Origin: Candidatus Thorarchaeota archaeon | GTDB taxonomy: Archaea > Asgardarchaeota > Thorarchaeia > Thorarchaeales > Thorarchaeaceae | Assembly: GCA_029858305.1 (NCBI GenBank) | Contig: JAOUFI010000002.1 | Span: forward strand, 21,778-85,777 | Direction of reading: 5' to 3' | DNA: 64,000 bases | In this document: positions 1 to 64,000 of the stretch, one piece after another | Numbering within the stretch: the first letter of the stretch is position 1 | How the letters are laid out: each line of letters starts with the position of its first letter | Position numbers and translations under genes: made by a program | Notes under the pieces: generated by a model | Told to the model about the DNA's origin: nothing | Databases searched by the model: none | The model's input: the letters and a program-made list of their open reading frames with translations, nothing else

Positions 1-2231
<2,231 letters not shown>

Positions 2232-2329
2232 CGGAATACACCTCGAGAAGCCCGCTAAAGGACTCCGGGGCATGATTCGCAGCGCTCTTGAGCGCATGAA
2301 AAAGGTTTGGGTTGAGGTGCTACGCCAGA

Positions 2330-4063
2330 CTACTGTCTATAGACATTATGTACTTCTTCAATAACTAGCCTTGGAAGATCTTTCACCGTCTTGATTGGAT
2401 AGACTGACGCTCCAGCCTTTGACATTGCCTGATGAATCTTGGAGGCTCTCGACCCGGTTCCTGCTCCTATATGGAACAGGAAGAGTTTGTGACCTCTTAT
2501 TGAGAGAGCTTCCACTGTTCCAACCATCTGCTTCCAATTTGAGATTTCTGCATCCGTTATGAGTAAAACCATAACTGCATTATCCGCCTTCTCGCACAAT
2601 TCAGTAATCTTCCTCACAGGGGCAACAGTACCTCCGCCTTGGTATTCTAATAGAACTCTCTCGATTGATGACCGTTCTTTGGACCAATCTGATGTCTGTA
2701 CTCCATCAGAGAAGTTTATCGCAGCAACTTTACAACCTCGGCGAAAAGCAAAGTCAATTGCAGCAAAGGACGTTATAAGTGCGGTATGATAATCACCAGA
2801 TATTGTACGGGTCTTCATTGCCCAGGTCATTGAACCTGAGGAATCTATAACAACCAACATGTCTGGAGGAGAGTCAGGGGACTCGGAACCTATAGTTTCA
2901 TAACGTTGCCATTTTCTTGTTGAGCGATTTGGAATGAGGATAGGAAAAGCTTGGAGAGACTGTACAATATCAAGCTCTTCCAAGGGATCACCGAGTCTCC
3001 AGACTTCGGACGCAAGAGGAATCGAACCCGTTGCCCTGGATGTTTTTACTTCAAATCGAATCGTCTCATACGCCTTAGCACGATACCAAAATCGAATCCA
3101 AGCATCTCGCTCAGAGCCAACACCAGCTGTTAGGAAGACACCTTGCAAATCTTCAATATCTCCACCGAGATGTTCAACATCTATAGCAAGGCGCTCCATC
3201 TCCTCCTCGCTGTTGGGATTTTTAGCATTATCAAGGCACTTTCTTGCTAAATCGCCATTTCTTGCCTCAATAGGATTTCCCATTATGATATTTACATCGA
3301 GAGGTACTGCAACTACTTTCTGGGAACCATCTAGACCTTCTTGTTGAACCTGGATTGAATTTTCTGAAGCAGTACAAAGTAAGTCATCGTCATTTGGTAG
3401 CCACTTAGATAATATTTGAGCAATCTTTTCACAAGAAAATGGCCAGCGGTGTTCTTGTCCTATTGTCCCACGTGCAATACGAACTATCTCATTTGAAATA
3501 TCGAATGTATTCTGGTCAATATCAACAACAGGCGGTATTGGAAACCCCCACATTACTCTATAGCTTGTCACTATCAATTTCCATAAATCGCTATGATTCT
3601 GTATCCTTATTGCAGAGTCATAAAGAGAACAGTTGATTCGACTATGAGTTAGAGAAGGAAATCTTCTCAATAGATTTGAGTCTACAACAAGATCCGCAAA
3701 GAAATTACACACAAACATTGCATTTGCATCATTGACGTGCTTTCTCGCTGCCGAGTACATTCTCCCATTCATAACGCCATCATATGGACACAAGAGATAA
3801 TGCTGGATTTCATGGTGACATATGGATGTGAGATATTGAAGAATCTCTTCGTAGCTGAGATAGAGAGGAACTCCAGAAACATTGAGATGAACAGTCCAAG
3901 TGTCTGAGTCGATGTAGAAGTAACTAGATACATCCGGGATATTCTCTATTTCAGGTTCTGGAAGTGGAGGATGATAAAAATCTCTGATAGCTTGTGACCA
4001 GGCTTGATATGCTACCATGTGAAGTGTATCTTCATCATGAGCCTCACTTCGAATAACATCCAT
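2330..4063 (-). CDS. Two-domain protein: N-terminal HExxH (putative metallopeptidase, DUF2201-like) and C-terminal von Willebrand A domain
   Basis: HExxH is seen in SICHHEIQHYLLCPYDG. A MIDAS-like DxSxS is seen in MLVVIDSSGSMTW, followed by alternating hydrophobic strands (VMVLLITDAE). The gene starts 12 nt downstream of the stop of the MoxR-like gene. Confidence 0.7.
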   Translation of the reverse strand: MDVIRSEAHDEDTLHMVAYQAWSQAIRDFYHPPLPEPEIENIPDVSSYFYIDSDTWTVHLNVSGVPLYLSYEEILQYLTSICHHEIQHYLLCPYDGVMNGRMYSAARKHVNDANAMFVCNFFADLVVDSNLLRRFPSLTHSRINCSLYDSAIRIQNHSDLWKLIVTSYRVMWGFPIPPVVDIDQNTFDISNEIVRIARGTIGQEHRWPFSCEKIAQILSKWLPNDDDLLCTASENSIQVQQEGLDGSQKVVAVPLDVNIIMGNPIEARNGDLARKCLDNAKNPNSEEEMERLAIDVEHLGGDIEDLQGVFLTAGVGSERDAWIRFWYRAKAYETIRFEVKTSRATGSIPLASEVWRLGDPLEELDIVQSLQAFPILIPNRSTRKWQRYETIGSESPDSPPDMLVVIDSSGSMTWAMKTRTISGDYHTALITSFAAIDFAFRRGCKVAAINFSDGVQTSDWSKERSSIERVLLEYQGGGTVAPVRKITELCEKADNAVMVLLITDAEISNWKQMVGTVEALSIRGHKLFLFHIGAGTGSRASKIHQAMSKAGASVYPIKTVKDLPRLVIEEVHNVYRQ

Positions 4064-4075
4064 TCTTGCCGCTTC

Positions 4076-5797
4076 CTAGGACTTTACGTGACCCTCAATT
4101 TCATCCTTTAACTTCACTGCTTCACTTCCGCCGGATATCTCTAGAAATACAGATGATTCAGGGGAGTCACCCGTGACGTAGATAACAAGAGTCAATCCAT
4201 CTACTCTGAGAACCTTTCTTTTGGGCGGAGTCAGTGTTTCTTTTAGTACCGGTGTGAGTTTAGGATACCTGACACCAATAGTTGTCCAAACATCTTGCCA
4301 TTGTTCAAAAGTTAGTTCAAATTGAGTCAACGTCAATTTATGAAGAGCTTCAGAAACTTGTTTTAACAACATACTCCGATTTGGAAAATCCGTATTGTAA
4401 AGAAGCTCTTCATGAATCTTCGCAAGCTGATCAACATCTCGACCCTTTATTCCTTGCTCGATACTTTGAACAGTAGTTACATATCTGGACTTCTTGAGCT
4501 CTTTTGCCAACTCAGTATAGTCAAGCTGAACAAGTAAATCACTCTTTGCCATTTCTTTTAGTTGTTCAAGAGAGTCCTTCGATTCATTTCCATGTTTTAA
4601 TTGTTCTATGATATCAATGGCGGCAGACCTTTGAGCATATCGAGCAGAAGCTAGTTCTACAAGATGCTGTGTGAATGCATAAGCATCACCAAAATAGGGA
4701 GCACGTTCAAACTCATCACGCACAAACCTAGTCCTATGCCAGAAGATTAGAGGTGCCAGTGATTTGACGATTTCAATGCTCACTTCATGAGATCCTACGA
4801 GCCAAGCTATTGCTTTCGAATATCTATTGAGATCCTTAGCGGCGCGAACACTTAGAGGAATGATTACTTTATTGCATACGCTTTTTGCAGTATTGAAATG
4901 ACATCCAATACATAATCCAGTTTCCACGGTTAGACCTGATGATTGACTCTTATCGACACGAATACATACACCGAAATCGCGAATTAATGATCTCATGTAT
5001 TCGGAAGCTTCAGGGGATACTGGTATCTTATCCGCAAGATTCCAGATTGTTAATAGATTCTCCTCTGTCAGCATTGGGGGAACCTGCCATAGTTCATCGA
5101 ATCCAAACAATCTTTCGTCACGTGAAGCAAGTATCAATTCCAAGTCACTCACAGTTGGCATCGTAATTGGAACAGCTATGCCAAATCTATCAAGGAAGGG
5201 GGGACCAATGTCGAAAGTCCCGGAATCCGCAGGATTGAGCGTAGCAAAGAGACAATACTCTTCGCATCTCTTAATCTCATCATAATACTTGACCTCTCCC
5301 TCAGCTAGAAGTGATAGTAAAATATTCTGAGAGTGAGGGGTTAGTCGATTCACTTCATCAATGATTTTCCAGAATCCTGTTACAAACGAACGCCACACTA
5401 CAATCTCAATACCATCCTTAATGAGGGGGCCTGGCTTTAGTGTTGCCACCATCTTCTCTTCAGTTAGCTGTGGATGGCCTCTTAAAATGCTGTTATCAAT
5501 CTCCTCAAGACTTTTGCCAGTCATCATTCTTCCTAGTATTTTGACGAGAGTTGTCTTTCCTCCTCCGTGTCCGCCAACTAAAAGCATTGCAGACCTTGGC
5601 ACAAGTGCATTAAGAACACAAGAACCAACTATCAAAGGAATCCGAGTTGTCTTTATTGAATCCTTCTTTCTGCTCGATTCCGTGTATTTGATCTCAAGAT
5701 CTGTTGAATGAACATAGAGACCTCTACTCTCAACTGTCGTTATTACGCTCTTAACCAATTCTCGAAGTCTATCTGAAGGTGAATTCATTAGTTGCAC
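4076..5797 (-). CDS. MoxR-like AAA+ ATPase with a long helical C-terminal extension of about 250 aa
   Basis: Walker A is LLVGGHGGGKTTL. Walker B / sensor region is WKIIDEVNRLTPHSQNILLSLLAEGEV. LFATLNPADSG...PPFLDRFGI is typical of the MoxR/Mg-chelatase clade. The track start at 5797 is GTG; an in-frame ATG lies at 5788. Confidence 0.75.
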   Translation of the reverse strand: MQLMNSPSDRLRELVKSVITTVESRGLYVHSTDLEIKYTESSRKKDSIKTTRIPLIVGSCVLNALVPRSAMLLVGGHGGGKTTLVKILGRMMTGKSLEEIDNSILRGHPQLTEEKMVATLKPGPLIKDGIEIVVWRSFVTGFWKIIDEVNRLTPHSQNILLSLLAEGEVKYYDEIKRCEEYCLFATLNPADSGTFDIGPPFLDRFGIAVPITMPTVSDLELILASRDERLFGFDELWQVPPMLTEENLLTIWNLADKIPVSPEASEYMRSLIRDFGVCIRVDKSQSSGLTVETGLCIGCHFNTAKSVCNKVIIPLSVRAAKDLNRYSKAIAWLVGSHEVSIEIVKSLAPLIFWHRTRFVRDEFERAPYFGDAYAFTQHLVELASARYAQRSAAIDIIEQLKHGNESKDSLEQLKEMAKSDLLVQLDYTELAKELKKSRYVTTVQSIEQGIKGRDVDQLAKIHEELLYNTDFPNRSMLLKQVSEALHKLTLTQFELTFEQWQDVWTTIGVRYPKLTPVLKETLTPPKRKVLRVDGLTLVIYVTGDSPESSVFLEISGGSEAVKLKDEIEGHVKS

Positions 5798-5923
5798 TGC
5801 CTACAGTTCAATTGTCTATAACACTTATGAACCTCTCATTGAAGGGCGCGAAATTATGTCATCTCCGAAGATGTAATATGTCTTCAGGAAAGAGTCGTAA
5901 GGGCCAACAAGTGGGGTAGCAAG

Positions 5924-6994
5924 TTGGGCGAAGAGAGAATCTATGCAGAAGCGGTCACCCTGATTGAACCGGAGAAACAACCTACGAACAGGCTGAGTCA
6001 ATATTCAGTGGTGACAAAAGCAATCGAATATCATTCACTGATAAATCGTTTTGATAAAGTAAAGAGAAACTTGACTGATACAGGAATGCAATTTGGTGGT
6101 AGAGTCCTGCTGATAGGCCCAACAGGAACCGATTTTGAGGCATTTACTCATCATCTTTGTCGAGAGGTGCCACTCAAATTAGTTCGGTTCAGAATGGAGA
6201 GAATGCTCTATGAGGTCAAAAGTGGAGCTGATATACTAAGAGTTGGATTTGAGTTTGCGCGGAGAAACTCTCCGACTGCAATGTATATTGAAAAAGTGGA
6301 AACAGTTGCCCCTGCGAAAAGTGATCGCTCTGAGGTTCTCCAAGACGAGCTCAAAAGAACGGGATGGGATAGGGAAGAAGTCTTGGTTGTCGCTGCCACG
6401 ACAAGACCACAGGATATTGATGCAGAACTATTGTCAGCCTTTGATAGGATCTATGTAATCGAGGGCACCTCACTTGAGGATCGTATTCGTATCCTCGAAC
6501 AGGCATTAAAGGGACGTGAGGACATTGATCCAACGGCTGTAGCAGAGCTTACAGATGGGTGGGGATTCTCAAGTCTTAAACATCTAGCAGTAAGTCTCTT
6601 CATGACGGAGAGAAATGAAACAGGACAAATCCCCCGGGATAAAATTGAGGAGTTAATAGCAAATAGTGGTGTAATACCTCTGAACAATCCTCGATACCTT
6701 CAGTCTGTTGTAAAATCAACTGGAGGAACATCACGATTAGAAATAGATAGCCTAGATGCAGAATACCCCGATGACTTTCTTGATCAGCTATATCTCATGG
6801 CTGTGGGAGAAGACTATTCTGCAACTCAGCGAGTCGTTGAAGTTTTGAATGATGGAATGCCGTTATCGAAGGAAGATAGGGAGATATTGGCAAGGTATCC
6901 ATTCCTCCTGAGCGGAACTGCTGAAGATAAACTTACGAGGCTATTAAGGGCAAAGAAGAGTAGTGATAGACTACAGAGAATTATGGGTCGTTAA
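5924..6994 (+). CDS. Classical-clade AAA+ homolog with degenerate Walker A, Walker B and Arg-finger motifs (predicted pseudo-ATPase)
   Basis: VLLIGPTGTDFEAF replaces GPPGTGKT. AMYIEKVETV replaces hhhhDEhD. VVAATTRPQDIDAELLSAFDRIYVIE retains the sensor-1 region but lacks RPGRFD. TTG start. Confidence 0.7.
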   Translation: MGEERIYAEAVTLIEPEKQPTNRLSQYSVVTKAIEYHSLINRFDKVKRNLTDTGMQFGGRVLLIGPTGTDFEAFTHHLCREVPLKLVRFRMERMLYEVKSGADILRVGFEFARRNSPTAMYIEKVETVAPAKSDRSEVLQDELKRTGWDREEVLVVAATTRPQDIDAELLSAFDRIYVIEGTSLEDRIRILEQALKGREDIDPTAVAELTDGWGFSSLKHLAVSLFMTERNETGQIPRDKIEELIANSGVIPLNNPRYLQSVVKSTGGTSRLEIDSLDAEYPDDFLDQLYLMAVGEDYSATQRVVEVLNDGMPLSKEDREILARYPFLLSGTAEDKLTRLLRAKKSSDRLQRIMGR

Positions 6995-7009
6995 CTAGGG
7001 GAACATGAG

Positions 7010-10000
7010 TTGGGTAATATCAGAGCATACATTGAATCAGCAAAATTGGATAATTTCCTGTCATTCTACTCAGGAAGAGTCACCTTCGACAAAGGATTGA
7101 CCGTCTTGGCAGGTCCAAATGGATCAGGTAAAACTTCCATCTTTCATGCTCTGAAATTTGCATTAGGCTCAAACCAACGAGAAAATCGCTACAATAAATG
7201 GAGCGATTTCATCAGACATGGAGCTAGCACTGCAGAAGTCGAAGTGATTGTTAGAATTAACGGTCAAAATAAGAAGTTTCAACGAAAGATAGATAGAGAT
7301 GGCATACCAAGATCATACGTAGATGGTCGACGAGTCAAAGCCGCTGAGCTTAGGCAAATTGTTCAGACATTCGGTCTTGACACTGATAATCCCTTGGTCT
7401 TCATTCCTCAAGAGAGAATTAATGCAGTACGGGATATGGATCCCTATGAGGTGAGAAAGCTTGTTGAAGAGGGAACAGGCCTAGATGTGCTTCGGGATAG
7501 AATAATACTCCAAGAAACTGAGGTTGTTCAGAGTCGTCAACGCCTCGCAGCAGCTCTTACCGAATCAAAATCTGTTGAGAGAGAACTCGAGCTTCTTCAG
7601 CATGATCTTGATCGACTTGAAAAGAAACGATCACTCCAAGAGCAAGAGAAGTTACTAGAACGAGATTTGAAGTGGGCAACTCTAGTTGATCTGATGGAAA
7701 AAATCGATGTCATAAAAACAGAGATTGAAGGAAAAGAAGCTGGGCTTGTATCCATTCTAGAAGAACAAACACAGATACAATCCGAGATTTCTGAGAATGA
7801 ACGAGAAATAGAGAGTCTTGAAACAAGACTGTCAAATCTTCAAATTGAGCTAGGTCGTGTTGATGCCAAAATCGAAGAGGAAGAACGCAATTTAACTCGT
7901 ATCGAGGGAGACTCACAAAAACAAGTAGGCGAGTTAAAGCATCTTGAGAAAGAGGTTAATTCGGATACAAGAAATAAAGAGAAACTGCAGGAAGACATCG
8001 AGCGTATCAGTTCTACAAAAGAGGAAACCATGGAGAAACAACGTGAACTACGAACATCTCTGCAGAATATAGAGGATGAGCGCACTCAGATTAGAGAGGC
8101 ATTAGAGGCATTTGCAGAGTGGAATACGAAGAGAGCTGAAACCCATGGAAGATACAAGGCACTCCAAGCAGAGATGGAAGGAAAAGACCTACTCATGCGA
8201 AGTGTTAGAGAAAGACTACAGGTTGAGGAAGCAGAATTACAATCAATTGAGAGTAAATGGTCACATGTCTGGTCAGTAATGGAGAAATCTGATGAGAAAG
8301 AACTGGTGAAGAAAAAAGGTCAATTAGAGAGGGAGATTGCTACTTTAAATGAAGATAGATTTCGACAGAGTAGTTTGGTTTCACAGCTCCAGAAGGAAAT
8401 AGATGAGTTAAATGTACGACTTTCTGAAACCTCAAAACGGGTACCTGAAACAGTCAGACAGTTGAAAGAAGCCATTAATGAACATAAATTAGGCTCTGTG
8501 ACAGGCCCTCTCATTGAACTATTTAGTGCAGACGATTCTATTGCCTCGGCAATTGAAGCTGTTATTCCGGACAACATGACTCTTGCTTTCATAGTAACTG
8601 ACGAAACAGACTTTCAAATCCTTCAGAAACTCAGGGATAATGTTGAGGCGCCTTCTCCTCTAATTCTATTGAAGGCAAAAGAAAAACAGCTTGAACGTCC
8701 AATTATACAAAGTGTGGCTGGTGTAGAAGGTTGGCTCTGGGACAAATTGAACATCGATGACGAAACCCAAAAGCTTCTTCGGCAAGCAATTGGTGATTTT
8801 GTGTTAACCAAGAGTGCCAAGTCAGCAACACGTCTTGCATCAAAAGAAAATATCAAAGCGGTTTCGATTGATGGGCATGTAATTATTCCTTATGAAGGTA
8901 AGATAGTCAGTAATCCTAAGATAATTCCATCAGGTATGATCTCAACTGCACCTCTCCAGTCACGTCTTTCTAGAGCCATCAAAGATCTCGCTGTGGCTAA
9001 AAAACATGTTACAGATATTATGGTAAATCTTGACAATCTAACGAATCAGAGAGAAGAAGTTCTTGACCTACTAAGTCAGATGACTCGATGGAGCGGCACA
9101 TGGGAAAGACGAGGAAAACTAATTGCAAGTATTCCAGAACAAGAAGAAAGACTCGTCGCTCTCGATGAAGAACTAAAGGTACTGCATGGGGAGTTAGAAA
9201 ACTCAGAGAAGGAGCTTAGAAAACTCGATAACATCCAGCCGCCTGAACGAAGCAGACTTATCGGACAAGACTCTGCGCTTCGTATTAAACACCGCCAACT
9301 TCAAACGGATCTCACTAAAATTGACTCCAGAGCTAATGCAGCTGAGCGAGATGAGGAACTGAAGCGTCGGGAGCTAAAACAACTAATAGAAAATATCACT
9401 ATGCTTACACATAGCCTAAATGAGTTACGAACAGAAATCATGGAGTCAAAGAATGCGGCTTCAGGTATTCTTGAAAAGATCGAAGCGATGAAAATTAGTC
9501 AGGAAGAAATGCAAAACCAAAAGAAAATTCTCCTTGGAGAAATGGGCAATTTAAAAGATGCAAACCGGGAAATGAGCGGGAAGATAGTGGAGTTCAACCT
9601 CATCATCAAGGAAAGGAAACTTCAGGTATTGCAGTCCAAGAGACACCTCACGAACATGGAATATGAGCTGGAGAACATAGAACGAGATGTTGAAGGAATC
9701 ACGCGACCAGAAAAAGTTAGACCCCTCGAACAGGTCAGGAACGAGCTTGTAAAACTTCGATATATCCTTGATGACTACCAGGATGTATCTGAAAGTGTAG
9801 CACATACTGAAACGCAACTCAAGGGGAGATTGGCAACTCTCATCGGGAGTGTAAAAGAACTCCAGGAAGAACTTGATGAGGCGGAGTCTGCAGTTGAGAA
9901 TATTCAGGAACAATATCATAATGGAATGAATGAAACCCTGCGTTATGTCGAAAAGAATGTTAACGAGGTTCTTGGAAGTGTTCAGTTCCCTGGAAGTGTT

Positions 10001-10399
10001 CGTTTTGAACTCGCATTGAGAGAGGGTAATTATGGTGTTGAGTTCAAATCAAGGATAAAAGCAGAGGGATTTGGAGACATAAGCGCAGGTTCTGGTGGGG
10101 AACGCTCTCTCATCGCAATATCATTAATCCTTGCCCTCCAAAGATTCAACCCAGCGCCGGTATATGTCTTAGATGAGGTTGATACATTCCTTGACGCTAC
10201 GAATACTGAGCTAGTAAGCCGTCTCTTTCACGACGCATCACGTAGAAGCCAGTTTGTTCTCCTCACACCAGCAAAGAGCACTCATCTTCTAAAGCACGCT
10301 GACAAAATACTCGGGATCGTTTCGCCAAATGGTGTGGAACCCTCTATAATAATCGAGAGTCCTAAATTCAAAGGAAAAGAGGAGGGACAGAACAATTGA
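7010..10399 (+). CDS. smc: SMC-family chromosome-organisation ATPase (head, coiled coil, hinge, coiled coil, head)
   Basis: N-terminal Walker A is LAGPNGSGKTSIFHALKFALG. There are long heptad-rich E/K/L/Q stretches. A hinge-like segment is GPLIELFSADDSIASAIEAVIPDNMTLAFIV. The C-terminal signature is SGGERSLIAISLILAL with Walker B PVYVLDEVDTFLD. TTG start with GGGGA upstream. Confidence 0.8.
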   Translation: MGNIRAYIESAKLDNFLSFYSGRVTFDKGLTVLAGPNGSGKTSIFHALKFALGSNQRENRYNKWSDFIRHGASTAEVEVIVRINGQNKKFQRKIDRDGIPRSYVDGRRVKAAELRQIVQTFGLDTDNPLVFIPQERINAVRDMDPYEVRKLVEEGTGLDVLRDRIILQETEVVQSRQRLAAALTESKSVERELELLQHDLDRLEKKRSLQEQEKLLERDLKWATLVDLMEKIDVIKTEIEGKEAGLVSILEEQTQIQSEISENEREIESLETRLSNLQIELGRVDAKIEEEERNLTRIEGDSQKQVGELKHLEKEVNSDTRNKEKLQEDIERISSTKEETMEKQRELRTSLQNIEDERTQIREALEAFAEWNTKRAETHGRYKALQAEMEGKDLLMRSVRERLQVEEAELQSIESKWSHVWSVMEKSDEKELVKKKGQLEREIATLNEDRFRQSSLVSQLQKEIDELNVRLSETSKRVPETVRQLKEAINEHKLGSVTGPLIELFSADDSIASAIEAVIPDNMTLAFIVTDETDFQILQKLRDNVEAPSPLILLKAKEKQLERPIIQSVAGVEGWLWDKLNIDDETQKLLRQAIGDFVLTKSAKSATRLASKENIKAVSIDGHVIIPYEGKIVSNPKIIPSGMISTAPLQSRLSRAIKDLAVAKKHVTDIMVNLDNLTNQREEVLDLLSQMTRWSGTWERRGKLIASIPEQEERLVALDEELKVLHGELENSEKELRKLDNIQPPERSRLIGQDSALRIKHRQLQTDLTKIDSRANAAERDEELKRRELKQLIENITMLTHSLNELRTEIMESKNAASGILEKIEAMKISQEEMQNQKKILLGEMGNLKDANREMSGKIVEFNLIIKERKLQVLQSKRHLTNMEYELENIERDVEGITRPEKVRPLEQVRNELVKLRYILDDYQDVSESVAHTETQLKGRLATLIGSVKELQEELDEAESAVENIQEQYHNGMNETLRYVEKNVNEVLGSVQFPGSVRFELALREGNYGVEFKSRIKAEGFGDISAGSGGERSLIAISLILALQRFNPAPVYVLDEVDTFLDATNTELVSRLFHDASRRSQFVLLTPAKSTHLLKHADKILGIVSPNGVEPSIIIESPKFKGKEEGQNN

Positions 10400-11049
10400 A
10401 TGAGAAGAACACTCTTGAGGAGCGTGTTTTTAAAATCGTACAGGCGGCTCGTTCAGGAGAGATAGATCCACTTGAACTTCGACTATCTGAATCGTACAGA
10501 GAGTTGAAGGAGCTCGTAGCCAAGATAGATAATAGGCTTGATATTGACGAGATGCTGAATGAGGTCTTGGGAGTCAAGGTCAGTCGTGTACAAGAATTGG
10601 CACGAGTTATTGCATCACCAGAGGTCTATGTAGCTCTTCTGAAAGAGAAATCAGCCCGGGATCTAGCCAAATTATTGATACAGAGGCAACCTGTCGTCAT
10701 TGGTCATCTCGAGCGTGATTCACTAAACGGTTCACTAGACAGAATCGTTCAGTTAATTGATGCAATGTCCCGCGAACCACCAGATGATCAAGTACCGAAA
10801 ATGACCGGTCTTCCAAATGGATATGCATTCGAAACGGAGGATGCTGTCTTTATCGAGGATCTCGAGAAATTTCTTGAGACGATTCCTCTAGAGGGGAAAG
10901 TCATCTTTGATGCCATCATAGACACTGATGAACTCGATTTGTTTCTAAAGTACTTTCTATATGTCATCATTCTTGTGTCGAGTGGACGTCTACTCTACAA
11001 TCCTGCAACCCGCCAACTATGGAAACCTCTTGTACCTGAAGCCACATAA
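10396..11049 (+). CDS. Kleisin-like protein (ScpA-like), translationally coupled to smc
   Basis: The TTG start overlaps the smc stop (TTGA). The N-terminal EIDPLELRLSESYRELKELV resembles the ScpA N-terminal motif. The C-terminal DLFLKYFLYVIILVSSGRLLY resembles the ScpA C-terminal winged helix. The assignment rests on motif resemblance and position only. Confidence 0.5.
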   Translation: MNEKNTLEERVFKIVQAARSGEIDPLELRLSESYRELKELVAKIDNRLDIDEMLNEVLGVKVSRVQELARVIASPEVYVALLKEKSARDLAKLLIQRQPVVIGHLERDSLNGSLDRIVQLIDAMSREPPDDQVPKMTGLPNGYAFETEDAVFIEDLEKFLETIPLEGKVIFDAIIDTDELDLFLKYFLYVIILVSSGRLLYNPATRQLWKPLVPEAT

Positions 11050-11115
11050 TTGGTAAAGTTCTTTGCATCAGATGAGTGTTCAGTCAAAGAAACAAGCTGA
11101 AGTGCACTTGGAATT

Positions 11116-12453
11116 TCAGGCAACAGCCTCAGCTTGAAGTAAACTCGTGATTTCTATTGGTTCTTCATTTTCTTTTGGTAGTTGAGAATGCAACTTGAGT
11201 TTAGCTACTGCTAGGAAGCCTAGTAATGAAACCACCACAAGGGCCGTAGCTGCAGCGATGAAAGGAGGACTAGTAGAACCGACAGCTTCAGCCCAAACTC
11301 CTCCAATCCCCATCCCAATGACTTGGACAGCTGTAAAGGCAACATTGAGAAGAGCAAACACACGACCACGAAGCTCGTCCTCAACCAGCTCTTGTATTAA
11401 TACAGTGAGAGGGATGTTCAAGATAACATCTACAGCACCAATCATTGCCCATGAAAGCAAAACAGTTACGAAGTCAAAAGCTAGAGCCATCGCAAAGACA
11501 CCAATACCAGCTAGAAGTCCTGCAAATGCAATCAGATAGAGTGGCTTCTCGAGCTTCTTCTTCCTACTCAGGTAAATTGCTGCTATTGCTCCTGTTCCTG
11601 CTCCTGCACTCAGAAGAAAACCGATTTGAGTTGATCCAAGTCCTAGTTCACCCTCAAAAAATGGCATTAATAGTGCATTAAGGATACCCGATGATACTGC
11701 TAGCATCATCGCAAACACAAAGAGAAATGAGAGGATTGCATTTCCTATGACATAACGACCACCCTGAATAATCTGTCCTCGTAATGACTCGTGTTCGATT
11801 TGATGTCTCTTGGGTCTAAGATCTGTGGCAATTCCATGAAGTGCAATAGCTGATAAAGCAAACGTCATTGATGTGACTGCAAAGGCTAGAAAATAATTGG
11901 GAGCAAGGAGCGCAACAAGAATACCTCCGAGTGGCGGAACAACTAACTGAACAACTTGGAATGTCATCTGAGATAGAGAGTTGGCTGCAACTAATTCATC
12001 GCCCTCGACAAGATTAGGAATAGATGCGCTCCTTGCTGGGAAGAACCATGCATTTGCGGTTGCATAGATAAATGTCAATATGTAAACCCAATAAATTGTG
12101 GGAATAAAGGATGGGAAGTAAATTGTAAGTGGAATCATGAGGATAGCTATAGCTCTAACAATATCTGATACAATCATGATTTTCTTTCGATTCCAAAGAT
12201 CAACATATACTCCAACAAAACCAGCGAATACAACGATAGGCAAAACTTCCATCATTGTTAGTATCGCCATTGCCAGAGCTGAACCGGTTAGGTCGTACGC
12301 ATAGAACAAAAGCGCAAGGGCTGAAATTGCTGTGCCAATATTAGAAACAAATTGACCCGACCATAATCTTGAGAAATCTCGGTGACCAAGTACAGCACGA
12401 AATCCTATTGGTCGTTTTTCTCCACTGACATCTTCAATAATTTGTGTTTCCAT
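11116..12453 (-). CDS. MFS transporter (12 TM; EntS/MFS_3-like N terminus)
   Basis: RDFSRLWSGQFVSNIGTAISALAL followed by about 12 hydrophobic spans. ATG at 12453 is preferred over the track GTG at 12456. Confidence 0.8.
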   Translation of the reverse strand: METQIIEDVSGEKRPIGFRAVLGHRDFSRLWSGQFVSNIGTAISALALLFYAYDLTGSALAMAILTMMEVLPIVVFAGFVGVYVDLWNRKKIMIVSDIVRAIAILMIPLTIYFPSFIPTIYWVYILTFIYATANAWFFPARSASIPNLVEGDELVAANSLSQMTFQVVQLVVPPLGGILVALLAPNYFLAFAVTSMTFALSAIALHGIATDLRPKRHQIEHESLRGQIIQGGRYVIGNAILSFLFVFAMMLAVSSGILNALLMPFFEGELGLGSTQIGFLLSAGAGTGAIAAIYLSRKKKLEKPLYLIAFAGLLAGIGVFAMALAFDFVTVLLSWAMIGAVDVILNIPLTVLIQELVEDELRGRVFALLNVAFTAVQVIGMGIGGVWAEAVGSTSPPFIAAATALVVVSLLGFLAVAKLKLHSQLPKENEEPIEITSLLQAEAVA

Positions 12454-12826
12454 CACAAATATTATCTCCTGAAATATGCCCAGGCAATCGCTTCAGTTGA
12501 GATTGTGGGCTTCGATTTGTTCAAGATGCGAGGAGTTGGATTGATGATTGTCGGGATCATATTTTCAACTCCGAAATTGGATATTATTGAAAATGAAGGA
12601 GTCCTTCGATTGAACTTGGACTGACCTGTTTTCCTTCGTGACGGAAAGAATGATTGAATTATTTGTTAGCTTCATCATTGTTCACATCTCGTTATACGGT
12701 GGTCACAGGTAATGCGGTTTCTGAGACTAACTGACCATTCTTATGACCACTAGGTGACCATCGACTGACAAGGTCGGGATCAGAAAGGAGCCAGAAGGTC
12801 TGTCGCTCAGAGGTTATCAATAGGAT

Positions 12827-12928
12827 CTACCTCTTGAAAGTCAAGTAAGCATAGGTCAGAGCATCTGTTGAGAGAGTCTTGTTTTGCTTGTACTTCTGAA
12901 GGATTCGGTAGTTTGTTGCTAGAGCCAT
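12827..12928 (-). CDS. 33-aa micro-ORF (MALATNYRILQKYKQNKTLSTDALTYAYLTFKR), paralog of the adjacent micro-ORF
   Basis: Found by hand. ATG is preceded by AGGAGGT 8 nt upstream. It has the same length as, and shares MAL.TN and LST[DE]A..YAYL blocks with, the ORF 7 nt upstream. Confidence 0.35.
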   Translation of the reverse strand: MALATNYRILQKYKQNKTLSTDALTYAYLTFKR

Positions 12929-12935
12929 AGTTGTT

Positions 12936-13037
12936 TTACCTCCTGTAGAGATATGCGTATGCTACAGCCTCGGTGGAGAGGGGATTGCGATCGTGCTTGT
13001 GCACGCGTTCAGTTCGGTTGTTAGTTGTCAGAGCCAT
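12936..13037 (-). CDS. 33-aa micro-ORF (MALTTNNRTERVHKHDRNPLSTEAVAYAYLYRR)
   Basis: Found by hand. It is 102 nt including the stop. Its last codons (AGG AGG TAA) provide the Shine-Dalgarno sequence for the next micro-ORF. Confidence 0.35.
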   Translation of the reverse strand: MALTTNNRTERVHKHDRNPLSTEAVAYAYLYRR

Positions 13038-13192
13038 AATAGTTCACAAGAAATACTGCTCAGAATTAGTATATATAGCGAAGCCACTTCTGAGGGACAC
13101 AAGATGAAGTCACAAGATGTGACTATCTCTAGAGCGCGCTAATATCTTCGGAGGTCATACTTTATACCGGATGATTCTGAGAGGATCTAGAA

Positions 13193-13693
13193 ATGAACGA
13201 GTATGCAGTGCTTGTTAAACTTCTAACAAGAACAGGAACACCCATTGGAGCAAGCATTGAGGACATGCTCGATGCCCTTGGGCTCCCCGAAGAGCCAGGG
13301 CGGCACATTCTTTTCAAAAAATTAAGCGGCCTTCATACTAGACTCAAACCTATCGGTCTGTACATCAAACATAATCCAGTATCAGGAGTCTTCTACCTTG
13401 ATACTTTAAATGATGCTGCTATTGCCCATGAAAACACTGCGCTGCCTGATAGACTAGCTGCGACACTTCTCATTGTCATCACACTTGCATACCAAGAGGG
13501 AGGATGGGTCAGCATTGACAGAGTACGAGAGTTCAGAAAGAAGGCTTTGCAGGGCGTTATGGTAGACCTTCGCGAACTTCAAAATCAGGGCTATGTCGAG
13601 ATTGAGCAGGATAAGAAGCGAGTTAGGCTTGGAACTAGAGTGCCTTTTGAGATCGATTATGAGGCATTCTTCAAGGAACTTACAGAGAATTAG
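13193..13693 (+). CDS. ScpB-like tandem winged-helix protein
   Basis: LPDRLAATLLIVITLAYQEGGWVSIDRVREFRKK...LRELQNQGYVEI parallels the ScpB second winged-helix motif (aLEtLAiIAY.qPit..eie.iRG...L...G.i). The size fits. It lies near smc and the kleisin-like gene. Confidence 0.5.
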   Translation: MNEYAVLVKLLTRTGTPIGASIEDMLDALGLPEEPGRHILFKKLSGLHTRLKPIGLYIKHNPVSGVFYLDTLNDAAIAHENTALPDRLAATLLIVITLAYQEGGWVSIDRVREFRKKALQGVMVDLRELQNQGYVEIEQDKKRVRLGTRVPFEIDYEAFFKELTEN

Positions 13694-13765
13694 AGCTTCA
13701 TAAAAAAGATGGTGGCTTCGTTAGTTTTATCAGTAGTCAACAGCGACTCATAATTGGTTAGAATT

Positions 13766-14125
13766 ATGTCCCACAGGCGTTCACTTCGATTTTCACAGTC
13801 GACCTGCCCAGTATGCGGGGGCAAAGAAGTCGCTCGAGATGACCTAAAAGGAGACCTTCTTTGCACCAACTGCGGACATATTGTTACCCGAACTGAGTCA
13901 AGATCTGTTGGTAAGTTCGACATAGCTCAGCATCTTAAAAGAAACGGAAAGATGACTTTCCCAAGACTAAAGGAAGTTACCGGAGCCTCTGATGACAAGC
14001 TCTTTGGTGTTCTCTCCGGTATGGAGAGCATGGATCTCGTCACACAGCTAGCTGGACAATATTCCTTGACAAAGAAAGGGCAAAGATGGTACCGTCAGAG
14101 ACTGGGTCAAGAATGGGGATACTGA
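13766..14125 (+). CDS. Small protein with a TFB/TFIIB-type N-terminal zinc ribbon and a C-terminal winged-helix-like region
   Basis: CPVCGGKEVARDDLKGDLLCTNCGHIV matches the TFB ribbon pattern (CP.CG...D...GE..C..CG.V). No cyclin-fold repeats follow. ATG 13766 is preferred over the track TTG 13754. Confidence 0.55.
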   Translation: MSHRRSLRFSQSTCPVCGGKEVARDDLKGDLLCTNCGHIVTRTESRSVGKFDIAQHLKRNGKMTFPRLKEVTGASDDKLFGVLSGMESMDLVTQLAGQYSLTKKGQRWYRQRLGQEWGY

Positions 14126-14272
14126 AATAAGAGATGCATCCCCTCAACCTTAGTGGTAACTATATTTACATGCAATCCACAATTTTATTGTGCTAATTTT
14201 TACCGTTTGAAATAGATTTATTAAACTCTGTTTTGAGTATCTAGTAGGGTTCGATTCGTTGAATTCTTAGTT

Positions 14273-14298
14273 CTTCAATCTCCCTCCTAACCACGCGA
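14273..14298. repeat. Copy 1 of an intergenic motif, CTTCAATCTCCCTCCTAACCACGCGA
   Basis: A direct repeat occurs at 14489..14515 with one indel and one substitution. Both copies are preceded by AAACTCT...TAGGG..T.G context. Confidence 0.6.
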
Positions 14299-14488
14299 TG
14301 TGCTGCGAGAGCAGTACCTTTGATTTCGAATCGAATCCTTTCATTCTCTCTTTTCTGATTGTATTTTGTGTATTCGTTCATAAAAACCACAAATGAGTGT
14401 TTACTCAAAGTTAATTATTCCAAATGTACCTAACTAAATGTTTAATATACGTTCGGATGGAAACTCTATTAGGGCTTGGAACAGAGAG

Positions 14489-14515
14489 CTTCAAACTCCC
14501 CTCCTAACCACGCGA
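14489..14515. repeat. Copy 2 of the intergenic motif, CTTCAAACTCCCCTCCTAACCACGCGA
   Basis: Shares the 17-nt core CCTCCTAACCACGCGA and flanks with copy 1. Confidence 0.6.
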
Positions 14516-14623
14516 ATATTCCTATATCCAAAACCCAAACCCAAAAAACTGGTGTCTGGATGGTTGTAGGAACCTACTTTCCCTAGATTTTTCTCTGAAC
14601 CAGGCCCGTATTCCTTCTTAATT

Positions 14624-15769
14624 TTAAACCGTCTTCTTCGAGATAATCAAGTTTGGACCATCAATTTTGACGGGCATCTCAGGAGGCAAATCTAGAAGCC
14701 AATCCTCTAGCTCTTCAGGACTCTTGAACCGAAGTAGAATTCCCAATCTATCGAGTGGCAGGGTCTCATAACGGGTCATGATTTTCTTCATCTGAACCAT
14801 TCGGAACGCTTCCAGTTCTGCTTTGGCTTCTTCCGCTAACTCCTTTGTTTTATCAAACCACGGACTATCACGTTCGAACTCCCATATTTCAACGAGCCCC
14901 TCCATCGAACCTGTAACGACATATCTCTCATCAGGGGAAACAACCAACGCATGAACATTCTCAGTGTGTGTAACATCAGCTATGAGCACACCGCCGCGGA
15001 GAACCCAAACTCGGACTGTACCATCTGATGAACCAGTAATAAAATGCTGACCATCATTCGTAATGTGAATCGAGAGAATTGGAGCTCGATGACCTGTCAT
15101 AGTTTTGAGTAGCGTGCCGGTTTCAAGATCCCACAGGTACACAGTGCCATCCTGATCACCTGTGAGAATATAGCGAGAATCAGCAGTCATAGACAAAGCT
15201 GTCACATGACCTTTATGCCCCTTAAGGGTTCTAAGGAGTACACCCAGCTCGAAGTCCCAGATCCAGGCGATACCAGGATCTCTGTTACCTGGCACTCGTT
15301 TGCTCCCTGAAATTAAGTACCGTCCATCAGGACTGACAAGCATCGAATATATGCCGCGTTCATGATCTGATGTGCGAAGAAGAATCCCTCGATCAACATC
15401 CCAGTATCTTGCTAGTCCATCATCTCCTCCAGTGACAATATACCTCTGATCAGGACTGATAGCTATTGCTGTGACATGAACAGAGTTTGGCGCGAGCGAT
15501 CTGATTAACTCATGATTCTCCAAATCCCAGATCTTAACAGCGAGGTCCTTGTCAGCAATGGAAACAAGACGTTTTCCATCGGGCATCACAGCAAGGCTGT
15601 ATACAGGCCCGTTATGGCCTAGGAATTTATGAATCTCTTTTCCTGATGCAAAATCCCAAAGACGAATACTTGTATCCTGACCACCCGATATTATTGTCTG
15701 ACCATCTGGCGTTATAGCTAAAGACCAAACCGTGAACTCGTGCCCTTCCATTTGACAACTAGGTGTCAT
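14624..15769 (-). CDS. Seven-bladed WD40 repeat protein with a non-WD C-terminal tail of about 90 aa
   Basis: GH...[WD] units recur about every 42 aa: GHEFTVWSLAITPDG...IRLWD, GHNGPVYSLAVMPDG...VKIWD, and further units up to VRVW and VEIWE. ATG 15769 is preferred over the track TTG 15781. Confidence 0.85.
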   Translation of the reverse strand: MTPSCQMEGHEFTVWSLAITPDGQTIISGGQDTSIRLWDFASGKEIHKFLGHNGPVYSLAVMPDGKRLVSIADKDLAVKIWDLENHELIRSLAPNSVHVTAIAISPDQRYIVTGGDDGLARYWDVDRGILLRTSDHERGIYSMLVSPDGRYLISGSKRVPGNRDPGIAWIWDFELGVLLRTLKGHKGHVTALSMTADSRYILTGDQDGTVYLWDLETGTLLKTMTGHRAPILSIHITNDGQHFITGSSDGTVRVWVLRGGVLIADVTHTENVHALVVSPDERYVVTGSMEGLVEIWEFERDSPWFDKTKELAEEAKAELEAFRMVQMKKIMTRYETLPLDRLGILLRFKSPEELEDWLLDLPPEMPVKIDGPNLIISKKTV

Positions 15770-15860
15770 CTCATTAACCAAATATATTCTCCCTCAGCGC
15801 AGCTTGTGACCTTCTTAATAGAATGAATGAACAAAAGTTTGTCGTTTCCTCGGAGGATAT

Positions 15861-15897
15861 AAGAAAAAGAGAGGGACGGTGGCAGATTGTGCCACCG
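15861..15897 (-). terminator. Hairpin plus T-tract downstream of hppA
   Basis: A perfect 8-bp stem (CGGTGGCA at 15877-84, TGCCACCG at 15890-97) with a 5-nt loop lies 20 nt past the hppA stop. On the transcribed strand it is followed by CTCTCTTTTTCTT. Confidence 0.45.
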
Positions 15898-15916
15898 CAT
15901 CAATAATGCATTCGGA

Positions 15917-18313
15917 CTAGACGACTTCAGTGTGCACTTTTTGTTCCATGCCGAAGTCAGCTGGCTTCATACTCTTACGAAGTGCCCAGAGTGTTACAGC
16001 AAACAGTATGATGAGAGCAAAAACAGCAACGTAGGTCATTGTTGCAGATACTGTTGTTTCTAGCATGACCAGAAGTGGAGCCAAAATCAAAGCCAAGAGA
16101 TTGACTACTTTGATCATAGGATTAAGAGCTGGCCCTGCAGTGTCCTTGAGAGGATCACCTACGGTATCCCCAACAACACCACACTTGTGACGTTCTGAGC
16201 CCTTTCCAGTATTGCCTGCTGGGTTCCTAGGCTCATCCTCGATAGCCTTCTTTGCATTGTCCCAAGCACCACCAGTATTGGACATGTACACTGCTAGGAG
16301 CTGACCCGATACGATGATACCTCCGAGGAAACCTCCGAGTGCGGCTACACCAAACAAGATACCAACAATGAGAGGTATCGAAACGGTAATTGCAGCCAAG
16401 GAGATAAGTTCCTTCTGAGCCGCAGTAGTCGAGATATCTACAGCTCTATCATAGTCAGGCTTGACAGTGCCTTCAAGAATACCAGGTATTCTGAATTGTC
16501 TGCGAACCTCTATGACCATTTGACCAGCGGCTCTTGTAACAGCCTTGATATTGACTGCGGAGAATAACCATGGTAGGGCGGCACCTAGCAGAAGCCCGGA
16601 GAATACTCTTGGGTCATCAAGGAATAGGTGTTCCAAACCAAGTGGTTGAAGAGCTACGACGACAAAGCTATCGAAGAGACTAACAGCAGCAATCACTGCT
16701 GAAGCAATAGCTACTCCCTTGGTAATCGCTTTGGTAGTATTTCCAACTGCATCAAGTTCAGCCATGACCTTCTGTGACTCCTTATCGAAGTCACCAGGAG
16801 AGAGCTCACCAATACCTGCAGCATTATCACTGATAGGACCGTATGAATCCATAGCAACATTATTGCCTGTGTGTGATAACATTCCAATACCAATCAATGC
16901 AATACCGTAAAGTGTCCATAGATTGCCCTCAACTCCGACAACGAAGAAGGGAGCAAATATAGCAGCTACTCCTGGGAGGAATAAGACTGTAGCAATACCA
17001 AAGGTTGAAACTATTACGACTAGTGCAGCAACTGTTGATTCATAGCCAGCAACAACACCGGAGAGAATGAAAGTTGCTGTACCAGTGTCAGCAGATTTGA
17101 CAATCTCCTGAACTGGAGGTTTTCTAAGGGATGTGAAGTAACTTGTAATTGGATTGAATGAAACAGCTAGCATTACACCGACCGCAATAAGAATCCCGAA
17201 CCTGAGGTCTCCAACATAGAACCATGATAATATCAGGGTCAGGCAGATTGTAAAGATGCTGGAAGCTTCATAGGAGAGGAACATTGCTTTTTCAGCATAA
17301 ACTGCTCGTTTCTTCAACAGTCTTGGCCAGACTGGGACCATTACGGTTCCGATCATTGATGATATCACACCTACAGCTCTGACGAAGAGTGGAAAAACAA
17401 CAACTGCAAGTGCTCCACCAGGAAGCATTGGAAAGACGCCATCAACTGTTTCAAGATACAATACAATAGCAAGGATGAGGGATGACACAATGGTTACTTC
17501 GTATGACTCAAAAATGTCAGCAGCCATACCAGCACAGTCGCCTACATTGTCTCCAACGAGGTCTGCAATAACCGCAGCATTTCTTGGGTCATCTTCAGGA
17601 AGCCCCTGCTCAACTTTACCAACAAGATCTGCTCCAACATCGGCGGCCTTTGTGTAAATACCACCACCAACTCTCATGAAGAGAGCAAGAAGCGTACCAC
17701 CCAGACCAAAGCCGAGAAGCGCATCAGGCGCTGCAATTCCGTAGATGATGAAAATGATAGTACCACCTAACAGACCAAGTCCATCAGTCAGCATTCCTGT
17801 AAAAGTACCACCTCGATAGGATATCGTTAGGGCTCTATTGTACCTGTTTTCTCCTTCACGTGTAGCTTGTGCAACTCGAATGTTGGACTCGACAGCAATA
17901 CGCATGCCAAGTTGACCGACAATCAGTGAGAAGCTTGCACCAAGAATAAAGGCTAACGAACGACCAACGCCGACAATTATGCGGCCGGCCGCTGTATCAC
18001 CGAATAAGACTTCAGTACCTCTTTCTGGTGTTGTTATGTAAACGGTGAAAAAGAGAAGGATAGATAGCACAATCAATATCGGAACAATGGTCTTCAATTG
18101 CCTGTGCAAATATGACAATGCACCTTCTCTTATGCCGTTCCAAACTCTCTGCATCTGCTCAGTACCTTTGTCCTGTGACAGAACACCTTTCCTGAGCCAC
18201 CAAGCGTACACGAGACTTACGATTGCTGCTGCGATAACTGTCAGTATCATTAACTGCTCAATCAACAGCATTCCTGCGAATGTCTCGAATAACTGCATTT
18301 TATCGTTCACCAT
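15917..18313 (-). CDS. hppA: Membrane-bound proton-translocating pyrophosphatase, K+-independent type
   Basis: Full-length 798 aa with about 16 TM spans. Motifs: [68 protein letters not shown]. Confidence 0.95.
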   Translation of the reverse strand: [798 protein letters not shown]

Positions 18314-18705
18314 CCCGTCTATCTGGATGCTAGTGACTTTGAAGCATCATGACGCATGCCTAGATACCGGTATGAATTTAGGGAGTGGCGAAAAAAAGTG
18401 ACTCTTAAGGGTATCCTTCAAGCACATATTATACAGACACTACACAAAACTTCTAGCCTGCAGTTTTGTTGAATCATTCAACTCCCAGAATCTTGCGATT
18501 CTCAGAAATGTCTTCATAGCTTTTTCACTCTGCACCAAGCCGACCTCGAATTAAGGCTGTCTAATCCCACTATTTGTTCATTAATTGCGTGCAGCTGTAG
18601 AAGAGGAGATAAGCATCCAATGTGATGTCAATGAATAGTGCATTTGGTGAACAAACATCAAGATGTCATCTGATGCATTGTTCTTGTTAAGAATGTGGGA
18701 TTTTT

Positions 18706-18813
18706 ATGATACAATGTCGCAGATGTAAAAAGAAGATTAAAGGAGAACCAACCTATGTAGGTTCTTCACGCCGACCCTACTGCAAGGCTTGCGCAGGAAA
18801 AGTAACTGAATAG
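18706..18813 (+). CDS. 35-aa zinc-ribbon mini-protein (MIQCRRCKKKIKGEPTYVGSSRRPYCKACAGKVTE)
   Basis: Found by hand in a 690-bp gap. It has a CxxC...CxxC arrangement. No clear Shine-Dalgarno sequence is present. Confidence 0.4.
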   Translation: MIQCRRCKKKIKGEPTYVGSSRRPYCKACAGKVTE

Positions 18814-19009
18814 TCCAGCTATTAATAAATTAATAAATGGAAGAAACAGGTGTTCGAGGAATCCTTAACACCTTCTGATTTATTACCAAGTTATGGTTGA
18901 TTCGAAGGAAAACCAAAGGAATTGAAGACACCTGTCCATATTGATGATGCTTTGAGAAAGAAGTAACAAGGATACAAGAAGGACTGAGTGAAGAGTCCGA
19001 GGGAGTTGG

Positions 19010-20077
19010 ATGTCTATTATAGTATCGGTAAAAGCTGAACACATACTTACGCACCTTGCTGGTGATGATTTTGTTACCGCGTATGGCAAAGAGCCTACAA
19101 TGAGACATCATGTGATTGTGAAGATAGCATCTGAGAGTGGAGAAATCGGATTCGGAGAAGCATGCCCGCTCCCCTTTACAAAAGATGATGACCCCGTTCG
19201 AATAAAAAGCGAGATTGATGACCAACTGGCTTTGTATCTCATTGGGAAGGATGCACTTAATCAAGAAGTCTACCGCGACTTGACTGAAATATTTCCAAAT
19301 GTCAGCGGAACTGCAAGAACAGGAGTCGATCTTGCGCTGTATGATTTGGCAGGAAAAATACAATGTGTACCAGCGTACCAACTCCTTGGAGGATTATATC
19401 GGGATCATGTTGAGGTCGCCGAGGCGATTGGAATAGGTTCCCCAGAATCAGTTGCCAATGAAGCCATAAAACAGGTAAGTCTAGGAATAAAAACAGTCAA
19501 GGTAAAAGTTGGATTGGATGTTGAACGAGATATCAAAATGTTGAGTCTTTTGAGGGATACTGTGGGAGATACCATGAAGATTCGAGCAGATGCCAACACC
19601 GGATATTCATTTCAGCAAGCCGTCAGAGTGCTTAGAGAGGCAGAAAAAATTGGAATTGAGTATATGGAGCAGCCTCTAGCTGTTGATGATTATAATGGAC
19701 TCCGCCAACTGAGGAAATCGAGCAACGTTCCCATAATGGTTGACGAGTCCTTGTATACATTTGAAGATGCAAATAAACTAGTTCAAAACAAAGCAGCAGA
19801 CATGTTCGGATTGAAGCTGATGAAGCATGGTGGAATTTACCAGTCGAAACGAATTTCTATGCTTGCTGAAGAGAATGGTATTGAATGCGTTTTCATTAGT
19901 CCCTGGGAAACTCAAATTGGAATAGCAGCTGCAGTACATTTGATTTTATCAGGTGCAAATTTTAATCTCGCTCATGAGATTGGTCCAGGAGCCTTAAAGG
20001 ATGATCCATTCAAAGGGCTTGTGTATAGTAGAGGTAGATATCTTCCTACACACAACCCCGGATTCGGAATAGAATAG
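19010..20077 (+). CDS. Enolase-superfamily enzyme, muconate-lactonizing subgroup (dipeptide epimerase / N-acylamino-acid racemase-like)
   Basis: KxK is seen in TVKVKVG. Metal ligands sit in IRADANTGY, IEYMEQPL and IMVDESL. A second catalytic Lys is seen in FGLKLMKHGG. Confidence 0.8.
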   Translation: MSIIVSVKAEHILTHLAGDDFVTAYGKEPTMRHHVIVKIASESGEIGFGEACPLPFTKDDDPVRIKSEIDDQLALYLIGKDALNQEVYRDLTEIFPNVSGTARTGVDLALYDLAGKIQCVPAYQLLGGLYRDHVEVAEAIGIGSPESVANEAIKQVSLGIKTVKVKVGLDVERDIKMLSLLRDTVGDTMKIRADANTGYSFQQAVRVLREAEKIGIEYMEQPLAVDDYNGLRQLRKSSNVPIMVDESLYTFEDANKLVQNKAADMFGLKLMKHGGIYQSKRISMLAEENGIECVFISPWETQIGIAAAVHLILSGANFNLAHEIGPGALKDDPFKGLVYSRGRYLPTHNPGFGIE

Positions 20078-20226
20078 CGACAGAAAAGATGGTGGGTGAT
20101 GCGAGATTTGTTCTGTGAGAATTCCCTATTTGTTTGAACGCGCAATCTCATAGAAAAGCCGGTAGACGGATGAGTTTAGTTAATCATCATGTATACTATT
20201 TGTATACAAAAAGCATACAAAAGACC

Positions 20227-20234
20227 TATATAAA
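20227..20234 (+). promoter_or_regulatory. Possible archaeal TATA box (TATATAAA) upstream of the serine hydrolase gene
   Basis: An A-rich upstream flank (BRE-like AAAAGA) sits about 47 nt before the TTG at 20281. This is a sequence-pattern call only. Confidence 0.25.
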
Positions 20235-20280
20235 GGCCTCCTGCTCATATTACTTAAAATCCATGGTAGCATAGATAAAA

Positions 20281-21483
20281 TTGACAGAAGGTAATGTGAT
20301 TTCAGGTTACACCAAACCTGGCTTTGAATCTGTGCAAGAGGCATTTATTGAGAACTTTGAGCTCCGTAATGAACTGGGCGCCGCTTGTTGCATCTACTAC
20401 CAAGGAGAAAAGGTAGTCGACTTGTGGGGTGGTATCAGGAATGAAGCCACTGGAGAGCCTTGGGAAGAAGATACAATGGTGCTTGTGTGGTCGACAACGA
20501 AGGGATTATCAGCTCTTACAATGGCACTTGCTCATTCGCAGGGATTATTTGACTACGATGAGCCTGTTTCTAAGTATTGGCCTGAATTTGCTCAACAGGG
20601 CAAGGAGAAAATTACAATCCGGCAGTTGTTTGCACACCAGGCTGGACTTGTTGCATTTGATGAACTCGGCGACAAGGAAGTCATTGCGAATATGGACCGC
20701 CTAGCAACGATCCTAGCCAGACAGAAACCAGCATGGAAGCCAGGAACACGACATGGATACCATGCTCTGACTCTAGGTTTCTACCAGAGCGAACTTTTAC
20801 GCCGTGTTGATCCCAAAGGTCGTAGTCTAGGGAAATTTTTCCAGGATGAAATCGCCACTCCACTAGGCCTTGACTTCTACATTCGACTTCCTGAAGATAT
20901 TCCAAATACTAGACTTGCTACTCTAAGGGCACCCAAATTCGGTATTTCAGCCATGCGCACTGCGCCAGTCAGGTTTATTCTTGCAGCAATTAATCCACGA
21001 TCAATGGCCCGTCGTTCGTTAGTGGGAACTGAGTTTTGTCTGGATGAAGATCGTATCTATACCCGAAATTATGAAGTTCCTTCAGGAGGAGGAGTAGGAA
21101 CAGCTCGTGCAATAGCTCATGCATACGGTGTCTTCGCAGCAGGCGGAAAGGAGCTCGGGCTGCGAGAGGAAACGCTTCAGGAACTAAAGGCCCCACCTGT
21201 AGCTCCACTGCATGGATTTCGAGATGTGGCCTTAAAGACAAATACATGCTACTCGCTTGGTTTTTCAAGATCCCTTCCGAAGGATCCATTCCGTCCCGCC
21301 AGCGCGTATGGGATGCCAGGGACAGGAGGTTCATTTGGATTTGCAGACCCACAATATGAGATAGGATATGGATATGTCCTCAACGGATTTGGTACATCGT
21401 TTCCAACGGATCCAAGAAGCAACGCTCTGTGTGCAGCAATGTATCGCTCAATTGGGGTAACAGATCTGTACTCGGATTTGTGA
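20281..21483 (+). CDS. Beta-lactamase-fold serine hydrolase (family VIII esterase / class C-like)
   Basis: The SxxK nucleophile motif is seen in VWSTTKGLSAL. GYHALT provides a Tyr motif. There is a C-terminal PGTGGSFGFADP. The start is uncertain: TTG 20281, or GTG 20296 preceded by GAAGG. Confidence 0.8.
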   Translation: MTEGNVISGYTKPGFESVQEAFIENFELRNELGAACCIYYQGEKVVDLWGGIRNEATGEPWEEDTMVLVWSTTKGLSALTMALAHSQGLFDYDEPVSKYWPEFAQQGKEKITIRQLFAHQAGLVAFDELGDKEVIANMDRLATILARQKPAWKPGTRHGYHALTLGFYQSELLRRVDPKGRSLGKFFQDEIATPLGLDFYIRLPEDIPNTRLATLRAPKFGISAMRTAPVRFILAAINPRSMARRSLVGTEFCLDEDRIYTRNYEVPSGGGVGTARAIAHAYGVFAAGGKELGLREETLQELKAPPVAPLHGFRDVALKTNTCYSLGFSRSLPKDPFRPASAYGMPGTGGSFGFADPQYEIGYGYVLNGFGTSFPTDPRSNALCAAMYRSIGVTDLYSDL

Positions 21484-21517
21484 CAGGAACCATGCGCTAG
21501 CAACCGGTCGGATTAAG

Positions 21518-22180
21518 ATGGTAGAAACAACGAAGAGATTGCGAAAGCTCTCATTCATCTGTGGGATTCTCTCTTCGCTTCTGTATTTCTGTGCTGATAT
21601 ACTCGGAGGCATGATTTGGGGTAACTATGATTTTACAACTCAATATATTAGTGAGCTAAGTGCCATCGATGCTTCTTCAAGATCATTCGTTGTTTCGTTG
21701 TATATCTTGTATAATATTATTGTAATCCCATTTGCATTAGGAGTATTGAGATTTGCTGGCAGAAAACGAGTTCTGCGCATAACTGGAGGTATGCTTATTG
21801 GATACATAGCCACTGGCTTGGCAGGATTATTCTTCCCAATGGATCCCAGTGGGACCGCAACAACCTTTACCAACATTATGCACCAGATTTTCGCTGGTGT
21901 GATTGTTTTCTTCATTTTGCTATCACTAGGGTTTGGAGCTGCTGCATTCGCAACGTGGTTCCGCTACTATTCGATTGGAATTATTCTAGTATACCTCGTA
22001 CTGGGGGCTTTGCCCTTCTTGAGTGTTGTCCAATTTGAAGCTGGTCAGCCAATACCCTGGGTCGGGCTTGTGGAACGCATGATGGTCTATGGCTATGTGC
22101 TATGGGTGTCAGTACTATCCCTTGTCCTCATGCGTATGGTAAGGGACGAAACTCAATTGACAGCAGCAATATCCAATTAA
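21518..22180 (+). CDS. Polytopic membrane protein (possibly DUF998-like)
   Basis: About 6 hydrophobic spans. ISELSAIDASSR follows TM1. It starts 35 nt after the hydrolase gene. Confidence 0.6.
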   Translation: MVETTKRLRKLSFICGILSSLLYFCADILGGMIWGNYDFTTQYISELSAIDASSRSFVVSLYILYNIIVIPFALGVLRFAGRKRVLRITGGMLIGYIATGLAGLFFPMDPSGTATTFTNIMHQIFAGVIVFFILLSLGFGAAAFATWFRYYSIGIILVYLVLGALPFLSVVQFEAGQPIPWVGLVERMMVYGYVLWVSVLSLVLMRMVRDETQLTAAISN

Positions 22181-22326
22181 TCGGTCAATGCAATCTGTAG
22201 CAGAAGGGAATTATCGCAGCGTAGATGTGCATCTTTATTTAGATGCAAAATTCGAATCGGTTGGAAGACAATCGACATTCGCGTGTGTGTCGATTGAGGA
22301 GAAAACTTTCTAGCCGGTGAAAAAGT

Positions 22327-23430
22327 ATGAAGAATTTTAGAGTTGTCTTCTTGACTTCGCTATTAGTCACACTCCTTTTGAATGGAATTATTGGAAGTGT
22401 TGCGAGTACTACATTAAATCAAAGCGTAGAACTCAAAGAAATAGGACAATTGGATACCAATGGGTGGGCTGCTAATGTACAGGTGCAAGATAATATTGCA
22501 TATGTTTCTGATACAATAACTGGCCTGCACATCATCAATATTTCTAATCCTCAAAATCCAACTGAGTTAGGGCAGTATAATGAGGATGTCGCCGAGCTTC
22601 ATGAAATGCTAGTTGATGGAAACCTAGTGTATCTCGCAGATTACACTTATGGTTTCAAAATCCTCAATATTTCTGATCCCAAGAATCCTACACTTGAGAG
22701 TTATTTCCACGATGGGGGAGAAGTTGGTAGATTCGAGATTGCTGGAAACCTCGTCTTCATAGTTGATTTTGTTTCGGGACTGGAAATTATCAACATCAGT
22801 GATCTTACGAATCTTACAGAACTTGTTCAGTACAATACAGACATCAATTACATGTACAATATTGAAATAAACAATGATTTGGCTTATGTTTCAAATTTCA
22901 TTTCTAGCACTGAATCAAAAATTAAAATCCTAAATATTTCGGATATATACTCTATTGATGAAATAGCAGAGTACACAATTGCTGGCGAACCTTTTACAAT
23001 CGAATTCACTGGAGATATTGCCTATTCAGTGTGTTCGTTTGGTGGTGTAAAAATTTTCAACATTAGCAATCCACTTTCTTTGCACGAATTGGGTAGTTAT
23101 GATGATGGTGGAAATGCTGTTGCAATAGATTTCTATGAAGGATATGCGATTATCGCTGATCGTGATGATGGGGTGGAAGTTCTTGATGTTTCTACTCCTA
23201 CCGCACCAATTGAAATTGCTGGTTATCTCGATGGAGGAAGTGCGGCAGGAGTTCATGTCGTTGGCAACCTGATATATGTGGCTGATGGAGAAAATGGTCT
23301 TGAAATCCTTCAAATCGAAATCAACACAACAGGTACAACTACACCAGACATAACAAGCATCCTCTTAATTGTGAGTGCAGCGGGAATCATTGTGATTATT
23401 GTAGTAGTAGTGAAAAGGAGAGAGAGTTGA
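22327..23430 (+). CDS. Secreted, membrane-anchored LVIVD-repeat beta-propeller protein
   Basis: It has an N-terminal signal/TM and a C-terminal TM followed by KRRES. There are about 7 repeats of the pattern AYVSDTITGLHIINISNPQNPTELGQY / VYLADYTYGFKILNISDPKNP / AIIADRDDGVEVLDVSTPTAP. Confidence 0.75.
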   Translation: MKNFRVVFLTSLLVTLLLNGIIGSVASTTLNQSVELKEIGQLDTNGWAANVQVQDNIAYVSDTITGLHIINISNPQNPTELGQYNEDVAELHEMLVDGNLVYLADYTYGFKILNISDPKNPTLESYFHDGGEVGRFEIAGNLVFIVDFVSGLEIINISDLTNLTELVQYNTDINYMYNIEINNDLAYVSNFISSTESKIKILNISDIYSIDEIAEYTIAGEPFTIEFTGDIAYSVCSFGGVKIFNISNPLSLHELGSYDDGGNAVAIDFYEGYAIIADRDDGVEVLDVSTPTAPIEIAGYLDGGSAAGVHVVGNLIYVADGENGLEILQIEINTTGTTTPDITSILLIVSAAGIIVIIVVVVKRRES

Positions 23431-23625
23431 AATCAAAGAAGGGTGAATAATAAGGTCTGAAGAGCTGATGCCACAAGTCACCTCCGAAGATACATAAGAT
23501 GTGGAATTTCCCGCAGGAATGAATCGACATCAGCCAGATACTCGATATTCACATGCAAATAAGCAATTGTAATGGCTTTTTTTGTGTGTCTGATTTCTAG
23601 TCATAAAACAAGAATGATGATAATT

Positions 23626-23652
23626 TGGTGGACCGGGCGAGATTTGAACTCG
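23626..23652 (-). repeat. Orphan copy of the last 27 nt of tRNA-Ala (3' T-arm, acceptor 3' strand and CCA)
   Basis: Identical over 27 nt to 24211..24237. The flanking bases differ on both sides. No cloverleaf can be built from the adjacent sequence. Confidence 0.8.
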
Positions 23653-23731
23653 AGATATTCTCTACGCAATTTGATTGAACCAAAACCAAAAAAGACTATT
23701 TTCACAATATATCAATTGGAGAGTTCATTAG

Positions 23732-24199
23732 TTGAAGAGGTGCATATATCGAGAATATGGAAATCTACTGATAACCATTGGTTTGGCACTATTTCTAACC
23801 TACATTATCATCGTTTCCTATTGGCTCAGAGATCCAATTACATTTTCAAGACCCTCGTATACTAATGATCCTCGTACATTTGTCATTCGTAGTTTCTTTC
23901 CACTTGGTCTCACCTTTACTTGCGGTGGAGTAGTCATTCGGACAATGTACAGAGAGGGAATTCTATTTCTGACCAGAGCTGATGAACCCATACATTCTGG
24001 TAAACCTTGGTACAAAGGATCTGAATCAGGATTGTTCATAACCTCTTGCGGGCTTGTCGTTTCTACAAATGAAATGTCAAATGCTACAGCTCATGCAGGA
24101 TATAGGATTGTTTCGGTGAAATGTGCTACCCATGGGGATTGTGTTGTCAAAGAGGGAAAAGATGTATTGGATAGTGCTTCCACTCACAGATCCTGGTAA
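23732..24199 (+). CDS. Hypothetical protein with one N-terminal TM, inside the segment bracketed by the tRNA-derived repeat
   Basis: Track ORF only, with a TTG start. No recognisable motifs. Confidence 0.25.
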   Translation: MKRCIYREYGNLLITIGLALFLTYIIIVSYWLRDPITFSRPSYTNDPRTFVIRSFFPLGLTFTCGGVVIRTMYREGILFLTRADEPIHSGKPWYKGSESGLFITSCGLVVSTNEMSNATAHAGYRIVSVKCATHGDCVVKEGKDVLDSASTHRSW

Positions 24200-24210
24200 A
24201 ATGAAGAAAA

Positions 24211-24287
24211 TGGTGGACCGGGCGAGATTTGAACTCGCGGCCTCATGGATGCAAACCATGCGATCTGCCGGGCTAATCTACCGGCCC
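24211..24287 (-). tRNA. tRNA-Ala (anticodon UGC), CCA encoded
   Basis: Folded by hand: acceptor GGGCCGG/CCGGTCC including the Ala identity pair G3:U70; anticodon stem CATGG/CCATG with loop TTTGCAT; T arm GCGAG-TTCAAAT-CTCGC; then discriminator A and CCA. Confidence 0.95.
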
Positions 24288-24318
24288 ACTGATAATGAGG
24301 AGTCAATTATTGAGTGTT

Positions 24319-24933
24319 TTAACCCTTACGCTCTGATATGTCCTCACGCAGGGTGTCGAGCCATAAGGGGGCTCCCTTCAGCAGAGATGCTTGTTCAGGG
24401 GTGAGCTCCTCATACTTGACCAGAGTCATGTCATCGGGCAGGATTCCACTGACTCCAGCAGGATCCTCCATCACTAGTGTGAAGGGTAGCTCACCGCGAA
24501 GTGCAGCTTTCATCTCTTCGAGTATCTCGGATGCGCGCATTCGCTCTTCTTCAAGTTCAGCGAATCCGCCCGCAGTTTCAACCACAGCACGCACTCTGAA
24601 TAAAAGACCTTCAACATTGGAAATAAAAGCATCAGCCGCAGGACCAGGTTCTACATCGATTCCCCACTCAAGAAAACGATAGGTACAGGAGCTAGAGCGA
24701 ACTACTCTTACATTTAGAAGTGATACATCGTCGACATATAATGTGAATCGCGAAGGGTTTCTCTGCTCAGCTGAAAACACATCATTATGACTAAATCCGC
24801 AAGCAGGACAATGGACCATAAACATAGCAAGCTCATTGAAGAAGGGAACGCTATAGAGCATAGAACGCACTTCAAGCTCACCCATATCACATACTGGACA
24901 TTTGGATGTATTCTCATTTTCCGATGACATCAT
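24319..24933 (-). CDS. ZPR1-type zinc-finger protein (single ZPR1 module, archaeal type)
   Basis: CPVCDMGELEVRSMLYSVPFFNELAMFMVHCPACGFSHNDVF gives the CxxC-x25-CxxC ZPR1 ribbon. A beta-rich A-domain-like region follows. Confidence 0.8.
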   Translation of the reverse strand: MMSSENENTSKCPVCDMGELEVRSMLYSVPFFNELAMFMVHCPACGFSHNDVFSAEQRNPSRFTLYVDDVSLLNVRVVRSSSCTYRFLEWGIDVEPGPAADAFISNVEGLLFRVRAVVETAGGFAELEEERMRASEILEEMKAALRGELPFTLVMEDPAGVSGILPDDMTLVKYEELTPEQASLLKGAPLWLDTLREDISERKG

Positions 24934-25133
24934 GACCCGAAAAACCTGAAACTGGTTGTCCTATAAGCCTGACCATCTAGCAGTATAAACCTAAGATAGA
25001 TACTTTGGGATATATCACTATAATACTCAAAAGCAAGCAGGAACTAGTTATGGCAGTGCACGCCCGCACAACGTGATAGTCTATAAGAGATGTCAGACTA
25101 GAAGAGAATAGGCAAAGAGAGAGGAATCACCCA

Positions 25134-26333
25134 ATGGAAATAAACAGTATCTACATCATCAAACGCGATACTGGGGTGTGTATGTATCATAAGGATTTCA
25201 CAGGTTCAGGATTTGACCCCCAACTCCTCTCTTCGTTCCTTGTAGCAATGACATCATTCTTTGACGAGGCTACGCGTTCGCTCAAGTCCCAAGCACGTGC
25301 ATTCGAGGGCATAGATTATACGATTGTCGTTGAGTTTGGAGACTGGACGCTAGGTGCGGTTTCAACTACAATTGATAATCAGCATGTTAGGAATAAACTC
25401 AAACGAACTGTAAGAAAATTTGAAGAACAATTTGCTGTTTTGAAGTGGGTTGAGCTTGACCTTGCTGTCCATACCCGATTCGAACAGACCGTCATGAATG
25501 AGTTTGTTCGGGAAAATATCTTGCCAGAAACACTGATTGCCGTGCGACCTGAGTGGGAGCATCTCACAAGGCGACCGGATGTTATTTCATTTCTCAGACT
25601 TATTCCCGATATCTGTTCTATCCAAGATGCCTCATCCTTTTTGGAAGTCCCCGTTGAAATAGCAATGAATCTTGCAGCAGAAGCCCTCTGGGAAGGCGTC
25701 ATAATAGTCACAAATCCTGTAAAGCCAGATGATATCTATCAGAGTACATCACTTACTCCTACTGAAGGAGCATTAGATCATCTCTCACCAGAGGCAGCAA
25801 GAACTCTCTCAGAACTAGATGGGGAAACCCCGTTATCAATTGCAGCCGAGAGAATGAGAACTGAAGATTTGAAACGCTTTCTTGAGGACGTGGCATGGCT
25901 TAAGGAACGTAAAATGGTTGAGCTTGTTTCGCCATCACAGGCAGTAGTTGTGCGTTATTCTTCTGCGCTTCAAATTCTATTAAAAAGACTTGCAGATATT
26001 GTGGGATTCGTTCCAATTAGGAAAATTTTCTTAAAAGCTCGTGAAGAGTTGGTAGTTCATTATCCTTGGCTTAAATTTGTGACACTTGAGGAAGGTGTGG
26101 ACATTGATATGAGAAGTTCGCTTCTTTCTGCAACCTTAAGAGGATCAATTTCTCCTGATGCAATAGATGATGGTTTTCGAGTTTTCATTCAATTCATCAC
26201 GAGGATGGTAAAGGATCTTCTAGGTGCAAAACCAGTAAACAAGATTCTCTTTAATACCAAAAATGAAATTGAACAAAAATTTCCAAGTACAGTTTTCCAC
26301 ATTGAGTGGGAATCCTTCCTTGTCAGAGGTTGA
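25134..26333 (+). CDS. Hypothetical protein; the N-terminal ~110 aa resemble a longin/roadblock-like alpha-beta domain
   Basis: SIYIIKRDTGVCMYHKDF...DPQLLSSFLVAMTSFFDEA...IDYTIVVEFGDWTLGAVS...VRNKLKRTVRKFEEQF follows a beta-beta-alpha-beta-beta-alpha pattern. The rest has no recognised motifs. Confidence 0.6.
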   Translation: MEINSIYIIKRDTGVCMYHKDFTGSGFDPQLLSSFLVAMTSFFDEATRSLKSQARAFEGIDYTIVVEFGDWTLGAVSTTIDNQHVRNKLKRTVRKFEEQFAVLKWVELDLAVHTRFEQTVMNEFVRENILPETLIAVRPEWEHLTRRPDVISFLRLIPDICSIQDASSFLEVPVEIAMNLAAEALWEGVIIVTNPVKPDDIYQSTSLTPTEGALDHLSPEAARTLSELDGETPLSIAAERMRTEDLKRFLEDVAWLKERKMVELVSPSQAVVVRYSSALQILLKRLADIVGFVPIRKIFLKAREELVVHYPWLKFVTLEEGVDIDMRSSLLSATLRGSISPDAIDDGFRVFIQFITRMVKDLLGAKPVNKILFNTKNEIEQKFPSTVFHIEWESFLVRG

Positions 26334-26383
26334 TTTTAGGTAAATATCCATTCCTCATACCATCAGCACAATATACAAATCCC

Positions 26384-27208
26384 ATGAAATACGGATGTCG
26401 TAGTAGCTATGTGAGGAGTAGGAAACACGTGCAACAAACAAGATGGTCTGACACAGTTCCAATCTTTATCTTGGGACTAGGCATACTTCTTGTCTTTTTG
26501 TTCCTTCCATTAGCAGGCTTTGATAATGCTCTATCTATCGTTTCTTTGATATTGACGCCCTTGATTGCCTTCATGCTAGGTATTTTTGGTCTACGGATAT
26601 TTGGTCGAGGTTCAGAGGAGAGAGAAGATCAGATTCAAACTCTATACCTCTGGCTATCAATCGGTCTACTAATGTTATCTCTCTCAGAGCTAGCAACAAG
26701 TATAGTCAAGACTATTCAAAGTCCACTACCAATTGAAGTAACTGTTGGGCTTGTTCAGATGCCTGGATTACTTCTGTGGGGATTTGGAATATTGCAGTAT
26801 CTTCGCTCAGTAAATTCAGCTCTCGAATTATTAAATAGTGATAGACTCTGGAGTGTCCTGCTAATTGGAACTACACTTGCTACGCTATTTCTCGTTGTGA
26901 TAAACGCAGTCTACAATCCATTGATTGGAAGTATTGAGAGCATAGTGATGTCGCCACTCGTTATCGGATTGGTGCTTTTTACATCTGTTACTCTCGGACT
27001 TGTCTGGATTTTTAGGCAAGGTGAATTTGCCAAATCTTTGGTTCTAATCTTCATTGGTTTCTTCATATACCTCATTCGCACAGCTCAATGGGCGTTGGCA
27101 ACGTCAATATTGGGCAATCCATCGAATAGTTTGTTTGCTCTTGAAGCGTTCATGTTCTTTGGAGCTGCATTTATTCTAGCACGAAATCTTGGTAATCCCA
27201 GCCAGTGA
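26384..27208 (+). CDS. Polytopic membrane protein (about 8 TM), unknown function
   Basis: Hydrophobic spans run throughout. ATG 26384 is preferred over the track start 26306, which overlaps the upstream gene. Confidence 0.6.
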   Translation: MKYGCRSSYVRSRKHVQQTRWSDTVPIFILGLGILLVFLFLPLAGFDNALSIVSLILTPLIAFMLGIFGLRIFGRGSEEREDQIQTLYLWLSIGLLMLSLSELATSIVKTIQSPLPIEVTVGLVQMPGLLLWGFGILQYLRSVNSALELLNSDRLWSVLLIGTTLATLFLVVINAVYNPLIGSIESIVMSPLVIGLVLFTSVTLGLVWIFRQGEFAKSLVLIFIGFFIYLIRTAQWALATSILGNPSNSLFALEAFMFFGAAFILARNLGNPSQ

Positions 27209-27223
27209 GTATGAATGTACATC

Positions 27224-29332
27224 TTATTTTCCAGCACCTGATTCAGATCCTTTAGTACTCTTGGTGTTTCCAAGCACCTTTTGGAGCATTTCTCGCATTT
27301 GTGGGGGAATGGAATCAGGATCATTCTCCAATCGTACTCTTAGTTTTTCTAGCATCTCAGGTGGAATATTCTCATGTGATCCCATCATCTCACTCATCGC
27401 GCTCATAGCCATACTACCCATTCCCATCACCATGCTAGGAACTAGAGGTTCAGGCTTTTCTCCACCATGCTCAGTGACAACTGCCTTTGCTACTTCTGCT
27501 ACCTCCTCTGTGATTTCTTCAAGACCCTGATGTGCATAATATGTTTCGTACAAAGACTTGAATACTCCATCCTTTGCGAGTAGTTCTTCATGCGTACCTT
27601 GTTCTACCAAGACACCATGATCAAATACCAACACTCTAGATGCATTTGCAATTGTCGTCAATCGATGCGCAATCACAATCGTTGTACGATTATTGAAAAG
27701 CAACTCCTGAGCATCCTGAACAAGAGATTCGCTATATGCATCTAATCGGCTTGTTGCTTCATCCAAAATCAGAATCTTTGGATTCGCAAGCATAGTACGA
27801 GCGATAGTGACCATCTGGCGTTGGCCAGCACTAAGATTCTTCCCACTCTGAATAATCTGGGTGTGATATCCATTTGCTAGTACTTCGATGAACTCATTCG
27901 CACCAATTATCTTACAAAGCTCAATTATCTCATCATCAGTTGCGTCAACGTTTCCATATCTAATGTTCTCCATGATAGTGTCATCAAACAAGTATGGCTC
28001 TTGAGGGATGAGCGACATAGCATGACGGAGGGAGTGCAGCTGGACATCGCGTATATTTTGATCACCAATGAAAATGCCACCTTGCAGAGGATCATAGAAT
28101 CTGTTTACTAGAGCTGCAATAGTCGTCTTTCCAGCTCCCGTGTGGCCAACAATAGCCACCGTTTCACCAGGATTGATTGAGAAGGTGACATTCTTGAGAA
28201 CAGGTGTGTCCTTGATGTACTCGAATACGACATTCTTAAAGTAGATACCATCACTCTCTTCACGTAGGGGAACTGCACCCGATGCGTCTACAATAGCTGC
28301 TTTTGATTCTAGAACATCAGTCACTCGATCCATTGCAGCTAATGAAGATTGGACTTGAGTAGCCATCATGCTAAGTCCAAGAAGCGGAAACATGATTCCG
28401 CGCACCAATGATACAGCGAGAAATATGTCTCCGAGTGAGAGCACTGGAAGTACACCAACCGCCAAAGATCCTGCTACAAACAGCATTGCAGCAACAGCGA
28501 ACTGACCTATAGACATCATCAAAGGTTGCATCGAAGTCATCAAGATCATAAATCTGAAACCATATTTGTACGCTTTCTGGTTTAGTGACATCATATGTTC
28601 TGCAAGCTCAGTTTCACGATTGAATGCTTTAGCAACATGTATTCCACCTAGGTTTTCTGCGATTTGACCTGAAACCTCTCCAGAGGCACGTTGGGAGGCG
28701 AGCATGATTCTCTGTCCTACTGTACCAAAGAGACCTGCAATAAACAAGATACCTGGTACGACAACAAGAGATGTCAAGGCAAGATATGGTGACATCAACC
28801 AGAGAAGAATAAAAGATGCTCCAAGCGTCAAGGCTTGGCTGGCAAAGTTAATCAAAACTTGGATTCCTGTACTAAGATTCGTCGCATCACTTGTAACTCT
28901 TGATGTGACATTCCCAGCTTGCTCAGCTTTGTGGTAGGATAGATCAGCTGCGACTAAATGTTTGTACACATCCTCTTGGACACTCTGAACAAGCCCAGCC
29001 TGTGCAATCGACATGATCCAGGTATTCACTCCACCCATAACCCAGGACACGACAGAGAGGGCCAAGAAGAGAATAGTTAGAGAAAGTAGGATATTAAAAG
29101 AGCCCACAAGATTAACTGAGTTAATCCCGTCTCTCAAGACAAGGGGAATTATCACACCAACAATTGTTGCTACGAGAGAGAGTATTGCACCTATAATGAC
29201 AATACGTTTGAAATTACCCAGATAATGTACCATTCTACCAAGAAGAACTCTTATTGGACGACTCCTCTTCTCCTTCTTTCCCATGAGACCTCGAGGACCT
29301 CCACGTGGCCCCATTGGTCCGTGCATGCCCAT
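27224..29332 (-). CDS. ABC exporter half-transporter (TMD-NBD), consensus-site subunit, with Met-rich N- and C-terminal extensions
   Basis: Walker A is GHTGAGKTT. The signature is LSAGQRQ, which is degenerate. Walker B is ILILDEATS with a catalytic Glu. The C-terminal tail is ...MVMGMGSMAMSAMSEMMGSHE.... ATG 29332 overlaps the stop of the upstream ABC gene. Confidence 0.9.
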   Translation of the reverse strand: MGMHGPMGPRGGPRGLMGKKEKRSRPIRVLLGRMVHYLGNFKRIVIIGAILSLVATIVGVIIPLVLRDGINSVNLVGSFNILLSLTILFLALSVVSWVMGGVNTWIMSIAQAGLVQSVQEDVYKHLVAADLSYHKAEQAGNVTSRVTSDATNLSTGIQVLINFASQALTLGASFILLWLMSPYLALTSLVVVPGILFIAGLFGTVGQRIMLASQRASGEVSGQIAENLGGIHVAKAFNRETELAEHMMSLNQKAYKYGFRFMILMTSMQPLMMSIGQFAVAAMLFVAGSLAVGVLPVLSLGDIFLAVSLVRGIMFPLLGLSMMATQVQSSLAAMDRVTDVLESKAAIVDASGAVPLREESDGIYFKNVVFEYIKDTPVLKNVTFSINPGETVAIVGHTGAGKTTIAALVNRFYDPLQGGIFIGDQNIRDVQLHSLRHAMSLIPQEPYLFDDTIMENIRYGNVDATDDEIIELCKIIGANEFIEVLANGYHTQIIQSGKNLSAGQRQMVTIARTMLANPKILILDEATSRLDAYSESLVQDAQELLFNNRTTIVIAHRLTTIANASRVLVFDHGVLVEQGTHEELLAKDGVFKSLYETYYAHQGLEEITEEVAEVAKAVVTEHGGEKPEPLVPSMVMGMGSMAMSAMSEMMGSHENIPPEMLEKLRVRLENDPDSIPPQMREMLQKVLGNTKSTKGSESGAGK

Positions 29333-31200
29333 CAAGCAACACCTCCTCTCTTGGAAATAGTTGCAAGCAATTCTTGAGCGCCAGGCAGTCTCTCAAAGAC
29401 ACGGCGATAATGCTCTGATTCGCGTAGCAGGTCTTCATGTCTTCCAGAAGCCACTAAATGACCTTTGTCGAGGATAATCACCATATCTGATTCCATAAGT
29501 GTACGCAATCTCTGAGTGACAGTAATGCTTGTTCGATCTTTCATTACCTCATCTAGAGCTTTCCTCATCAAGTACTCAGTCTGAGCATCAACAGCGCTTA
29601 CCGAATCGTCAAGAAGAAGTATTTTGGGATTCTGAACCATAGCACGTGCAATGGCTAGTCTTTGTCGCTGACCTCCACTGAGTGTCATGCCTCGTTCACC
29701 AATCATCGAATCATAGCCTTCAGGCATCTCTACAATGAACTCATCAGCTTGAGCTCTTTTTGCAGCAGAGATAATCTCTTCATCAGATGCACCAGATCGA
29801 CCAAAAGCAATGTTCTCGCGAATAGTCATTCTGAAGAGAAATATGTCCTGTTCAACTAGACCCACAACATCTCGAACTGACTTCGTTGATACATTGCGAA
29901 GATTAACTCCGCCAACTCTTATTTCTCCCTCAGTAGGATCATATAGCCGAAGTAGGAGTTTCAGAAGAGAACTCTTTCCTGCACCAGGTCCGCCTATGAG
30001 CGCAACACGAGAGCCACCTGGTATTGTAATTGAAAGATTCCGTATTGCATAATGCGGATTGTTGTTTTCTTCTCGACCATATCTGAAGCTGACATTATCA
30101 AAGACAACATCACCGGTCCAATCAACATCAAGAACCTCTTCCTCAGGTTCAGTCATTGGATCCTCCCAGTTAAGGAAATCTACAATGCGTTGAGCATTCA
30201 CGAAACCACCTCTCAGTATGAGAAGCATCATTGGAAATTGGAAATTAAGTCCCTGAAGCGCAGTGAGGAGCCCAAGAATTATAATCAACTGACTAACGTC
30301 CATAATGCCATTAATCACCGCATAGCCAGCATAAGCAAAAGCCACGGTCGTCATTCCTGCTAGAATCAATGCTGGTAGATAGAACGCTGAGAGCTTCCCC
30401 TCTTTCGCAGTTAATGATTCTTGGGATTTACTAATATCGTGGAATTTCTTAATCTCAAACTCCTCTGCATCGAAGGCTCTGACGACCTCGATACCTTGAA
30501 ACACGCCTTGTGTTATTGAGGTCAAGGCTTCCATGTTTTCAGAGCGATTCCTTCTCACAGGTTCTATAGCATTAGCATAGCGATATGAGAAGATCAGATA
30601 GATTGGAAACCCTAACAGCATGATGATAGTGAATCCATATATGGGGATAGCATAGCTTCCAATCTGAATGGTCAGCATGGTGCTTAATCCTGGAAGCCAG
30701 TCCATCTGTATTAAGAGAAGAGCTGTGATAAAGAAGGAAGCAAGTCCAGTCGCTATATTCCGTAATGCTGGATTGAGTGAGAATCTGACCCATTGGATGT
30801 CTTGCATGGCAACTGCGAGAAGACGCTTACTATCGAATTCATCGTGAAATGTCATACTATTGACTTGTAGGGCTTCAAAGAAGTCCTGGCGAGCATCACG
30901 TTCCCATCGTAAAGTTAAGGTCGCCCAAACCCAACCACCCACAAAGAAGAGACCCATATAGAGAAGACCAAATATGATGATAAGCCATACATAATTAACA
31001 AATTGAGCAGTCATTGCAGCTGTGTTCTGAATCTCTCTTGCTGCAAGTCCGATGAATACTGCAGGAAAGACTGTAAGTAAAGTAGAAACCATAGTTAGTG
31101 TTAAACCTACAGTTGCTACTGCTTTATTTCGAGTCATTCCACTGAGCATGTATCTCCAGGGTGTTTTTCTAATGGTTTCGCCGCCGTTGTTTCTAGACAT
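29332..31200 (-). CDS. ABC exporter half-transporter (TMD-NBD), degenerate-site subunit
   Basis: Walker A is GGPGAGKSS. The signature is the canonical LSGGQRQR. Walker B is ILLLDDSVS, with Asp in place of the catalytic Glu. Its start overlaps the padR-like stop (ATGTCTAG). Confidence 0.9.
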   Translation of the reverse strand: MSRNNGGETIRKTPWRYMLSGMTRNKAVATVGLTLTMVSTLLTVFPAVFIGLAAREIQNTAAMTAQFVNYVWLIIIFGLLYMGLFFVGGWVWATLTLRWERDARQDFFEALQVNSMTFHDEFDSKRLLAVAMQDIQWVRFSLNPALRNIATGLASFFITALLLIQMDWLPGLSTMLTIQIGSYAIPIYGFTIIMLLGFPIYLIFSYRYANAIEPVRRNRSENMEALTSITQGVFQGIEVVRAFDAEEFEIKKFHDISKSQESLTAKEGKLSAFYLPALILAGMTTVAFAYAGYAVINGIMDVSQLIIILGLLTALQGLNFQFPMMLLILRGGFVNAQRIVDFLNWEDPMTEPEEEVLDVDWTGDVVFDNVSFRYGREENNNPHYAIRNLSITIPGGSRVALIGGPGAGKSSLLKLLLRLYDPTEGEIRVGGVNLRNVSTKSVRDVVGLVEQDIFLFRMTIRENIAFGRSGASDEEIISAAKRAQADEFIVEMPEGYDSMIGERGMTLSGGQRQRLAIARAMVQNPKILLLDDSVSAVDAQTEYLMRKALDEVMKDRTSITVTQRLRTLMESDMVIILDKGHLVASGRHEDLLRESEHYRRVFERLPGAQELLATISKRGGVA

Positions 31201-31744
31201 TCTGTGTGGCTCCAGTTTTTAATTGATTAATGAGAGAAGATATTTTTGTAGCCATCTCCTCAAGATGGCGGAGCAATTGTTGCTGTTGCTTTTTATCGAG
31301 CGAATTTAATATAGAATCAAACGATTCTATCGAGTGTTTCATCCCATGCATATGGAATTTAACGCGTTCTTCTGGGTCCAAGAGCTTTTCCCAAAGGCGT
31401 GGTCCAAGCCGAGTTTTCTCTCCCACGGCGCCCTTCATGTGTTTGATTATTAGAACCATCTGCTTCTTGCCTTCCTCTGTAAGTCGATATGTCTTGCTTC
31501 GGCCTTCAGTTGAAGCAGCTTCAATAATACTGTCTTCCTCCAAGGATGAAAGCAAAGGATATATGGTTCCAGGGCTTGGGTTCCACTCACCTTCAGATAA
31601 CTCCCCTAGTCGTTGCATAATATCGGTTCCAGTCATTTCTTGGGACCGTAACAGACGAGGGATAATATGACGAAGAAGGCCTCTAGGTACTGATTGGGGC
31701 ATACCGAGATGTTCACAATCTTTATCCTGAGACTCATCGTTCAT
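31193..31744 (-). CDS. PadR-family transcriptional regulator
   Basis: LLRSQEMTGTDIMQRLGELSEGEWNPSPGTIYPLLSSLEEDSIIEA...KTYRLTEEGKK is a typical PadR wHTH. ATG 31744 was chosen. The track's 89-aa N-terminal extension has no homology and covers the divergent promoter region. Confidence 0.8.
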   Translation of the reverse strand: MNDESQDKDCEHLGMPQSVPRGLLRHIIPRLLRSQEMTGTDIMQRLGELSEGEWNPSPGTIYPLLSSLEEDSIIEAASTEGRSKTYRLTEEGKKQMVLIIKHMKGAVGEKTRLGPRLWEKLLDPEERVKFHMHGMKHSIESFDSILNSLDKKQQQQLLRHLEEMATKISSLINQLKTGATQNV

Positions 31745-31856
31745 TATTTTAGCTCCTGAATTATCGCATCCGATATCGGATACGATATAAAGATTGTTGT
31801 ATCTACATCCGGTTTCTTTAGAGGATTGACTCAGAGCAAGTTTGATAAGAATCTCC

Positions 31857-33746
31857 ATGTTCAACACTAAGAAAGCTATTGAGGATACTCCATTGGGTGA
31901 GAAGGCTAAGGTCAAGGAAACTGTACGTCTGTTTGAAAAGATCTGGCAGTTACCATCATTTCGAGGAATTTTGGGGATAATGGCTTTAGAAGTGCTAATT
32001 GTATCCCTCATTGCTACAGGTCTAAAGATAATTTATGACAAGACTGCCGTACCTCTATTGACCCTAATCCTGTATGTGATTATTCTTGGTATACCAACAT
32101 TCTTCGGCTCAGGTATTCTCTATCTAATAGTAACAGATGAGGGCTCTCCTCTCGATGCTCGGAGAACAGCAGGGTCGGTCATGTTTGGAAATCTCATCTG
32201 GTACTCCATGGGGCTCATTGGAGTTCATATCGACAGTGTAATTCCCGTTCAAGCTTATGAAATTAGATTCTTTACTGTCGGAGCTAGCTTAGGATATCTG
32301 ATATTCGCATTTCTTGTCAATGCACTTAGTGATCATAGAGAGGCTCGCAACTTTGTAGGAGCTGCTGCACCTCTCGTTCTATGGGTGATTCTAGAACTGC
32401 TGCTGGCGCCTTTGGATGATGCAGTGCCAGTGATGTCAGAATTTTGGTACATAACCCTCCCAATCATCCTCGCCGTCTCAACCTTCGTTGTTCATTATAT
32501 CTATAGATCTGTGAGTGTTCCCTTCGAGAGAGACCTAGGTATCAATGGTCCTGCATTGTTACGCGCCTTTGGGCACGATTATCTATCGGGAAATCCAATA
32601 CCTATCGATAGGTTGTTGACAGAGATATCTACCCCGCAGGATGTTCCTATGGAAGTCATACTCTTTCGTGATTCACAAAACACCTCTGAGCTACTTGCTT
32701 GTGGAGTCATTCAGTATGTGCATCCAGGCCCATTCAGAGATGTTGGGAGTAGTGAATTGCCATCAGTAATTATGGAACATGTTAAGAGGAAATATGACAT
32801 TCCAACCTTTGTCATGCACGGAACATGCACCCACCAGCAGAATCTGACAAGCAAGGACGATTACCAGAAGGTACTTGATGAGATTGATAGATTGATTGAG
32901 AACACACCAATGCATGGCGAAATCTCTGGGCCTCATTGGACAGATGGCGAGAAATTCAAAGTATGGACACTTTTTGTAGGAGAAAATGTTCTGGCAATCA
33001 CGACTAGTGCACCTGATTTCACAGATGACATTTCTCTTGAGGTAGGATATGACGCTGCAAATATGGTGAGACAACGACTTCCTGAAATCAAGGGAGTAGC
33101 AATCGCAGATGCCCACAATTGTATCAATGACCACGCAATTTCAGTTGTACCAGGAGATCCAGAAGCCACCGAGTATGTAGGAGCTGTATCGGGAGCTGTC
33201 TTCTCATACTTGAATGAACCAAGGTCTAAGGTGAAGATGGGTATCTATCAGGTATTTCCCAAGGACATCAGTCCTCAAGAAGGTATAGGTCCTGGGGGCA
33301 TCAGTGCGCTATCACTAATATATGAAGACTACCGATTTGCACTGATTTCAGTTGACGGTAATAATATGGAACCAGGTTTTCGTGAAAGAGTGATCAGTAA
33401 CTTGAAGGCGCAGGGATATGACGATGCAGAAGTAGTCACCACAGATACTCACGTGGTCAATGCAATATCTCTCTCAAGTAAAGGCTACCCACCCGTCGGT
33501 AGGAACAAACCAGACGAAACAATCGAGCACATCCTAGTAGCCTCGTTGAAAGCTAGAGAAAAGACTCAAGCTGTTCAAATTGGCCTAGGTTTTGGAATAG
33601 TTAAGGGAATAAGGACCTTAGGCGAGAAGGGCTTCGACATCCTGACACAGGATATCGCAGAAGCTGCAGGAATTGCAAAGCATGTAGGTACTCGTGTTGG
33701 CATTGGATCAGTTCTTGTGGCAATTCTGTTAGCCTTTCTTCTATAG
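31857..33746 (+). CDS. Large membrane protein: N-terminal multi-TM region, a soluble domain of about 330 aa and a C-terminal TM; possibly DUF2070-like
   Basis: About 7 N-terminal TM spans. The soluble part carries VHPGPFRDVGSS, VMHGTCTHQQN and TTDTHVVNAISL. The family name comes from memory of archaeal DUF2070 and is not verified. Confidence 0.6.
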   Translation: MFNTKKAIEDTPLGEKAKVKETVRLFEKIWQLPSFRGILGIMALEVLIVSLIATGLKIIYDKTAVPLLTLILYVIILGIPTFFGSGILYLIVTDEGSPLDARRTAGSVMFGNLIWYSMGLIGVHIDSVIPVQAYEIRFFTVGASLGYLIFAFLVNALSDHREARNFVGAAAPLVLWVILELLLAPLDDAVPVMSEFWYITLPIILAVSTFVVHYIYRSVSVPFERDLGINGPALLRAFGHDYLSGNPIPIDRLLTEISTPQDVPMEVILFRDSQNTSELLACGVIQYVHPGPFRDVGSSELPSVIMEHVKRKYDIPTFVMHGTCTHQQNLTSKDDYQKVLDEIDRLIENTPMHGEISGPHWTDGEKFKVWTLFVGENVLAITTSAPDFTDDISLEVGYDAANMVRQRLPEIKGVAIADAHNCINDHAISVVPGDPEATEYVGAVSGAVFSYLNEPRSKVKMGIYQVFPKDISPQEGIGPGGISALSLIYEDYRFALISVDGNNMEPGFRERVISNLKAQGYDDAEVVTTDTHVVNAISLSSKGYPPVGRNKPDETIEHILVASLKAREKTQAVQIGLGFGIVKGIRTLGEKGFDILTQDIAEAAGIAKHVGTRVGIGSVLVAILLAFLL

Positions 33747-33814
33747 CTATTGACAAAACGCAGGTTTCGATAGAAGTATATGTGATGAGAGAGATTGTCG
33801 AAGAACAAGGGGCG

Positions 33815-34387
33815 ATGTCTGTGAACAAGAAACGTGTCTTCGTAGGGATTACTGGTGCTAGTGGAGCAATTTACGGAGTCAGATTAGTTAGAGCATTAAA
33901 ATCAGAAGGACATGAAGTTCATCTAGTTGTAAGTAAATGGGGAGCTGAAACCCTAAAGTATGAGCTTGATATTGATGCTGATACATTAGGGCACGAAGTA
34001 GATAAATTCTATAATGAACAAGATCTAGCAGCAGGACCAGCTAGCGGCAGCTACCCTCTCGATGCAGTTGTTGTAATTCCATGTTCAATGAAGACACTAG
34101 CAGGAATCGCTCATGGGTATGCAGATAATTTGATTGCTCGTGCCGCTGATTGCGCTCTAAAGGAACGTCGAAAACTGATACTCGTTCCCAGAGAAACTCC
34201 CTTGAACCTAGTTCACATTCAGAATATGAAATCAGTGACGGAAGCAGGAGCAATACTAATTCCTGCAAGTCCTGCATTTTGGCATAAACCAAAGAGTATC
34301 GAAGAACTAGTTGATTCGGTTGTCGACAGAGTTCTATCTCATTTGACTGCTCGCAGGGATTCTGCTGCAACATGGACAGGAGAATGA
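33815..34387 (+). CDS. ubiX: Flavin prenyltransferase UbiX/Pad1 family
   Basis: KRVFVGITGASGAIYGVRLVRAL, VVIPCSMKTLAGIAHG, and the LILVPRETPL pattern. ATG 33815 is preferred over the track GTG 33782. Confidence 0.9.
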   Translation: MSVNKKRVFVGITGASGAIYGVRLVRALKSEGHEVHLVVSKWGAETLKYELDIDADTLGHEVDKFYNEQDLAAGPASGSYPLDAVVVIPCSMKTLAGIAHGYADNLIARAADCALKERRKLILVPRETPLNLVHIQNMKSVTEAGAILIPASPAFWHKPKSIEELVDSVVDRVLSHLTARRDSAATWTGE

Positions 34388-34396
34388 GCTCTTCAG

Positions 34397-36244
34397 TTAT
34401 CCCCAATGCAGCGGTACTCCACAGTGCTCACAGACAATTGTTTCACCAGGTAAAGCTCGCTTGATAAGCCCAGCTCCACAATGTGGGCAAGCAATTTTCT
34501 TTGGTGCAGTATCGTCGGTTTTTGTTTGAATCCTTAGGAGAACCTCACGTAGATTCTCGCGCATCTCTGCCAGCATGAGCTCCAATTTTGTTTCATTATT
34601 GCTAGCAACCGTGATTCTGATTACAAGATTCTCCTTTGATACTGAGCCGACAACAACAAACTCATCACCGACAAGTGCCTTTCCGTAGTACCATACCTCA
34701 AAACCGGTTTTAGAATCTGCTAGCTCATCGATAAAGAGGACATTGTGTTGCTCAATGATATTCTTTACAATTTCCAGCATCTCAGCGGGGTCAGCATTTG
34801 CATCCATCTGATATTCACATGCATGTTTGGTTTGAAGCGTCGAATCCATTAGAGCTTGAATATCTGAGAGCGTTTTTGTTAGAAGATAGGCATCACGTGC
34901 AGCAGAGGCATGTGCCAATGGAACAGATACAACTGATTCACCATGTTTGTTACATGAAAGCTGTACATCTGCACTTTCAGCCATTTCTTTGATTTGAATT
35001 AGATCGATGGGATTATGGCATTTATGGCATTCAAAGAGTTGCATATAGGTTCTTGAGAGTGTTTCTGGATGAGCAGTAGTAGAGAGATAGCGGGTGCTCC
35101 CATGACCGTTACGACATTCAATTTTTAATTCAATGGTGTTTTCTTTGACTTTTGAATCCCTAATTAGAATCGGTGCAGAGCATTTAGTGCACTTGAGACT
35201 CTCTTCAATGGTTGACTCTCGATCAATTTCAGATTCTCTAGTTTCAAGATGTTTATAGATATCAGGTTTGATTCCTTTGCGCATTTTATTATGCAGTGGG
35301 CAGACAAGCTCAAGTTCAACATTGGTACCGTTTACTTTCTTTCCCACGATTTCCGTAAGGAGGTCGCAATCATTGCACTTCATGATTCCACCCACAATCG
35401 CGTCAATTGCTTCCTCGTCAAGGTCCGTCGGTTGATTCATCTCGATGGAATGACCGTTTGGACAAATACATTTCAATTTGTACTTGTTCTTATCCAAATC
35501 GATGGCCCGAATTGAAAGCTCGTTATTACATTGAGTGCATTTGAGCATCGACCTCACAATAGTGCCCTCAGATAGAGCCTCAGTAATTTTCTCAATCATC
35601 CACGCGTGTTTTGCGGGCATCTCTTTCTTTGTCCTACCATGTGCAGGACACGACATCTCTACACGAGCCTTGTCACCCTTTACGGAAACATCAAGAACTT
35701 GACACGGTAAACCGCATTGCTCACAATGAATGAGCCGTTTGAAGACAGTTTTAAGAATTGAAGGATCAGCCTCAGTAGGCGCATAACGAATCTCTTTATG
35801 CCCATTTGGACAGCGATACTTGAACTCCATAATCCCCTTTTTATCGTCTATTGATTGCGTTGAGAGGATTTGTTTACAACGAGGACAAGTGAGCGAATCG
35901 AGAATTGATTTTGCACTATTTACAGTACCTTGGATATCTGTTATGGCGCTGTGATAGAATGATGGATTCTTTTTCTTCAACGGTCCATGAATTGGACACA
36001 GAAACATGTACTCAACTTCGTGTCTACCCAAATCTGTGTGCACTAGAGACATTGTAGAACCACACACAACGCATGTGAATAGACCCTTGTAAATTTCGGG
36101 AGCCATGCTATCTACTTGATACCGTGCAACGTCTCTCTTGCCTTTGTGACCGTTGAAACATTGACAATACAGCCGCACCGTGCTACCACGCATCTCGCTT
36201 CCGAGAATAGAGAAAGGTTCCTTACATTTCTTGCAAACGAACAC
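34397..36244 (-). CDS. Multi-zinc-ribbon protein: eight Cys3-His ribbons (4 x A/B super-repeat), an alpha/beta domain and a terminal CxxC..CxxC ribbon
   Basis: Units: CKKC..CQCFNGH; CVVC..CPIHG; CPRC..CPNGH; CEQC..CPAHG; CTQC..CPNGH; CNDC..CPLHN; CTKC..CRNGH; CHKC..CNKHG; terminal CPHCG..CEHCG. GTG 36244 gives MFVCKKC, matching the paralog's GTG-encoded MFSCKKC. Confidence 0.75.
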   Translation of the reverse strand: MFVCKKCKEPFSILGSEMRGSTVRLYCQCFNGHKGKRDVARYQVDSMAPEIYKGLFTCVVCGSTMSLVHTDLGRHEVEYMFLCPIHGPLKKKNPSFYHSAITDIQGTVNSAKSILDSLTCPRCKQILSTQSIDDKKGIMEFKYRCPNGHKEIRYAPTEADPSILKTVFKRLIHCEQCGLPCQVLDVSVKGDKARVEMSCPAHGRTKKEMPAKHAWMIEKITEALSEGTIVRSMLKCTQCNNELSIRAIDLDKNKYKLKCICPNGHSIEMNQPTDLDEEAIDAIVGGIMKCNDCDLLTEIVGKKVNGTNVELELVCPLHNKMRKGIKPDIYKHLETRESEIDRESTIEESLKCTKCSAPILIRDSKVKENTIELKIECRNGHGSTRYLSTTAHPETLSRTYMQLFECHKCHNPIDLIQIKEMAESADVQLSCNKHGESVVSVPLAHASAARDAYLLTKTLSDIQALMDSTLQTKHACEYQMDANADPAEMLEIVKNIIEQHNVLFIDELADSKTGFEVWYYGKALVGDEFVVVGSVSKENLVIRITVASNNETKLELMLAEMRENLREVLLRIQTKTDDTAPKKIACPHCGAGLIKRALPGETIVCEHCGVPLHWG

Positions 36245-36328
36245 ATCTATCAACTACCTTGGCGCAGCACGTAGTCAATCTCATAAATTCCTCGAGCTTC
36301 CTAATATGTACTCCGCATACGAGACTAA

Positions 36329-38605
36329 TCATTGTAGATATAATGCAATGGTAAGAGAATGAGTGCAATACTTACAACGAATTGGCAGACGTTTTCCCAG
36401 ATCTTCCACTTGATCTGTTTCTAGGGGTGCTCCACATCGTAGACACACCCATGAATCCATTGTGTCAGCAAGCTCATCAATGGTTGTAGGTAGCATTGAT
36501 ACATCCTCACCAAGGGCTTCTACTTTTACAACTGAGTGACGACCATTTTCTGGACCAGATATTAGGAGAACAACCGCTATCTTTCGCTTTGTATACTTGC
36601 CTTCAGCATAGCCACGGATGGTTCCTATGAATTCACCCGAAATTACATGCTCCTCAGTATCCACAACATGGAAATTCTTCGTAGGCAATATTTTCTCAGC
36701 CTTCGTGAATAAGACCTTAGCATTCCAATCAAGAGTCTGCTCTTGCTGAGTCTTTTCAAGACTGGATAGAACAAGGTTAAACTCTGCAGATGTTTTCTTA
36801 GAAGGGGTCAAAAGATCGCAGACTGAACGAATCAGATATGGCTCTACACTCATTGTGTGTAACTGATCGAGAAAATCAATGTATGAAACTGTTGCAACAA
36901 CTTTTCCCTGTACACAATCCTTTGTTGGGTAGAACGTGAACTGAGGGCTTCTAAAGCCGCCTACTTCGATTCTAGATATTGTTTTCACACTCTCTCCAGC
37001 CAGCTCCATACAGTCTACCGGATATGCAACAATACTCACTGTTACATTTGTGATAACATATCCACTATTATTGGCTACTTTGACCTTGTAATCAAATTTA
37101 CCTCCAACAATCTCACAACCACGCATAGCCTTAACTCCGCCATCTGGAGAATCAATGGATTCACCCTCCGCTTCTAGAGTTTCAGGTGGTTTGGGTTCAC
37201 TCACTTCAACTGGAGGTTTTGCCTTGTCAGCCAGCATTTCTGCATATGCATTCTGCATAGCTTTGGCATGGTCAGGAGGAATATCAAATACGTACTTTCC
37301 GTGAATTGAGCACAATTGAACAACCCGGTCCTCACGACCACCAGGTTCCACATATACTAAATCTAATGGCTCATAACACTCAGGACATTGGAAGAAACGC
37401 TTGTAAAGATCGACAAGAGTCTCTAGCTCCAATTCAGGTTTAAACAGTCTCTTACTTCTATGACTGTTTCTACACTCTACATCAAACTCTACGAGTCCTC
37501 GACGTTCTTCAACATCTCTTAGTGTGAGCGGCATACTACATTTTTCGCAGCTTAGACTTCTTACAATAGATGGGAGGCGGTCAATTAAGTGTTCATGGTC
37601 AGAAATAATATTGAAGATGGAAGGGGTTGCTTCTCTTTGCATCACACCATGAATTGGACAGACAATCTGGAATGCAACTTTCTTTGCACTCTTCCTCTTA
37701 CTCAGAATATGTGTTAAGTGTCCACAATCATCGCATGTGAGTATAGCAGCTGTTATCCGGTTAGCAACTGCATCATTCCATGTGAGTGGAAGTATCCTCT
37801 CTGTAGTGACCTTATTGCCAGGGCAAATGCACTTCAACTTGTAGCCAGATTTATCATCCTCAATACTTCTTATTGCCAGAGGTTGTCTGCACTCATTTGT
37901 AGTGAGAGTGGCTCGAAGTACTGCATCCTCAGGTATCTCAGAAATTGATTCTCTAAGTGGACCTACAAATTGTGTAGGAATGTCCTTCTTAGTAACACCA
38001 TGAACTGGGCATGCGACATATACACGTGCTGAATTACCTCGTTCTTCTAAATCAGCTATATGTCCAGGAAGTCCACATTTATCGCAATGAACTACTCGCT
38101 GCAGAATTCTCTTTAGAAGAGATGTTTCCAAGTCACTTGGGAGGTACCTACTTGCCTTGTGATTATTTGCACATCTTACCTCGATCTCTATTATTCCTCG
38201 ACGTTGCTCTACCTCGCTGATAGCATATACAAACCCACACTGTGGACATCTGAAAGAATCAATGATGGCTCTTGGACTATCAACCTCTGCAGCCGCAAGC
38301 TGTACAGTTGAAAGAAACTCTCTTGGAAATTCACGTTTCTCCATCCCATGACGCGGGCAGAGAAAGATTCCCTCAGTCTTTGATCCTTGGATAATAGTAT
38401 CAACAAGTGTCATGTTCGAGCCACACTCTGTGCATACAAACATCTTCTTGAAAATCTCTGAACCAACATCGCTTATCTGATGCTCGGCGAGTCGCCTTGC
38501 ACTTTTATGACCATTCAGACATTGTGTTTCAAGAGTCAGGATGTGGTCTTGCATCTCAGCGTTTCGTACGTACAGGGGTTCTTGGCATTTCTTGCATGAG
38601 AACAC
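36329..38605 (-). CDS. Multi-zinc-ribbon protein, paralog of 34397..36244, with an added Ig-like beta-sandwich and alpha/beta domain before the terminal ribbon
   Basis: It has the same eight-unit A/B layout. Unit 5 is degenerate: TTNEC...CICPGNK has lost one Cys and the His. The C-terminal part reads GGKFDYKVKVANNSGYVITNVTVSIV... and the terminal ribbon is CLRCG...CKYC. Confidence 0.75.
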   Translation of the reverse strand: MFSCKKCQEPLYVRNAEMQDHILTLETQCLNGHKSARRLAEHQISDVGSEIFKKMFVCTECGSNMTLVDTIIQGSKTEGIFLCPRHGMEKREFPREFLSTVQLAAAEVDSPRAIIDSFRCPQCGFVYAISEVEQRRGIIEIEVRCANNHKASRYLPSDLETSLLKRILQRVVHCDKCGLPGHIADLEERGNSARVYVACPVHGVTKKDIPTQFVGPLRESISEIPEDAVLRATLTTNECRQPLAIRSIEDDKSGYKLKCICPGNKVTTERILPLTWNDAVANRITAAILTCDDCGHLTHILSKRKSAKKVAFQIVCPIHGVMQREATPSIFNIISDHEHLIDRLPSIVRSLSCEKCSMPLTLRDVEERRGLVEFDVECRNSHRSKRLFKPELELETLVDLYKRFFQCPECYEPLDLVYVEPGGREDRVVQLCSIHGKYVFDIPPDHAKAMQNAYAEMLADKAKPPVEVSEPKPPETLEAEGESIDSPDGGVKAMRGCEIVGGKFDYKVKVANNSGYVITNVTVSIVAYPVDCMELAGESVKTISRIEVGGFRSPQFTFYPTKDCVQGKVVATVSYIDFLDQLHTMSVEPYLIRSVCDLLTPSKKTSAEFNLVLSSLEKTQQEQTLDWNAKVLFTKAEKILPTKNFHVVDTEEHVISGEFIGTIRGYAEGKYTKRKIAVVLLISGPENGRHSVVKVEALGEDVSMLPTTIDELADTMDSWVCLRCGAPLETDQVEDLGKRLPIRCKYCTHSLTIALYLQ

Positions 38606-38712
38606 AGCTTAACACCCGAGTGGAAAAATGATATCGATTAATACAACTGATGCAGAACTTTGGTTCTTAAGCAAATCTTAGACAAGCATCTCGGGCTACT
38701 TATATCGACGCT

Positions 38713-39201
38713 CTATTCTTGCTTGTCTTTATCAGGGGCATTTGCTTCTTGCTTTTCAGGTTCTTTTGCAGTCTTTTCCTCTTTTGCCCTTTCGTGCATC
38801 TTGGAGTCTATAAGTTTCTGCAATCGTGTCATAACAGGAAGCTCACCACGCTGGAGAGCTAGAGGTATGGCAAAATACACGATTATGACACCACCAATCA
38901 CTATCAGTGGAGGAGAAAGCACCGAAATCACTGGAACATAAATTATGTAATATCCTATAATCTGCATCAATCCACCGAAAAGCAGTCCTGGCCAAGCAAG
39001 TGTCGCGGGTCTTTTCAGCGAAGTGATTGCAGCATAAAAACAGACAAGGACAAATCCAGTGGAGCGGAATAGTCCATTTAGAAATTCCAAATAGTAGCCT
39101 AGCAACCAAATGAGTGCTCCGACCAGCATCATCAAGAAATTCATATCTAGTACGATTGACTTTGAGCCATTCTCACGTGCTTCAATCATAGTAATCACCA
39201 A
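38713..39201 (-). CDS. Small membrane protein (4 TM) with a Lys/Glu-rich C-terminal tail
   Basis: Track ORF with four hydrophobic spans. The tail is KMHERAKEEKTAKEPEKQEANAPDKDKQE. Confidence 0.5.
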   Translation of the reverse strand: MVITMIEARENGSKSIVLDMNFLMMLVGALIWLLGYYLEFLNGLFRSTGFVLVCFYAAITSLKRPATLAWPGLLFGGLMQIIGYYIIYVPVISVLSPPLIVIGGVIIVYFAIPLALQRGELPVMTRLQKLIDSKMHERAKEEKTAKEPEKQEANAPDKDKQE

Positions 39202-39259
39202 GAACCTATTCGTTCATTCAAGATAAGGTTAGCACTATGAATGATATAAGTAATTCTTC

Positions 39260-40534
39260 TCATTTACTTCCTGTAGCATCTACGCTTTCCAGCACTTTAT
39301 CCGCTGATTTCTTTAATTTTGAACGATAACCTCGTGTCGTGTAGACACGCACAGGTTTCAAAATTCTGGAGAAACTCCTTGCCATCGGGCTTAGGTCACT
39401 CAGTTTCCAAAACTCGTATCCACTTGATCCACGTTCGAATAAAGCAATCCCATCAAGATCGAACTTTCCAGGATAGAAAGTGACAGATGCGCGATCTGGA
39501 AAATCGATGTAAACATTATGAGAATCAATATCCGCATCCTCAGCAATCTCTTGTTCGATAGAAAAGAGACCATCAGGAGTTGACAACTTATTCAGAAATG
39601 CAGGATCGGAGATAGCACGTGTGCTGACCAATTTTATCAGATAACGTTTGTTGAAATCAGAAAAGATTCGATTTGCAGTTTTGAGTTCTTCACTTTCCTC
39701 AGAGTCGACACGAAGAAGTCTGGTTAGAAAAGTGAGGTCATCATTTTTGAAGAATTCAAGAGTGTTGTCCAGAGGTGAAGGGAAAAGCTGTGAACCAGCT
39801 TCATCAAGAACTCGCAATAACATCAATTCAGCTGCACGAACAGTCTTATGGAAGTATACAGCATCAAACATGTTGACAGCTGCAGACAAGTATGATTCTA
39901 GGGTGAATAGAGAACCACGTTCTACAGCAATCTTGTTCTTTGTAATGCGTGTTGCATCAAATAGTCTGTGAAATTCAAGCTGTGCATAATCCACCCCTGC
40001 AAAATATGAGTCTCGTTCGAGGTCGTCAATGAGTTCTGGATTGATAGGACAGTTCTTGATGTCAAGCCTAACACTTTTAATAGGCACACCACGTTCAATC
40101 ACATCTTGTATCTCTGATTTTGAAAATCCGTGATTTTCTATTATTGTTCCTATTTCCGTTTTACCAAGAATAGCCTTAGTAATCTTGAGGGGATTGGAAC
40201 CTCGCATAGTCAAATATTCTTCCATAACATTTGACCATGGACCATTTGCGAGCATTAGTAAATAGGACGCCAACCGACCTTTCTGTATCTCCTCGATAGT
40301 AGCTCCAAGATATTCTAAGAAAATCCTGGTCATATGTAGAAAACCAAGAGTTCTACCGAGGAGTGCAATGTCCGCCCCGGGATAGACTAATGAAAGACCA
40401 GCGGGACCCTTGATATACCTAAGTCTCTGAGATATCCGATGATCAATAAGCTGTTTCTCTACGTCTGAGAGACTTATGTAACCATGAATGGGATCCTTGA
40501 TTTGGAGGACAGAGGGAAAATCTGTAATAGGCAT
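39260..40534 (-). CDS. COG1078/SAMHD1-like HD-domain homolog lacking the His and His-Asp metal ligands (predicted inactive)
   Basis: The family scaffold is present: IKDPIHGYISL, QRLRYIKG, VYPGA, RDSYFAGVDY, VYFHKTVRAAELML. However, HxRFEHSLG reads DIALLGRTLG, and LLHDIGHGPFSH reads LLMLANGPWSN. Confidence 0.7.
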   Translation of the reverse strand: MPITDFPSVLQIKDPIHGYISLSDVEKQLIDHRISQRLRYIKGPAGLSLVYPGADIALLGRTLGFLHMTRIFLEYLGATIEEIQKGRLASYLLMLANGPWSNVMEEYLTMRGSNPLKITKAILGKTEIGTIIENHGFSKSEIQDVIERGVPIKSVRLDIKNCPINPELIDDLERDSYFAGVDYAQLEFHRLFDATRITKNKIAVERGSLFTLESYLSAAVNMFDAVYFHKTVRAAELMLLRVLDEAGSQLFPSPLDNTLEFFKNDDLTFLTRLLRVDSEESEELKTANRIFSDFNKRYLIKLVSTRAISDPAFLNKLSTPDGLFSIEQEIAEDADIDSHNVYIDFPDRASVTFYPGKFDLDGIALFERGSSGYEFWKLSDLSPMARSFSRILKPVRVYTTRGYRSKLKKSADKVLESVDATGSK

Positions 40535-40622
40535 CTGAATTCAACCCAATATTTACTCAACTGAATGGTATAAAAGTGTCTGAAATACATAACCCTGCTT
40601 GCTGCTAGGAGAACCTTCATCA

Positions 40623-42488
40623 ATGAGTAGGTTTAGTGCCCTATCTATGAACCAGCTGTGGTTTGCGATAATGGTTTGCCTGATGCTGTTTACGCCATCA
40701 GATTGCCAAGCTATTGTAAACACAGCAGAGGTAAGTATCACGTCAGAAGCCTCACAAATACCAGACCGCCGGATCTATGGAGAGAATATTGCATCAGAGG
40801 TATATGCAATTCCAACCTACACTGGATTTCAAGACCTGGTACATAAATTCACTGAGAATCATTCCAGATGGGTCATGGACCAGGCAATGGTCGATAGAGG
40901 AGCTAATATGTATGCTAGAAATTATATCGTTGAGCAGCTCAAAGATAGATCTTCGGGGCGTATTGAGGTGGAGATAATTGGTAATCACAAGAATGTAGTA
41001 GGTCGACTTCCAGGATATTTGCCAGGAGATGATAATCCAGTACTTGTAGTATCTGCCCATTATGATTCTGTAAAGGATTCAGACGGGGCTAATGCCGATG
41101 GAAGTGGTATCGCGGTTGTCCTTGAGCTTGCATATGCAATGTCGCAATACATGTGGCCGCTGGATATCTACTTCATTGCGTTTAATGCACTCTATTCATT
41201 TCAATTCATGAGTGGTAGTCCGGAAGTAGCAAATGTGCTCCAACAAAGAGGAATTGATATTCTCGCCATGTACAATGTCGATACCATTCTAGTTACAGAT
41301 TCAGCACTTCCCTCGGATGAACGAATCCAGATAGGCTATCTTTCAGGATCCGTTGAAACCTATCACCAAAGCAAATACTGGGGAGATCTAGCACGGATGA
41401 TTAGCAATAACTATGGAATGAATTCATTCGTTCCGATTCCATCTGGTATATTCTACTTATGGGAAACCTCAGATCAGGAGGCATTCTATCAGCGCGGTTA
41501 TAATAATATACTATGTGTCTTCGAATCAGGACTCGCAATAGATGGTAGCTATCACAATGTGAATGATCGATGGGACTATCGACAGCTAAACTATAATCTA
41601 GGTAAGGAAACCGCAGCTGTCATTGGAGCCAGTATGGCTTTCACAATGGGTAGGAAATATGGAGAACCTGTCCAACTCAAATACAATTTTATTATAGGTG
41701 GGGGCCGCATCGAGAAATTCTACATGGCAGTCACCACATCCACAATATTGAACATTACAGTTCGTTGGTTCGGTGGCTCAACCTCATACAACGTGTACAA
41801 TCCAAGTAATACTCTTGTAGCTAGCGCAATCTGTGATTATACTTCAGCCTGGGTTCCAACTAACATCCTGAATATACCTGTAACCGCTAAGGGTCTGTAT
41901 GCTCTTGAAATTGAAAATACAAACTTTGTCAGTGTTGGTTATGAGTTGACTATTACGTATGATTCAGATATCGACGGTAACGGGATTCTGGATAGCCAGG
42001 AATACTGGCTTGATGAGAGTCTGTTTGTGACAGACCAGGACAATGATGGTATCAGTGATGCAGAAGAGATATTCCTAGGGACAGATGGCAATCAGGTTGA
42101 TTCTGACGGCGATACGATGGATGACAAATACGAAGTTGACATGGGATTCGACCCCAATGATGCATCAGATGGAAATCTCGACGCTGACTCGGATGGACTA
42201 ACAAATGCACAAGAGTACTCTGGGGGATTGAATCCGTTTTCATCTGATTCGGATGGTGACTCAATAGATGACCTATGGGAATTAGAGAATGGTCTTAATC
42301 CATTGATAGATGACGCAGCACTTGATCCTGATGGGGACGGGAGGACGAATCTTGAGGAGTATCTAGCCGGCACGAATCCGCAGATTGCAGAATTCAGTTC
42401 ACCTCCAATTCTTTTCATAGTCTCGCCAATTGCCATCGTTGCAACTATCGCAGGATTTGTTTACTTTCGAAATAGAAAATTTGTGTAG
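40623..42488 (+). CDS. Secreted M28-peptidase-fold protein with mutated active site, TSP3-like Ca-binding Asp repeats and a C-terminal TM anchor
   Basis: Signal peptide is [27 protein letters not shown] and ADGSG are retained, but the EE position reads [12 protein letters not shown] and SDH reads SDQ. The C terminus reads [12 protein letters not shown]...[13 protein letters not shown]...[12 protein letters not shown]...[13 protein letters not shown]. Confidence 0.75.
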
Positions 42489-42501
42489 ATAAAGAGGCGA
42501 G

Positions 42502-44319
42502 ATGATGAATAAGATTCTGTTAGGAGTGTTCATTTGTGTCTCACTTTTCTCAGCCTCATTTGGAGTTACAAGTTTTCCTCATTCTCAAAAGACCATTGAC
42601 ACAGTATATACCGTTTCTGAGAACCTAGAGAGAGTCTATGGTGTTGACTACTCGAGAACCATTTTCCAAACAATTTCAGCGAATTCATTCAAAGATTATG
42701 TCATCAAGTTGACCGAGAACGGTTCTAGGTGGATTCAATCACCCACATTGATGAGCGAGGCTAATTCTGCTGCTAGGAATTGGATTGCCAATGAGCTCAT
42801 CGCAGTTTCTAACAGCAGAATAGAGGTCGAGGTTCTAGGAGAATATCATTCGGTTCTTGGGCGCCTACCTGGATACCTTCCAAACAATGCACCCGCAATA
42901 CTTGTCGGAGGTCATTATGATGGTCTCGCTGTTGGAGCTGGTGCAAATGATGATGGGAGTGGAGTAGCTGCCATCCTCGAGCTTGCTCGAGTCCTATCAC
43001 AATACAACTGGCCACTTGACATTTATTTTGGAGCGTGGAATGCAGAAGAAATCGGATTATTGGGATCTGGTGAAGTAGCTCATATATTGAGCTTGAGAGG
43101 TGTTGAACTACTTGTTCACTATAATATCGATATGCTCTTGGTTCCCCATCCAGAGAGGCTATCTGTTTTAATGGCATATCCTGTTGGGTCATATCATGAT
43201 GGGAAGTATTGGGCGGATCTTCCCAGAGCATTGAGTAGCAATTATGGTCGTAATGGGATTGAACCGATAATCTCAAGTGATTTTTCTGGTTGGCAATCGT
43301 CCGACCATTGGCCATTCATCCAAAGGGGCTATCTGAGGTCTCTGTTTGCCCATGAGAGTGGATTTGCCTACGATTATGCATATCATACAAGCGGAGATGT
43401 GTGGAATAATCCACTCTATAATTATGGAGTAGCAATCGAGGGTGTAAAGGCAATCGGTGCAAGTATTGCTTTCACCATGGGAAGAGCATACCAACAATTA
43501 ATCCTTGAGAACCACAAGATAACTCTGAATCCGGGATCTCAGAAGAATTATTCAATAACTATCACAGGACAGACAATAATCAATGTTACAAGTCGATGGT
43601 GGGGTGGATCAATTTCATTCAAACTGTACAATCCGGAGAATCAACTTCTAAAAGAAGTAATACGAGATCAGACATCACCGTGGGAGATGTCAGTTGTCAT
43701 TCAGCAGACTGTTAATACAGAAGGCGTTTACAAGTTGTTCGTTCTCAATCAGGGGAGTACTAGTACCGGATGTGATTTGACCTATGAATATGACTCAGAT
43801 ATTGATGGAAATGATGTACCAGATAGCGAAGAGTTTTGGTTTGATGCAAGCTACTTCATGCTCGACAGTGATTTAGATACTCTCAGTGATGGGCAAGAAA
43901 TGATACTCGGAACATCTTGGGTCAATGCGGATTCAGATTTTGATTCTATACCTGATAATTGGGAAATCAATTTTGGACTAAATCCACTGGATCCCAGCGA
44001 TGCATTAGGAGATGAGGATGGAGACACACTCACTAATTTGGAGGAGTATCAACATAACAGTAATCCACTTCTAGTTGATTCTGACTTCGATCAAATGCCA
44101 GATGATTTTGAGGTTGCACACAATCTTAATCCAGCTGTCGATGATTCCCAAGAAGATCCTGATCAAGATTTAGTCTCGAATCTTGATGAATATCTTGAGG
44201 GGACAGATCCGCAGTATGCTGAGCTGCGCCTGGAGAGATTTGCCATACCCATCACAGGTCTTTTGATTGTGATTATCATTATAGCAGCTGGAATCGTTCT
44301 ATGGAACAAGAAACGCTAG
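42502..44319 (+). CDS. Secreted M28-family metallopeptidase (intact ligands) with TSP3-like Asp repeats and a C-terminal TM anchor
   Basis: GGHYDG, GANDDGSG, WNAEEIGLLGSGE, HYNIDML and SSDHWPF are all present. The domain layout matches the upstream paralog. Confidence 0.8.
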   Translation: MMNKILLGVFICVSLFSASFGVTSFPHSQKTIDTVYTVSENLERVYGVDYSRTIFQTISANSFKDYVIKLTENGSRWIQSPTLMSEANSAARNWIANELIAVSNSRIEVEVLGEYHSVLGRLPGYLPNNAPAILVGGHYDGLAVGAGANDDGSGVAAILELARVLSQYNWPLDIYFGAWNAEEIGLLGSGEVAHILSLRGVELLVHYNIDMLLVPHPERLSVLMAYPVGSYHDGKYWADLPRALSSNYGRNGIEPIISSDFSGWQSSDHWPFIQRGYLRSLFAHESGFAYDYAYHTSGDVWNNPLYNYGVAIEGVKAIGASIAFTMGRAYQQLILENHKITLNPGSQKNYSITITGQTIINVTSRWWGGSISFKLYNPENQLLKEVIRDQTSPWEMSVVIQQTVNTEGVYKLFVLNQGSTSTGCDLTYEYDSDIDGNDVPDSEEFWFDASYFMLDSDLDTLSDGQEMILGTSWVNADSDFDSIPDNWEINFGLNPLDPSDALGDEDGDTLTNLEEYQHNSNPLLVDSDFDQMPDDFEVAHNLNPAVDDSQEDPDQDLVSNLDEYLEGTDPQYAELRLERFAIPITGLLIVIIIIAAGIVLWNKKR

Positions 44320-44391
44320 GTAAAAAGGGTACACTCGATAAACATTCAAAACTAGGATATCCTTAACGAAAGATGGGACTGGTGCACGTTT

Positions 44392-45504
44392 TTGTCAGAA
44401 CATGGGAAGAAACCTCTTAGATTAATTGAGATACAAGAGAGTGTGCTTCCTGAAGATGAGTGGATTATTGGCATTTCCATTCTCGACTATTTCAATGGCG
44501 TGGGGTACTCAATGCCAAGCAGCATGAGATTGGACCGAAATCTTTTGCAGGATACAGGTTTACTTACTGGGGGTATACTAACATCAGATCTCACAGCAAG
44601 CTCAAACATCGATGATCAATTAAAAACCGAATCCGTAGAAAACGAAGAGGAGGATAGCCTCCTTTCAGGAATCTACAAACATGAAACCGACCCAGTTAAA
44701 GCTTCAAGTAGAATAGAAAACAAGGGGCTTCATATTGATTTTCCTCAAAGTTCAATGATTATTGAGAGTTTATTAAATAGTAATGAAACTGCCAACCTGT
44801 ATGCATTCCTGCCTGGTATCTTCTATTGTTCAGGACAACAGACATCAGTTGATGCGGTCTTGATAGAAGTGACTCAAACTCAACGATTCGGGATGACCTT
44901 ATCGAGTTTCCGCCCAGAAGATGTTCGAGCTCTTGATGTCAGCGAGGGATTTGTGTTCAATGAGGATGGCGGTAAAAGATCTGTCAAGGTTACCTTGGAC
45001 ACATTAGGAAGCTTTCATTTTGAAGATTTTCTCAAAGACTCTGGCTTATCAACCGAGATTATGAGCTACTCCAAAGAAGTAGAATTGGCAAAACGTCTAG
45101 CAGGTCTAATCTCCTTTGCGGAGCTTATGAGAGCTTATGCTTCTAGTTCGTTTCTTCGGTCTAGACTTGTGAAACTCTTAGATGATATAGACTTCTTTGG
45201 GCTAGCACCACGTCGACGAATCTATGTGAGAAATGAGAAACACCCGTATGGTAGAGTAGTCGAAGTCAATTATCGAGGATTTGATTCTGTTCTCAATCTT
45301 GGAGTTGAATCGGGAATCTCATGTGCTGATGAAATCGATCTTGAACATCAATTGAACAATCTTGTTTTCACGAAACTCATGGGCACCGGGATTGAAACAG
45401 ACGTAGAAGTTGCAATAATGGAAATGTTCCAACTAATCGAAGCTGGATTCAAGGGCAAGGTATCACATAGAGAAGTGTTGAACACGCTCTCAAGGGAGGA
45501 CTAG
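44392..45504 (+). CDS. Hypothetical protein (370 aa), no recognisable motifs
   Basis: Long ORF with coding-like composition and a TTG start. It is followed 2 nt later by the next gene. Confidence 0.55.
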   Translation: MSEHGKKPLRLIEIQESVLPEDEWIIGISILDYFNGVGYSMPSSMRLDRNLLQDTGLLTGGILTSDLTASSNIDDQLKTESVENEEEDSLLSGIYKHETDPVKASSRIENKGLHIDFPQSSMIIESLLNSNETANLYAFLPGIFYCSGQQTSVDAVLIEVTQTQRFGMTLSSFRPEDVRALDVSEGFVFNEDGGKRSVKVTLDTLGSFHFEDFLKDSGLSTEIMSYSKEVELAKRLAGLISFAELMRAYASSSFLRSRLVKLLDDIDFFGLAPRRRIYVRNEKHPYGRVVEVNYRGFDSVLNLGVESGISCADEIDLEHQLNNLVFTKLMGTGIETDVEVAIMEMFQLIEAGFKGKVSHREVLNTLSRED

Positions 45505-45506
45505 AG

Positions 45507-47042
45507 ATGAAAGAACTGACTGAAGTAGCCAAAATGATTGTCAACAATCTTCATCTAAGCCTAGTCTTCAAGACCATTTCAGAGTATCAAAAAAAGGACG
45601 CATTTGAGATTCGGGATGAATTAGGATTAGCTAGTTATTCTGAAATATCAACTAATCCATTTGACCTACTTGAAACAGTAAAGCGACACATCCTTACAAG
45701 AGCCTTCCAAGATAAGGAAAAGGTAGAATTTCTCATGACAGTACAGTCATGGGCAGGCTTCAAACCAAACCGCGCATATCTTGAAACTGGAGACCAAGCA
45801 ATTCTTGCAGGAAAACGTAGTGCACTAGCTATTCTATGGGTTATGATATTACCCAAGGTAGCTGTGAGTCCCACGATACTCCCAAGTGATATCGAAAATC
45901 AGGGTTTGGTAACTCTGGTGGAGAGTATATTATTATCAGACGAGTCTCGAGCTGAACTCAATCAGGTCGTTTCGCTCGAAATGATCAATAGGGGTTTTAT
46001 TGAGGAGTATTTTGACATTAATGGAATTGAGAGTGGTTTTGCGATCGATGATTCTATGAGAAGAAGCAGGTTGCGAACGATGCTTGCACTCATGTTGATG
46101 AAAGGTTCGGATTTCCCGTTTAATCTTGATGAAGTATTCAATCTTCCAGAACACAGACTCATTGAAGAAACCGCCCTGTATATAATGACTAAGCAGGCAA
46201 TGGCATCTCTATCATACCAAATTTCCGGAAGCGGATCAAGTAGACCTTTTGACTGGCCACTTGTAGGCACAGCAAGGGTATTTTCAAGATTGATGCTGAC
46301 TCTTGATGTACTTAGGAAATTTGCGTCTAAGATGACGACATGTTCACTCTTCAAATCGGTAGCACAAGGATCGCAACGGGTATGGACAGAGTGGGAGTTC
46401 ACATCATACCTCATCAAAGAGATTACGGATTATTATGCCAGCCTCCTCAGAGAGCGTCCGAGTAAGGGAAAGAACGAAGAACTTGATGCCTTTGTAGATA
46501 TTTTGAAGGGAGAAAATATCGAGATTACGACTTCTATCATGGAGTCGGATGATAAAGCTTTAACAATTTATGAAGAATTATCAGATTGTAAGAGAAGAGC
46601 ACAAATTGGTGAAAAGCCACAAATCTCTCCAGAACGTCGTTTTCGGGTTGTTCTCTCCAATCTAAAGCAACAACTTACGGAAGCTCGCACTTATGCATTG
46701 GCTGCTGACGAACTTGTTGAGGAAATAGTAGATGCGTTTGATGCCATTGCAGAGTTGATTGAGAAACATATAGACTCACTAGGCTCGGAAGTGGACAAAT
46801 TTACTGAGGAAATCTGCTTCGAAACCTCATTTCGTATCCTTGAAATTCTAAACCTTGGAGCATCGCTCAATAATCTTCCTTGGGTTTCAAGATTCATCGC
46901 AGAGGAAGCAACAAGAACAAGCATAGCCCGAGGTGATATTGAAAGCCTTGAAGAACAACATAGGATGAAACGTATTGTTTCTGCCTTTGCAGGTGGCGTA
47001 GCATACTTAGTCCTCCAAGCCCAGAGAAAAGACTTGGAGTGA
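45507..47042 (+). CDS. Hypothetical, predominantly helical protein (511 aa), no recognisable motifs
   Basis: The ATG lies 2 nt after the upstream stop. The ORF is long and unbroken. Confidence 0.6.
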   Translation: MKELTEVAKMIVNNLHLSLVFKTISEYQKKDAFEIRDELGLASYSEISTNPFDLLETVKRHILTRAFQDKEKVEFLMTVQSWAGFKPNRAYLETGDQAILAGKRSALAILWVMILPKVAVSPTILPSDIENQGLVTLVESILLSDESRAELNQVVSLEMINRGFIEEYFDINGIESGFAIDDSMRRSRLRTMLALMLMKGSDFPFNLDEVFNLPEHRLIEETALYIMTKQAMASLSYQISGSGSSRPFDWPLVGTARVFSRLMLTLDVLRKFASKMTTCSLFKSVAQGSQRVWTEWEFTSYLIKEITDYYASLLRERPSKGKNEELDAFVDILKGENIEITTSIMESDDKALTIYEELSDCKRRAQIGEKPQISPERRFRVVLSNLKQQLTEARTYALAADELVEEIVDAFDAIAELIEKHIDSLGSEVDKFTEEICFETSFRILEILNLGASLNNLPWVSRFIAEEATRTSIARGDIESLEEQHRMKRIVSAFAGGVAYLVLQAQRKDLE

Positions 47043-47043
47043 G

Positions 47044-47958
47044 CTAAGTAAAGGCGCGCATAATGACATCCCATCGGTGTTGGATGAAGTCTTCAAACTC
47101 ATTGATCTTCTTTTCGTCACGCTTTGGCTTGAATAGATGTGAAAATCGACCTTGCATCTTGAGAAACTCATCAACGGGTTTTCTCTTCTCAGGATCTTGG
47201 AATCGCTTACTCTCTCTCCCTAGGATGAATTCCTCACCAATACGTTCCCATTGTATCCAATATCCAGTTTCAACTGCCAACTTGCCAATCTCAACGCCTT
47301 GTTCGACAGGGTAATTCCAAGCCTGAGGACAGGGAAGAAAAATATGGCCAAATTTTGGACCTGGATACTCAAGTGCTTTCTTGAATTTATCATACAGGTC
47401 TCTGGGATAGGCAGTATTAGCAGTAAACTGATAGACGGGTTCATGAGCTGAAACAATAAGATCAATCATCTTCTCCGGCTCAGTCTTCCCACGCCAAGTT
47501 GTTGTCGTCTGAGCGTGCAATGGAGTGGCTCCAGAGCGTTGTGTTCCTGTATTGCTGTATACTTGGTTATTATAGCAGATATAGAGGAAATCAGTCCTTC
47601 GTTCGAGCGCGCCGCTAAGGGCCTGAATGCCTATATCGAAAGTCCCGCCATCTCCAGCCCATACCATGACCATTGTAGTATCATTCCCCTTTGCCTTAAG
47701 AGCTGCTTTCACTCCAGAGGCAGTAGCGGCTGCGGCCATGAAAGCGGTATTCAGAACTGGTATCGCAAGTCCACTCTTTGGCCATAGTGACTGCACAACG
47801 CTAGTACAGCATGCTGGGACGACCTGAATAACATCACCTTCAAGCGCCTTATGAGCGTGTCTTAATGCAACCATATCCTGACAACCTGCACATGCAGCAT
47901 TTCCTTTCAGTACATATTCCTTGAGTGGCATTTCTCGTGTTGCTACCATTGTTATCAC
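47044..47958 (-). CDS. porB: 2-oxoacid (pyruvate-type):ferredoxin oxidoreductase beta subunit (TPP-binding)
   Basis: CAGCQDMVALRH, the TPP motif WAGDGGTFDIGIQALSGA, and YICYNNQVYSNTG. The start overlaps the porA stop. Confidence 0.9.
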   Translation of the reverse strand: MITMVATREMPLKEYVLKGNAACAGCQDMVALRHAHKALEGDVIQVVPACCTSVVQSLWPKSGLAIPVLNTAFMAAAATASGVKAALKAKGNDTTMVMVWAGDGGTFDIGIQALSGALERRTDFLYICYNNQVYSNTGTQRSGATPLHAQTTTTWRGKTEPEKMIDLIVSAHEPVYQFTANTAYPRDLYDKFKKALEYPGPKFGHIFLPCPQAWNYPVEQGVEIGKLAVETGYWIQWERIGEEFILGRESKRFQDPEKRKPVDEFLKMQGRFSHLFKPKRDEKKINEFEDFIQHRWDVIMRAFT

Positions 47959-49133
47959 TCCATTAAATCATGCCAGGTCTCCTCAGGACCCAAATCACCG
48001 CTTTCTACAGCTTTGTAAGTATCCTTAATTACTTCCTTAATATCGGTGACAGTCATATCGCGACCACCGAGACCGCCAATGTAACTCTTAATCATCGGAC
48101 GATACTTCGTATGATACATTGATGCACGAATATCATTAGCTACGGGGCCTCCGAATCCATAAGAAACTCCTCTGTCAAAGCTGGCAAAGCCCTTCACATG
48201 GCTACCAAGTTCTCGTATCTTATCAACAGGGAATGGACGAATCATACGTACTCTTGCATTTCCAACCCTGTAGCCCTCATCACGGAGTTCATCTACTGCA
48301 TCCTTAGCCTCAGCCGCAATGGATCCCTGTGAGGTGAATACAACTTCTGCATCATCGCACTTGTAGCAGTCAATAGGACCTCCGAAGTACTTCCCGAAGA
48401 GATTCTTGTAATCCTTTTCAACCTCCTCATAGACTTTCAGAGCATTCTGTGTACCTTCATGCATCATATACCGGAATTCTTGATAGTACTCGGGAAATAC
48501 TATGTTTCCGTGAGATACAGGATTAGCTGGATCCATGATCCAGTGGGGGGGTGAATATGGAGGTAAGAACTTGTCAACTTCTTCTGGTTCTAGGTAATCG
48601 AACGATGACAATGTATGGCTCAATACGAATCCATCAGAGTTGATCATTACTGGCATGAGTACTCGCTCATCTTCAGCAAGTTTGAATGATTGGATAATTG
48701 TATGGTAGAGCTCGTCAACACTTGATACATAGAACTGAATCCAGCCCGTATCACGCTTTGAATAAGAATCGTCATGGGTCACGTGAATATTCCAGCTTGG
48801 AGATACCGATCGATTGATGTTGTTTATCACAATGGGTAGTCTCGCTGCTGCAGCCCAATGAAGTCCCTCATCCATTAGAAGAAGTCCATTGGATGAAGTA
48901 GCAGTGAATGCACGGGCACCTGTGGAGCTTGCTCCGATACATGCAAAAATCGCAGAATGTTCGGATTCTACACGGATGAATTGACCGGTATAGAAACCAT
49001 CTTCATTGAGAAGTGCAATCTGCTCCGGCACTGTCGTAGCCGGTGTAATTGGATACGCTGCTACAACCTCAACACGTGCAGAGATAACTGAACGCGCTGC
49101 AGCATAGTTCGCACTCATAAGTTCTGTCTTCAA
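47955..49133 (-). CDS. porA: 2-oxoacid:ferredoxin oxidoreductase alpha subunit
   Basis: MSANYAAARSVISARVEVVAAYPITPAT and SEHSAIFACIGASSTGARAFTATSSNGLLLM. The start is either TTG 49133, which overlaps the porD stop, or ATG 49118. Confidence 0.9.
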   Translation of the reverse strand: MKTELMSANYAAARSVISARVEVVAAYPITPATTVPEQIALLNEDGFYTGQFIRVESEHSAIFACIGASSTGARAFTATSSNGLLLMDEGLHWAAAARLPIVINNINRSVSPSWNIHVTHDDSYSKRDTGWIQFYVSSVDELYHTIIQSFKLAEDERVLMPVMINSDGFVLSHTLSSFDYLEPEEVDKFLPPYSPPHWIMDPANPVSHGNIVFPEYYQEFRYMMHEGTQNALKVYEEVEKDYKNLFGKYFGGPIDCYKCDDAEVVFTSQGSIAAEAKDAVDELRDEGYRVGNARVRMIRPFPVDKIRELGSHVKGFASFDRGVSYGFGGPVANDIRASMYHTKYRPMIKSYIGGLGGRDMTVTDIKEVIKDTYKAVESGDLGPEETWHDLME

Positions 49134-49450
49134 ACCTCACCAGTCCTCCTCTTACGCTCATCCGTGCGCACCATCTCGATACACTGTTTTGGACAGACTT
49201 GTGCGCAAATTCCGCACCCCTTGCAGTAATCGTAATCCGTATGAGGAGTTCCATCCTCATCTAAGCTTATCACAGCCTCAGGGCAGTGTAGCCAGCATGT
49301 CCGGCATCTGTTGCACTCGTCATAATCTACCACTGGGTCGAAAGTCCGCCAGCTACCGGTCTCACCCGTAGCTCCAACCATGGGTTTGGAGTAGGATGTC
49401 TTTGGCATCTCTTTCCTGCTCTTAGGCTCAGTATTAACTTCATTTACCAA
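49130..49450 (-). CDS. porD: 2-oxoacid:ferredoxin oxidoreductase delta subunit (2 x [4Fe-4S] ferredoxin-like)
   Basis: TGSWRTFDPVVDYDECNRCRTCWLHCPE and CKGCGICAQVCPKQC. The start is either TTG 49450 or ATG 49408. Confidence 0.85.
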   Translation of the reverse strand: MVNEVNTEPKSRKEMPKTSYSKPMVGATGETGSWRTFDPVVDYDECNRCRTCWLHCPEAVISLDEDGTPHTDYDYCKGCGICAQVCPKQCIEMVRTDERKRRTGEV

Positions 49451-49608
49451 CCAGAAACACGTCCGCTGTGAGCCGTCTAGCTCGCAAGCCCGAGACGTGC
49501 AATTAAGCGTTATGATGTAGGTTATTAATTATACCCAGCTACTTCTGCCACTTTGCTTATTTAGAAAAAGATATTCAGATAGCTAAACGCGACGGAGGCG
49601 TGATATCT

Positions 49609-50412
49609 ATGGAATTCACAATGACCCTTGTTCAGTTGATGTGCGAGGAGGGAAACAGGAAGTTCAACTTTGAACAAGCAGAAGGACTCTTGAGAGAATA
49701 CAAGAACCTAGGAGGTGTGCAATTCATTGTGTTTCCCGAGCTCTTTGCTATTGGATTCAGGCATGAAGACTACGAACAGCAAGGACCTGGAATACCAGGA
49801 CCAACGAGCAAATTCATTTGCAAAATCGCAAAGAAATTTGGAGCTTATGTCTTTGGAACTGATATTGAGAGAGGTGAACAAAGATACTACAATACTCTGG
49901 TGGGTGCTGGACCATCAGGTGATGTGATAGGGACATATAGGAAGATACACCCTTTCCAAGAGGAGCGTGATGTCTTTAATGGAGGAGAGTCAATCGTATT
50001 AATGGAGTGTGGTGGTATCAAGGTCGGAGTGCAAATCTGCTATGACATCAGATTTCCTGAATTATCTCGAAAACTAGCAATTGAGGGAGCAGAGATACTA
50101 ATCATTCCAGCAGCATTTCCAGATCCTAGAAGTACTCATTGGAATACATTGATTCAAGCAAGAGCCATTGAAAACCAGCTCTATGTCGCAGCAGCAAACC
50201 GGATTGGATTCGGATTCGATAAGAAGATATACTTTGGTCATAGTCAAGTTGTGGATCCATGGGGTGTCATATTGACACGACGTAGCTCAGAATATCGCAT
50301 TATTCAAGTTACTGGAGACACTCAGATGATTAATTCTGTTCGGGAACAGATAACTTGCTATGCTGATAGATCTCCGATTGGCTATAACAAAGTTGAATGG
50401 TTTCGGGAATAG
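49609..50412 (+). CDS. Carbon-nitrogen hydrolase (nitrilase superfamily; Nit/omega-amidase-like)
   Basis: The Glu-Lys-Cys triad context is seen in FPELF, YRKIHPF and VQICYDIRFPE. ATG 49609 has GGAGG 10 nt upstream, whereas the track GTG 49600 is only 1 nt from it. Confidence 0.85.
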   Translation: MEFTMTLVQLMCEEGNRKFNFEQAEGLLREYKNLGGVQFIVFPELFAIGFRHEDYEQQGPGIPGPTSKFICKIAKKFGAYVFGTDIERGEQRYYNTLVGAGPSGDVIGTYRKIHPFQEERDVFNGGESIVLMECGGIKVGVQICYDIRFPELSRKLAIEGAEILIIPAAFPDPRSTHWNTLIQARAIENQLYVAAANRIGFGFDKKIYFGHSQVVDPWGVILTRRSSEYRIIQVTGDTQMINSVREQITCYADRSPIGYNKVEWFRE

Positions 50413-50450
50413 CACAACCGTTAAGTGAGAAGCCATCCCTGCGGTAGACA

Positions 50451-50975
50451 ATGGAGGAGCAATATGTGGATGAAACTGAACTGCTGAAAAACACAATTCG
50501 GGAATGGTTCTCGCGAGAGGGCACTAAAGTTGAGAGCATCTCAGATCCAAGAGCTGCGTTTCTGTACAAAGTAAAGTTCATGCGGTTCTTCTTCACAGTT
50601 GTGCGTCCAAATGACCAGAGGTATGTTCAGGTCGAGTCCCAAATCATGATTTCTCCGCAGCATCAAAAGCTCCTGACAGCTGAGAAGCTACGAGAGTTCC
50701 AGATGCAGGCTCTAAAGTTCAGCTTCACACAGAGTGTAAATCTAGGTTTTATTCAACCAAAGCCAGGGCAACCAGGTCCGCAGCCTCCGGGACCGGGCTT
50801 TGTTATATCAGATAGACTCTATGATGATGCATTCTCTGAACAGAATCTTTGGAAGACCATGCGGAGGCTTCATAGTGCGATAGACATGGTCATTGCGATC
50901 CTCAATGATATAACTGGACAACCAGGACAGAAAACAGCAGACGCCACGGATGCAGGACCATCATATTATACTTAG
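50451..50975 (+). CDS. Hypothetical protein; the pattern resembles a YbjN/DUF2299-like fold interrupted by a Pro/Gly/Gln linker
   Basis: LLKNTIREWFSREGTKVESISDPRAAFLYKVKF...VQVESQIMISPQH...; the low-complexity stretch is KPGQPGPQPPGPG. The family guess is unverified. Confidence 0.55.
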   Translation: MEEQYVDETELLKNTIREWFSREGTKVESISDPRAAFLYKVKFMRFFFTVVRPNDQRYVQVESQIMISPQHQKLLTAEKLREFQMQALKFSFTQSVNLGFIQPKPGQPGPQPPGPGFVISDRLYDDAFSEQNLWKTMRRLHSAIDMVIAILNDITGQPGQKTADATDAGPSYYT

Positions 50976-51122
50976 AATACATTCTCGATTTATCGACCGG
51001 ATACAATCCACAGCATGTTGATATATGTAATTTACATAGAAAATTGTATAGGATGCTACAATGAAGGATAGCTCTTTTACTTGAGTTGTTTGTAGTTGAC
51101 GAAAAGTAAGAGATTTTCAAAA

Positions 51123-54100
51123 ATGGGGCTTAGACGGATATTCATCATTGGTATTTTGATTCTAAGCATAGGCTTTGCTTCACACAGTACAACAACTGAT
51201 TTTTTAACATCTAATTTTGAACCTCAAGTAGCACATCCCTCTGATACTCATACATCTTCATCTGTTGAAGGAATAGGAAATAGTCTTCTTTCAGCTGCGG
51301 GATATTCCCGTAATATCAATAATTTACAATTTTCACTAGCGAACAGCTACTCAGACAGTGAGTCACATAATCAAATCATAGATTTATCATCCTACCATAT
51401 TGATGGTTGGTCATTGTATGAGGTTGAAATTTCTACTACAAGAATTGTAGCATTAGCAGAACGAGAGATAATTGGATCCAGAACTAGTCCAGGTCACATC
51501 TTATTCAACATATCAAAATATGATACTGGATATTATGACCAGTTGACACAGGGATTCTATGGTATGAGTCATGATGGTAAACTAGAAAATATCTCACTCT
51601 TGTATACTTCATCATCATATGATCCCCTGTATCATCATTATGCATATTTCGACCTTAGATCAGATTATTCAGATGGGGCTACAAATATGGTGTCCTCTGT
51701 CCCATTAGGAAATGTAGGACTTACTCCGACCTGGGCAAGTGTAACAGAATCCACAACTCTAGATGCAGACACAATATATTATGCAGTAATGAACGGGACC
51801 AGACTTATAGAGGTCTTCGGTACATTCCCAATAATTCAATGGTATTATGAGGATTCAGAAGGTACCTATGAAACGCGACGCCATACTACAGAATATATCC
51901 CCTGGAGTTCTAGTAGACCATATGAGGCTCTGCTTAACTATACTTATATTCCGTGGAATACAACAAGTAATTCTGCTCTTGAATTCTCGGATCCATCTAT
52001 CATAGATTTGCGAGGAAATTCATCATTATTGGCAGGTTCTCAATGGAAATTCGATTCTCTTACTAATGTTTCACAAATACAATTCTCATCGAATCAATCT
52101 ATATCAGTAGAATACGATCTTACACTTAGATACAAGCAGTCTGTCACATCCTCCACATCTTGGTATGCAGATTCTTCTAATTCGGTCATTTTATGGAATA
52201 TAACAACATCTATCGATTATCCAGAACTAGCTGGTTCTCAAGATAGAAATCTAACTGTGTTGGTTCCAAGTGACTGGACTGCAAGTCATTTATTTAACAT
52301 CACTTACCCAACTCAATATTTCGACCATTTCACACAAATAGAATCCAGCGTAAATTGCTTTGGTCTGGCGGATGAAACTTGGATATTGGAATGTACATCT
52401 CCAAATTATATGAAATCGTTATCGATGTTTGATACGAGTGATGATAGTATTATCACTGATAAAGTAAGTATATCTGTCACAATGGATATCAATGCAACAA
52501 TTGAAGACCAATCATCAAATCCCGCAGCAAATGGTAATGCGCATCTTGTAGTGTACTATCAAGCCGCAGAAGAATATTCTGATGATTACTCAGTAACATC
52601 AGGAACATCGCATTACCAATGGGACATCTCAACAGATTCATCATCTAATGGTCTACACACGATAGATGTGTATTGGTCAAATGGAACAGAAGTAGGATAT
52701 CAATCAAATGATGTTGTAGTATTCTATGAAACAACACTCGTAGCAGATGAATATACCATCAATGACTACACTGATGACTCCTTTTACATTGGAATTGACT
52801 ACAACCAAGTATTTCCAGCAGCAGGGATTGACTCATCAAGTGCAGATGTCACCTATTCATTCGGATCTGTGGTGAACCAGTCTCTCACTGACCAGAGTAA
52901 TGGAAGATGGGATGCAACTGTTTCAACAGCTAGTATGTCACCAGGACTACACACATTGACTATCTATGCTGAAGGATATGCACTCGAAAATCGGAGTATA
53001 ACCATAGATGTAGATCTTATTCATGATACCTTACCCCTGACAATTATTTATTCCAACATTTCTTATGTTGAAACTACAGAGCTTTCTGTTGCATACGAAA
53101 GAGTCGGAAACATACCAATTCCTGATGCACATGTCGAAGTGACAATTGGAACAACTACATGGCAGCTAAATTTTGATGAGGGCAGCGGTACCTACAAGAT
53201 GATTTTCAATGGAACCGATATTGATCCAGGTTTTGGGATCCATACCCTCACTATTAATGCATCTCTAGCAGGGTATAAATCGCAAAGCTATACTAAGACA
53301 CTCATTATTCATGAAGAGAGTACCATACTCAATATAGAATGGTCAGGGAGTACTGACATCACCTATGTTGAGAGCGTGACCCTCTATGTCGACTACCAGA
53401 TGTCCAATACAACTCCAATCTATCCCGCTACTGTTGAGGTCACCATTGATACTGACATCTATGTGATGAACTGGAATGGTGGAACCGGGAGATACTGGTA
53501 TCAATTCAATGGCAGTGATTTACTTCCAGGATTTGGATTTCATAATTTGATAATTAAAGCCTCTAAATTTGGATATGCCTATCGGAGTGACCTCACACAA
53601 ACACTGAATATAACTGAAGAGCCAACAACACTGGTTCTGTCTTGGTCCAATGGGAATGAAATATCATATGTGACCTCTACAATGTTGATTGCAAAATACA
53701 ATCAATCAAACGGATCTCCATTAATTAATGCAACAGTTAGCGTTACAATAGATACAGAATCATGGCTAATGGTGTGGAATACTGATACATTTGCCTACGA
53801 GTTGACCTTCAATGGAACCGATTCAATACCGGGTTTTGGGACATTCGATGTATCAGTTCTTGCATCACTTTATGGTTTTGAATCAAAACCCGATGATAAC
53901 GAAACACTCTATATACACGAGGAGAGCACCTTATTCAACATAGAATGGTCAGGGAGTACTAATATCACCTATGTTGAGAGTGTGACCCTCTATATCGATT
54001 ACCAAATGTCCAATGCAACTCCAATCTATCCCGCTATAGTTGAAGTCATCATTGATACCGACATCTATGTGATGAACTGGAATGGTGGAACCGGGAGATA

Positions 54101-57100
54101 CTGGTACCAATTCAATGGCAGTGATTTACTTCCAGGATTTGGATTTCATAATTTGATAATTGAAGCCTCCAAATTTGGATATCAAAATTATTCCAATATT
54201 TTCCAGACATTGAATATTACTGAAGAACCCACAACACTTGTTTTGTCTTGGTCAAATACCAATAGCATTACCTATGTCACCTCTACAACGCTAATTGCAA
54301 AATACAATCAATCAAACGGATCTCCAGTAATTAATGCAACAGTTAGTGTTACAATAGATACAGAATCATGGCTAATGGTGTGGAATACTGATACATTTGT
54401 GTACGAGTTGACCTTCAATGGAACTGATTCAATACCGGGTTTTGGGTCATTTAACATATCAGTAATTGCGTCATTATATGGCTTTGAATTAAAGCCCGAT
54501 GACAACGAAACACTCTTTGTTGATTTAGAACCAACCTCAATCACAATCGCTTGGTCAAATACTGGAAGCATTACCTACATAGATCAAACTACTCTCATTG
54601 TATCCTACAGAATGAACAATAATTCAGTAATTCCAATTGATGCTGTGGTTAATGTAACAATTGATGGATTTCCAACGTGGGATCTTGATTGGGATTGGGA
54701 TTATGGAACTGAAACATATCGTCTTGTCTTTAATGGTACAGACATACCCCCAGGTTTCGGCACGCACAATCTAACCATTAGAATTGGTAAGTATGGCTAC
54801 GTGAACCACGTGAATACCACCCTAACTCTCACTATAGATTTAGTACCAACAATCCATGAAGTATATTGGTCAAACACTAATTCCATTACATACATAGAAT
54901 CAACAACTCTTACAGTCAATTATACAATGACCAATGGAACACCCGTTACTGATGCAATAGTGAATGTCTCAACAGTTGCGGGATTCTGGCTGATGAAGTG
55001 GAATAATGATACATTTATGTATGAGTTGGCTTTCAATGGAACCGATTCAATACCAGGATTTGGAACTCATATTCTGACCATACAAATAAGAAAGGTTGGT
55101 TATTCGGATCCTGGAAATCTCACAGAAACCTTGATTCTGGATTTGGAACCAACAAGTATGAATATGGCTTGGCTGGATTCACCAACCATCTCATTCCTCG
55201 AATCGACAACTCTTGTTGTGTACTATAGAATGAGTAATACTTCTCCGATTTTAGATGCTACAGTTATAGCTACAATCGACGGTATCCAGTACGAACTCGT
55301 ATTGCATCCAAGTGGCTCATATAGATACACCTTCAGTGGAACAGATAATCTTCCGGGAATTGGAACACATTTACTGAAAATTGATGCGAACAGAACTGGA
55401 TTTGACTCTAAATCTGATGAAGGCGAGGTCTTGATAATTAATGAAGAATCAACATTCATTGATATCATATGGTTAGATAACAATACCATAACTTTTGTTG
55501 AAACATCAATTCTAGTCATAAATTATACAATGACTAATGGTTCTCCGATTGCAGGAGCGACAGTTAATGCCACAATAGATGGATTTCCAGCTTGGGACCT
55601 TGTATGGGATATTGATACACAAACATATCGCTTAACATTCAATGGAACAGATGTCCCGCCTGGATTGGGATTCCACAATATCACAATCAGAGCTGACAAA
55701 TTCGGATACGAAAGTCGGAATGGTTTGACCAACATTACTTTAGATAGAGAACAATCATACCTCGTTGTAAGTTGGATTCCTGATAATGATATTTCATACA
55801 TGACTAGTTCTATTCTCGTGGTTAGTTATAGGATGACGAACTCTTCGCCAATTTCTGAAGCTACTGTGAATGTTTCAATTGGAGAGGGTTCATGGCTGAT
55901 GAAATGGAGTGTTGCTAATCAAGATTACAGACTTCAGATCAATGGAACCGATATACCACCTGATTTAGGAAACTATACTATGACTATTGAGGCTACAATG
56001 TTTGGATTCTATGCAGCATACAATCTAACAGCTCAGGTTATACTTCGAGAAGAACCAACAAGTCTAGATGTGCATTGGGCAAATGGAATAAACAATCCAA
56101 GTTTCCTTTCTTACACATATCTCATAGCAGATTACCTTTATGGAGATTCAACACCTATTGTGGATGCCATTCTGAATGTCTCAATAAATTCATTCATTTT
56201 TCGAATGGGATGGAATGCTAGTGGTTTCTATCAATTGAAAATCAATGGTTCGGACACCTATCTAGGTGTTGGGAATAATTCAATCACAATAAGTGCTGAG
56301 AAATATGGGTATGTCACTAAGATGAATACTACTAAAGTTGTGATTCCTGTGGTCCCAACCAAACTTACTCTTGAATGGGAATTCTCTGATACGATAACCT
56401 ATGTAGAATATACTACACTTCATGCATACTACGTAATGTACAATGATTCTTTGATTTCTGAAGCATCTGTCAATGTGACGATAAATGGAATGACACTGCC
56501 TATGATTTGGAGTTCTTCTAGTAACTCATATGAACGAACATTTTACGGGTCTGACAGTTCGTTAGGTATCACATCATTTCCAATTCTAGTCGAAGCAGCC
56601 ATGATTGATTTCCAGAGTCTATCAAATTCTGATGAGATATTAACTATTCAAACTGAACCTACTACACTTGCGATATCTTGGATTGGTGGAGACAATATCA
56701 CTTACTTTCAACAGACCACACTATCAGTACAATTCGTCATGTCTAATGGATCACCAATTTCAATTGGAGTTCTTAATGCGACTATAGGAGGAGTCCTTTT
56801 CGACCTTAATTGGAATATCATTAGTGAGGCATACGAAGTGGTAATCTATGGAGATGATGCCCGATTGGATTACTTGGACTATGATGTCTTGATTAACGCA
56901 TCAGCATACGGGTTTGTCGCTTCAGTAGATACTTACCAATACTTCACTATCAGACTAGAAGATACATATCTTGTCATTGATTGGGTTCCGAGTAACACGA
57001 TATCTTACTTGGACTCAACAGTATTCAGAATCTTTTACCGATATGCATCCAATCATTCTCCTGTTTTAGGAGCAGTTGTTAGTGCTTCAACATGGGTAGC

Positions 57101-60100
57101 GAATTATAACAGCAGTTCTGGAGCTTATGAGATAATATTCACAGGCTCTGATTTTCCAACTCCAATACCGGGTACACACTCTCTTGATGTTGTTGCCTCA
57201 AAATCAAACCATCAATCTCACACTAATGATCTTGAAGAAATCACCATCACTAAGGAAAGCACATACATCGAGTCTTGGTGGCTCAATGATAATAATACAA
57301 TAACTTTCGTTGAGAATACGACTATCTATATCAACTACTCAATTGCTGCTTCAGGCGTTTCAATTGTGGATGCTAACGTTACTGTCAGAATTGGCACAAC
57401 CATATGGGATACACTCTATAATCCAATTCTGGAACTTTACTATTTCACATTTATAGGAGATATGGATCCACCAGGACTTGGTGTCCACGGGTTGTTTATT
57501 TCAGCATCTTATAGTTTTCATGAAGGATATCAATCTGCAGTAGATAACTCGCAAATCTTAGAAATTGAATCAGCATCTGTATCAATTGATAGCTATTGGA
57601 TTGTTAGTGGTACTATAACATATCTACAACAGACAACACTTGTAGTAAACTATACTTTATTGGATGGAGAAGCCATTCCACTAGCACTAGTCAATGTAAC
57701 AATTGGTCAAACATTCTGGTATGCACAATGGGATGAATTGAGTGAAACCTATCGGTTGACTTTCAATGGGTCAGATTCTCTACCAGGTTTGGGATTCCAC
57801 GAACTCAGTATCCGGGCAAATCGAACTGGATTTGACTCACTTACTGATAGCTCTATGACTTTGAATATCATTGAAGAATCAACCACTACGAGTGTTCTTT
57901 GGAGTAATTCTGATAGCATAACATACTTTGAGCATACGTATCTATTTGTCAGGTACAGGATGAGCAATGGTTCAGACATTCTTGGTGCTAGCGTCAATGC
58001 CACAATAGGTTCTACAAAATGGATCTTAATTTGGAATAGCACGCAAGGAGCTTATGGAGTCTTATTCAAAGGATGGGATAGCCCTCCGGGACTAGGTAGT
58101 CATTCAATCCTGATTAACGCAACAAAACATGGTTTCGCATACATTGAGAATTCAGTTGAGGTTCTGACATTACTAAAGGACCCAACTACAATACAAGTTT
58201 CATGGTCAAATGGAAATAACATCACATATGTTGAAACTACAACGATAATTGTACAATATAAAATGAGTAACGGTACCCCAATATCCACAGGAACTGTTAT
58301 TGCAACAATTGGACTAGATAGTTGGGAACTTCTGTGGAATGTATCATCACAGGTATATTACTTCACATTTTATGGGAATATGAGTCCACCAGGTCTTGAT
58401 ACCTTCTCAGTTCAGATTGATGCATCTAGTGCCATTTTTGCATCCCAATCGACTTCGGAATTTCTTACATTGAGAGAGGAAGGAACAGTTACTATTGTAT
58501 CATGGACGACTGCAACATTCGATTGGACCCAGAATGTTGTAATTGGAATTGAATACCGAGATAGCTATGGTAGATTGGTCAGTGACGCAACTCAGAAGAC
58601 GATATCTGTAGATGGTTCAGAATTTACCCTATCAGGGACAAATGGAACCTATTGGTATTCATTCAACAATTCATTCGGTTTAGGGCATCACAATGTTGTC
58701 ATGAATATCAGTAAGTTTGGATATGAATTTGCTGTGAATGCAACAGTTAGCTTTGATATTATTGAAGCCTCAACGAGTCTTGAACTAGTCTGGAGTATGA
58801 CTACAATTGACTACTTGGGGCAGATCACTCTGACAGTAGATTACACATATACGGGTACAGGTGATTCGATTCCAGTAGGTCTAGTCAATGTGAATATCAC
58901 AATTGATGGAATCACGACTCTCAATTTGACACCAATTGGAGACTATTGGACCATTACATTGAATGGAGATTTCTTAGATTTAGGAACGCATAGTGTCGTT
59001 ATACTTGCACAAGCCTATGGCTACAACTTCGCTGAGGATAGTGACAGTCTTACAGTTAATGAGGTCTCTACAGGTACATCTGGAATTTCGTGGTCACCTT
59101 CAGACCTTACAATAGAATTCACTGGTTTCTTACAACTTGTTGTGGATTATACATACGCTAGCGGAGATGTTCCAGATACAGCAACAGTGAATGTCACGAT
59201 TGATGGTCATTTCTATGAACTTGATTATCTAGTCGGTGCTTGGCGAGTGACAATTCCTGGTAGCATCCTAGGTGTTGATGTCTTTGATGCTCATATCAGT
59301 GCATGGCTCCACGGATATGAGTTACAGACCTTTACTACTTCAGGAATTAATGTCACACTTGCAGCTAATTCATTCTATGTGACTTGGGATCCATCAGATC
59401 TAACACCAACCTACATTGATACGGTAACACTTACTGTTGCCTATATACAGGACTTTGAACCAATAGAAGACGCCACTGTTCAACTATTCATCAATGGAAC
59501 TCGCTATGAGCTAATCTATAGCTCTATTGATGAGAGATGGTTCCTCAGTATTGATGCATCAGATATTGATTTGGGAGTATGGAATGTTACTGTCACAGCA
59601 AACAAAACAGGATATGCAGAAGGGTTCCAAATGGATCTCCTCACAGTAGTTGAAGCTCCAACAATTCTTGATATTCAAGATACTGGAGATACTCTCTATT
59701 TCGATGAAACAACTACAATAGACATCTACTACCAATTAACAAATACAAGTGCAGTTCCCGGGGCAATAATATCATTCACTCTTGATGGTATTGAACAGAC
59801 AATAACTTGGAATGGTTACCATTGGACAACTACTCTCGATGGGACAGAGCTAGGAGTTGGTGTCTATACTTACAATATCATAACGTCAGTATATGGATAT
59901 GAGACTCAGATGGACACATTTGTGATTACTATACTAAGCGTCCCAACTTCAATGATATCAGATTCGAGTATTGTGATGTATGCTCGTGACTTTGTTTCAT
60001 TCAGGTTTACATACATTGATGAAAGGACTAGCACCTCAATTGATGCAAGTGAATTTAACATCACATGGATCGAATACTACAACATAGTGACTCTACCGAA

Positions 60101-61211
60101 TTACACCTATATTATCACAATAGGTGGAAATGATTTCCATACAGGGAATTATACATTCGAACTCACATTAGGAAGAGTCGGATTTGATAATAGTACAGGA
60201 GCCATATCCATCGAAGCACGACCAATACCTGTTGAATTCATAATGGAATCCACATATACTCAATATGAAAATGAAACATTAAACATAGAGTTTCAATTGA
60301 TTGATACTGTGCATTCAAGTCTAATCGATTGGGGATACTTAATTGTTGAACTCGAAGGAGCTGGGTATTTAGCAATTTTTGAAAGTGTAAGTAGCTCATA
60401 CATAGTGAATTTTAGATTACCAATGAATATGGATCCGGGTTCATACATACTCTATTTCTACTCGTGGACAGAAGATTGTGTTGAAATCACCGAACCTGCG
60501 TCGCTTGAGGTCCTAGCCAAGCATACATATATTCTTTCCATTGATGCGATTGATCAAATTCAATCAGGAAACGATCTAACAATTACAATCACAGCGATGG
60601 AAGGCACAGAATTTGCTTCTGGAATCGCGCTAGATATAACAATCGTTGTCACACTAAGTCAAGGTGGTCAACAGTTCATTGTAGAACAAACTGTAACGGA
60701 TTCTAACGGACTTGCCATAATCATTTTTGAAGTGCCTGATAATGCTGTAGAATTAGAGGTTAGCGCAAGTTTTGATGGTTCTATATCAGAATGGCCAGCA
60801 TTATCATCAATTAAGAGTGTAGAAGTGACTCCTGCAGGAACAGGTGGTACCGGATTGATTATCCCAGACCCACTTGTACTTTCAATCATATTTGGCGGGA
60901 TTTCAGTTTCAATCTTAGCTTTAGCTTTCAGAAGGAAGAGAAGGGGTAGCGGAAGTGCTGTGTCAGTTTCTGTCCATTCTACTGCTCCAATTCTACCTCC
61001 ATCAAGTCCAGCAACTGGAATTCAACAGCAATTGAGAGAAGAGATTCTAAATAGTGAAGAGGGGATAACACGAGCAGAGTTATCACGGAAACTTGGAGCC
61101 TCAGCAAGTAAGGTTGGATCGATGGTCAAAGACCTTCTTGATTCTGATTCCGGCTTTTTTGAAGTCAAAGAAGGTGCTAAGAAACTAATCAAGTTCAAAA
61201 AATCAGGTTGA
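51123..61211 (+). CDS. Giant surface protein: signal/anchor, head region of about 640 aa, about 25 tandem Ig-like modules of ~100 aa, one TM, and a 93-aa cytoplasmic tail with a winged-helix-like motif
   Basis: A single unbroken ORF. ATG 51123 (MGLRRIFIIGILILSIGFA) is preferred over the track TTG 51096. The module consensus is ..EPT.L...WSN...ITY.E.T.L.V.Y.M.NG.PI..A.VN.TI....W.L.WN....Y...FNG.D..PG.G.H.L.I.A.K.GY. The C terminus reads LVLSIIFGGISVSILALAF-RRKRR-...GITRAELSRKLGASASKVGSMVKDLL. Confidence 0.85.
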   Translation: MGLRRIFIIGILILSIGFASHSTTTDFLTSNFEPQVAHPSDTHTSSSVEGIGNSLLSAAGYSRNINNLQFSLANSYSDSESHNQIIDLSSYHIDGWSLYEVEISTTRIVALAEREIIGSRTSPGHILFNISKYDTGYYDQLTQGFYGMSHDGKLENISLLYTSSSYDPLYHHYAYFDLRSDYSDGATNMVSSVPLGNVGLTPTWASVTESTTLDADTIYYAVMNGTRLIEVFGTFPIIQWYYEDSEGTYETRRHTTEYIPWSSSRPYEALLNYTYIPWNTTSNSALEFSDPSIIDLRGNSSLLAGSQWKFDSLTNVSQIQFSSNQSISVEYDLTLRYKQSVTSSTSWYADSSNSVILWNITTSIDYPELAGSQDRNLTVLVPSDWTASHLFNITYPTQYFDHFTQIESSVNCFGLADETWILECTSPNYMKSLSMFDTSDDSIITDKVSISVTMDINATIEDQSSNPAANGNAHLVVYYQAAEEYSDDYSVTSGTSHYQWDISTDSSSNGLHTIDVYWSNGTEVGYQSNDVVVFYETTLVADEYTINDYTDDSFYIGIDYNQVFPAAGIDSSSADVTYSFGSVVNQSLTDQSNGRWDATVSTASMSPGLHTLTIYAEGYALENRSITIDVDLIHDTLPLTIIYSNISYVETTELSVAYERVGNIPIPDAHVEVTIGTTTWQLNFDEGSGTYKMIFNGTDIDPGFGIHTLTINASLAGYKSQSYTKTLIIHEESTILNIEWSGSTDITYVESVTLYVDYQMSNTTPIYPATVEVTIDTDIYVMNWNGGTGRYWYQFNGSDLLPGFGFHNLIIKASKFGYAYRSDLTQTLNITEEPTTLVLSWSNGNEISYVTSTMLIAKYNQSNGSPLINATVSVTIDTESWLMVWNTDTFAYELTFNGTDSIPGFGTFDVSVLASLYGFESKPDDNETLYIHEESTLFNIEWSGSTNITYVESVTLYIDYQMSNATPIYPAIVEVIIDTDIYVMNWNGGTGRYWYQFNGSDLLPGFGFHNLIIEASKFGYQNYSNIFQTLNITEEPTTLVLSWSNTNSITYVTSTTLIAKYNQSNGSPVINATVSVTIDTESWLMVWNTDTFVYELTFNGTDSIPGFGSFNISVIASLYGFELKPDDNETLFVDLEPTSITIAWSNTGSITYIDQTTLIVSYRMNNNSVIPIDAVVNVTIDGFPTWDLDWDWDYGTETYRLVFNGTDIPPGFGTHNLTIRIGKYGYVNHVNTTLTLTIDLVPTIHEVYWSNTNSITYIESTTLTVNYTMTNGTPVTDAIVNVSTVAGFWLMKWNNDTFMYELAFNGTDSIPGFGTHILTIQIRKVGYSDPGNLTETLILDLEPTSMNMAWLDSPTISFLESTTLVVYYRMSNTSPILDATVIATIDGIQYELVLHPSGSYRYTFSGTDNLPGIGTHLLKIDANRTGFDSKSDEGEVLIINEESTFIDIIWLDNNTITFVETSILVINYTMTNGSPIAGATVNATIDGFPAWDLVWDIDTQTYRLTFNGTDVPPGLGFHNITIRADKFGYESRNGLTNITLDREQSYLVVSWIPDNDISYMTSSILVVSYRMTNSSPISEATVNVSIGEGSWLMKWSVANQDYRLQINGTDIPPDLGNYTMTIEATMFGFYAAYNLTAQVILREEPTSLDVHWANGINNPSFLSYTYLIADYLYGDSTPIVDAILNVSINSFIFRMGWNASGFYQLKINGSDTYLGVGNNSITISAEKYGYVTKMNTTKVVIPVVPTKLTLEWEFSDTITYVEYTTLHAYYVMYNDSLISEASVNVTINGMTLPMIWSSSSNSYERTFYGSDSSLGITSFPILVEAAMIDFQSLSNSDEILTIQTEPTTLAISWIGGDNITYFQQTTLSVQFVMSNGSPISIGVLNATIGGVLFDLNWNIISEAYEVVIYGDDARLDYLDYDVLINASAYGFVASVDTYQYFTIRLEDTYLVIDWVPSNTISYLDSTVFRIFYRYASNHSPVLGAVVSASTWVANYNSSSGAYEIIFTGSDFPTPIPGTHSLDVVASKSNHQSHTNDLEEITITKESTYIESWWLNDNNTITFVENTTIYINYSIAASGVSIVDANVTVRIGTTIWDTLYNPILELYYFTFIGDMDPPGLGVHGLFISASYSFHEGYQSAVDNSQILEIESASVSIDSYWIVSGTITYLQQTTLVVNYTLLDGEAIPLALVNVTIGQTFWYAQWDELSETYRLTFNGSDSLPGLGFHELSIRANRTGFDSLTDSSMTLNIIEESTTTSVLWSNSDSITYFEHTYLFVRYRMSNGSDILGASVNATIGSTKWILIWNSTQGAYGVLFKGWDSPPGLGSHSILINATKHGFAYIENSVEVLTLLKDPTTIQVSWSNGNNITYVETTTIIVQYKMSNGTPISTGTVIATIGLDSWELLWNVSSQVYYFTFYGNMSPPGLDTFSVQIDASSAIFASQSTSEFLTLREEGTVTIVSWTTATFDWTQNVVIGIEYRDSYGRLVSDATQKTISVDGSEFTLSGTNGTYWYSFNNSFGLGHHNVVMNISKFGYEFAVNATVSFDIIEASTSLELVWSMTTIDYLGQITLTVDYTYTGTGDSIPVGLVNVNITIDGITTLNLTPIGDYWTITLNGDFLDLGTHSVVILAQAYGYNFAEDSDSLTVNEVSTGTSGISWSPSDLTIEFTGFLQLVVDYTYASGDVPDTATVNVTIDGHFYELDYLVGAWRVTIPGSILGVDVFDAHISAWLHGYELQTFTTSGINVTLAANSFYVTWDPSDLTPTYIDTVTLTVAYIQDFEPIEDATVQLFINGTRYELIYSSIDERWFLSIDASDIDLGVWNVTVTANKTGYAEGFQMDLLTVVEAPTILDIQDTGDTLYFDETTTIDIYYQLTNTSAVPGAIISFTLDGIEQTITWNGYHWTTTLDGTELGVGVYTYNIITSVYGYETQMDTFVITILSVPTSMISDSSIVMYARDFVSFRFTYIDERTSTSIDASEFNITWIEYYNIVTLPNYTYIITIGGNDFHTGNYTFELTLGRVGFDNSTGAISIEARPIPVEFIMESTYTQYENETLNIEFQLIDTVHSSLIDWGYLIVELEGAGYLAIFESVSSSYIVNFRLPMNMDPGSYILYFYSWTEDCVEITEPASLEVLAKHTYILSIDAIDQIQSGNDLTITITAMEGTEFASGIALDITIVVTLSQGGQQFIVEQTVTDSNGLAIIIFEVPDNAVELEVSASFDGSISEWPALSSIKSVEVTPAGTGGTGLIIPDPLVLSIIFGGISVSILALAFRRKRRGSGSAVSVSVHSTAPILPPSSPATGIQQQLREEILNSEEGITRAELSRKLGASASKVGSMVKDLLDSDSGFFEVKEGAKKLIKFKKSG
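53310..54521 (+). repeat. Tandem duplication of a 606-bp two-module unit inside the giant gene (53310..53915 and 53916..54521)
   Basis: The two copies align without gaps. By my count about 27 of 202 encoded residues differ, which is far closer than any other pair of modules. Confidence 0.85.
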
Positions 61212-61409
61212 TTTTAGTGAATCACATAGAGATACCCACAGTTTATTGATATGGATTTACTTCTCTAGTTAGCTACTATACGACAGATTGTAAGCACATC
61301 CCGAAAATATTATGAAGCAGGCAATATGGGTCAGATGATAAATCTCTCATGCGTATAATGAAGGATGTGCTAAGGAACTCTGCGAATCCATGATTCTCGA
61401 GGGAAGAAT

Positions 61410-64000
61410 ATGAGAAAAGCAATAATATCGGTCATCCTGATAATTACAATCCTGAGTGTACCATCGGTCGGAACTGACTCAAAATTACTAAATTCTTCCC
61501 AAACCAATGATATTGATCAAATCGGGTTTCAAGATTCATTACTTTCTGAAATAATTCAATCCGGAAGTACCTTACCAATATTACAAAAGATGAACAGATC
61601 ATTTTCCGACCAACTTACAGTGCTAGCTAATAGCTATGCATCTCCAGATGCTCACGCCAATACTATTGATCTTGTTTCATATCAGATACCTGGATGGACA
61701 TTAAATAGAGTAATAATTGACACTCATAACATAACAGCCATTTGTGAAAGAGAATTAGTTGGGACAAGTGCCACACCTTCACAATCATCAAGCTTTGAAA
61801 TATACGAACCACCATTGACACCTGATGAATATATCCCGGAACTAGCTCAAGGATTTTATAATATCACTCACGATGGACAACTGCAGAACATTTCACTACT
61901 CTATAGGTCTCTATATGATCCATCAACTCAAAATTATGCCTATTTTGACATTAGATCAGACTATCAAGATGGCAGTACAAATATGGTTTCTTCGGTTCCG
62001 CTGGGAAATGTAGGACTTACTCAGACTTGGGCTAGCATTACAGAAACAGTTGTTCTTGACGCAAATACAGTATACTATGCTGTTATGAATGGAACAAAGT
62101 TACTTGATGTCGGTACCTATCCTCAAATCTGGTGGCTCTATGAGAATGGTTATGGTGATTTTCTAACTACTCGATACGCTACTGAATTCAGTGCCTGGAG
62201 CTCTAATTTACCCTATGAAGCGATTTTGAATTATACCTATATTCCATGGAATACAACCTCGAATTCTGCCCTTCTATTCTCAGATCCAACTTCAATAGAC
62301 ACTCAGCTGAATGGAAATCCTGTGTCAGGTACTACTTGGACTGTTACTTCAGTCACCAATATCACATCTATCTCAATGACTACCAATCAATCTGCCAATG
62401 TTTACTATGATTTGATTTTGTGTTATGAAACAAATAATATTGGATATACTGAATGGAAAGGTCAGTCATCTAGTAATGTAATCATGTGGAATGTCACAGC
62501 TGATATCACATTCCCTACTGCATCTAATATTGTTAGTCGAACAATGGACATTACGAATATTCCATTAGACTGGAATGCAACTGGTCTGTACCTAGCCACC
62601 ACTCCATCAGGTTCATACGTCAAATCAGGAACAACTGTGACTTGCTCGACCTTGAGTGATGGGACTTGGACACTGACTGTAACAGCACCAAACTACGTAC
62701 TGGGTCTTGCCCTATCAGATTCATCAAACAGTTTGCCAATAATTCACAAAGTGGCTAACAATGTAATTGTGGATATCGATGCTACCATTGCATCGGATGG
62801 AGGTACTACCAATCTCTCGGTATTGCAAACCAGTACACTCATCTATTCTCCAACAGAGATTCCAGCATCTTCAGGAGCTGCAGCTTTTTCATGGAATATT
62901 AGTGCAACAACAACTGGAAATGGCACCCATTCTGTAGAAGTCTTTTGGTTATCAACTGATGAACTCGAAGCAGGATACCGAACACAGGAAGTCTTTGTCT
63001 TTCATTCCACAACACTCCTTGCAGATGATTATTTCATAAATGCATTCACAGATGATAGTTTTAGCATTGGGATCGACTTCAATCAATTTTATCCTGCGAA
63101 GAGCTTAGATGCGCCCGTAGCAAATGTTACCTACTCCTTTGAGAGCGTTATAAATCAAACAATGAATAATCCGGGAGGAGGTCGATGGACAGCACTCGTG
63201 GACACGACTGGTATGAGTAGTGGTATCCGTACTCTCACCGTTTATGCAACAGGATATGCCTTGGAAAACCGTAGTATTGAGATATCAGTGAATCTTGTTC
63301 ATGCAACTTCTCCTCTTATTTGTAGCCTCACACCAGATTATAACATCACATATTTGGAGAGTACAAATCTCACCGTATCGTACAAACAACTCAATGGAAC
63401 GAATATTCCTTGGGCAACAGTCAACGTCACCTTTGATGGTTCTACATATGGTATGGTATGGAATCAAATTGCAGAAGTATATTGGATTCAGCTTAATGGA
63501 TCTGATTTCGTCACTATTCCAGGCAACACCACACTCACAGTCAATGCCTGGAAATTGGGTTACGAACCGCAATATAACGATTCAACTGAAATCACGATTT
63601 CTGCTGAAACAGGAGTCTATTTCGATGTCGTCTGGAATCCAATAGACCGAAACATCACATACATCGAGCAAATCACCATCACTGTGAACTACACATTCAA
63701 CTCAATTCCGATAGATAACACTTGGGAAGGAGTATGGGTGAGAGTAACATTTGTTGGCTATCCATACGTGAATCTCACCTATAACCCAGTTTTGGAGATT
63801 TGGCAAGTCACCCTTGATGGAAGTGATTATCTGGGCACAACCATTGTAACAGTTAGAGCGAGTGCTACAGGCTATAGTCCTGTTCAGAATGTATTCGACA
63901 TGATAGTGATGGAAGATGCTTCATCGCTCAGTGGTTCATGGACTGCAAATTCATATACGACTAACTACGCGACAGGCGCTCCGCTAACTATTATTGTTCA
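61410..64000 (+). CDS. Second giant surface protein, paralog of 51123..61211; 3' end runs off the window
   Basis: Hand translation from ATG 61410 (MRKAIISVILIITILSVPS...) stays open to the window end. It is absent from the track because it has no stop. The head region is collinear with the upstream gene, for example FDIRSDYQDGSTNMVSSVPLGNVGLTQTWASITE versus FDLRSDYSDGATNMVSSVPLGNVGLTPTWASVTE. Ig-like modules start near 63290. Confidence 0.8.
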   Translation, partial: MRKAIISVILIITILSVPSVGTDSKLLNSSQTNDIDQIGFQDSLLSEIIQSGSTLPILQKMNRSFSDQLTVLANSYASPDAHANTIDLVSYQIPGWTLNRVIIDTHNITAICERELVGTSATPSQSSSFEIYEPPLTPDEYIPELAQGFYNITHDGQLQNISLLYRSLYDPSTQNYAYFDIRSDYQDGSTNMVSSVPLGNVGLTQTWASITETVVLDANTVYYAVMNGTKLLDVGTYPQIWWLYENGYGDFLTTRYATEFSAWSSNLPYEAILNYTYIPWNTTSNSALLFSDPTSIDTQLNGNPVSGTTWTVTSVTNITSISMTTNQSANVYYDLILCYETNNIGYTEWKGQSSSNVIMWNVTADITFPTASNIVSRTMDITNIPLDWNATGLYLATTPSGSYVKSGTTVTCSTLSDGTWTLTVTAPNYVLGLALSDSSNSLPIIHKVANNVIVDIDATIASDGGTTNLSVLQTSTLIYSPTEIPASSGAAAFSWNISATTTGNGTHSVEVFWLSTDELEAGYRTQEVFVFHSTTLLADDYFINAFTDDSFSIGIDFNQFYPAKSLDAPVANVTYSFESVINQTMNNPGGGRWTALVDTTGMSSGIRTLTVYATGYALENRSIEISVNLVHATSPLICSLTPDYNITYLESTNLTVSYKQLNGTNIPWATVNVTFDGSTYGMVWNQIAEVYWIQLNGSDFVTIPGNTTLTVNAWKLGYEPQYNDSTEITISAETGVYFDVVWNPIDRNITYIEQITITVNYTFNSIPIDNTWEGVWVRVTFVGYPYVNLTYNPVLEIWQVTLDGSDYLGTTIVTVRASATGYSPVQNVFDMIVMEDASSLSGSWTANSYTTNYATGAPLTIIV

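Follow-up and report, generated by a model that had tools for sequence, protein, structure and literature searches.

Paralogous zinc-ribbon array proteins of Thorarchaeota, one with an adaptin/COPI appendage-like C-terminus, as probable scaffold or adaptor proteins

Two adjacent genes, A and B, were analyzed within a stretch of 64,000 nucleotides of Candidatus Thorarchaeota DNA (the window), and we consider it somewhat better than an even chance that they encode paralogous cytoplasmic scaffold or adaptor proteins without enzymatic function, in which a rigid multi-zinc scaffold is combined with a protein-interaction hub, a function that we infer from their architecture. With their eight conserved zinc-binding modules and an ear-shaped end, A and B most probably serve as scaffolds for protein docking, and less probably as enzymes or as proteins that bind DNA. 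The zinc sites would be structural, locking the ribbons into a stiff and elongated trunk (a shape suggested by the pTM value), and the ear-like module would act as a docking hub, either for a common partner or for further copies of the same module. With a stiff trunk and a docking hub, A and B would thus connect protein partners under the membrane or hold them at a distance from each other, perhaps as part of a sorting or membrane-organizing system.

Table 1. Features of the A/B locus and their positions in the window.
Feature	Coordinates	Strand	Description	Basis
Gene A	36329..38605	-	758 aa, GTG start; 8-unit zinc-ribbon array, hinge, appendage-like domain, C4 ribbon	ORF, orthologs P0105-P0120 and P0121, motifs
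Gene B	34397..36244	-	615 aa from GTG; 8 intact ribbons, platform domain, C4 ribbon	ORF, motifs, homologs
A aa 1-455	37241..38605	-	Four super-repeats, each with a type-A and a type-B Cys3-His ribbon	Motifs, shuffles, super-repeat HMM
A unit 5, aa about 231-284	37754..37915	-	Degenerate ribbon	Alignment of 16 A-type sequences
A aa about 456-490	37136..37240	-	Acidic Pro/Glu-rich linker ("hinge"), pI 4.4	Sequence and charge
A aa about 491-601	36803..37135	-	Ig-like beta-sandwich, first subdomain of the appendage-like domain	AlphaFold fragment, Foldseek
A aa about 602-717	36455..36802	-	Platform subdomain (TBP-like beta-alpha-beta4-alpha)	AlphaFold, Foldseek
A aa 718-758	36332..36454	-	Terminal C4 zinc ribbon (C721, C724, C744, C747)	Motif; invariant in 16 sequences
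B aa 1-455	34880..36244	-	Four super-repeats, eight intact Cys3-His ribbons	Motifs, conservation, AlphaFold
B aa 456-575	34520..34879	-	Linker helix and TBP-like platform, without beta-sandwich	AlphaFold, Foldseek, hhalign
B aa 576-615	34400..34519	-	Linker and terminal C4 zinc ribbon (C586, C589, C605, C608)	Motif, conservation
162-aa protein	38713..39201	-	Conserved, upstream; hydrophobic segments resembling about four transmembrane helices on visual inspection, tail rich in Lys and Glu, without Pfam family; context only	
HD_assoc_2 protein	39260..40534	-	Conserved, upstream; context only	
UbiX-type flavoprotein	33782..34387	+	Conserved, convergent; context only	

Both genes were recovered as minus-strand ORFs at precisely the positions given and are true paralogs, in agreement with the first-pass annotation, which had also described the 5' end common to them, GTG-TTC-nnn-TGC-AAG-AAA-TG. 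An alternative start of gene B is provided by an in-frame upstream TTG (34397..36253, 618 aa), but the GTG was favored because homologs begin with MFTCKKC; the spacer between A and B is 75 nt when counted to the TTG and 84 nt when counted to the GTG of B. Each protein contains 32 cysteines, with 8-9 predicted metal sites, and four super-repeats of about 116 aa. The motif CxxC-x(17-24)-C-x(2,3)-H was found eight times in B (first Cys at aa 4, 58, 120, 174, 236, 290, 352, and 406) and seven times in A (aa 4, 58, 120, 174, 291, 353, and 407), compared to a mean of 0.02-0.04 and a maximum of 3 in 20,000 composition-preserving shuffles. Spacing between ribbons is 54 and 62 aa by turns, with type A ribbons ending in C-x-N-[GNS]-H and type B ribbons in C-[PSN]-x-H-[GN], and a super-repeat HMM recognized four domains in A (E 1e-22 to 1e-28, in a partly circular search). 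Motif counts and periodicity thus bore out the organization proposed earlier, of four pairs of Cys3-His ribbons in each protein, as well as the decay of unit 5 in the longer paralog, where the sequence reads NEC...CICPGNK, with the first Cys (aa 236) and the His lost and C239, C259, and C261 retained. This unit is degenerate in 16 out of 16 A-type sequences.

Homolog alignments showed that the Cys and His columns of the ribbons are 97-100% conserved in B-type sequences (n = 63) and, for the ribbons of A that are intact, seven in number, 100% conserved in A-type sequences (n = 16), with the gaps at aa 4 and 7 being an artefact of truncated gene calls. These columns are essentially invariant across 79 homologs, with identity down to about 31%. 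In the AlphaFold model of B (pLDDT about 90, pTM 0.74), every unit shows a CxxC, three strands, and helices, and the order of a zinc ribbon fold, with CxxC knuckle, two strands, C-x(2,3)-H knuckle, and third strand, was found in each of them, with putative ligands that are invariant. A pTM of 0.74 is high for 615 aa made up of small domains, so the model suggests a fixed packing between units. Type-A and type-B ribbons are homologous to each other (hhalign 96.5%). Searches of the array against Pfam, NCBIfam, and PDB sequences returned sub-threshold matches only, and the two-ribbon module does not belong to any Pfam family. Identities as Elf1 or RpoP, derived from JGI automatic names, were rejected, with NCBIfam Elf1 at 11.1 bits (cut-off 109) and Pfam Elf1 at E >= 0.001 at best on single modules, in 2 out of 40. 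Membership of Zn_ribbon_recom (PF13408) was likewise discarded, as whole B reached 15.3 bits and module 1 reached 20.9 bits, against a gathering cut-off of 25.3.

A different picture was obtained for the C-terminus of A, of which the AlphaFold fragment model reached a pLDDT of 92 and a pTM of 0.81, with low pLDDT at its first residues, on the hinge side. Foldseek against the PDB gave adaptin or COPI appendages as all of the top 14 matches, the best of them COPI 9qpq_H (E 4.7e-11, TM 0.63/0.71, rmsd 4.0 over 243 columns, with a predicted model as query), while the AP2 alpha ear gave TM 0.51/0.56. The beta-sandwich of A aligned with ear sandwiches and with TRAP-beta, and the sandwich plus the platform (beta-alpha-beta4-alpha, aa about 617-717 in A and 472-573 in B) superposed jointly on solved ears, with TM 0.5-0.7 and Foldseek probability 1.00. 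On these models, the sandwich and the alpha/beta domain together are an adaptin/COPI appendage-like domain, with similarity at the fold level only: none of the Pfam ear profiles (Alpha_adaptinC2, Alpha_adaptin_C, B2-adapt-app_C, COP-gamma platform) was found for A at E <= 1, and Pfam appendage models gave no match at E <= 0.01 among 44 module-bearing proteins; P0133 alone showed Alpha_adaptinC2, with E 0.005. Neither did Pfam give an Adaptin_N match for A, the N-terminal region of which is the zinc-ribbon array and not the alpha-solenoid (HEAT) trunk of a heterotetrameric adaptor. In B, the AlphaFold model lacks the beta-sandwich and keeps only the platform half; a separate Foldseek search with it matched ears and other TBP-like folds, including the AP4-beta platform 2mj7 (TMt 0.51), and hhalign related the B platform to the A platform plus ribbon at 81%. 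The extra beta-sandwich of A, the alpha/beta domain shared with B, and the terminal CxxC..CxxC ribbon of both proteins had been noticed in the first-pass annotation, and all three were recovered here. Its view that the architecture fits no characterized family held for the ribbon array and had to be abandoned for the C-terminus.

The A/B family is specific to Thorarchaeota and sits at a conserved locus, which may contain A and B, A only, or B only. The gene pair is not universally conserved, and, as many genomes retain just one of the genes, it is unlikely that A and B depend on each other as an obligate pair. The two-ribbon module is present in 1-3 copies in other Asgard lineages, as in the stand-alone two-ribbon proteins P0265 of Heimdallarchaeota, P0128 of Ranarchaeia, and P0131 and P0147 of Helarchaeota, with a length of about 105 aa and invariant C4, C7, C29, C58, C61, C83, and H86. 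PCI-like matches were obtained for two stand-alone proteins of this kind, P0154 and P0147, one just at the Pfam cut-off and one below it; the repeated C-terminal region of P0128 looks winged-helix-like by eye. Each super-repeat of A is nearest to the super-repeat at the same position in B (34-39% identity vs 14-28% for other pairs). The array goes back to a fourfold amplification of the two-ribbon module, an event older than the A/B duplication. An exhaustive profile search detected the C-terminal module in 103 other representative Asgard proteins, preceded by a predicted transmembrane helix in 57 (about 55%) and followed by a terminal C4 ribbon in 91. LVIVD, NosD, CBM, TPR, and LRR domains are among its N-terminal partners, and the soluble ear-plus-ribbon proteins bear LRR or TPR repeats.

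Regarding the neighborhood, the gene of the 162-aa membrane protein is kept in most Thorarchaeota loci, and a UbiX gene also adjoins P0131, the one-module Helarchaeota relative. The conserved neighbors (HD_assoc_2, the small membrane protein, UbiX, and DUF2070) suggest no particular pathway. No ESCRT-III (Snf7), Vps4, ubiquitin, or coat gene was detected among the window ORFs scanned (those of at least 180 aa plus the 162-aa neighbor, all but three short ones), and neither Snf7 nor Vps4 was found in loci L001 and L002. In one complete Thorarchaeota genome, a single case, B adjoins an SPFH-plus-Zn-ribbon gene and a free ear-like gene; SPFH-Zn-ribbon proteins have been described as partners of archaeal appendage-like proteins, and both parts have been tied to archaeal ESCRT loci (PMC10936438).

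Among the alternatives, the one that survives best, although we regard it as unlikely, is a narrower form of the scaffold model, in which A and B are multivalent ubiquitin/Ubl receptors, functional analogues of ESCRT-0, with the ribbons binding Ub/Ubl-tagged cargo and the ear recruiting ESCRT-type machinery. Asgard ESCRT-I/II-like proteins with three Zn ribbons have been reported, and appendage-domain proteins have been proposed as ESCRT-0 analogues (PMC10936438); the PCI-like matches of P0154 and P0147 and the winged-helix-like appearance of P0128 fit such a role, and in P0110, an ortholog of A, ribbon 3 just reaches the cut-off of Pfam zf_UBZ (25.8 vs 25.6 bits). However, this match is single and marginal, has no qualifying stretch, and is missing in nine of the ten orthologs scanned, and the ORFs scanned, both those of the window and those of the conserved locus, include neither ubiquitin nor E1/E2 nor ESCRT genes.

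Zinc ribbons often bind nucleic acid, for example in transcription and translation factors. An array in which successive ribbons touch DNA or RNA at regular spacing, the "ruler" of the first-pass annotation, could thus be considered, and weak matches, all below threshold, to Zn_ribbon_recom (E <= 0.01 in 12 of 40 modules), Elf1, and TFIIB ribbons, the automatic names "Elf1" and "RpoP", and the possible DNA binding of TBP-fold domains would agree with it. Nevertheless, the arrays are near neutral over their 455 aa (pI 6.95 and net charge -1 in A; pI 8.26 and +6 in B), the platforms are acidic, the Elf1 score stays at 11 bits for a cut-off of 109, no nucleic-acid-processing neighbors were found, and the module fused to them has its structural matches in protein-binding ears and occurs mainly on the cytoplasmic tails of membrane proteins. 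We therefore give this possibility slightly less weight than the ubiquitin receptor, and of the earlier "modular scaffold or ruler" only the scaffold was kept, as the best functional guess.

More improbable still would be an extended form of the scaffold, with A and B as trunk-hinge-ear subunits of a lineage-specific zinc-ribbon membrane adaptor or proto-coat of Thorarchaeota, where the ear-plus-ribbon, carried by A and B and, on their cytoplasmic tails, by dozens of surface proteins, would allow all of these to co-assemble into a lattice below the membrane for the sorting or clustering of membrane proteins; if true, archaea would have arrived independently at cargo adaptors, with the same ear domain at the center as in eukaryotic AP and COPI. 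Finally, a role in metal or redox handling, as a zinc store, buffer, or thiol-redox sensor using the 32 cysteines functionally, is the least credible of all, for despite the 8-9 predicted sites per protein and weak matches to HypA, Erv1/Alr, and the redox family DVU_1557, these matches are far below threshold and due to CxxC spacing alone, each site sits in a well-predicted three-stranded ribbon of the kind typical of structural zinc, and the fact that every A ortholog has lost site 5 but retained the unit argues that the fold, and not the metal count, is under selection.

The scaffold or adaptor reading, which we prefer, can be compared with known systems. Like the ears of AP2 alpha/beta2 and COPI beta/gamma, A shows an Ig-like sandwich followed by a TBP-like platform in the same order, and, as in the trunk-hinge-ear layout of adaptors, an acidic Pro-rich hinge lies between its repeat "trunk" and its ear. 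In contrast, A and B have no detectable sequence similarity to Pfam ear families, bear a C4 ribbon behind the platform, and, in B, lack the sandwich; moreover, the trunk is a zinc-ribbon array instead of the HEAT/alpha-solenoid of AP2 and COPI. The likeness to adaptor large subunits would be an analogy, with a trunk that is not homologous.

Archaeal adaptin-appendage-like domains have already been published (Makarova 2024, PMC10936438; Eme 2023, PMC10307638). The IG-like plus TBP-fold region of such proteins, which comprise arCOG15284 and multidomain proteins of Asgard archaea, in some cases precedes a Zn ribbon, is joined by a TM linker to further domains, or is combined with TPR (PMC10936438). 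Judged by this description, the IG-like plus TBP-fold region with an optional Zn ribbon or TM linker is also present here, whereas the Vps4/ESCRT-III neighborhood of arCOG15284-type proteins was not found among the ORFs scanned at the A/B locus. The Thorarchaeota ribbon arrays go unmentioned in PMC10936438, and the literature searched contained no case of an ear fused to a zinc-ribbon array.

At the level of single modules, the commonest weak match was Zn_ribbon_recom of large serine recombinases (best E 1.8e-6), which shares with A and B a CxxC knuckle and, behind it, a long beta-hairpin; the A/B modules differ in having no recombinase domain, a His as last ligand, and tandem units. The stand-alone two-ribbon proteins differ from A and B in holding one to three modules and not four, and many of them end in DZR-type ribbons, Pro-rich linkers, or PCI/winged-helix-like regions, not in an ear. 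P0131 and P0147, with one module followed by sandwich, platform, and ribbon, display the architecture of A in miniature.

Genes A and B, neighbouring paralogs whose coordinates are collected in the table, form a real, strongly conserved and lineage-specific family of unreported architecture. Both open with GTG-TTC-nnn-TGC-AAG-AAA-TG, and the GTG start of B is supported because its homologs begin MFTCKKC; counted to this codon the spacer between the genes is 84 nt, so the 75 nt given in the first-pass annotation, which had itself chosen the GTG, holds when counted to the TTG further upstream. The ribbon pattern CxxC-x(17-24)-C-x(2,3)-H occurs eight times in B (first Cys at aa 4, 58, 120, 174, 236, 290, 352, and 406) and seven times in A (aa 4, 58, 120, 174, 291, 353, and 407). 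Chance clustering of Cys was ruled out by shuffling, as 20,000 shuffled versions of each protein gave a mean of 0.02–0.04 matches and a maximum of three. Along the arrays the ribbons are spaced by 54 and 62 aa in alternation, with second knuckles that read in turn C-x-N-[GNS]-H (type A) and C-[PSN]-x-H-[GN] (type B), and a CxxC...CxxC ribbon closes each protein. Unit 5 of A (...TTNEC...CICPGNK) has lost its first Cys and its His. Thus, ORFs, motif counts, and shuffles bore out the earlier description of alternating arrays, a terminal ribbon, paired starts, and one decayed unit in the longer paralog.

Coordinates of genes A and B and of other features of the window
Feature	Position	Strand	Description
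Gene A	36329..38605	minus	ORF, 758 aa
Gene B	34397..36253 from TTG, or 34397..36244 from GTG	minus	615 aa from GTG
162-aa protein	38713..39201	minus	between the HD gene and A in most loci; without Pfam family
HD_assoc_2 protein	39260..40534	minus	precedes the ribbon genes in almost every Thorarchaeota locus
WD40 beta-propeller protein	14624..15781	minus	385 aa
LVIVD-repeat protein	22327..23430	plus	367 aa
Giant ORF	51096..61211	plus	3371 aa; without Pfam family at E <= 1e-4

With B as query, a word-indexed search recovered 144 relatives, which fall into 615-aa orthologs (43–98% identity to B) and 758-aa A-type proteins (35–38%), every one annotated as "hypothetical protein" or with a generic automatic name. 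Where a source name is given, it is Thorarchaeota, Sifarchaeia, or Promethearchaeota, bar the "Odinarchaeota" on P0001. This nearest homolog of B (98% identity) bears the NCBI label "Candidatus Odinarchaeota archaeon", although practically every other relative and each of the syntenic loci are from Thorarchaeota; an error of binning or taxonomy probably explains the label, and the window most likely comes from a Thorarchaeota MAG. Loss of the Cys and His columns among homologs would have marked the ribbons as fortuitous; instead, they are kept in 97–100% of B-type sequences (n = 63) and, for the seven intact ribbons, in 100% of A-type sequences (n = 16); the sole gaps are due to N-terminally truncated gene calls. 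Such conservation rules out a pseudogene or decayed gene. Unit 5 is degenerate in 16 of 16 A-type sequences, so its degeneracy is ancient and not a local decay. Super-repeats at the same index of A and B share 34–39% identity, against 14–28% in other pairings, and therefore the fourfold amplification is older than the A/B duplication. The type-A and type-B ribbons are also homologous to each other by profile alignment (hhalign 96.5%, E 8e-10).

Nothing above the curated Pfam/NCBIfam cut-offs was found for A, B, ten A orthologs, or 40 isolated two-ribbon modules, each comprising one type-A and one type-B ribbon. Scans of whole A and B returned sub-threshold or composite matches only; DUF7479, DmmA, Sel_Asgard, and Elf1 were rejected as assignments on these grounds, as was Trm112p, which reached 30 bits without a single qualifying stretch. 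The JGI automatic names "Elf1" and "RpoP" found no support in the NCBIfam scan, and matches to zf_UBZ, Erv1/Alr, DUF723, and PSV_ORF131 in A orthologs were scattered and marginal. For the two-ribbon modules, the commonest weak match was Zn_ribbon_recom (12 of 40). Sequence and profile searches of the PDB with the whole family and with the two-ribbon module gave nothing significant, the best match being HypA (E 0.037).

The AlphaFold2 model of B, built from a 60-sequence alignment, had a pLDDT of 90.2 and a pTM of 0.74. In each unit of the model, a CxxC knuckle leads through two strands to a C...H knuckle, which is followed by another strand and then by one or two helices; the unit is thus a predicted zinc ribbon joined to a helical connector. 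Such a pTM over 615 residues of small domains suggests a confidently fixed packing between units, which is indirect evidence, drawn from the pTM and not from coordinates, for a rigid trunk. After the array, the model places a beta-alpha-beta4-alpha domain (aa 472–573) and then the C4 ribbon. In Foldseek, the B model matched a run of clathrin-adaptor/COPI appendages in the PDB together with the TBP-like folds of RnlA, phosphoglucomutase domain 4, and Flpp3; the top four matches of full-length B, phage baseplate proteins, were disregarded (TM 0.09, low probability), and TM stayed below 0.15 throughout against viral structures.

The C-terminus of A (aa 479–758), modelled from 44 sequences with a pLDDT of 92.2 and a pTM of 0.81, is predicted to contain in order a beta-sandwich, a beta-alpha-beta4-alpha platform as in B, and the ribbon. 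The best 14 PDB matches of this model were all appendage domains, with COPI 9qpq_H (E 4.7e-11, TM query/target 0.63/0.71, rmsd 4.0 over 243 columns), the AP2 alpha ear 1w80 (E 7.7e-10, 0.51/0.56), and, also within these 14, the beta2 ear 1e42 (E 3.8e-09, 0.47/0.55) and gamma-COP 1pzd (E 5.0e-08, 0.42/0.43); TRAP-beta (sandwich only) and BBSome subunits came lower. Because appendage domains fill these positions, the Ig-like sandwich and the alpha/beta domain, both correctly noticed in the first-pass annotation and there taken as separate, are predicted to be the two halves of one adaptin-appendage-like domain, or ear. B contains the platform half only, and its homology with the platform and ribbon of A (hhalign 81%, E 1.3e-5) is also backed by the A+B profile search. 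The view that the architecture fits no characterised family therefore holds for the ribbon array, for which the Pfam, NCBIfam, and PDB sequence searches gave sub-threshold matches only, and fails for the C-terminus of A.

When 1.84 billion cluster representatives were searched exhaustively by HMMER with the A+B family profile, 154 proteins matched. In about 103 of them the only match was the C-terminal module (sandwich, platform, and ribbon); the terminal C4 ribbon is kept in 91 of these, and in 57 one or more TM helices are predicted upstream of the module. Invariant motifs of the module include SVCDLL, AEGKYT, and MLPTT. Reading of individual sequences showed an LVIVD propeller, TM, RKRTKVRK, and module in P0140; a signal peptide, NosD beta-helix, TM, RRRTR, and module in P0145; and a CBM-like ectodomain, TM, and module in P0136, so that by the positive-inside rule the module would be cytoplasmic. 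Soluble carriers have TPR (P0132) or LRR repeats (P0283, P0285). P0130 (781 aa) carries two modules in tandem, and tandem copies are possible in P0137 and P0206, judged from their similar module spans of about 560–600 aa. The window also encodes a WD40 propeller and a short LVIVD protein, LVIVD propellers being one of the ectodomain types to which an ear-plus-ribbon tail is attached in other proteins of Thorarchaeota; beyond A and B, the window showed no ear module. Its giant ORF, with 22% Ser/Thr, an N-terminal hydrophobic segment, and a TM-like segment near aa 3261 followed by RRKRR and a winged-helix-looking tail of about 90 aa, lies in a lower-GC part (0.38–0.40 vs. 0.42–0.45) and probably encodes a very large surface protein whose tail domain is cytoplasmic.

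The two-ribbon module was the only match in about 35 proteins, in one to three copies and often with DZR-type ribbons, Pro-rich linkers, or PCI/winged-helix-like regions, from sources named Helarchaeota, Lokiarchaeota, Ranarchaeia, and Heimdallarchaeota. In its alignment (n = 40), C4, C7, C29, C58, C61, C83, and H86 are invariant; a word-indexed homolog search with the module profile returned five proteins only. The Helarchaeota proteins P0131 and P0147 join one such module to sandwich, platform, and ribbon and so have the architecture of A on a small scale. In Helarchaeota JBQSCM010000012.1 (L065:9344-11335), the gene of P0131 (444 aa) follows, 64 bp downstream, a gene for a UbiX-type flavoprotein that is 38% identical to the UbiX of the window. 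As A and B also lie near UbiX, this adjacency is common to Helarchaeota and Thorarchaeota, which suggests that P0131 is their positional counterpart and that the Thorarchaeota array arose through internal amplification.

Scanning a single genome for each GTDB species gave 59 loci, the named taxa being Thorarchaeota or Promethearchaeota bar one "Hermodarchaeota", and several being "uncultured archaeon". By tblastn of the window's neighbours, the arrangement is conserved: the HD_assoc_2 protein and the small membrane protein precede A and/or B, UbiX and DUF2070 come next and are encoded on the other strand, and PadR with two ABC transporters follows. The tandem proved not to be universal: about 24 loci, including the window, have A and B, about 11 B without A, and about 15 A without B, while the complete chromosome CP070761 carries A at the canonical site and B 1.7 Mb distant. 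The pair is thus frequent, not obligatory, and an obligate A/B heterodimer is unlikely, since A-only and B-only genomes are common. In the HD_assoc_2 neighbour Pfam finds the HD-associated region only, and its N-terminal part reads, by eye, VYPGADIALLGRTLGF at the place of the His/Asp metal ligands of dGTPase-like HD proteins, which may make this neighbour an inactive HD paralog. The 162-aa neighbour shows by eye about four TM-helix-like hydrophobic segments and a Lys/Glu-rich C-terminal tail.

Archaeal adaptin appendage-like regions, combining an IG-like and a TBP fold (arCOG15284), were recently described (Makarova et al. 2024, PMC10936438); in some cases a Zn ribbon comes after them, a TM linker connects them to GOLD, or, in Asgard archaea, they are combined with TPR, Vps28-C, or longin, and their loci include Zn-ribbon-bearing SPFH proteins. 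Pfam alpha- and beta2-appendage domains are also detectable in Asgard genomes (Eme et al. 2023, PMC10307638). Neither paper mentions Thorarchaeota zinc-ribbon arrays, and our full-text literature searches found none; A and B join an undescribed domain, the two-ribbon module, to a recently described one. A link to ESCRT could be drawn, as the appendage-like regions were proposed to work with it in protein sorting (PMC10936438). In CP070761.1 (Thorarchaeota bin27, L039:3784-5854), the relocated B follows an SPFH plus double-Zn-ribbon gene (Band_7_1, E 7e-21) at a distance of 146 bp and adjoins a divergent free-standing ear-like gene for a 314-aa sandwich-platform-ribbon protein, the same components as in the ESCRT-linked "Meth_adaptin" loci (PMC10936438), in this one genome. 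However, no ESCRT, ubiquitin, or coat gene is present among the ORFs scanned in the window, which argues against the link; no such genes recur around P0234, P0283, P0287, and P0147, carriers found in the profile search, and no SPFH gene was found in the window or in the other fetched loci searched. The nucleic-acid "ruler" of the first-pass annotation, inspired by the regular ribbon spacing, is disfavoured by near-neutral arrays (pI 6.95 in A, 8.26 in B), acidic platforms, and neighbours without nucleic-acid-related genes.

Beyond the architecture, conservation, fold similarity, and module distribution established here, we infer for A and B a function in which the ribbons would bind structural zinc and build a stiff trunk, and the ear-like module would serve as a protein-docking hub, like eukaryotic ears. 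Both proteins would then link their partners or set them apart, probably on the cytoplasmic side of the membrane, where many module-bearing tails reside.

No known relatives of eukaryotes are closer than the Asgard archaea, which gives them a place in the question of how the vesicle-coat and adaptor toolkit arose, and this family is notable for Asgard cell biology. It offers a well-defined, soluble, highly conserved carrier of the archaeal ear-like domain with confident models, whose repeat trunk should express and load zinc easily, and it defines a two-ribbon domain spread over Asgard lineages. Because the same module sits on many membrane-protein tails, the hypothesis of the archaeal ear as a docking hub joining membrane proteins to cytoplasmic scaffolds becomes directly testable. 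By analogy only, the order found in A, a repeat trunk followed by an acidic Pro-rich hinge (pI 4.4) and an ear, parallels the layout of adaptor large subunits.

Follow-up and report, generated by a model that had tools for sequence, protein, structure and literature searches.

Transcription regulators that are tethered to the membrane are already known, and those that have been characterized are mostly bacterial, with compact sensor parts. In the transmembrane transcription regulators (TTRs) defined by Demey et al. (2023; PMC10269533), among them ToxR, TcpP, and CadC, an extracytoplasmic sensor, a single membrane pass, and a flexible linker are combined with a cytoplasmic winged-helix domain of DNA-binding type. 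Single-pass proteins make up 56% of all TTRs, some TTRs are accompanied by an adjacent co-component membrane protein, and a published catalogue lists 1,384 archaeal proteins that combine a transmembrane (TM) region with a DNA-binding domain (PMC10269533). In Sulfolobus, ArnR is a membrane-bound helix-turn-helix (HTH) activator (PMC6396743).

Here, we describe a giant protein of a Candidatus Thorarchaeota archaeon, encoded in a 64-kb window (the whole stretch of 64,000 nucleotides that was analyzed), which is predicted to share the single pass, outer sensor, flexible linker, and cytoplasmic winged helix of the TTRs, and which has a conserved partner encoded next door. A TM region is present, and a DNA-binding domain is predicted in the same polypeptide (HTH_24, for which this protein scores at the threshold and its relatives match clearly). 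The layout differs from that of ToxR and CadC, which have an N-terminal winged HTH (wHTH) of OmpR type and small sensor domains, whereas here the order is reversed (type I), with signal peptide and a repeat-built ectodomain of ∼3,250 aa first and the wHTH at the C-terminus. The wHTH is also of a different subtype, HTH_24/MarR-like rather than Trans_reg_C, and its DNA binding is only predicted. Membership in the ToxR family was rejected, since no Trans_reg_C match was obtained even at E ≤ 10 and the topology is reversed. ArnR and ArnR1 of Sulfolobus acidocaldarius are likewise archaeal membrane-bound HTH proteins and are one-component regulators of surface structures, but ArnR has an N-terminal HTH, cytoplasmic HAMP and sensor domains, and two C-terminal TM helices, without a large ectodomain (PMC6396743). 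In its outer part, the giant protein resembles the giant repeat adhesins (Bap, SiiE/LapA-type, and halomucin-like proteins), which also extend over thousands of residues and carry ∼100-aa tandem beta-sandwich-like repeats on the cell surface. Those adhesins are secreted or anchored in the wall or outer membrane and, to our knowledge, none has a cytoplasmic domain of DNA-binding type; in contrast, the Thorarchaeota protein is predicted to be integral and type I, with a conserved cytoplasmic wHTH.

Results

Architecture of the giant protein and its membrane crossing

The giant surface protein gene (51096..61211, + strand; NCBI MDH4212592.1, Candidatus Thorarchaeota archaeon) encodes 3,371 aa when its open reading frame is read from TTG, and the translation was identical, letter for letter, to that given in the first-pass annotation. 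Two starts are possible, TTG at 51096 (NCBI, 3,371 aa) or ATG at 51123 (JGI/ENA, 3,362 aa, P0005), and this ambiguity has no bearing on the findings for the tail. From the N-terminus, the protein comprises a signal-like segment, a ∼620-aa head, 23 tandem repeats of ∼101 aa, a TM helix, the basic cluster RRKRR, a linker, and a 64-aa domain. The N-terminal segment (MGLRRIFIIGILILSIGFA; 51123..51179, +) is signal peptide-like, with RR followed by a hydrophobic core, and gave the second-highest hydropathy peak (Kyte-Doolittle mean 1.93), being the only other strong segment besides the TM helix. The head (51180..53036, +) is common to the downstream paralog and to orthologs (37–62% identity), and had no match in Pfam or NCBIfam. 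The repeats (53037..59903, +) were recognized by a self-HMM as 23 domains (E 1e-20 to 1e-39, at a spacing of 93–106 aa) with the consensus EPTSLxVSWSNxNxITYVExTTLxVxYxMSNGxPIxxATVNVTIxxxxWxLxWNxxxxxYxLxFNGSDxxPGLGxHxxxIxAxKxGY, and N-X-S/T sequons are abundant within them. They are probably beta-sandwich modules, and faint CarboxypepD_reg/MG4 matches were seen in ortholog sequences. Divergent membrane-proximal modules (59904..60866, +), ending in a conserved ...GSISEWP... motif, complete the outer part, in which the head and the 23 repeats probably form a fibre-like ectodomain of ∼3,250 aa. In NCBIfam, nothing scored above cut-off for this protein family, with weak Lrs14 and MarR_EPS matches on one relative only, and no description of the family was found in full-text literature searches.

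The first-pass annotation had placed a single TM helix ahead of RRKRR, followed by a cytoplasmic tail of 93 aa. The most hydrophobic 19-mer of the protein (aa 3260–3278, Kyte-Doolittle mean 2.51) is the helix LVLSIIFGGISVSILALAF (60873..60929, +), which has Gly-Gly in its middle here and Gly or Pro in relatives. Asp-Pro (60867..60872, +) marks its outer edge, where every relative whose TM region is complete (26 of 26) has (D/N)P, and RRKRR (60930..60944, +), a positive-inside signal, lies on its other side and corresponds to an R/K cluster in all relatives. The hydropathy peak and the conservation in relatives confirm the single crossing. The protein contains 108 N-X-S/T sequons, compared to 43.5 expected from composition, and all are N-terminal of the TM helix, with none in the tail (residues 3279–3371, 93 aa, counted from RRKRR to the final residue); because a stretch of this length is expected to contain only ∼3, this absence lends weak support to the topology. 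The distribution of sequons and the basic cluster fit an ectodomain outside and a tail inside, in agreement with the cytoplasmic location proposed earlier, and from these sequence signals we predict a surface protein that crosses the membrane once, in type I orientation, and is heavily N-glycosylated. The C-terminus was also compared with archaeosortase-type signals. Proteins of the PGF-CTERM family close with a signature motif, a TM helix, and a short tail of basic residues. This assignment was rejected, since no PGF-type motif was found and 93 residues with a folded domain follow the TM helix.

A winged helix-turn-helix domain in the tail

Past the basic cluster, the tail consists of a Ser/Pro/Ala-rich linker of 24 aa (60945..61016, +), predicted to be disordered (pLDDT <50 at model residues 33–55), and a 64-aa domain (61017..61208, +; residues 3308–3371) that was assigned as a wHTH using the HTH_24 profile, AlphaFold2, and Foldseek. 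Its elements, all on the + strand, are H1 (61017–61052), H2 (61071–61094), H3 at the recognition helix position (61104–61142), and a beta-hairpin wing (61155–61196). The match of the isolated tail to Pfam HTH_24 (PF13412) was borderline, with 22.0 bits for a 63-aa construct, 21.6 for 70 aa, and 20.3 for 121 aa, at a cut-off of 21.9. The tails of two relatives scored 24.0 and 32.4 bits (E 6.8e-8), and among 25 family tails, 14 matched HTH_24 at E ≤ 0.01, the lowest E-value being 1.6e-8. The AlphaFold2 model of the tail, built on 4 sequences, had the topology H1-b-H2-H3-b-hairpin at pLDDT 73–78 (in model numbering, helices 58–69, 76–83, and 87–99, and strands 74–75, 104–109, and 112–117). When this fold was compared to the PDB with Foldseek, all 50 matches listed were winged-helix domains or proteins containing one (probability 0.96–1.00, E 1.4e-3 to 4.5e-2), including Rpc34, eS25, MarR/MepR, ArsR/SmtB, ScpB, DriD, and Z-alpha, with an rmsd of 1.5–3 Å over 60–66 columns for MarR, ArsR, SmtB, and DriD. 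In a comparison of the family profile with PDB sequences, the best matches were DNA-binding domains (SloR, E 1.3e-4; CAP/CRP, ∼1e-3), followed by LexA, MntR, AdcR, and XylR. Tail sequences of the giant protein and its relatives also gave weak RPA_C matches.

Profile, predicted topology, and structural matches agree with the earlier proposal that the tail is a wHTH; failure to predict any such fold, which would have spoken against that proposal, was not what we found. We consider it very likely that a conserved, cytoplasmic wHTH follows the single TM helix. The domain is of a prokaryotic transcription-factor type, HTH_24/MarR/DtxR-like, and is selectively maintained. Its best sequence matches are to Lrp/AsnC (HTH_24 plus RAM) and MarR/DtxR regulators, but it differs from both in being a bare wHTH, without a RAM/AsnC_trans_reg, dimerization, or metal-binding domain. 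Full membership in Lrp/AsnC was rejected, since the protein ends 3–4 residues past the wing and no AsnC_trans_reg match was obtained.

Distribution and conservation of the tail

The distribution given here rests on a profile search with the tail against 1.84 billion proteins (1.84e9 representatives). Single-stretch matches fell at the very C-terminal end of proteins that are 2,554–3,369 aa long, and the domain was almost confined to this position in similar giant proteins; every named giant carrier belongs to Thorarchaeota, and we regard the giant protein as specific to that group. The same wHTH was also found at the C-terminus of two small proteins, P0029 (Hodarchaeota) and P0030, without a visible strong hydrophobic segment. 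Three proteins with matches in multiple stretches (P0014, P0031, and P0038) were rejected as unrelated repeat proteins on reading. A word-index search with the 121-aa tail returned three fragments only, a further profile-based search returned seven short fragments only and missed the long proteins, and a scan of GTDB genomes with tail patterns gave a single match, rejected as an unrelated bacterial wHTH (Coproplasma). No second copy of the domain was detected with the family HMM in six-frame translations of the window and L002, where only the tail itself was matched.

An arrangement of TM helix, basic cluster, linker, and domain, in that order, is present in ∼30 representative relatives, indicating that the tail is not a chance feature, and the order (D/N)P-TM-R/K cluster-linker-wHTH is invariant across the family. 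Identity to orthologs was 36–76% for the wHTH versus 25–48% for the adjacent 300 aa of the ectodomain, with the wHTH the higher in 6 of 7 ortholog comparisons, and the 24-aa linker was the least conserved part of the tail (25–50% identity, mostly below the wHTH). Among the conserved residues, summarized as S-x-S-K...V-K/R...E-x-R/K-E/D-G-x-K/R-R/K-x-I-R/K-F/Y, are Lys/Arg in the third helix and wing of the wHTH. Lack of conservation in orthologs had been named in the first-pass annotation as a result that would undermine its proposal, and we found that orthologs keep the tail.

Gene neighborhood and the partner protein

The downstream partner gene (61410..64000, +) starts in the window and extends beyond it, encoding 1,513 aa in full. 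The partner protein has a head domain of the same type and a TM helix, and on the cytoplasmic side it carries a very well conserved domain of ∼190 aa (∼80% identical among fragments) and a wHTH of its own; some sources annotate partner fragments as Lrp/AsnC regulators. It had been suggested that this paralog be checked for the giant protein's tail, and the tail is absent: the paralog has a different, longer cytoplasmic region, and its wHTH had no detectable sequence relation to the giant protein's tail when the family HMM was applied to six-frame translations. In an AlphaFold2 model of the partner's cytoplasmic region, the wHTH (pLDDT 76–85) and a juxtamembrane helix were confident, and the ∼190-aa middle domain had pLDDT 30–48, at which a roadblock/longin-like identity for it was dropped.

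The giant gene and the ∼1,500-aa partner gene were syntenic in six loci, and a DUF2299 gene lying directly upstream (50451..50975, +) kept its synteny with the giant gene at every locus examined. The intergenic regions 5' of the giant gene and between the giant and partner genes, which span 50976–51122 and 61212–61409 in the window, were aligned for five loci. These alignments contained no conserved palindromic operator, and showed only a T-rich (oligo-T) tract after the DUF2299 gene and an RBS-like TCGAGG.

Discussion

The giant protein is probably an oversized type I variant of the TTRs. The analysis shows its topology signals, its fold, conservation throughout the family, synteny, and a partner with a wHTH too, whereas it is by inference that the tail would bind DNA, be coupled to the ectodomain, or undergo any proteolysis. 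Whether it signals by binding DNA through its cytoplasmic wHTH we regard as an even question. In such a mechanism, the fibre-like ectodomain of ∼3,250 aa would sense contact, a ligand, or tension, and sensing would change how the protein is assembled into oligomers or whether it stays intact. The cytoplasmic wHTH would then bind DNA, perhaps as a pair formed by two copies or together with the partner's wHTH. It could remain tethered by its flexible linker of 24 aa in doing so, like ToxR, CadC, and ArnR, or act once proteolysis has released it. The first-pass annotation had offered release and protein docking as the two options for the tail; action on DNA while tethered to the membrane, as in known TTRs (PMC10269533), would be a third, and is at least as likely.

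Conserved K/R residues in H3 and the wing, together with the profile matches to DNA-binding domains, point indirectly to predicted nucleic-acid binding. Several observations count against a DNA-binding role, including the small net charge (-1 to +4) of the 66-aa domain, the presence of Rpc34, eS25, and ScpB among the fold matches, the weak RPA_C matches, the absence of an operator in the intergenic alignments, a Pfam score on the threshold, and the small number of sequences (4) behind the AlphaFold2 model. In addition, a single wHTH without a dimerization domain is usually a weak DNA binder, and winged helices are also frequent protein-protein modules. Some of these observations would suit a tail that instead anchors the surface fibre to a cytoplasmic partner without binding DNA, comparable to integrin and cadherin tails. 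Such a tail might bind the conserved domain that the adjacent partner has in the cytoplasm, or else a cytoskeletal component, one of ESCRT type, or a small GTPase module. A near-neutral charge, protein-binding winged helices among the fold matches, and the weak RPA_C matches favor such docking, as does the position of the wHTH only ∼24 residues from the membrane, and the ∼80%-identical domain of the syntenic partner could be the ligand. However, the sequence profiles matched DNA-binding domains from regulators of bacteria and archaea rather than winged helices that dock proteins, the third helix and wing keep their basic residues, and the same domain ends the small proteins P0029 and P0030, which show no strong hydrophobic segment; we consider docking somewhat unlikely. 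It is highly improbable that the tail serves biogenesis or structure alone, as a sorting or retention signal, a membrane-surface binder acting through its basic wing, or a chromosome or RNA tether, with no part in signalling. Giant repeat proteins are usually structural adhesins, and the basic cluster and basic wing adjoin the membrane, but a folded domain of 64 aa at 36–76% identity exceeds the needs of a sorting signal, and in known sorting signals of PGF-CTERM type, unlike in the giant protein, the TM helix is followed by a few residues only.

Within the DNA-binding explanation, a release comparable to that of Notch or SREBP would leave the tethered wHTH inactive until shedding and intramembrane cleavage freed a DNA-binding fragment of ∼95–110 aa; since this is a sub-variant of that explanation, its probability, which we judge to be distinctly low, overlaps with it. 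Helix-destabilizing TM residues are typical of intramembrane-protease substrates, and the single TM helix has them (GG here, G/P at mid-helix in all relatives), with GGIS.P, G.P, or GGGG conserved family-wide and (D/N)P invariant at the outer edge. Such residues are necessary, but not specific, for RIP substrates, and small TM residues fit helix-helix packing equally well, while (D/N)P may be a mere helix N-cap. Moreover, neither the 64-kb window nor the 10 kb flanking it downstream contained a gene for an S2P, rhomboid, or presenilin-type protease. Notch, SREBP, ATF6, and bacterial anti-sigma RIP share with the giant protein a large outer part, a single TM helix with helix-breaking residues, and a cytoplasmic module of gene-regulatory type, but have no homology to it, and the part released here would be a bare 64-aa wHTH. 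Proteolysis does control some bacterial TTRs, such as TcpP (PMC10269533).

Extending the DNA-binding explanation to both genes, we can imagine a conserved two-gene contact receptor of Thorarchaeota, in which a ∼3,300-aa glycoprotein fibre and a ∼1,500-aa partner each end in a cytoplasmic winged helix, and engaged ectodomains would join the winged helices, or cleavage at (D/N)P-TM would free them, switching genes directly. We offer this as speculation and think it quite improbable; it would amount to a Notch-like shortcut from membrane to genome in the archaeal relatives of eukaryotes, and no two-gene contact receptor of this kind was described in the literature searched.

This locus differs from the characterized regulators in three respects. 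A domain of DNA-binding type is fused to an adhesin-like giant surface protein built of repeats; the orientation is type I, the wHTH coming after the ectodomain; and the arrangement is conserved across a whole Asgard lineage alongside a partner with its own cytoplasmic wHTH. Under either reading, the 93-residue tail is small, soluble, and readily testable in vitro. If it docks a protein, it would reveal what connects a major surface fibre with the inside of the cell. If it binds DNA, contact at the surface would have a direct path to changes in gene expression, and this in an uncultured group that is studied for the origins of the eukaryotic cell.

Architecture and topology of the giant protein

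The giant protein is encoded by a single very long open reading frame on the forward strand (51096-61211), and the identical sequence is in NCBI as MDH4212592.1, annotated as hypothetical and derived from the MAG of a Candidatus Thorarchaeota archaeon. Annotations of the start codon conflict, with TTG 51096 giving 3,371 aa (NCBI) versus ATG 51123 giving 3,362 aa (JGI/ENA); from the ATG, MGLRR immediately precedes the hydrophobic core, the pattern expected of a signal peptide. The signal-like segment is followed by a head of ~620 aa that had no match in Pfam or NCBIfam, then by 23 tandem repeats of ~101 aa, detected with a self-trained HMM, and by ~320 aa of divergent modules reaching to the transmembrane (TM) helix. 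Ser, Thr, Asn and Ile abound in the protein, which has 3 Cys only. Faint CarboxypepD_reg and MG4 matches on orthologs suggest that the repeats are beta-sandwiches.

The first-pass annotation described a TM helix, then RRKRR and a 93-aa tail, and the translation ends exactly so, in the order ...IIPDP-LVLSIIFGGISVSILALAF-RRKRR-GSGSAVSVSVHSTAPILPPSSPAT-GIQQQLREEILNSEEGITRAELSRKLGASASKVGSMVKDLLDSDSGFFEVKEGAKKLIKFKKSG-stop, with 93 aa from RRKRR to the end. The 19-residue stretch before RRKRR is the top hydropathy peak of the 3,371-aa protein (Kyte-Doolittle 2.51), and there is one other strong peak, the N-terminal signal-like segment (1.93). N-X-S/T sequons number 108, versus 43.5 predicted from composition. 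Since all 108 lie N-terminal of the TM helix, and the basic cluster RRKRR follows it, the sequence fits an extracellular N-glycosylated body and, as had been proposed, a cytoplasmic tail.

Fold of the tail

The tail had also been read as a winged helix of MarR/ArsR/TrmB type, and a winged-helix fold is supported by four independent lines, namely Pfam, AlphaFold2, Foldseek and a comparison of the family profile with the PDB. The top Pfam match of the isolated tail was HTH_24, at a borderline 22.0 bits versus a cut-off of 21.9 bits, with MarR_2, TrmB, RPA_C and DUF7343 scoring lower. Tails of relatives reached 24.0 and 32.4 bits, clearly above the cut-off, and 14 of 25 family tails matched HTH_24 at E<=0.01 (best E 1.6e-8). 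The AlphaFold2 model, built on a four-sequence alignment, consists of helix, short strand, helix, helix and beta-hairpin (pLDDT 73-78), preceded by a disordered linker. When this model was compared with the PDB by Foldseek, winged-helix domains appeared throughout among the 50 matches listed, including Rpc34, eS25, MepR/MarR, ArsR/SmtB, DriD, MecR2, ScpB and Z-alpha; E-values were modest (1.4e-3 to 4.5e-2), and regulator domains aligned with an rmsd of 1.5-3 A over 60-66 columns. Searching PDB sequences with the tail-family profile, and disregarding a designed repeat protein that was the top entry, gave DNA-binding domains as the best genuine matches, with SloR (DtxR family) at E 1.3e-4, CAP/CRP at ~1e-3, and then LexA, XylR, MntR and AdcR.

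Conservation of the tail

Among 1.84 billion representative proteins, a profile built on four close tails gave 46 matches at E<=1e-3. Single-stretch matches were located nearly always at the extreme C-terminal residues, in full-length proteins of 2,554, 2,804, 2,848, 2,860, 2,977, 3,179 and 3,362 aa; shorter ones, such as a 2,147-aa match, are fragments ending at contig edges. Multi-stretch matches proved on reading to be unrelated repeat proteins and were rejected. All family members carrying a taxonomic name are Thorarchaeota.

Every one of the 26 relatives whose membrane region is complete has the order (D/N)P, TM helix, R/K cluster, linker and 64-66-aa domain, with Gly/Pro in the middle of the TM helix. 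At the outer TM edge the (D/N)P (60867-60872 in the window) is invariant; it might cap the helix at its N-terminus, act as a hinge or be cleaved. Many relatives carry another short stretch, hydrophobic or amphipathic (e.g., ILSFILS), ahead of it. The cytoplasmic part is 90-105 aa long in most relatives and 155-173 aa in four (P0012, P0013, P0016 and P0042), because these carry an extra ~80-aa insert between the basic cluster and the winged helix-turn-helix (wHTH), e.g., ...GFNIMPLVGSENLIYNMTGKGQLLIVDTIDSLADAFEE...LGSLGLITSIAL. The insert had no Pfam match and may be an additional cytoplasmic domain.

The tail is thus kept in orthologs: against seven full-length ones, the wHTH of the window protein is 36-76% identical, versus 25-48% for the adjoining 300 aa of ectodomain, and the wHTH is the more conserved of the two in 6 of 7. 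Linker identity is mostly lower. The tail wHTH is under purifying selection, and its conserved pattern is G-(L/I)-(T/S)-R...S-x-S-K-x-G...V-(K/R)-x-L-L-x-S-D...(F/Y)-x-E-x-(R/K)-(E/D)-G-x-(K/R)-(R/K)-x-I-(R/K)-(F/Y). The same subtype is also C-terminal in two small proteins, P0029 (146 aa, from Hodarchaeota, another Asgard group) and P0030 (199 aa), neither with an obvious TM segment, so the domain occurs also outside a membrane-anchored context.

The downstream partner

The ~1,500-aa paralog encoded directly downstream (61410-64000, +) runs beyond the window end, and its full sequence of 1,513 aa was taken from another locus, L002 (20288-24829). Whether it keeps the tail had been raised by the first-pass annotation; it shares the head region of the giant protein and ends differently, in a ~330-aa cytoplasmic region with a wHTH of its own. 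In L002 the TM helix lies at about 23687-23780 and the cytoplasmic part extends to 24829, comprising a basic cluster (NRRVKPKKR), a ~190-aa domain, the wHTH, an acidic/Pro-rich linker and a conserved C-terminal DPMEAFVxDVESLL motif. Many Thorarchaeota fragments share the first 255 aa of this region, the ~190-aa domain included, at ~80% identity, and some sources label these fragments Lrp/AsnC regulators. AlphaFold2 gave a confident wHTH (pLDDT 76-85, residues 230-308 of the database sequence P0055) and did not resolve the preceding ~190-aa domain, which had no Pfam match. The family HMM of the giant tail did not detect the partner's wHTH. Since the giant tail and the partner each have one, both proteins of this conserved gene pair carry a wHTH at the membrane, on its cytoplasmic side.

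Genomic neighborhood

Six loci of different Thorarchaeota share one gene order: M28 peptidases, two unknown genes, POR subunits, CN hydrolase, DUF2299 and the giant gene, followed by the paralog, a ~105-aa gene and then usually LarA and VTT-domain genes. The two tandem M28-family peptidases (40599-42488 and 42502-44319, +) both have a signal-like segment at the N-terminus and a TM helix at the C-terminus, and both contain Asp-rich thrombospondin-type-3-like repeats. Downstream of the DUF2299 stop codon lies a T-rich TCGATTTATCGA-like tract. TCGAGG, at about 61398-61403 and 6 nt before the partner's ATG, is invariant in 5/5 loci (the window, L003, L005, L006 and L007) and is probably a Shine-Dalgarno-like site.

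Among the window genes, pyruvate:ferredoxin oxidoreductase subunits, H+-pyrophosphatase, SMC, a seven-bladed WD40 protein (14624-15781, -) and a ZPR1-type zinc-finger/jelly-roll protein (24319-24933, -) are consistent with an archaeal genome; the last two are of eukaryote-like type, and such proteins are common in Asgard genomes. A 758-aa protein (36329-38605, -) is composed of repeating CxxC...CxxC zinc-ribbon-like modules with similar segments after each, and sub-threshold DUF7479 is its sole Pfam match. ORFs for a PadR-like regulator (31193-32011, -) and a DUF2070 membrane protein (31842-33746, +) overlap by ~170 nt on opposite strands; these limits are mechanical ORF calls, and both genes probably start further inside them and would then form a divergent pair.

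Possible roles of the tail

The giant protein has the topology signal of a type I membrane protein, a folded wHTH of transcription-factor type on a flexible ~24-aa linker, and a conserved partner. A lone wHTH normally requires pairing, which could be supplied by the ectodomain, the TM helix or the partner's wHTH. We give roughly even chances to its being a transmembrane transcription regulator (TTR) as Demey et al. (PMC10269533) define it, with predicted DNA binding, and propose that it works like other TTRs. That survey counted 1,384 archaeal proteins with a TM region and a DNA-binding domain; among all proteins of this kind, 56% cross the membrane once, and some act with an adjacent co-component membrane protein (PMC10269533). 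ArnR of Sulfolobus is a characterized archaeal example (PMC6396743).

Regulated release of the tail, a variant of the TTR reading, would suit the Gly/Pro conserved within the TM helix and the invariant (D/N)P, to which its support is confined; the 64-kb window and the 10-kb downstream flank contained no intramembrane protease gene, such as the rhomboid or site-2 protease genes that the first-pass annotation had suggested looking for. The main rival, in which the tail is a protein-docking winged helix, is favored by the near-neutral charge of the domain and by the partner's cytoplasmic domain, which is highly conserved. The matches of the family profile to DNA-binding domains speak against it, and we consider docking less likely than the TTR reading.

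The giant protein is not a relative of ToxR/CadC, because its wHTH is C-terminal and of HTH_24/MarR type, and the tail had no Pfam match to Trans_reg_C, the ToxR/CadC-type domain. A full Lrp/AsnC protein was rejected, the giant protein being without a RAM domain, as was an archaeosortase-type sorting signal, a folded domain following the TM helix. The ectodomain resembles giant repeat adhesins, which are not known to have a cytoplasmic regulatory domain, and no description of the family came up in full-text searches of the literature. We class the protein as a candidate transmembrane regulator specific to Thorarchaeota, giant in size, type I in topology and adhesin-like. While the regulator class is already known, this architecture is unusual, and it is lineage-wide in this Asgard group.
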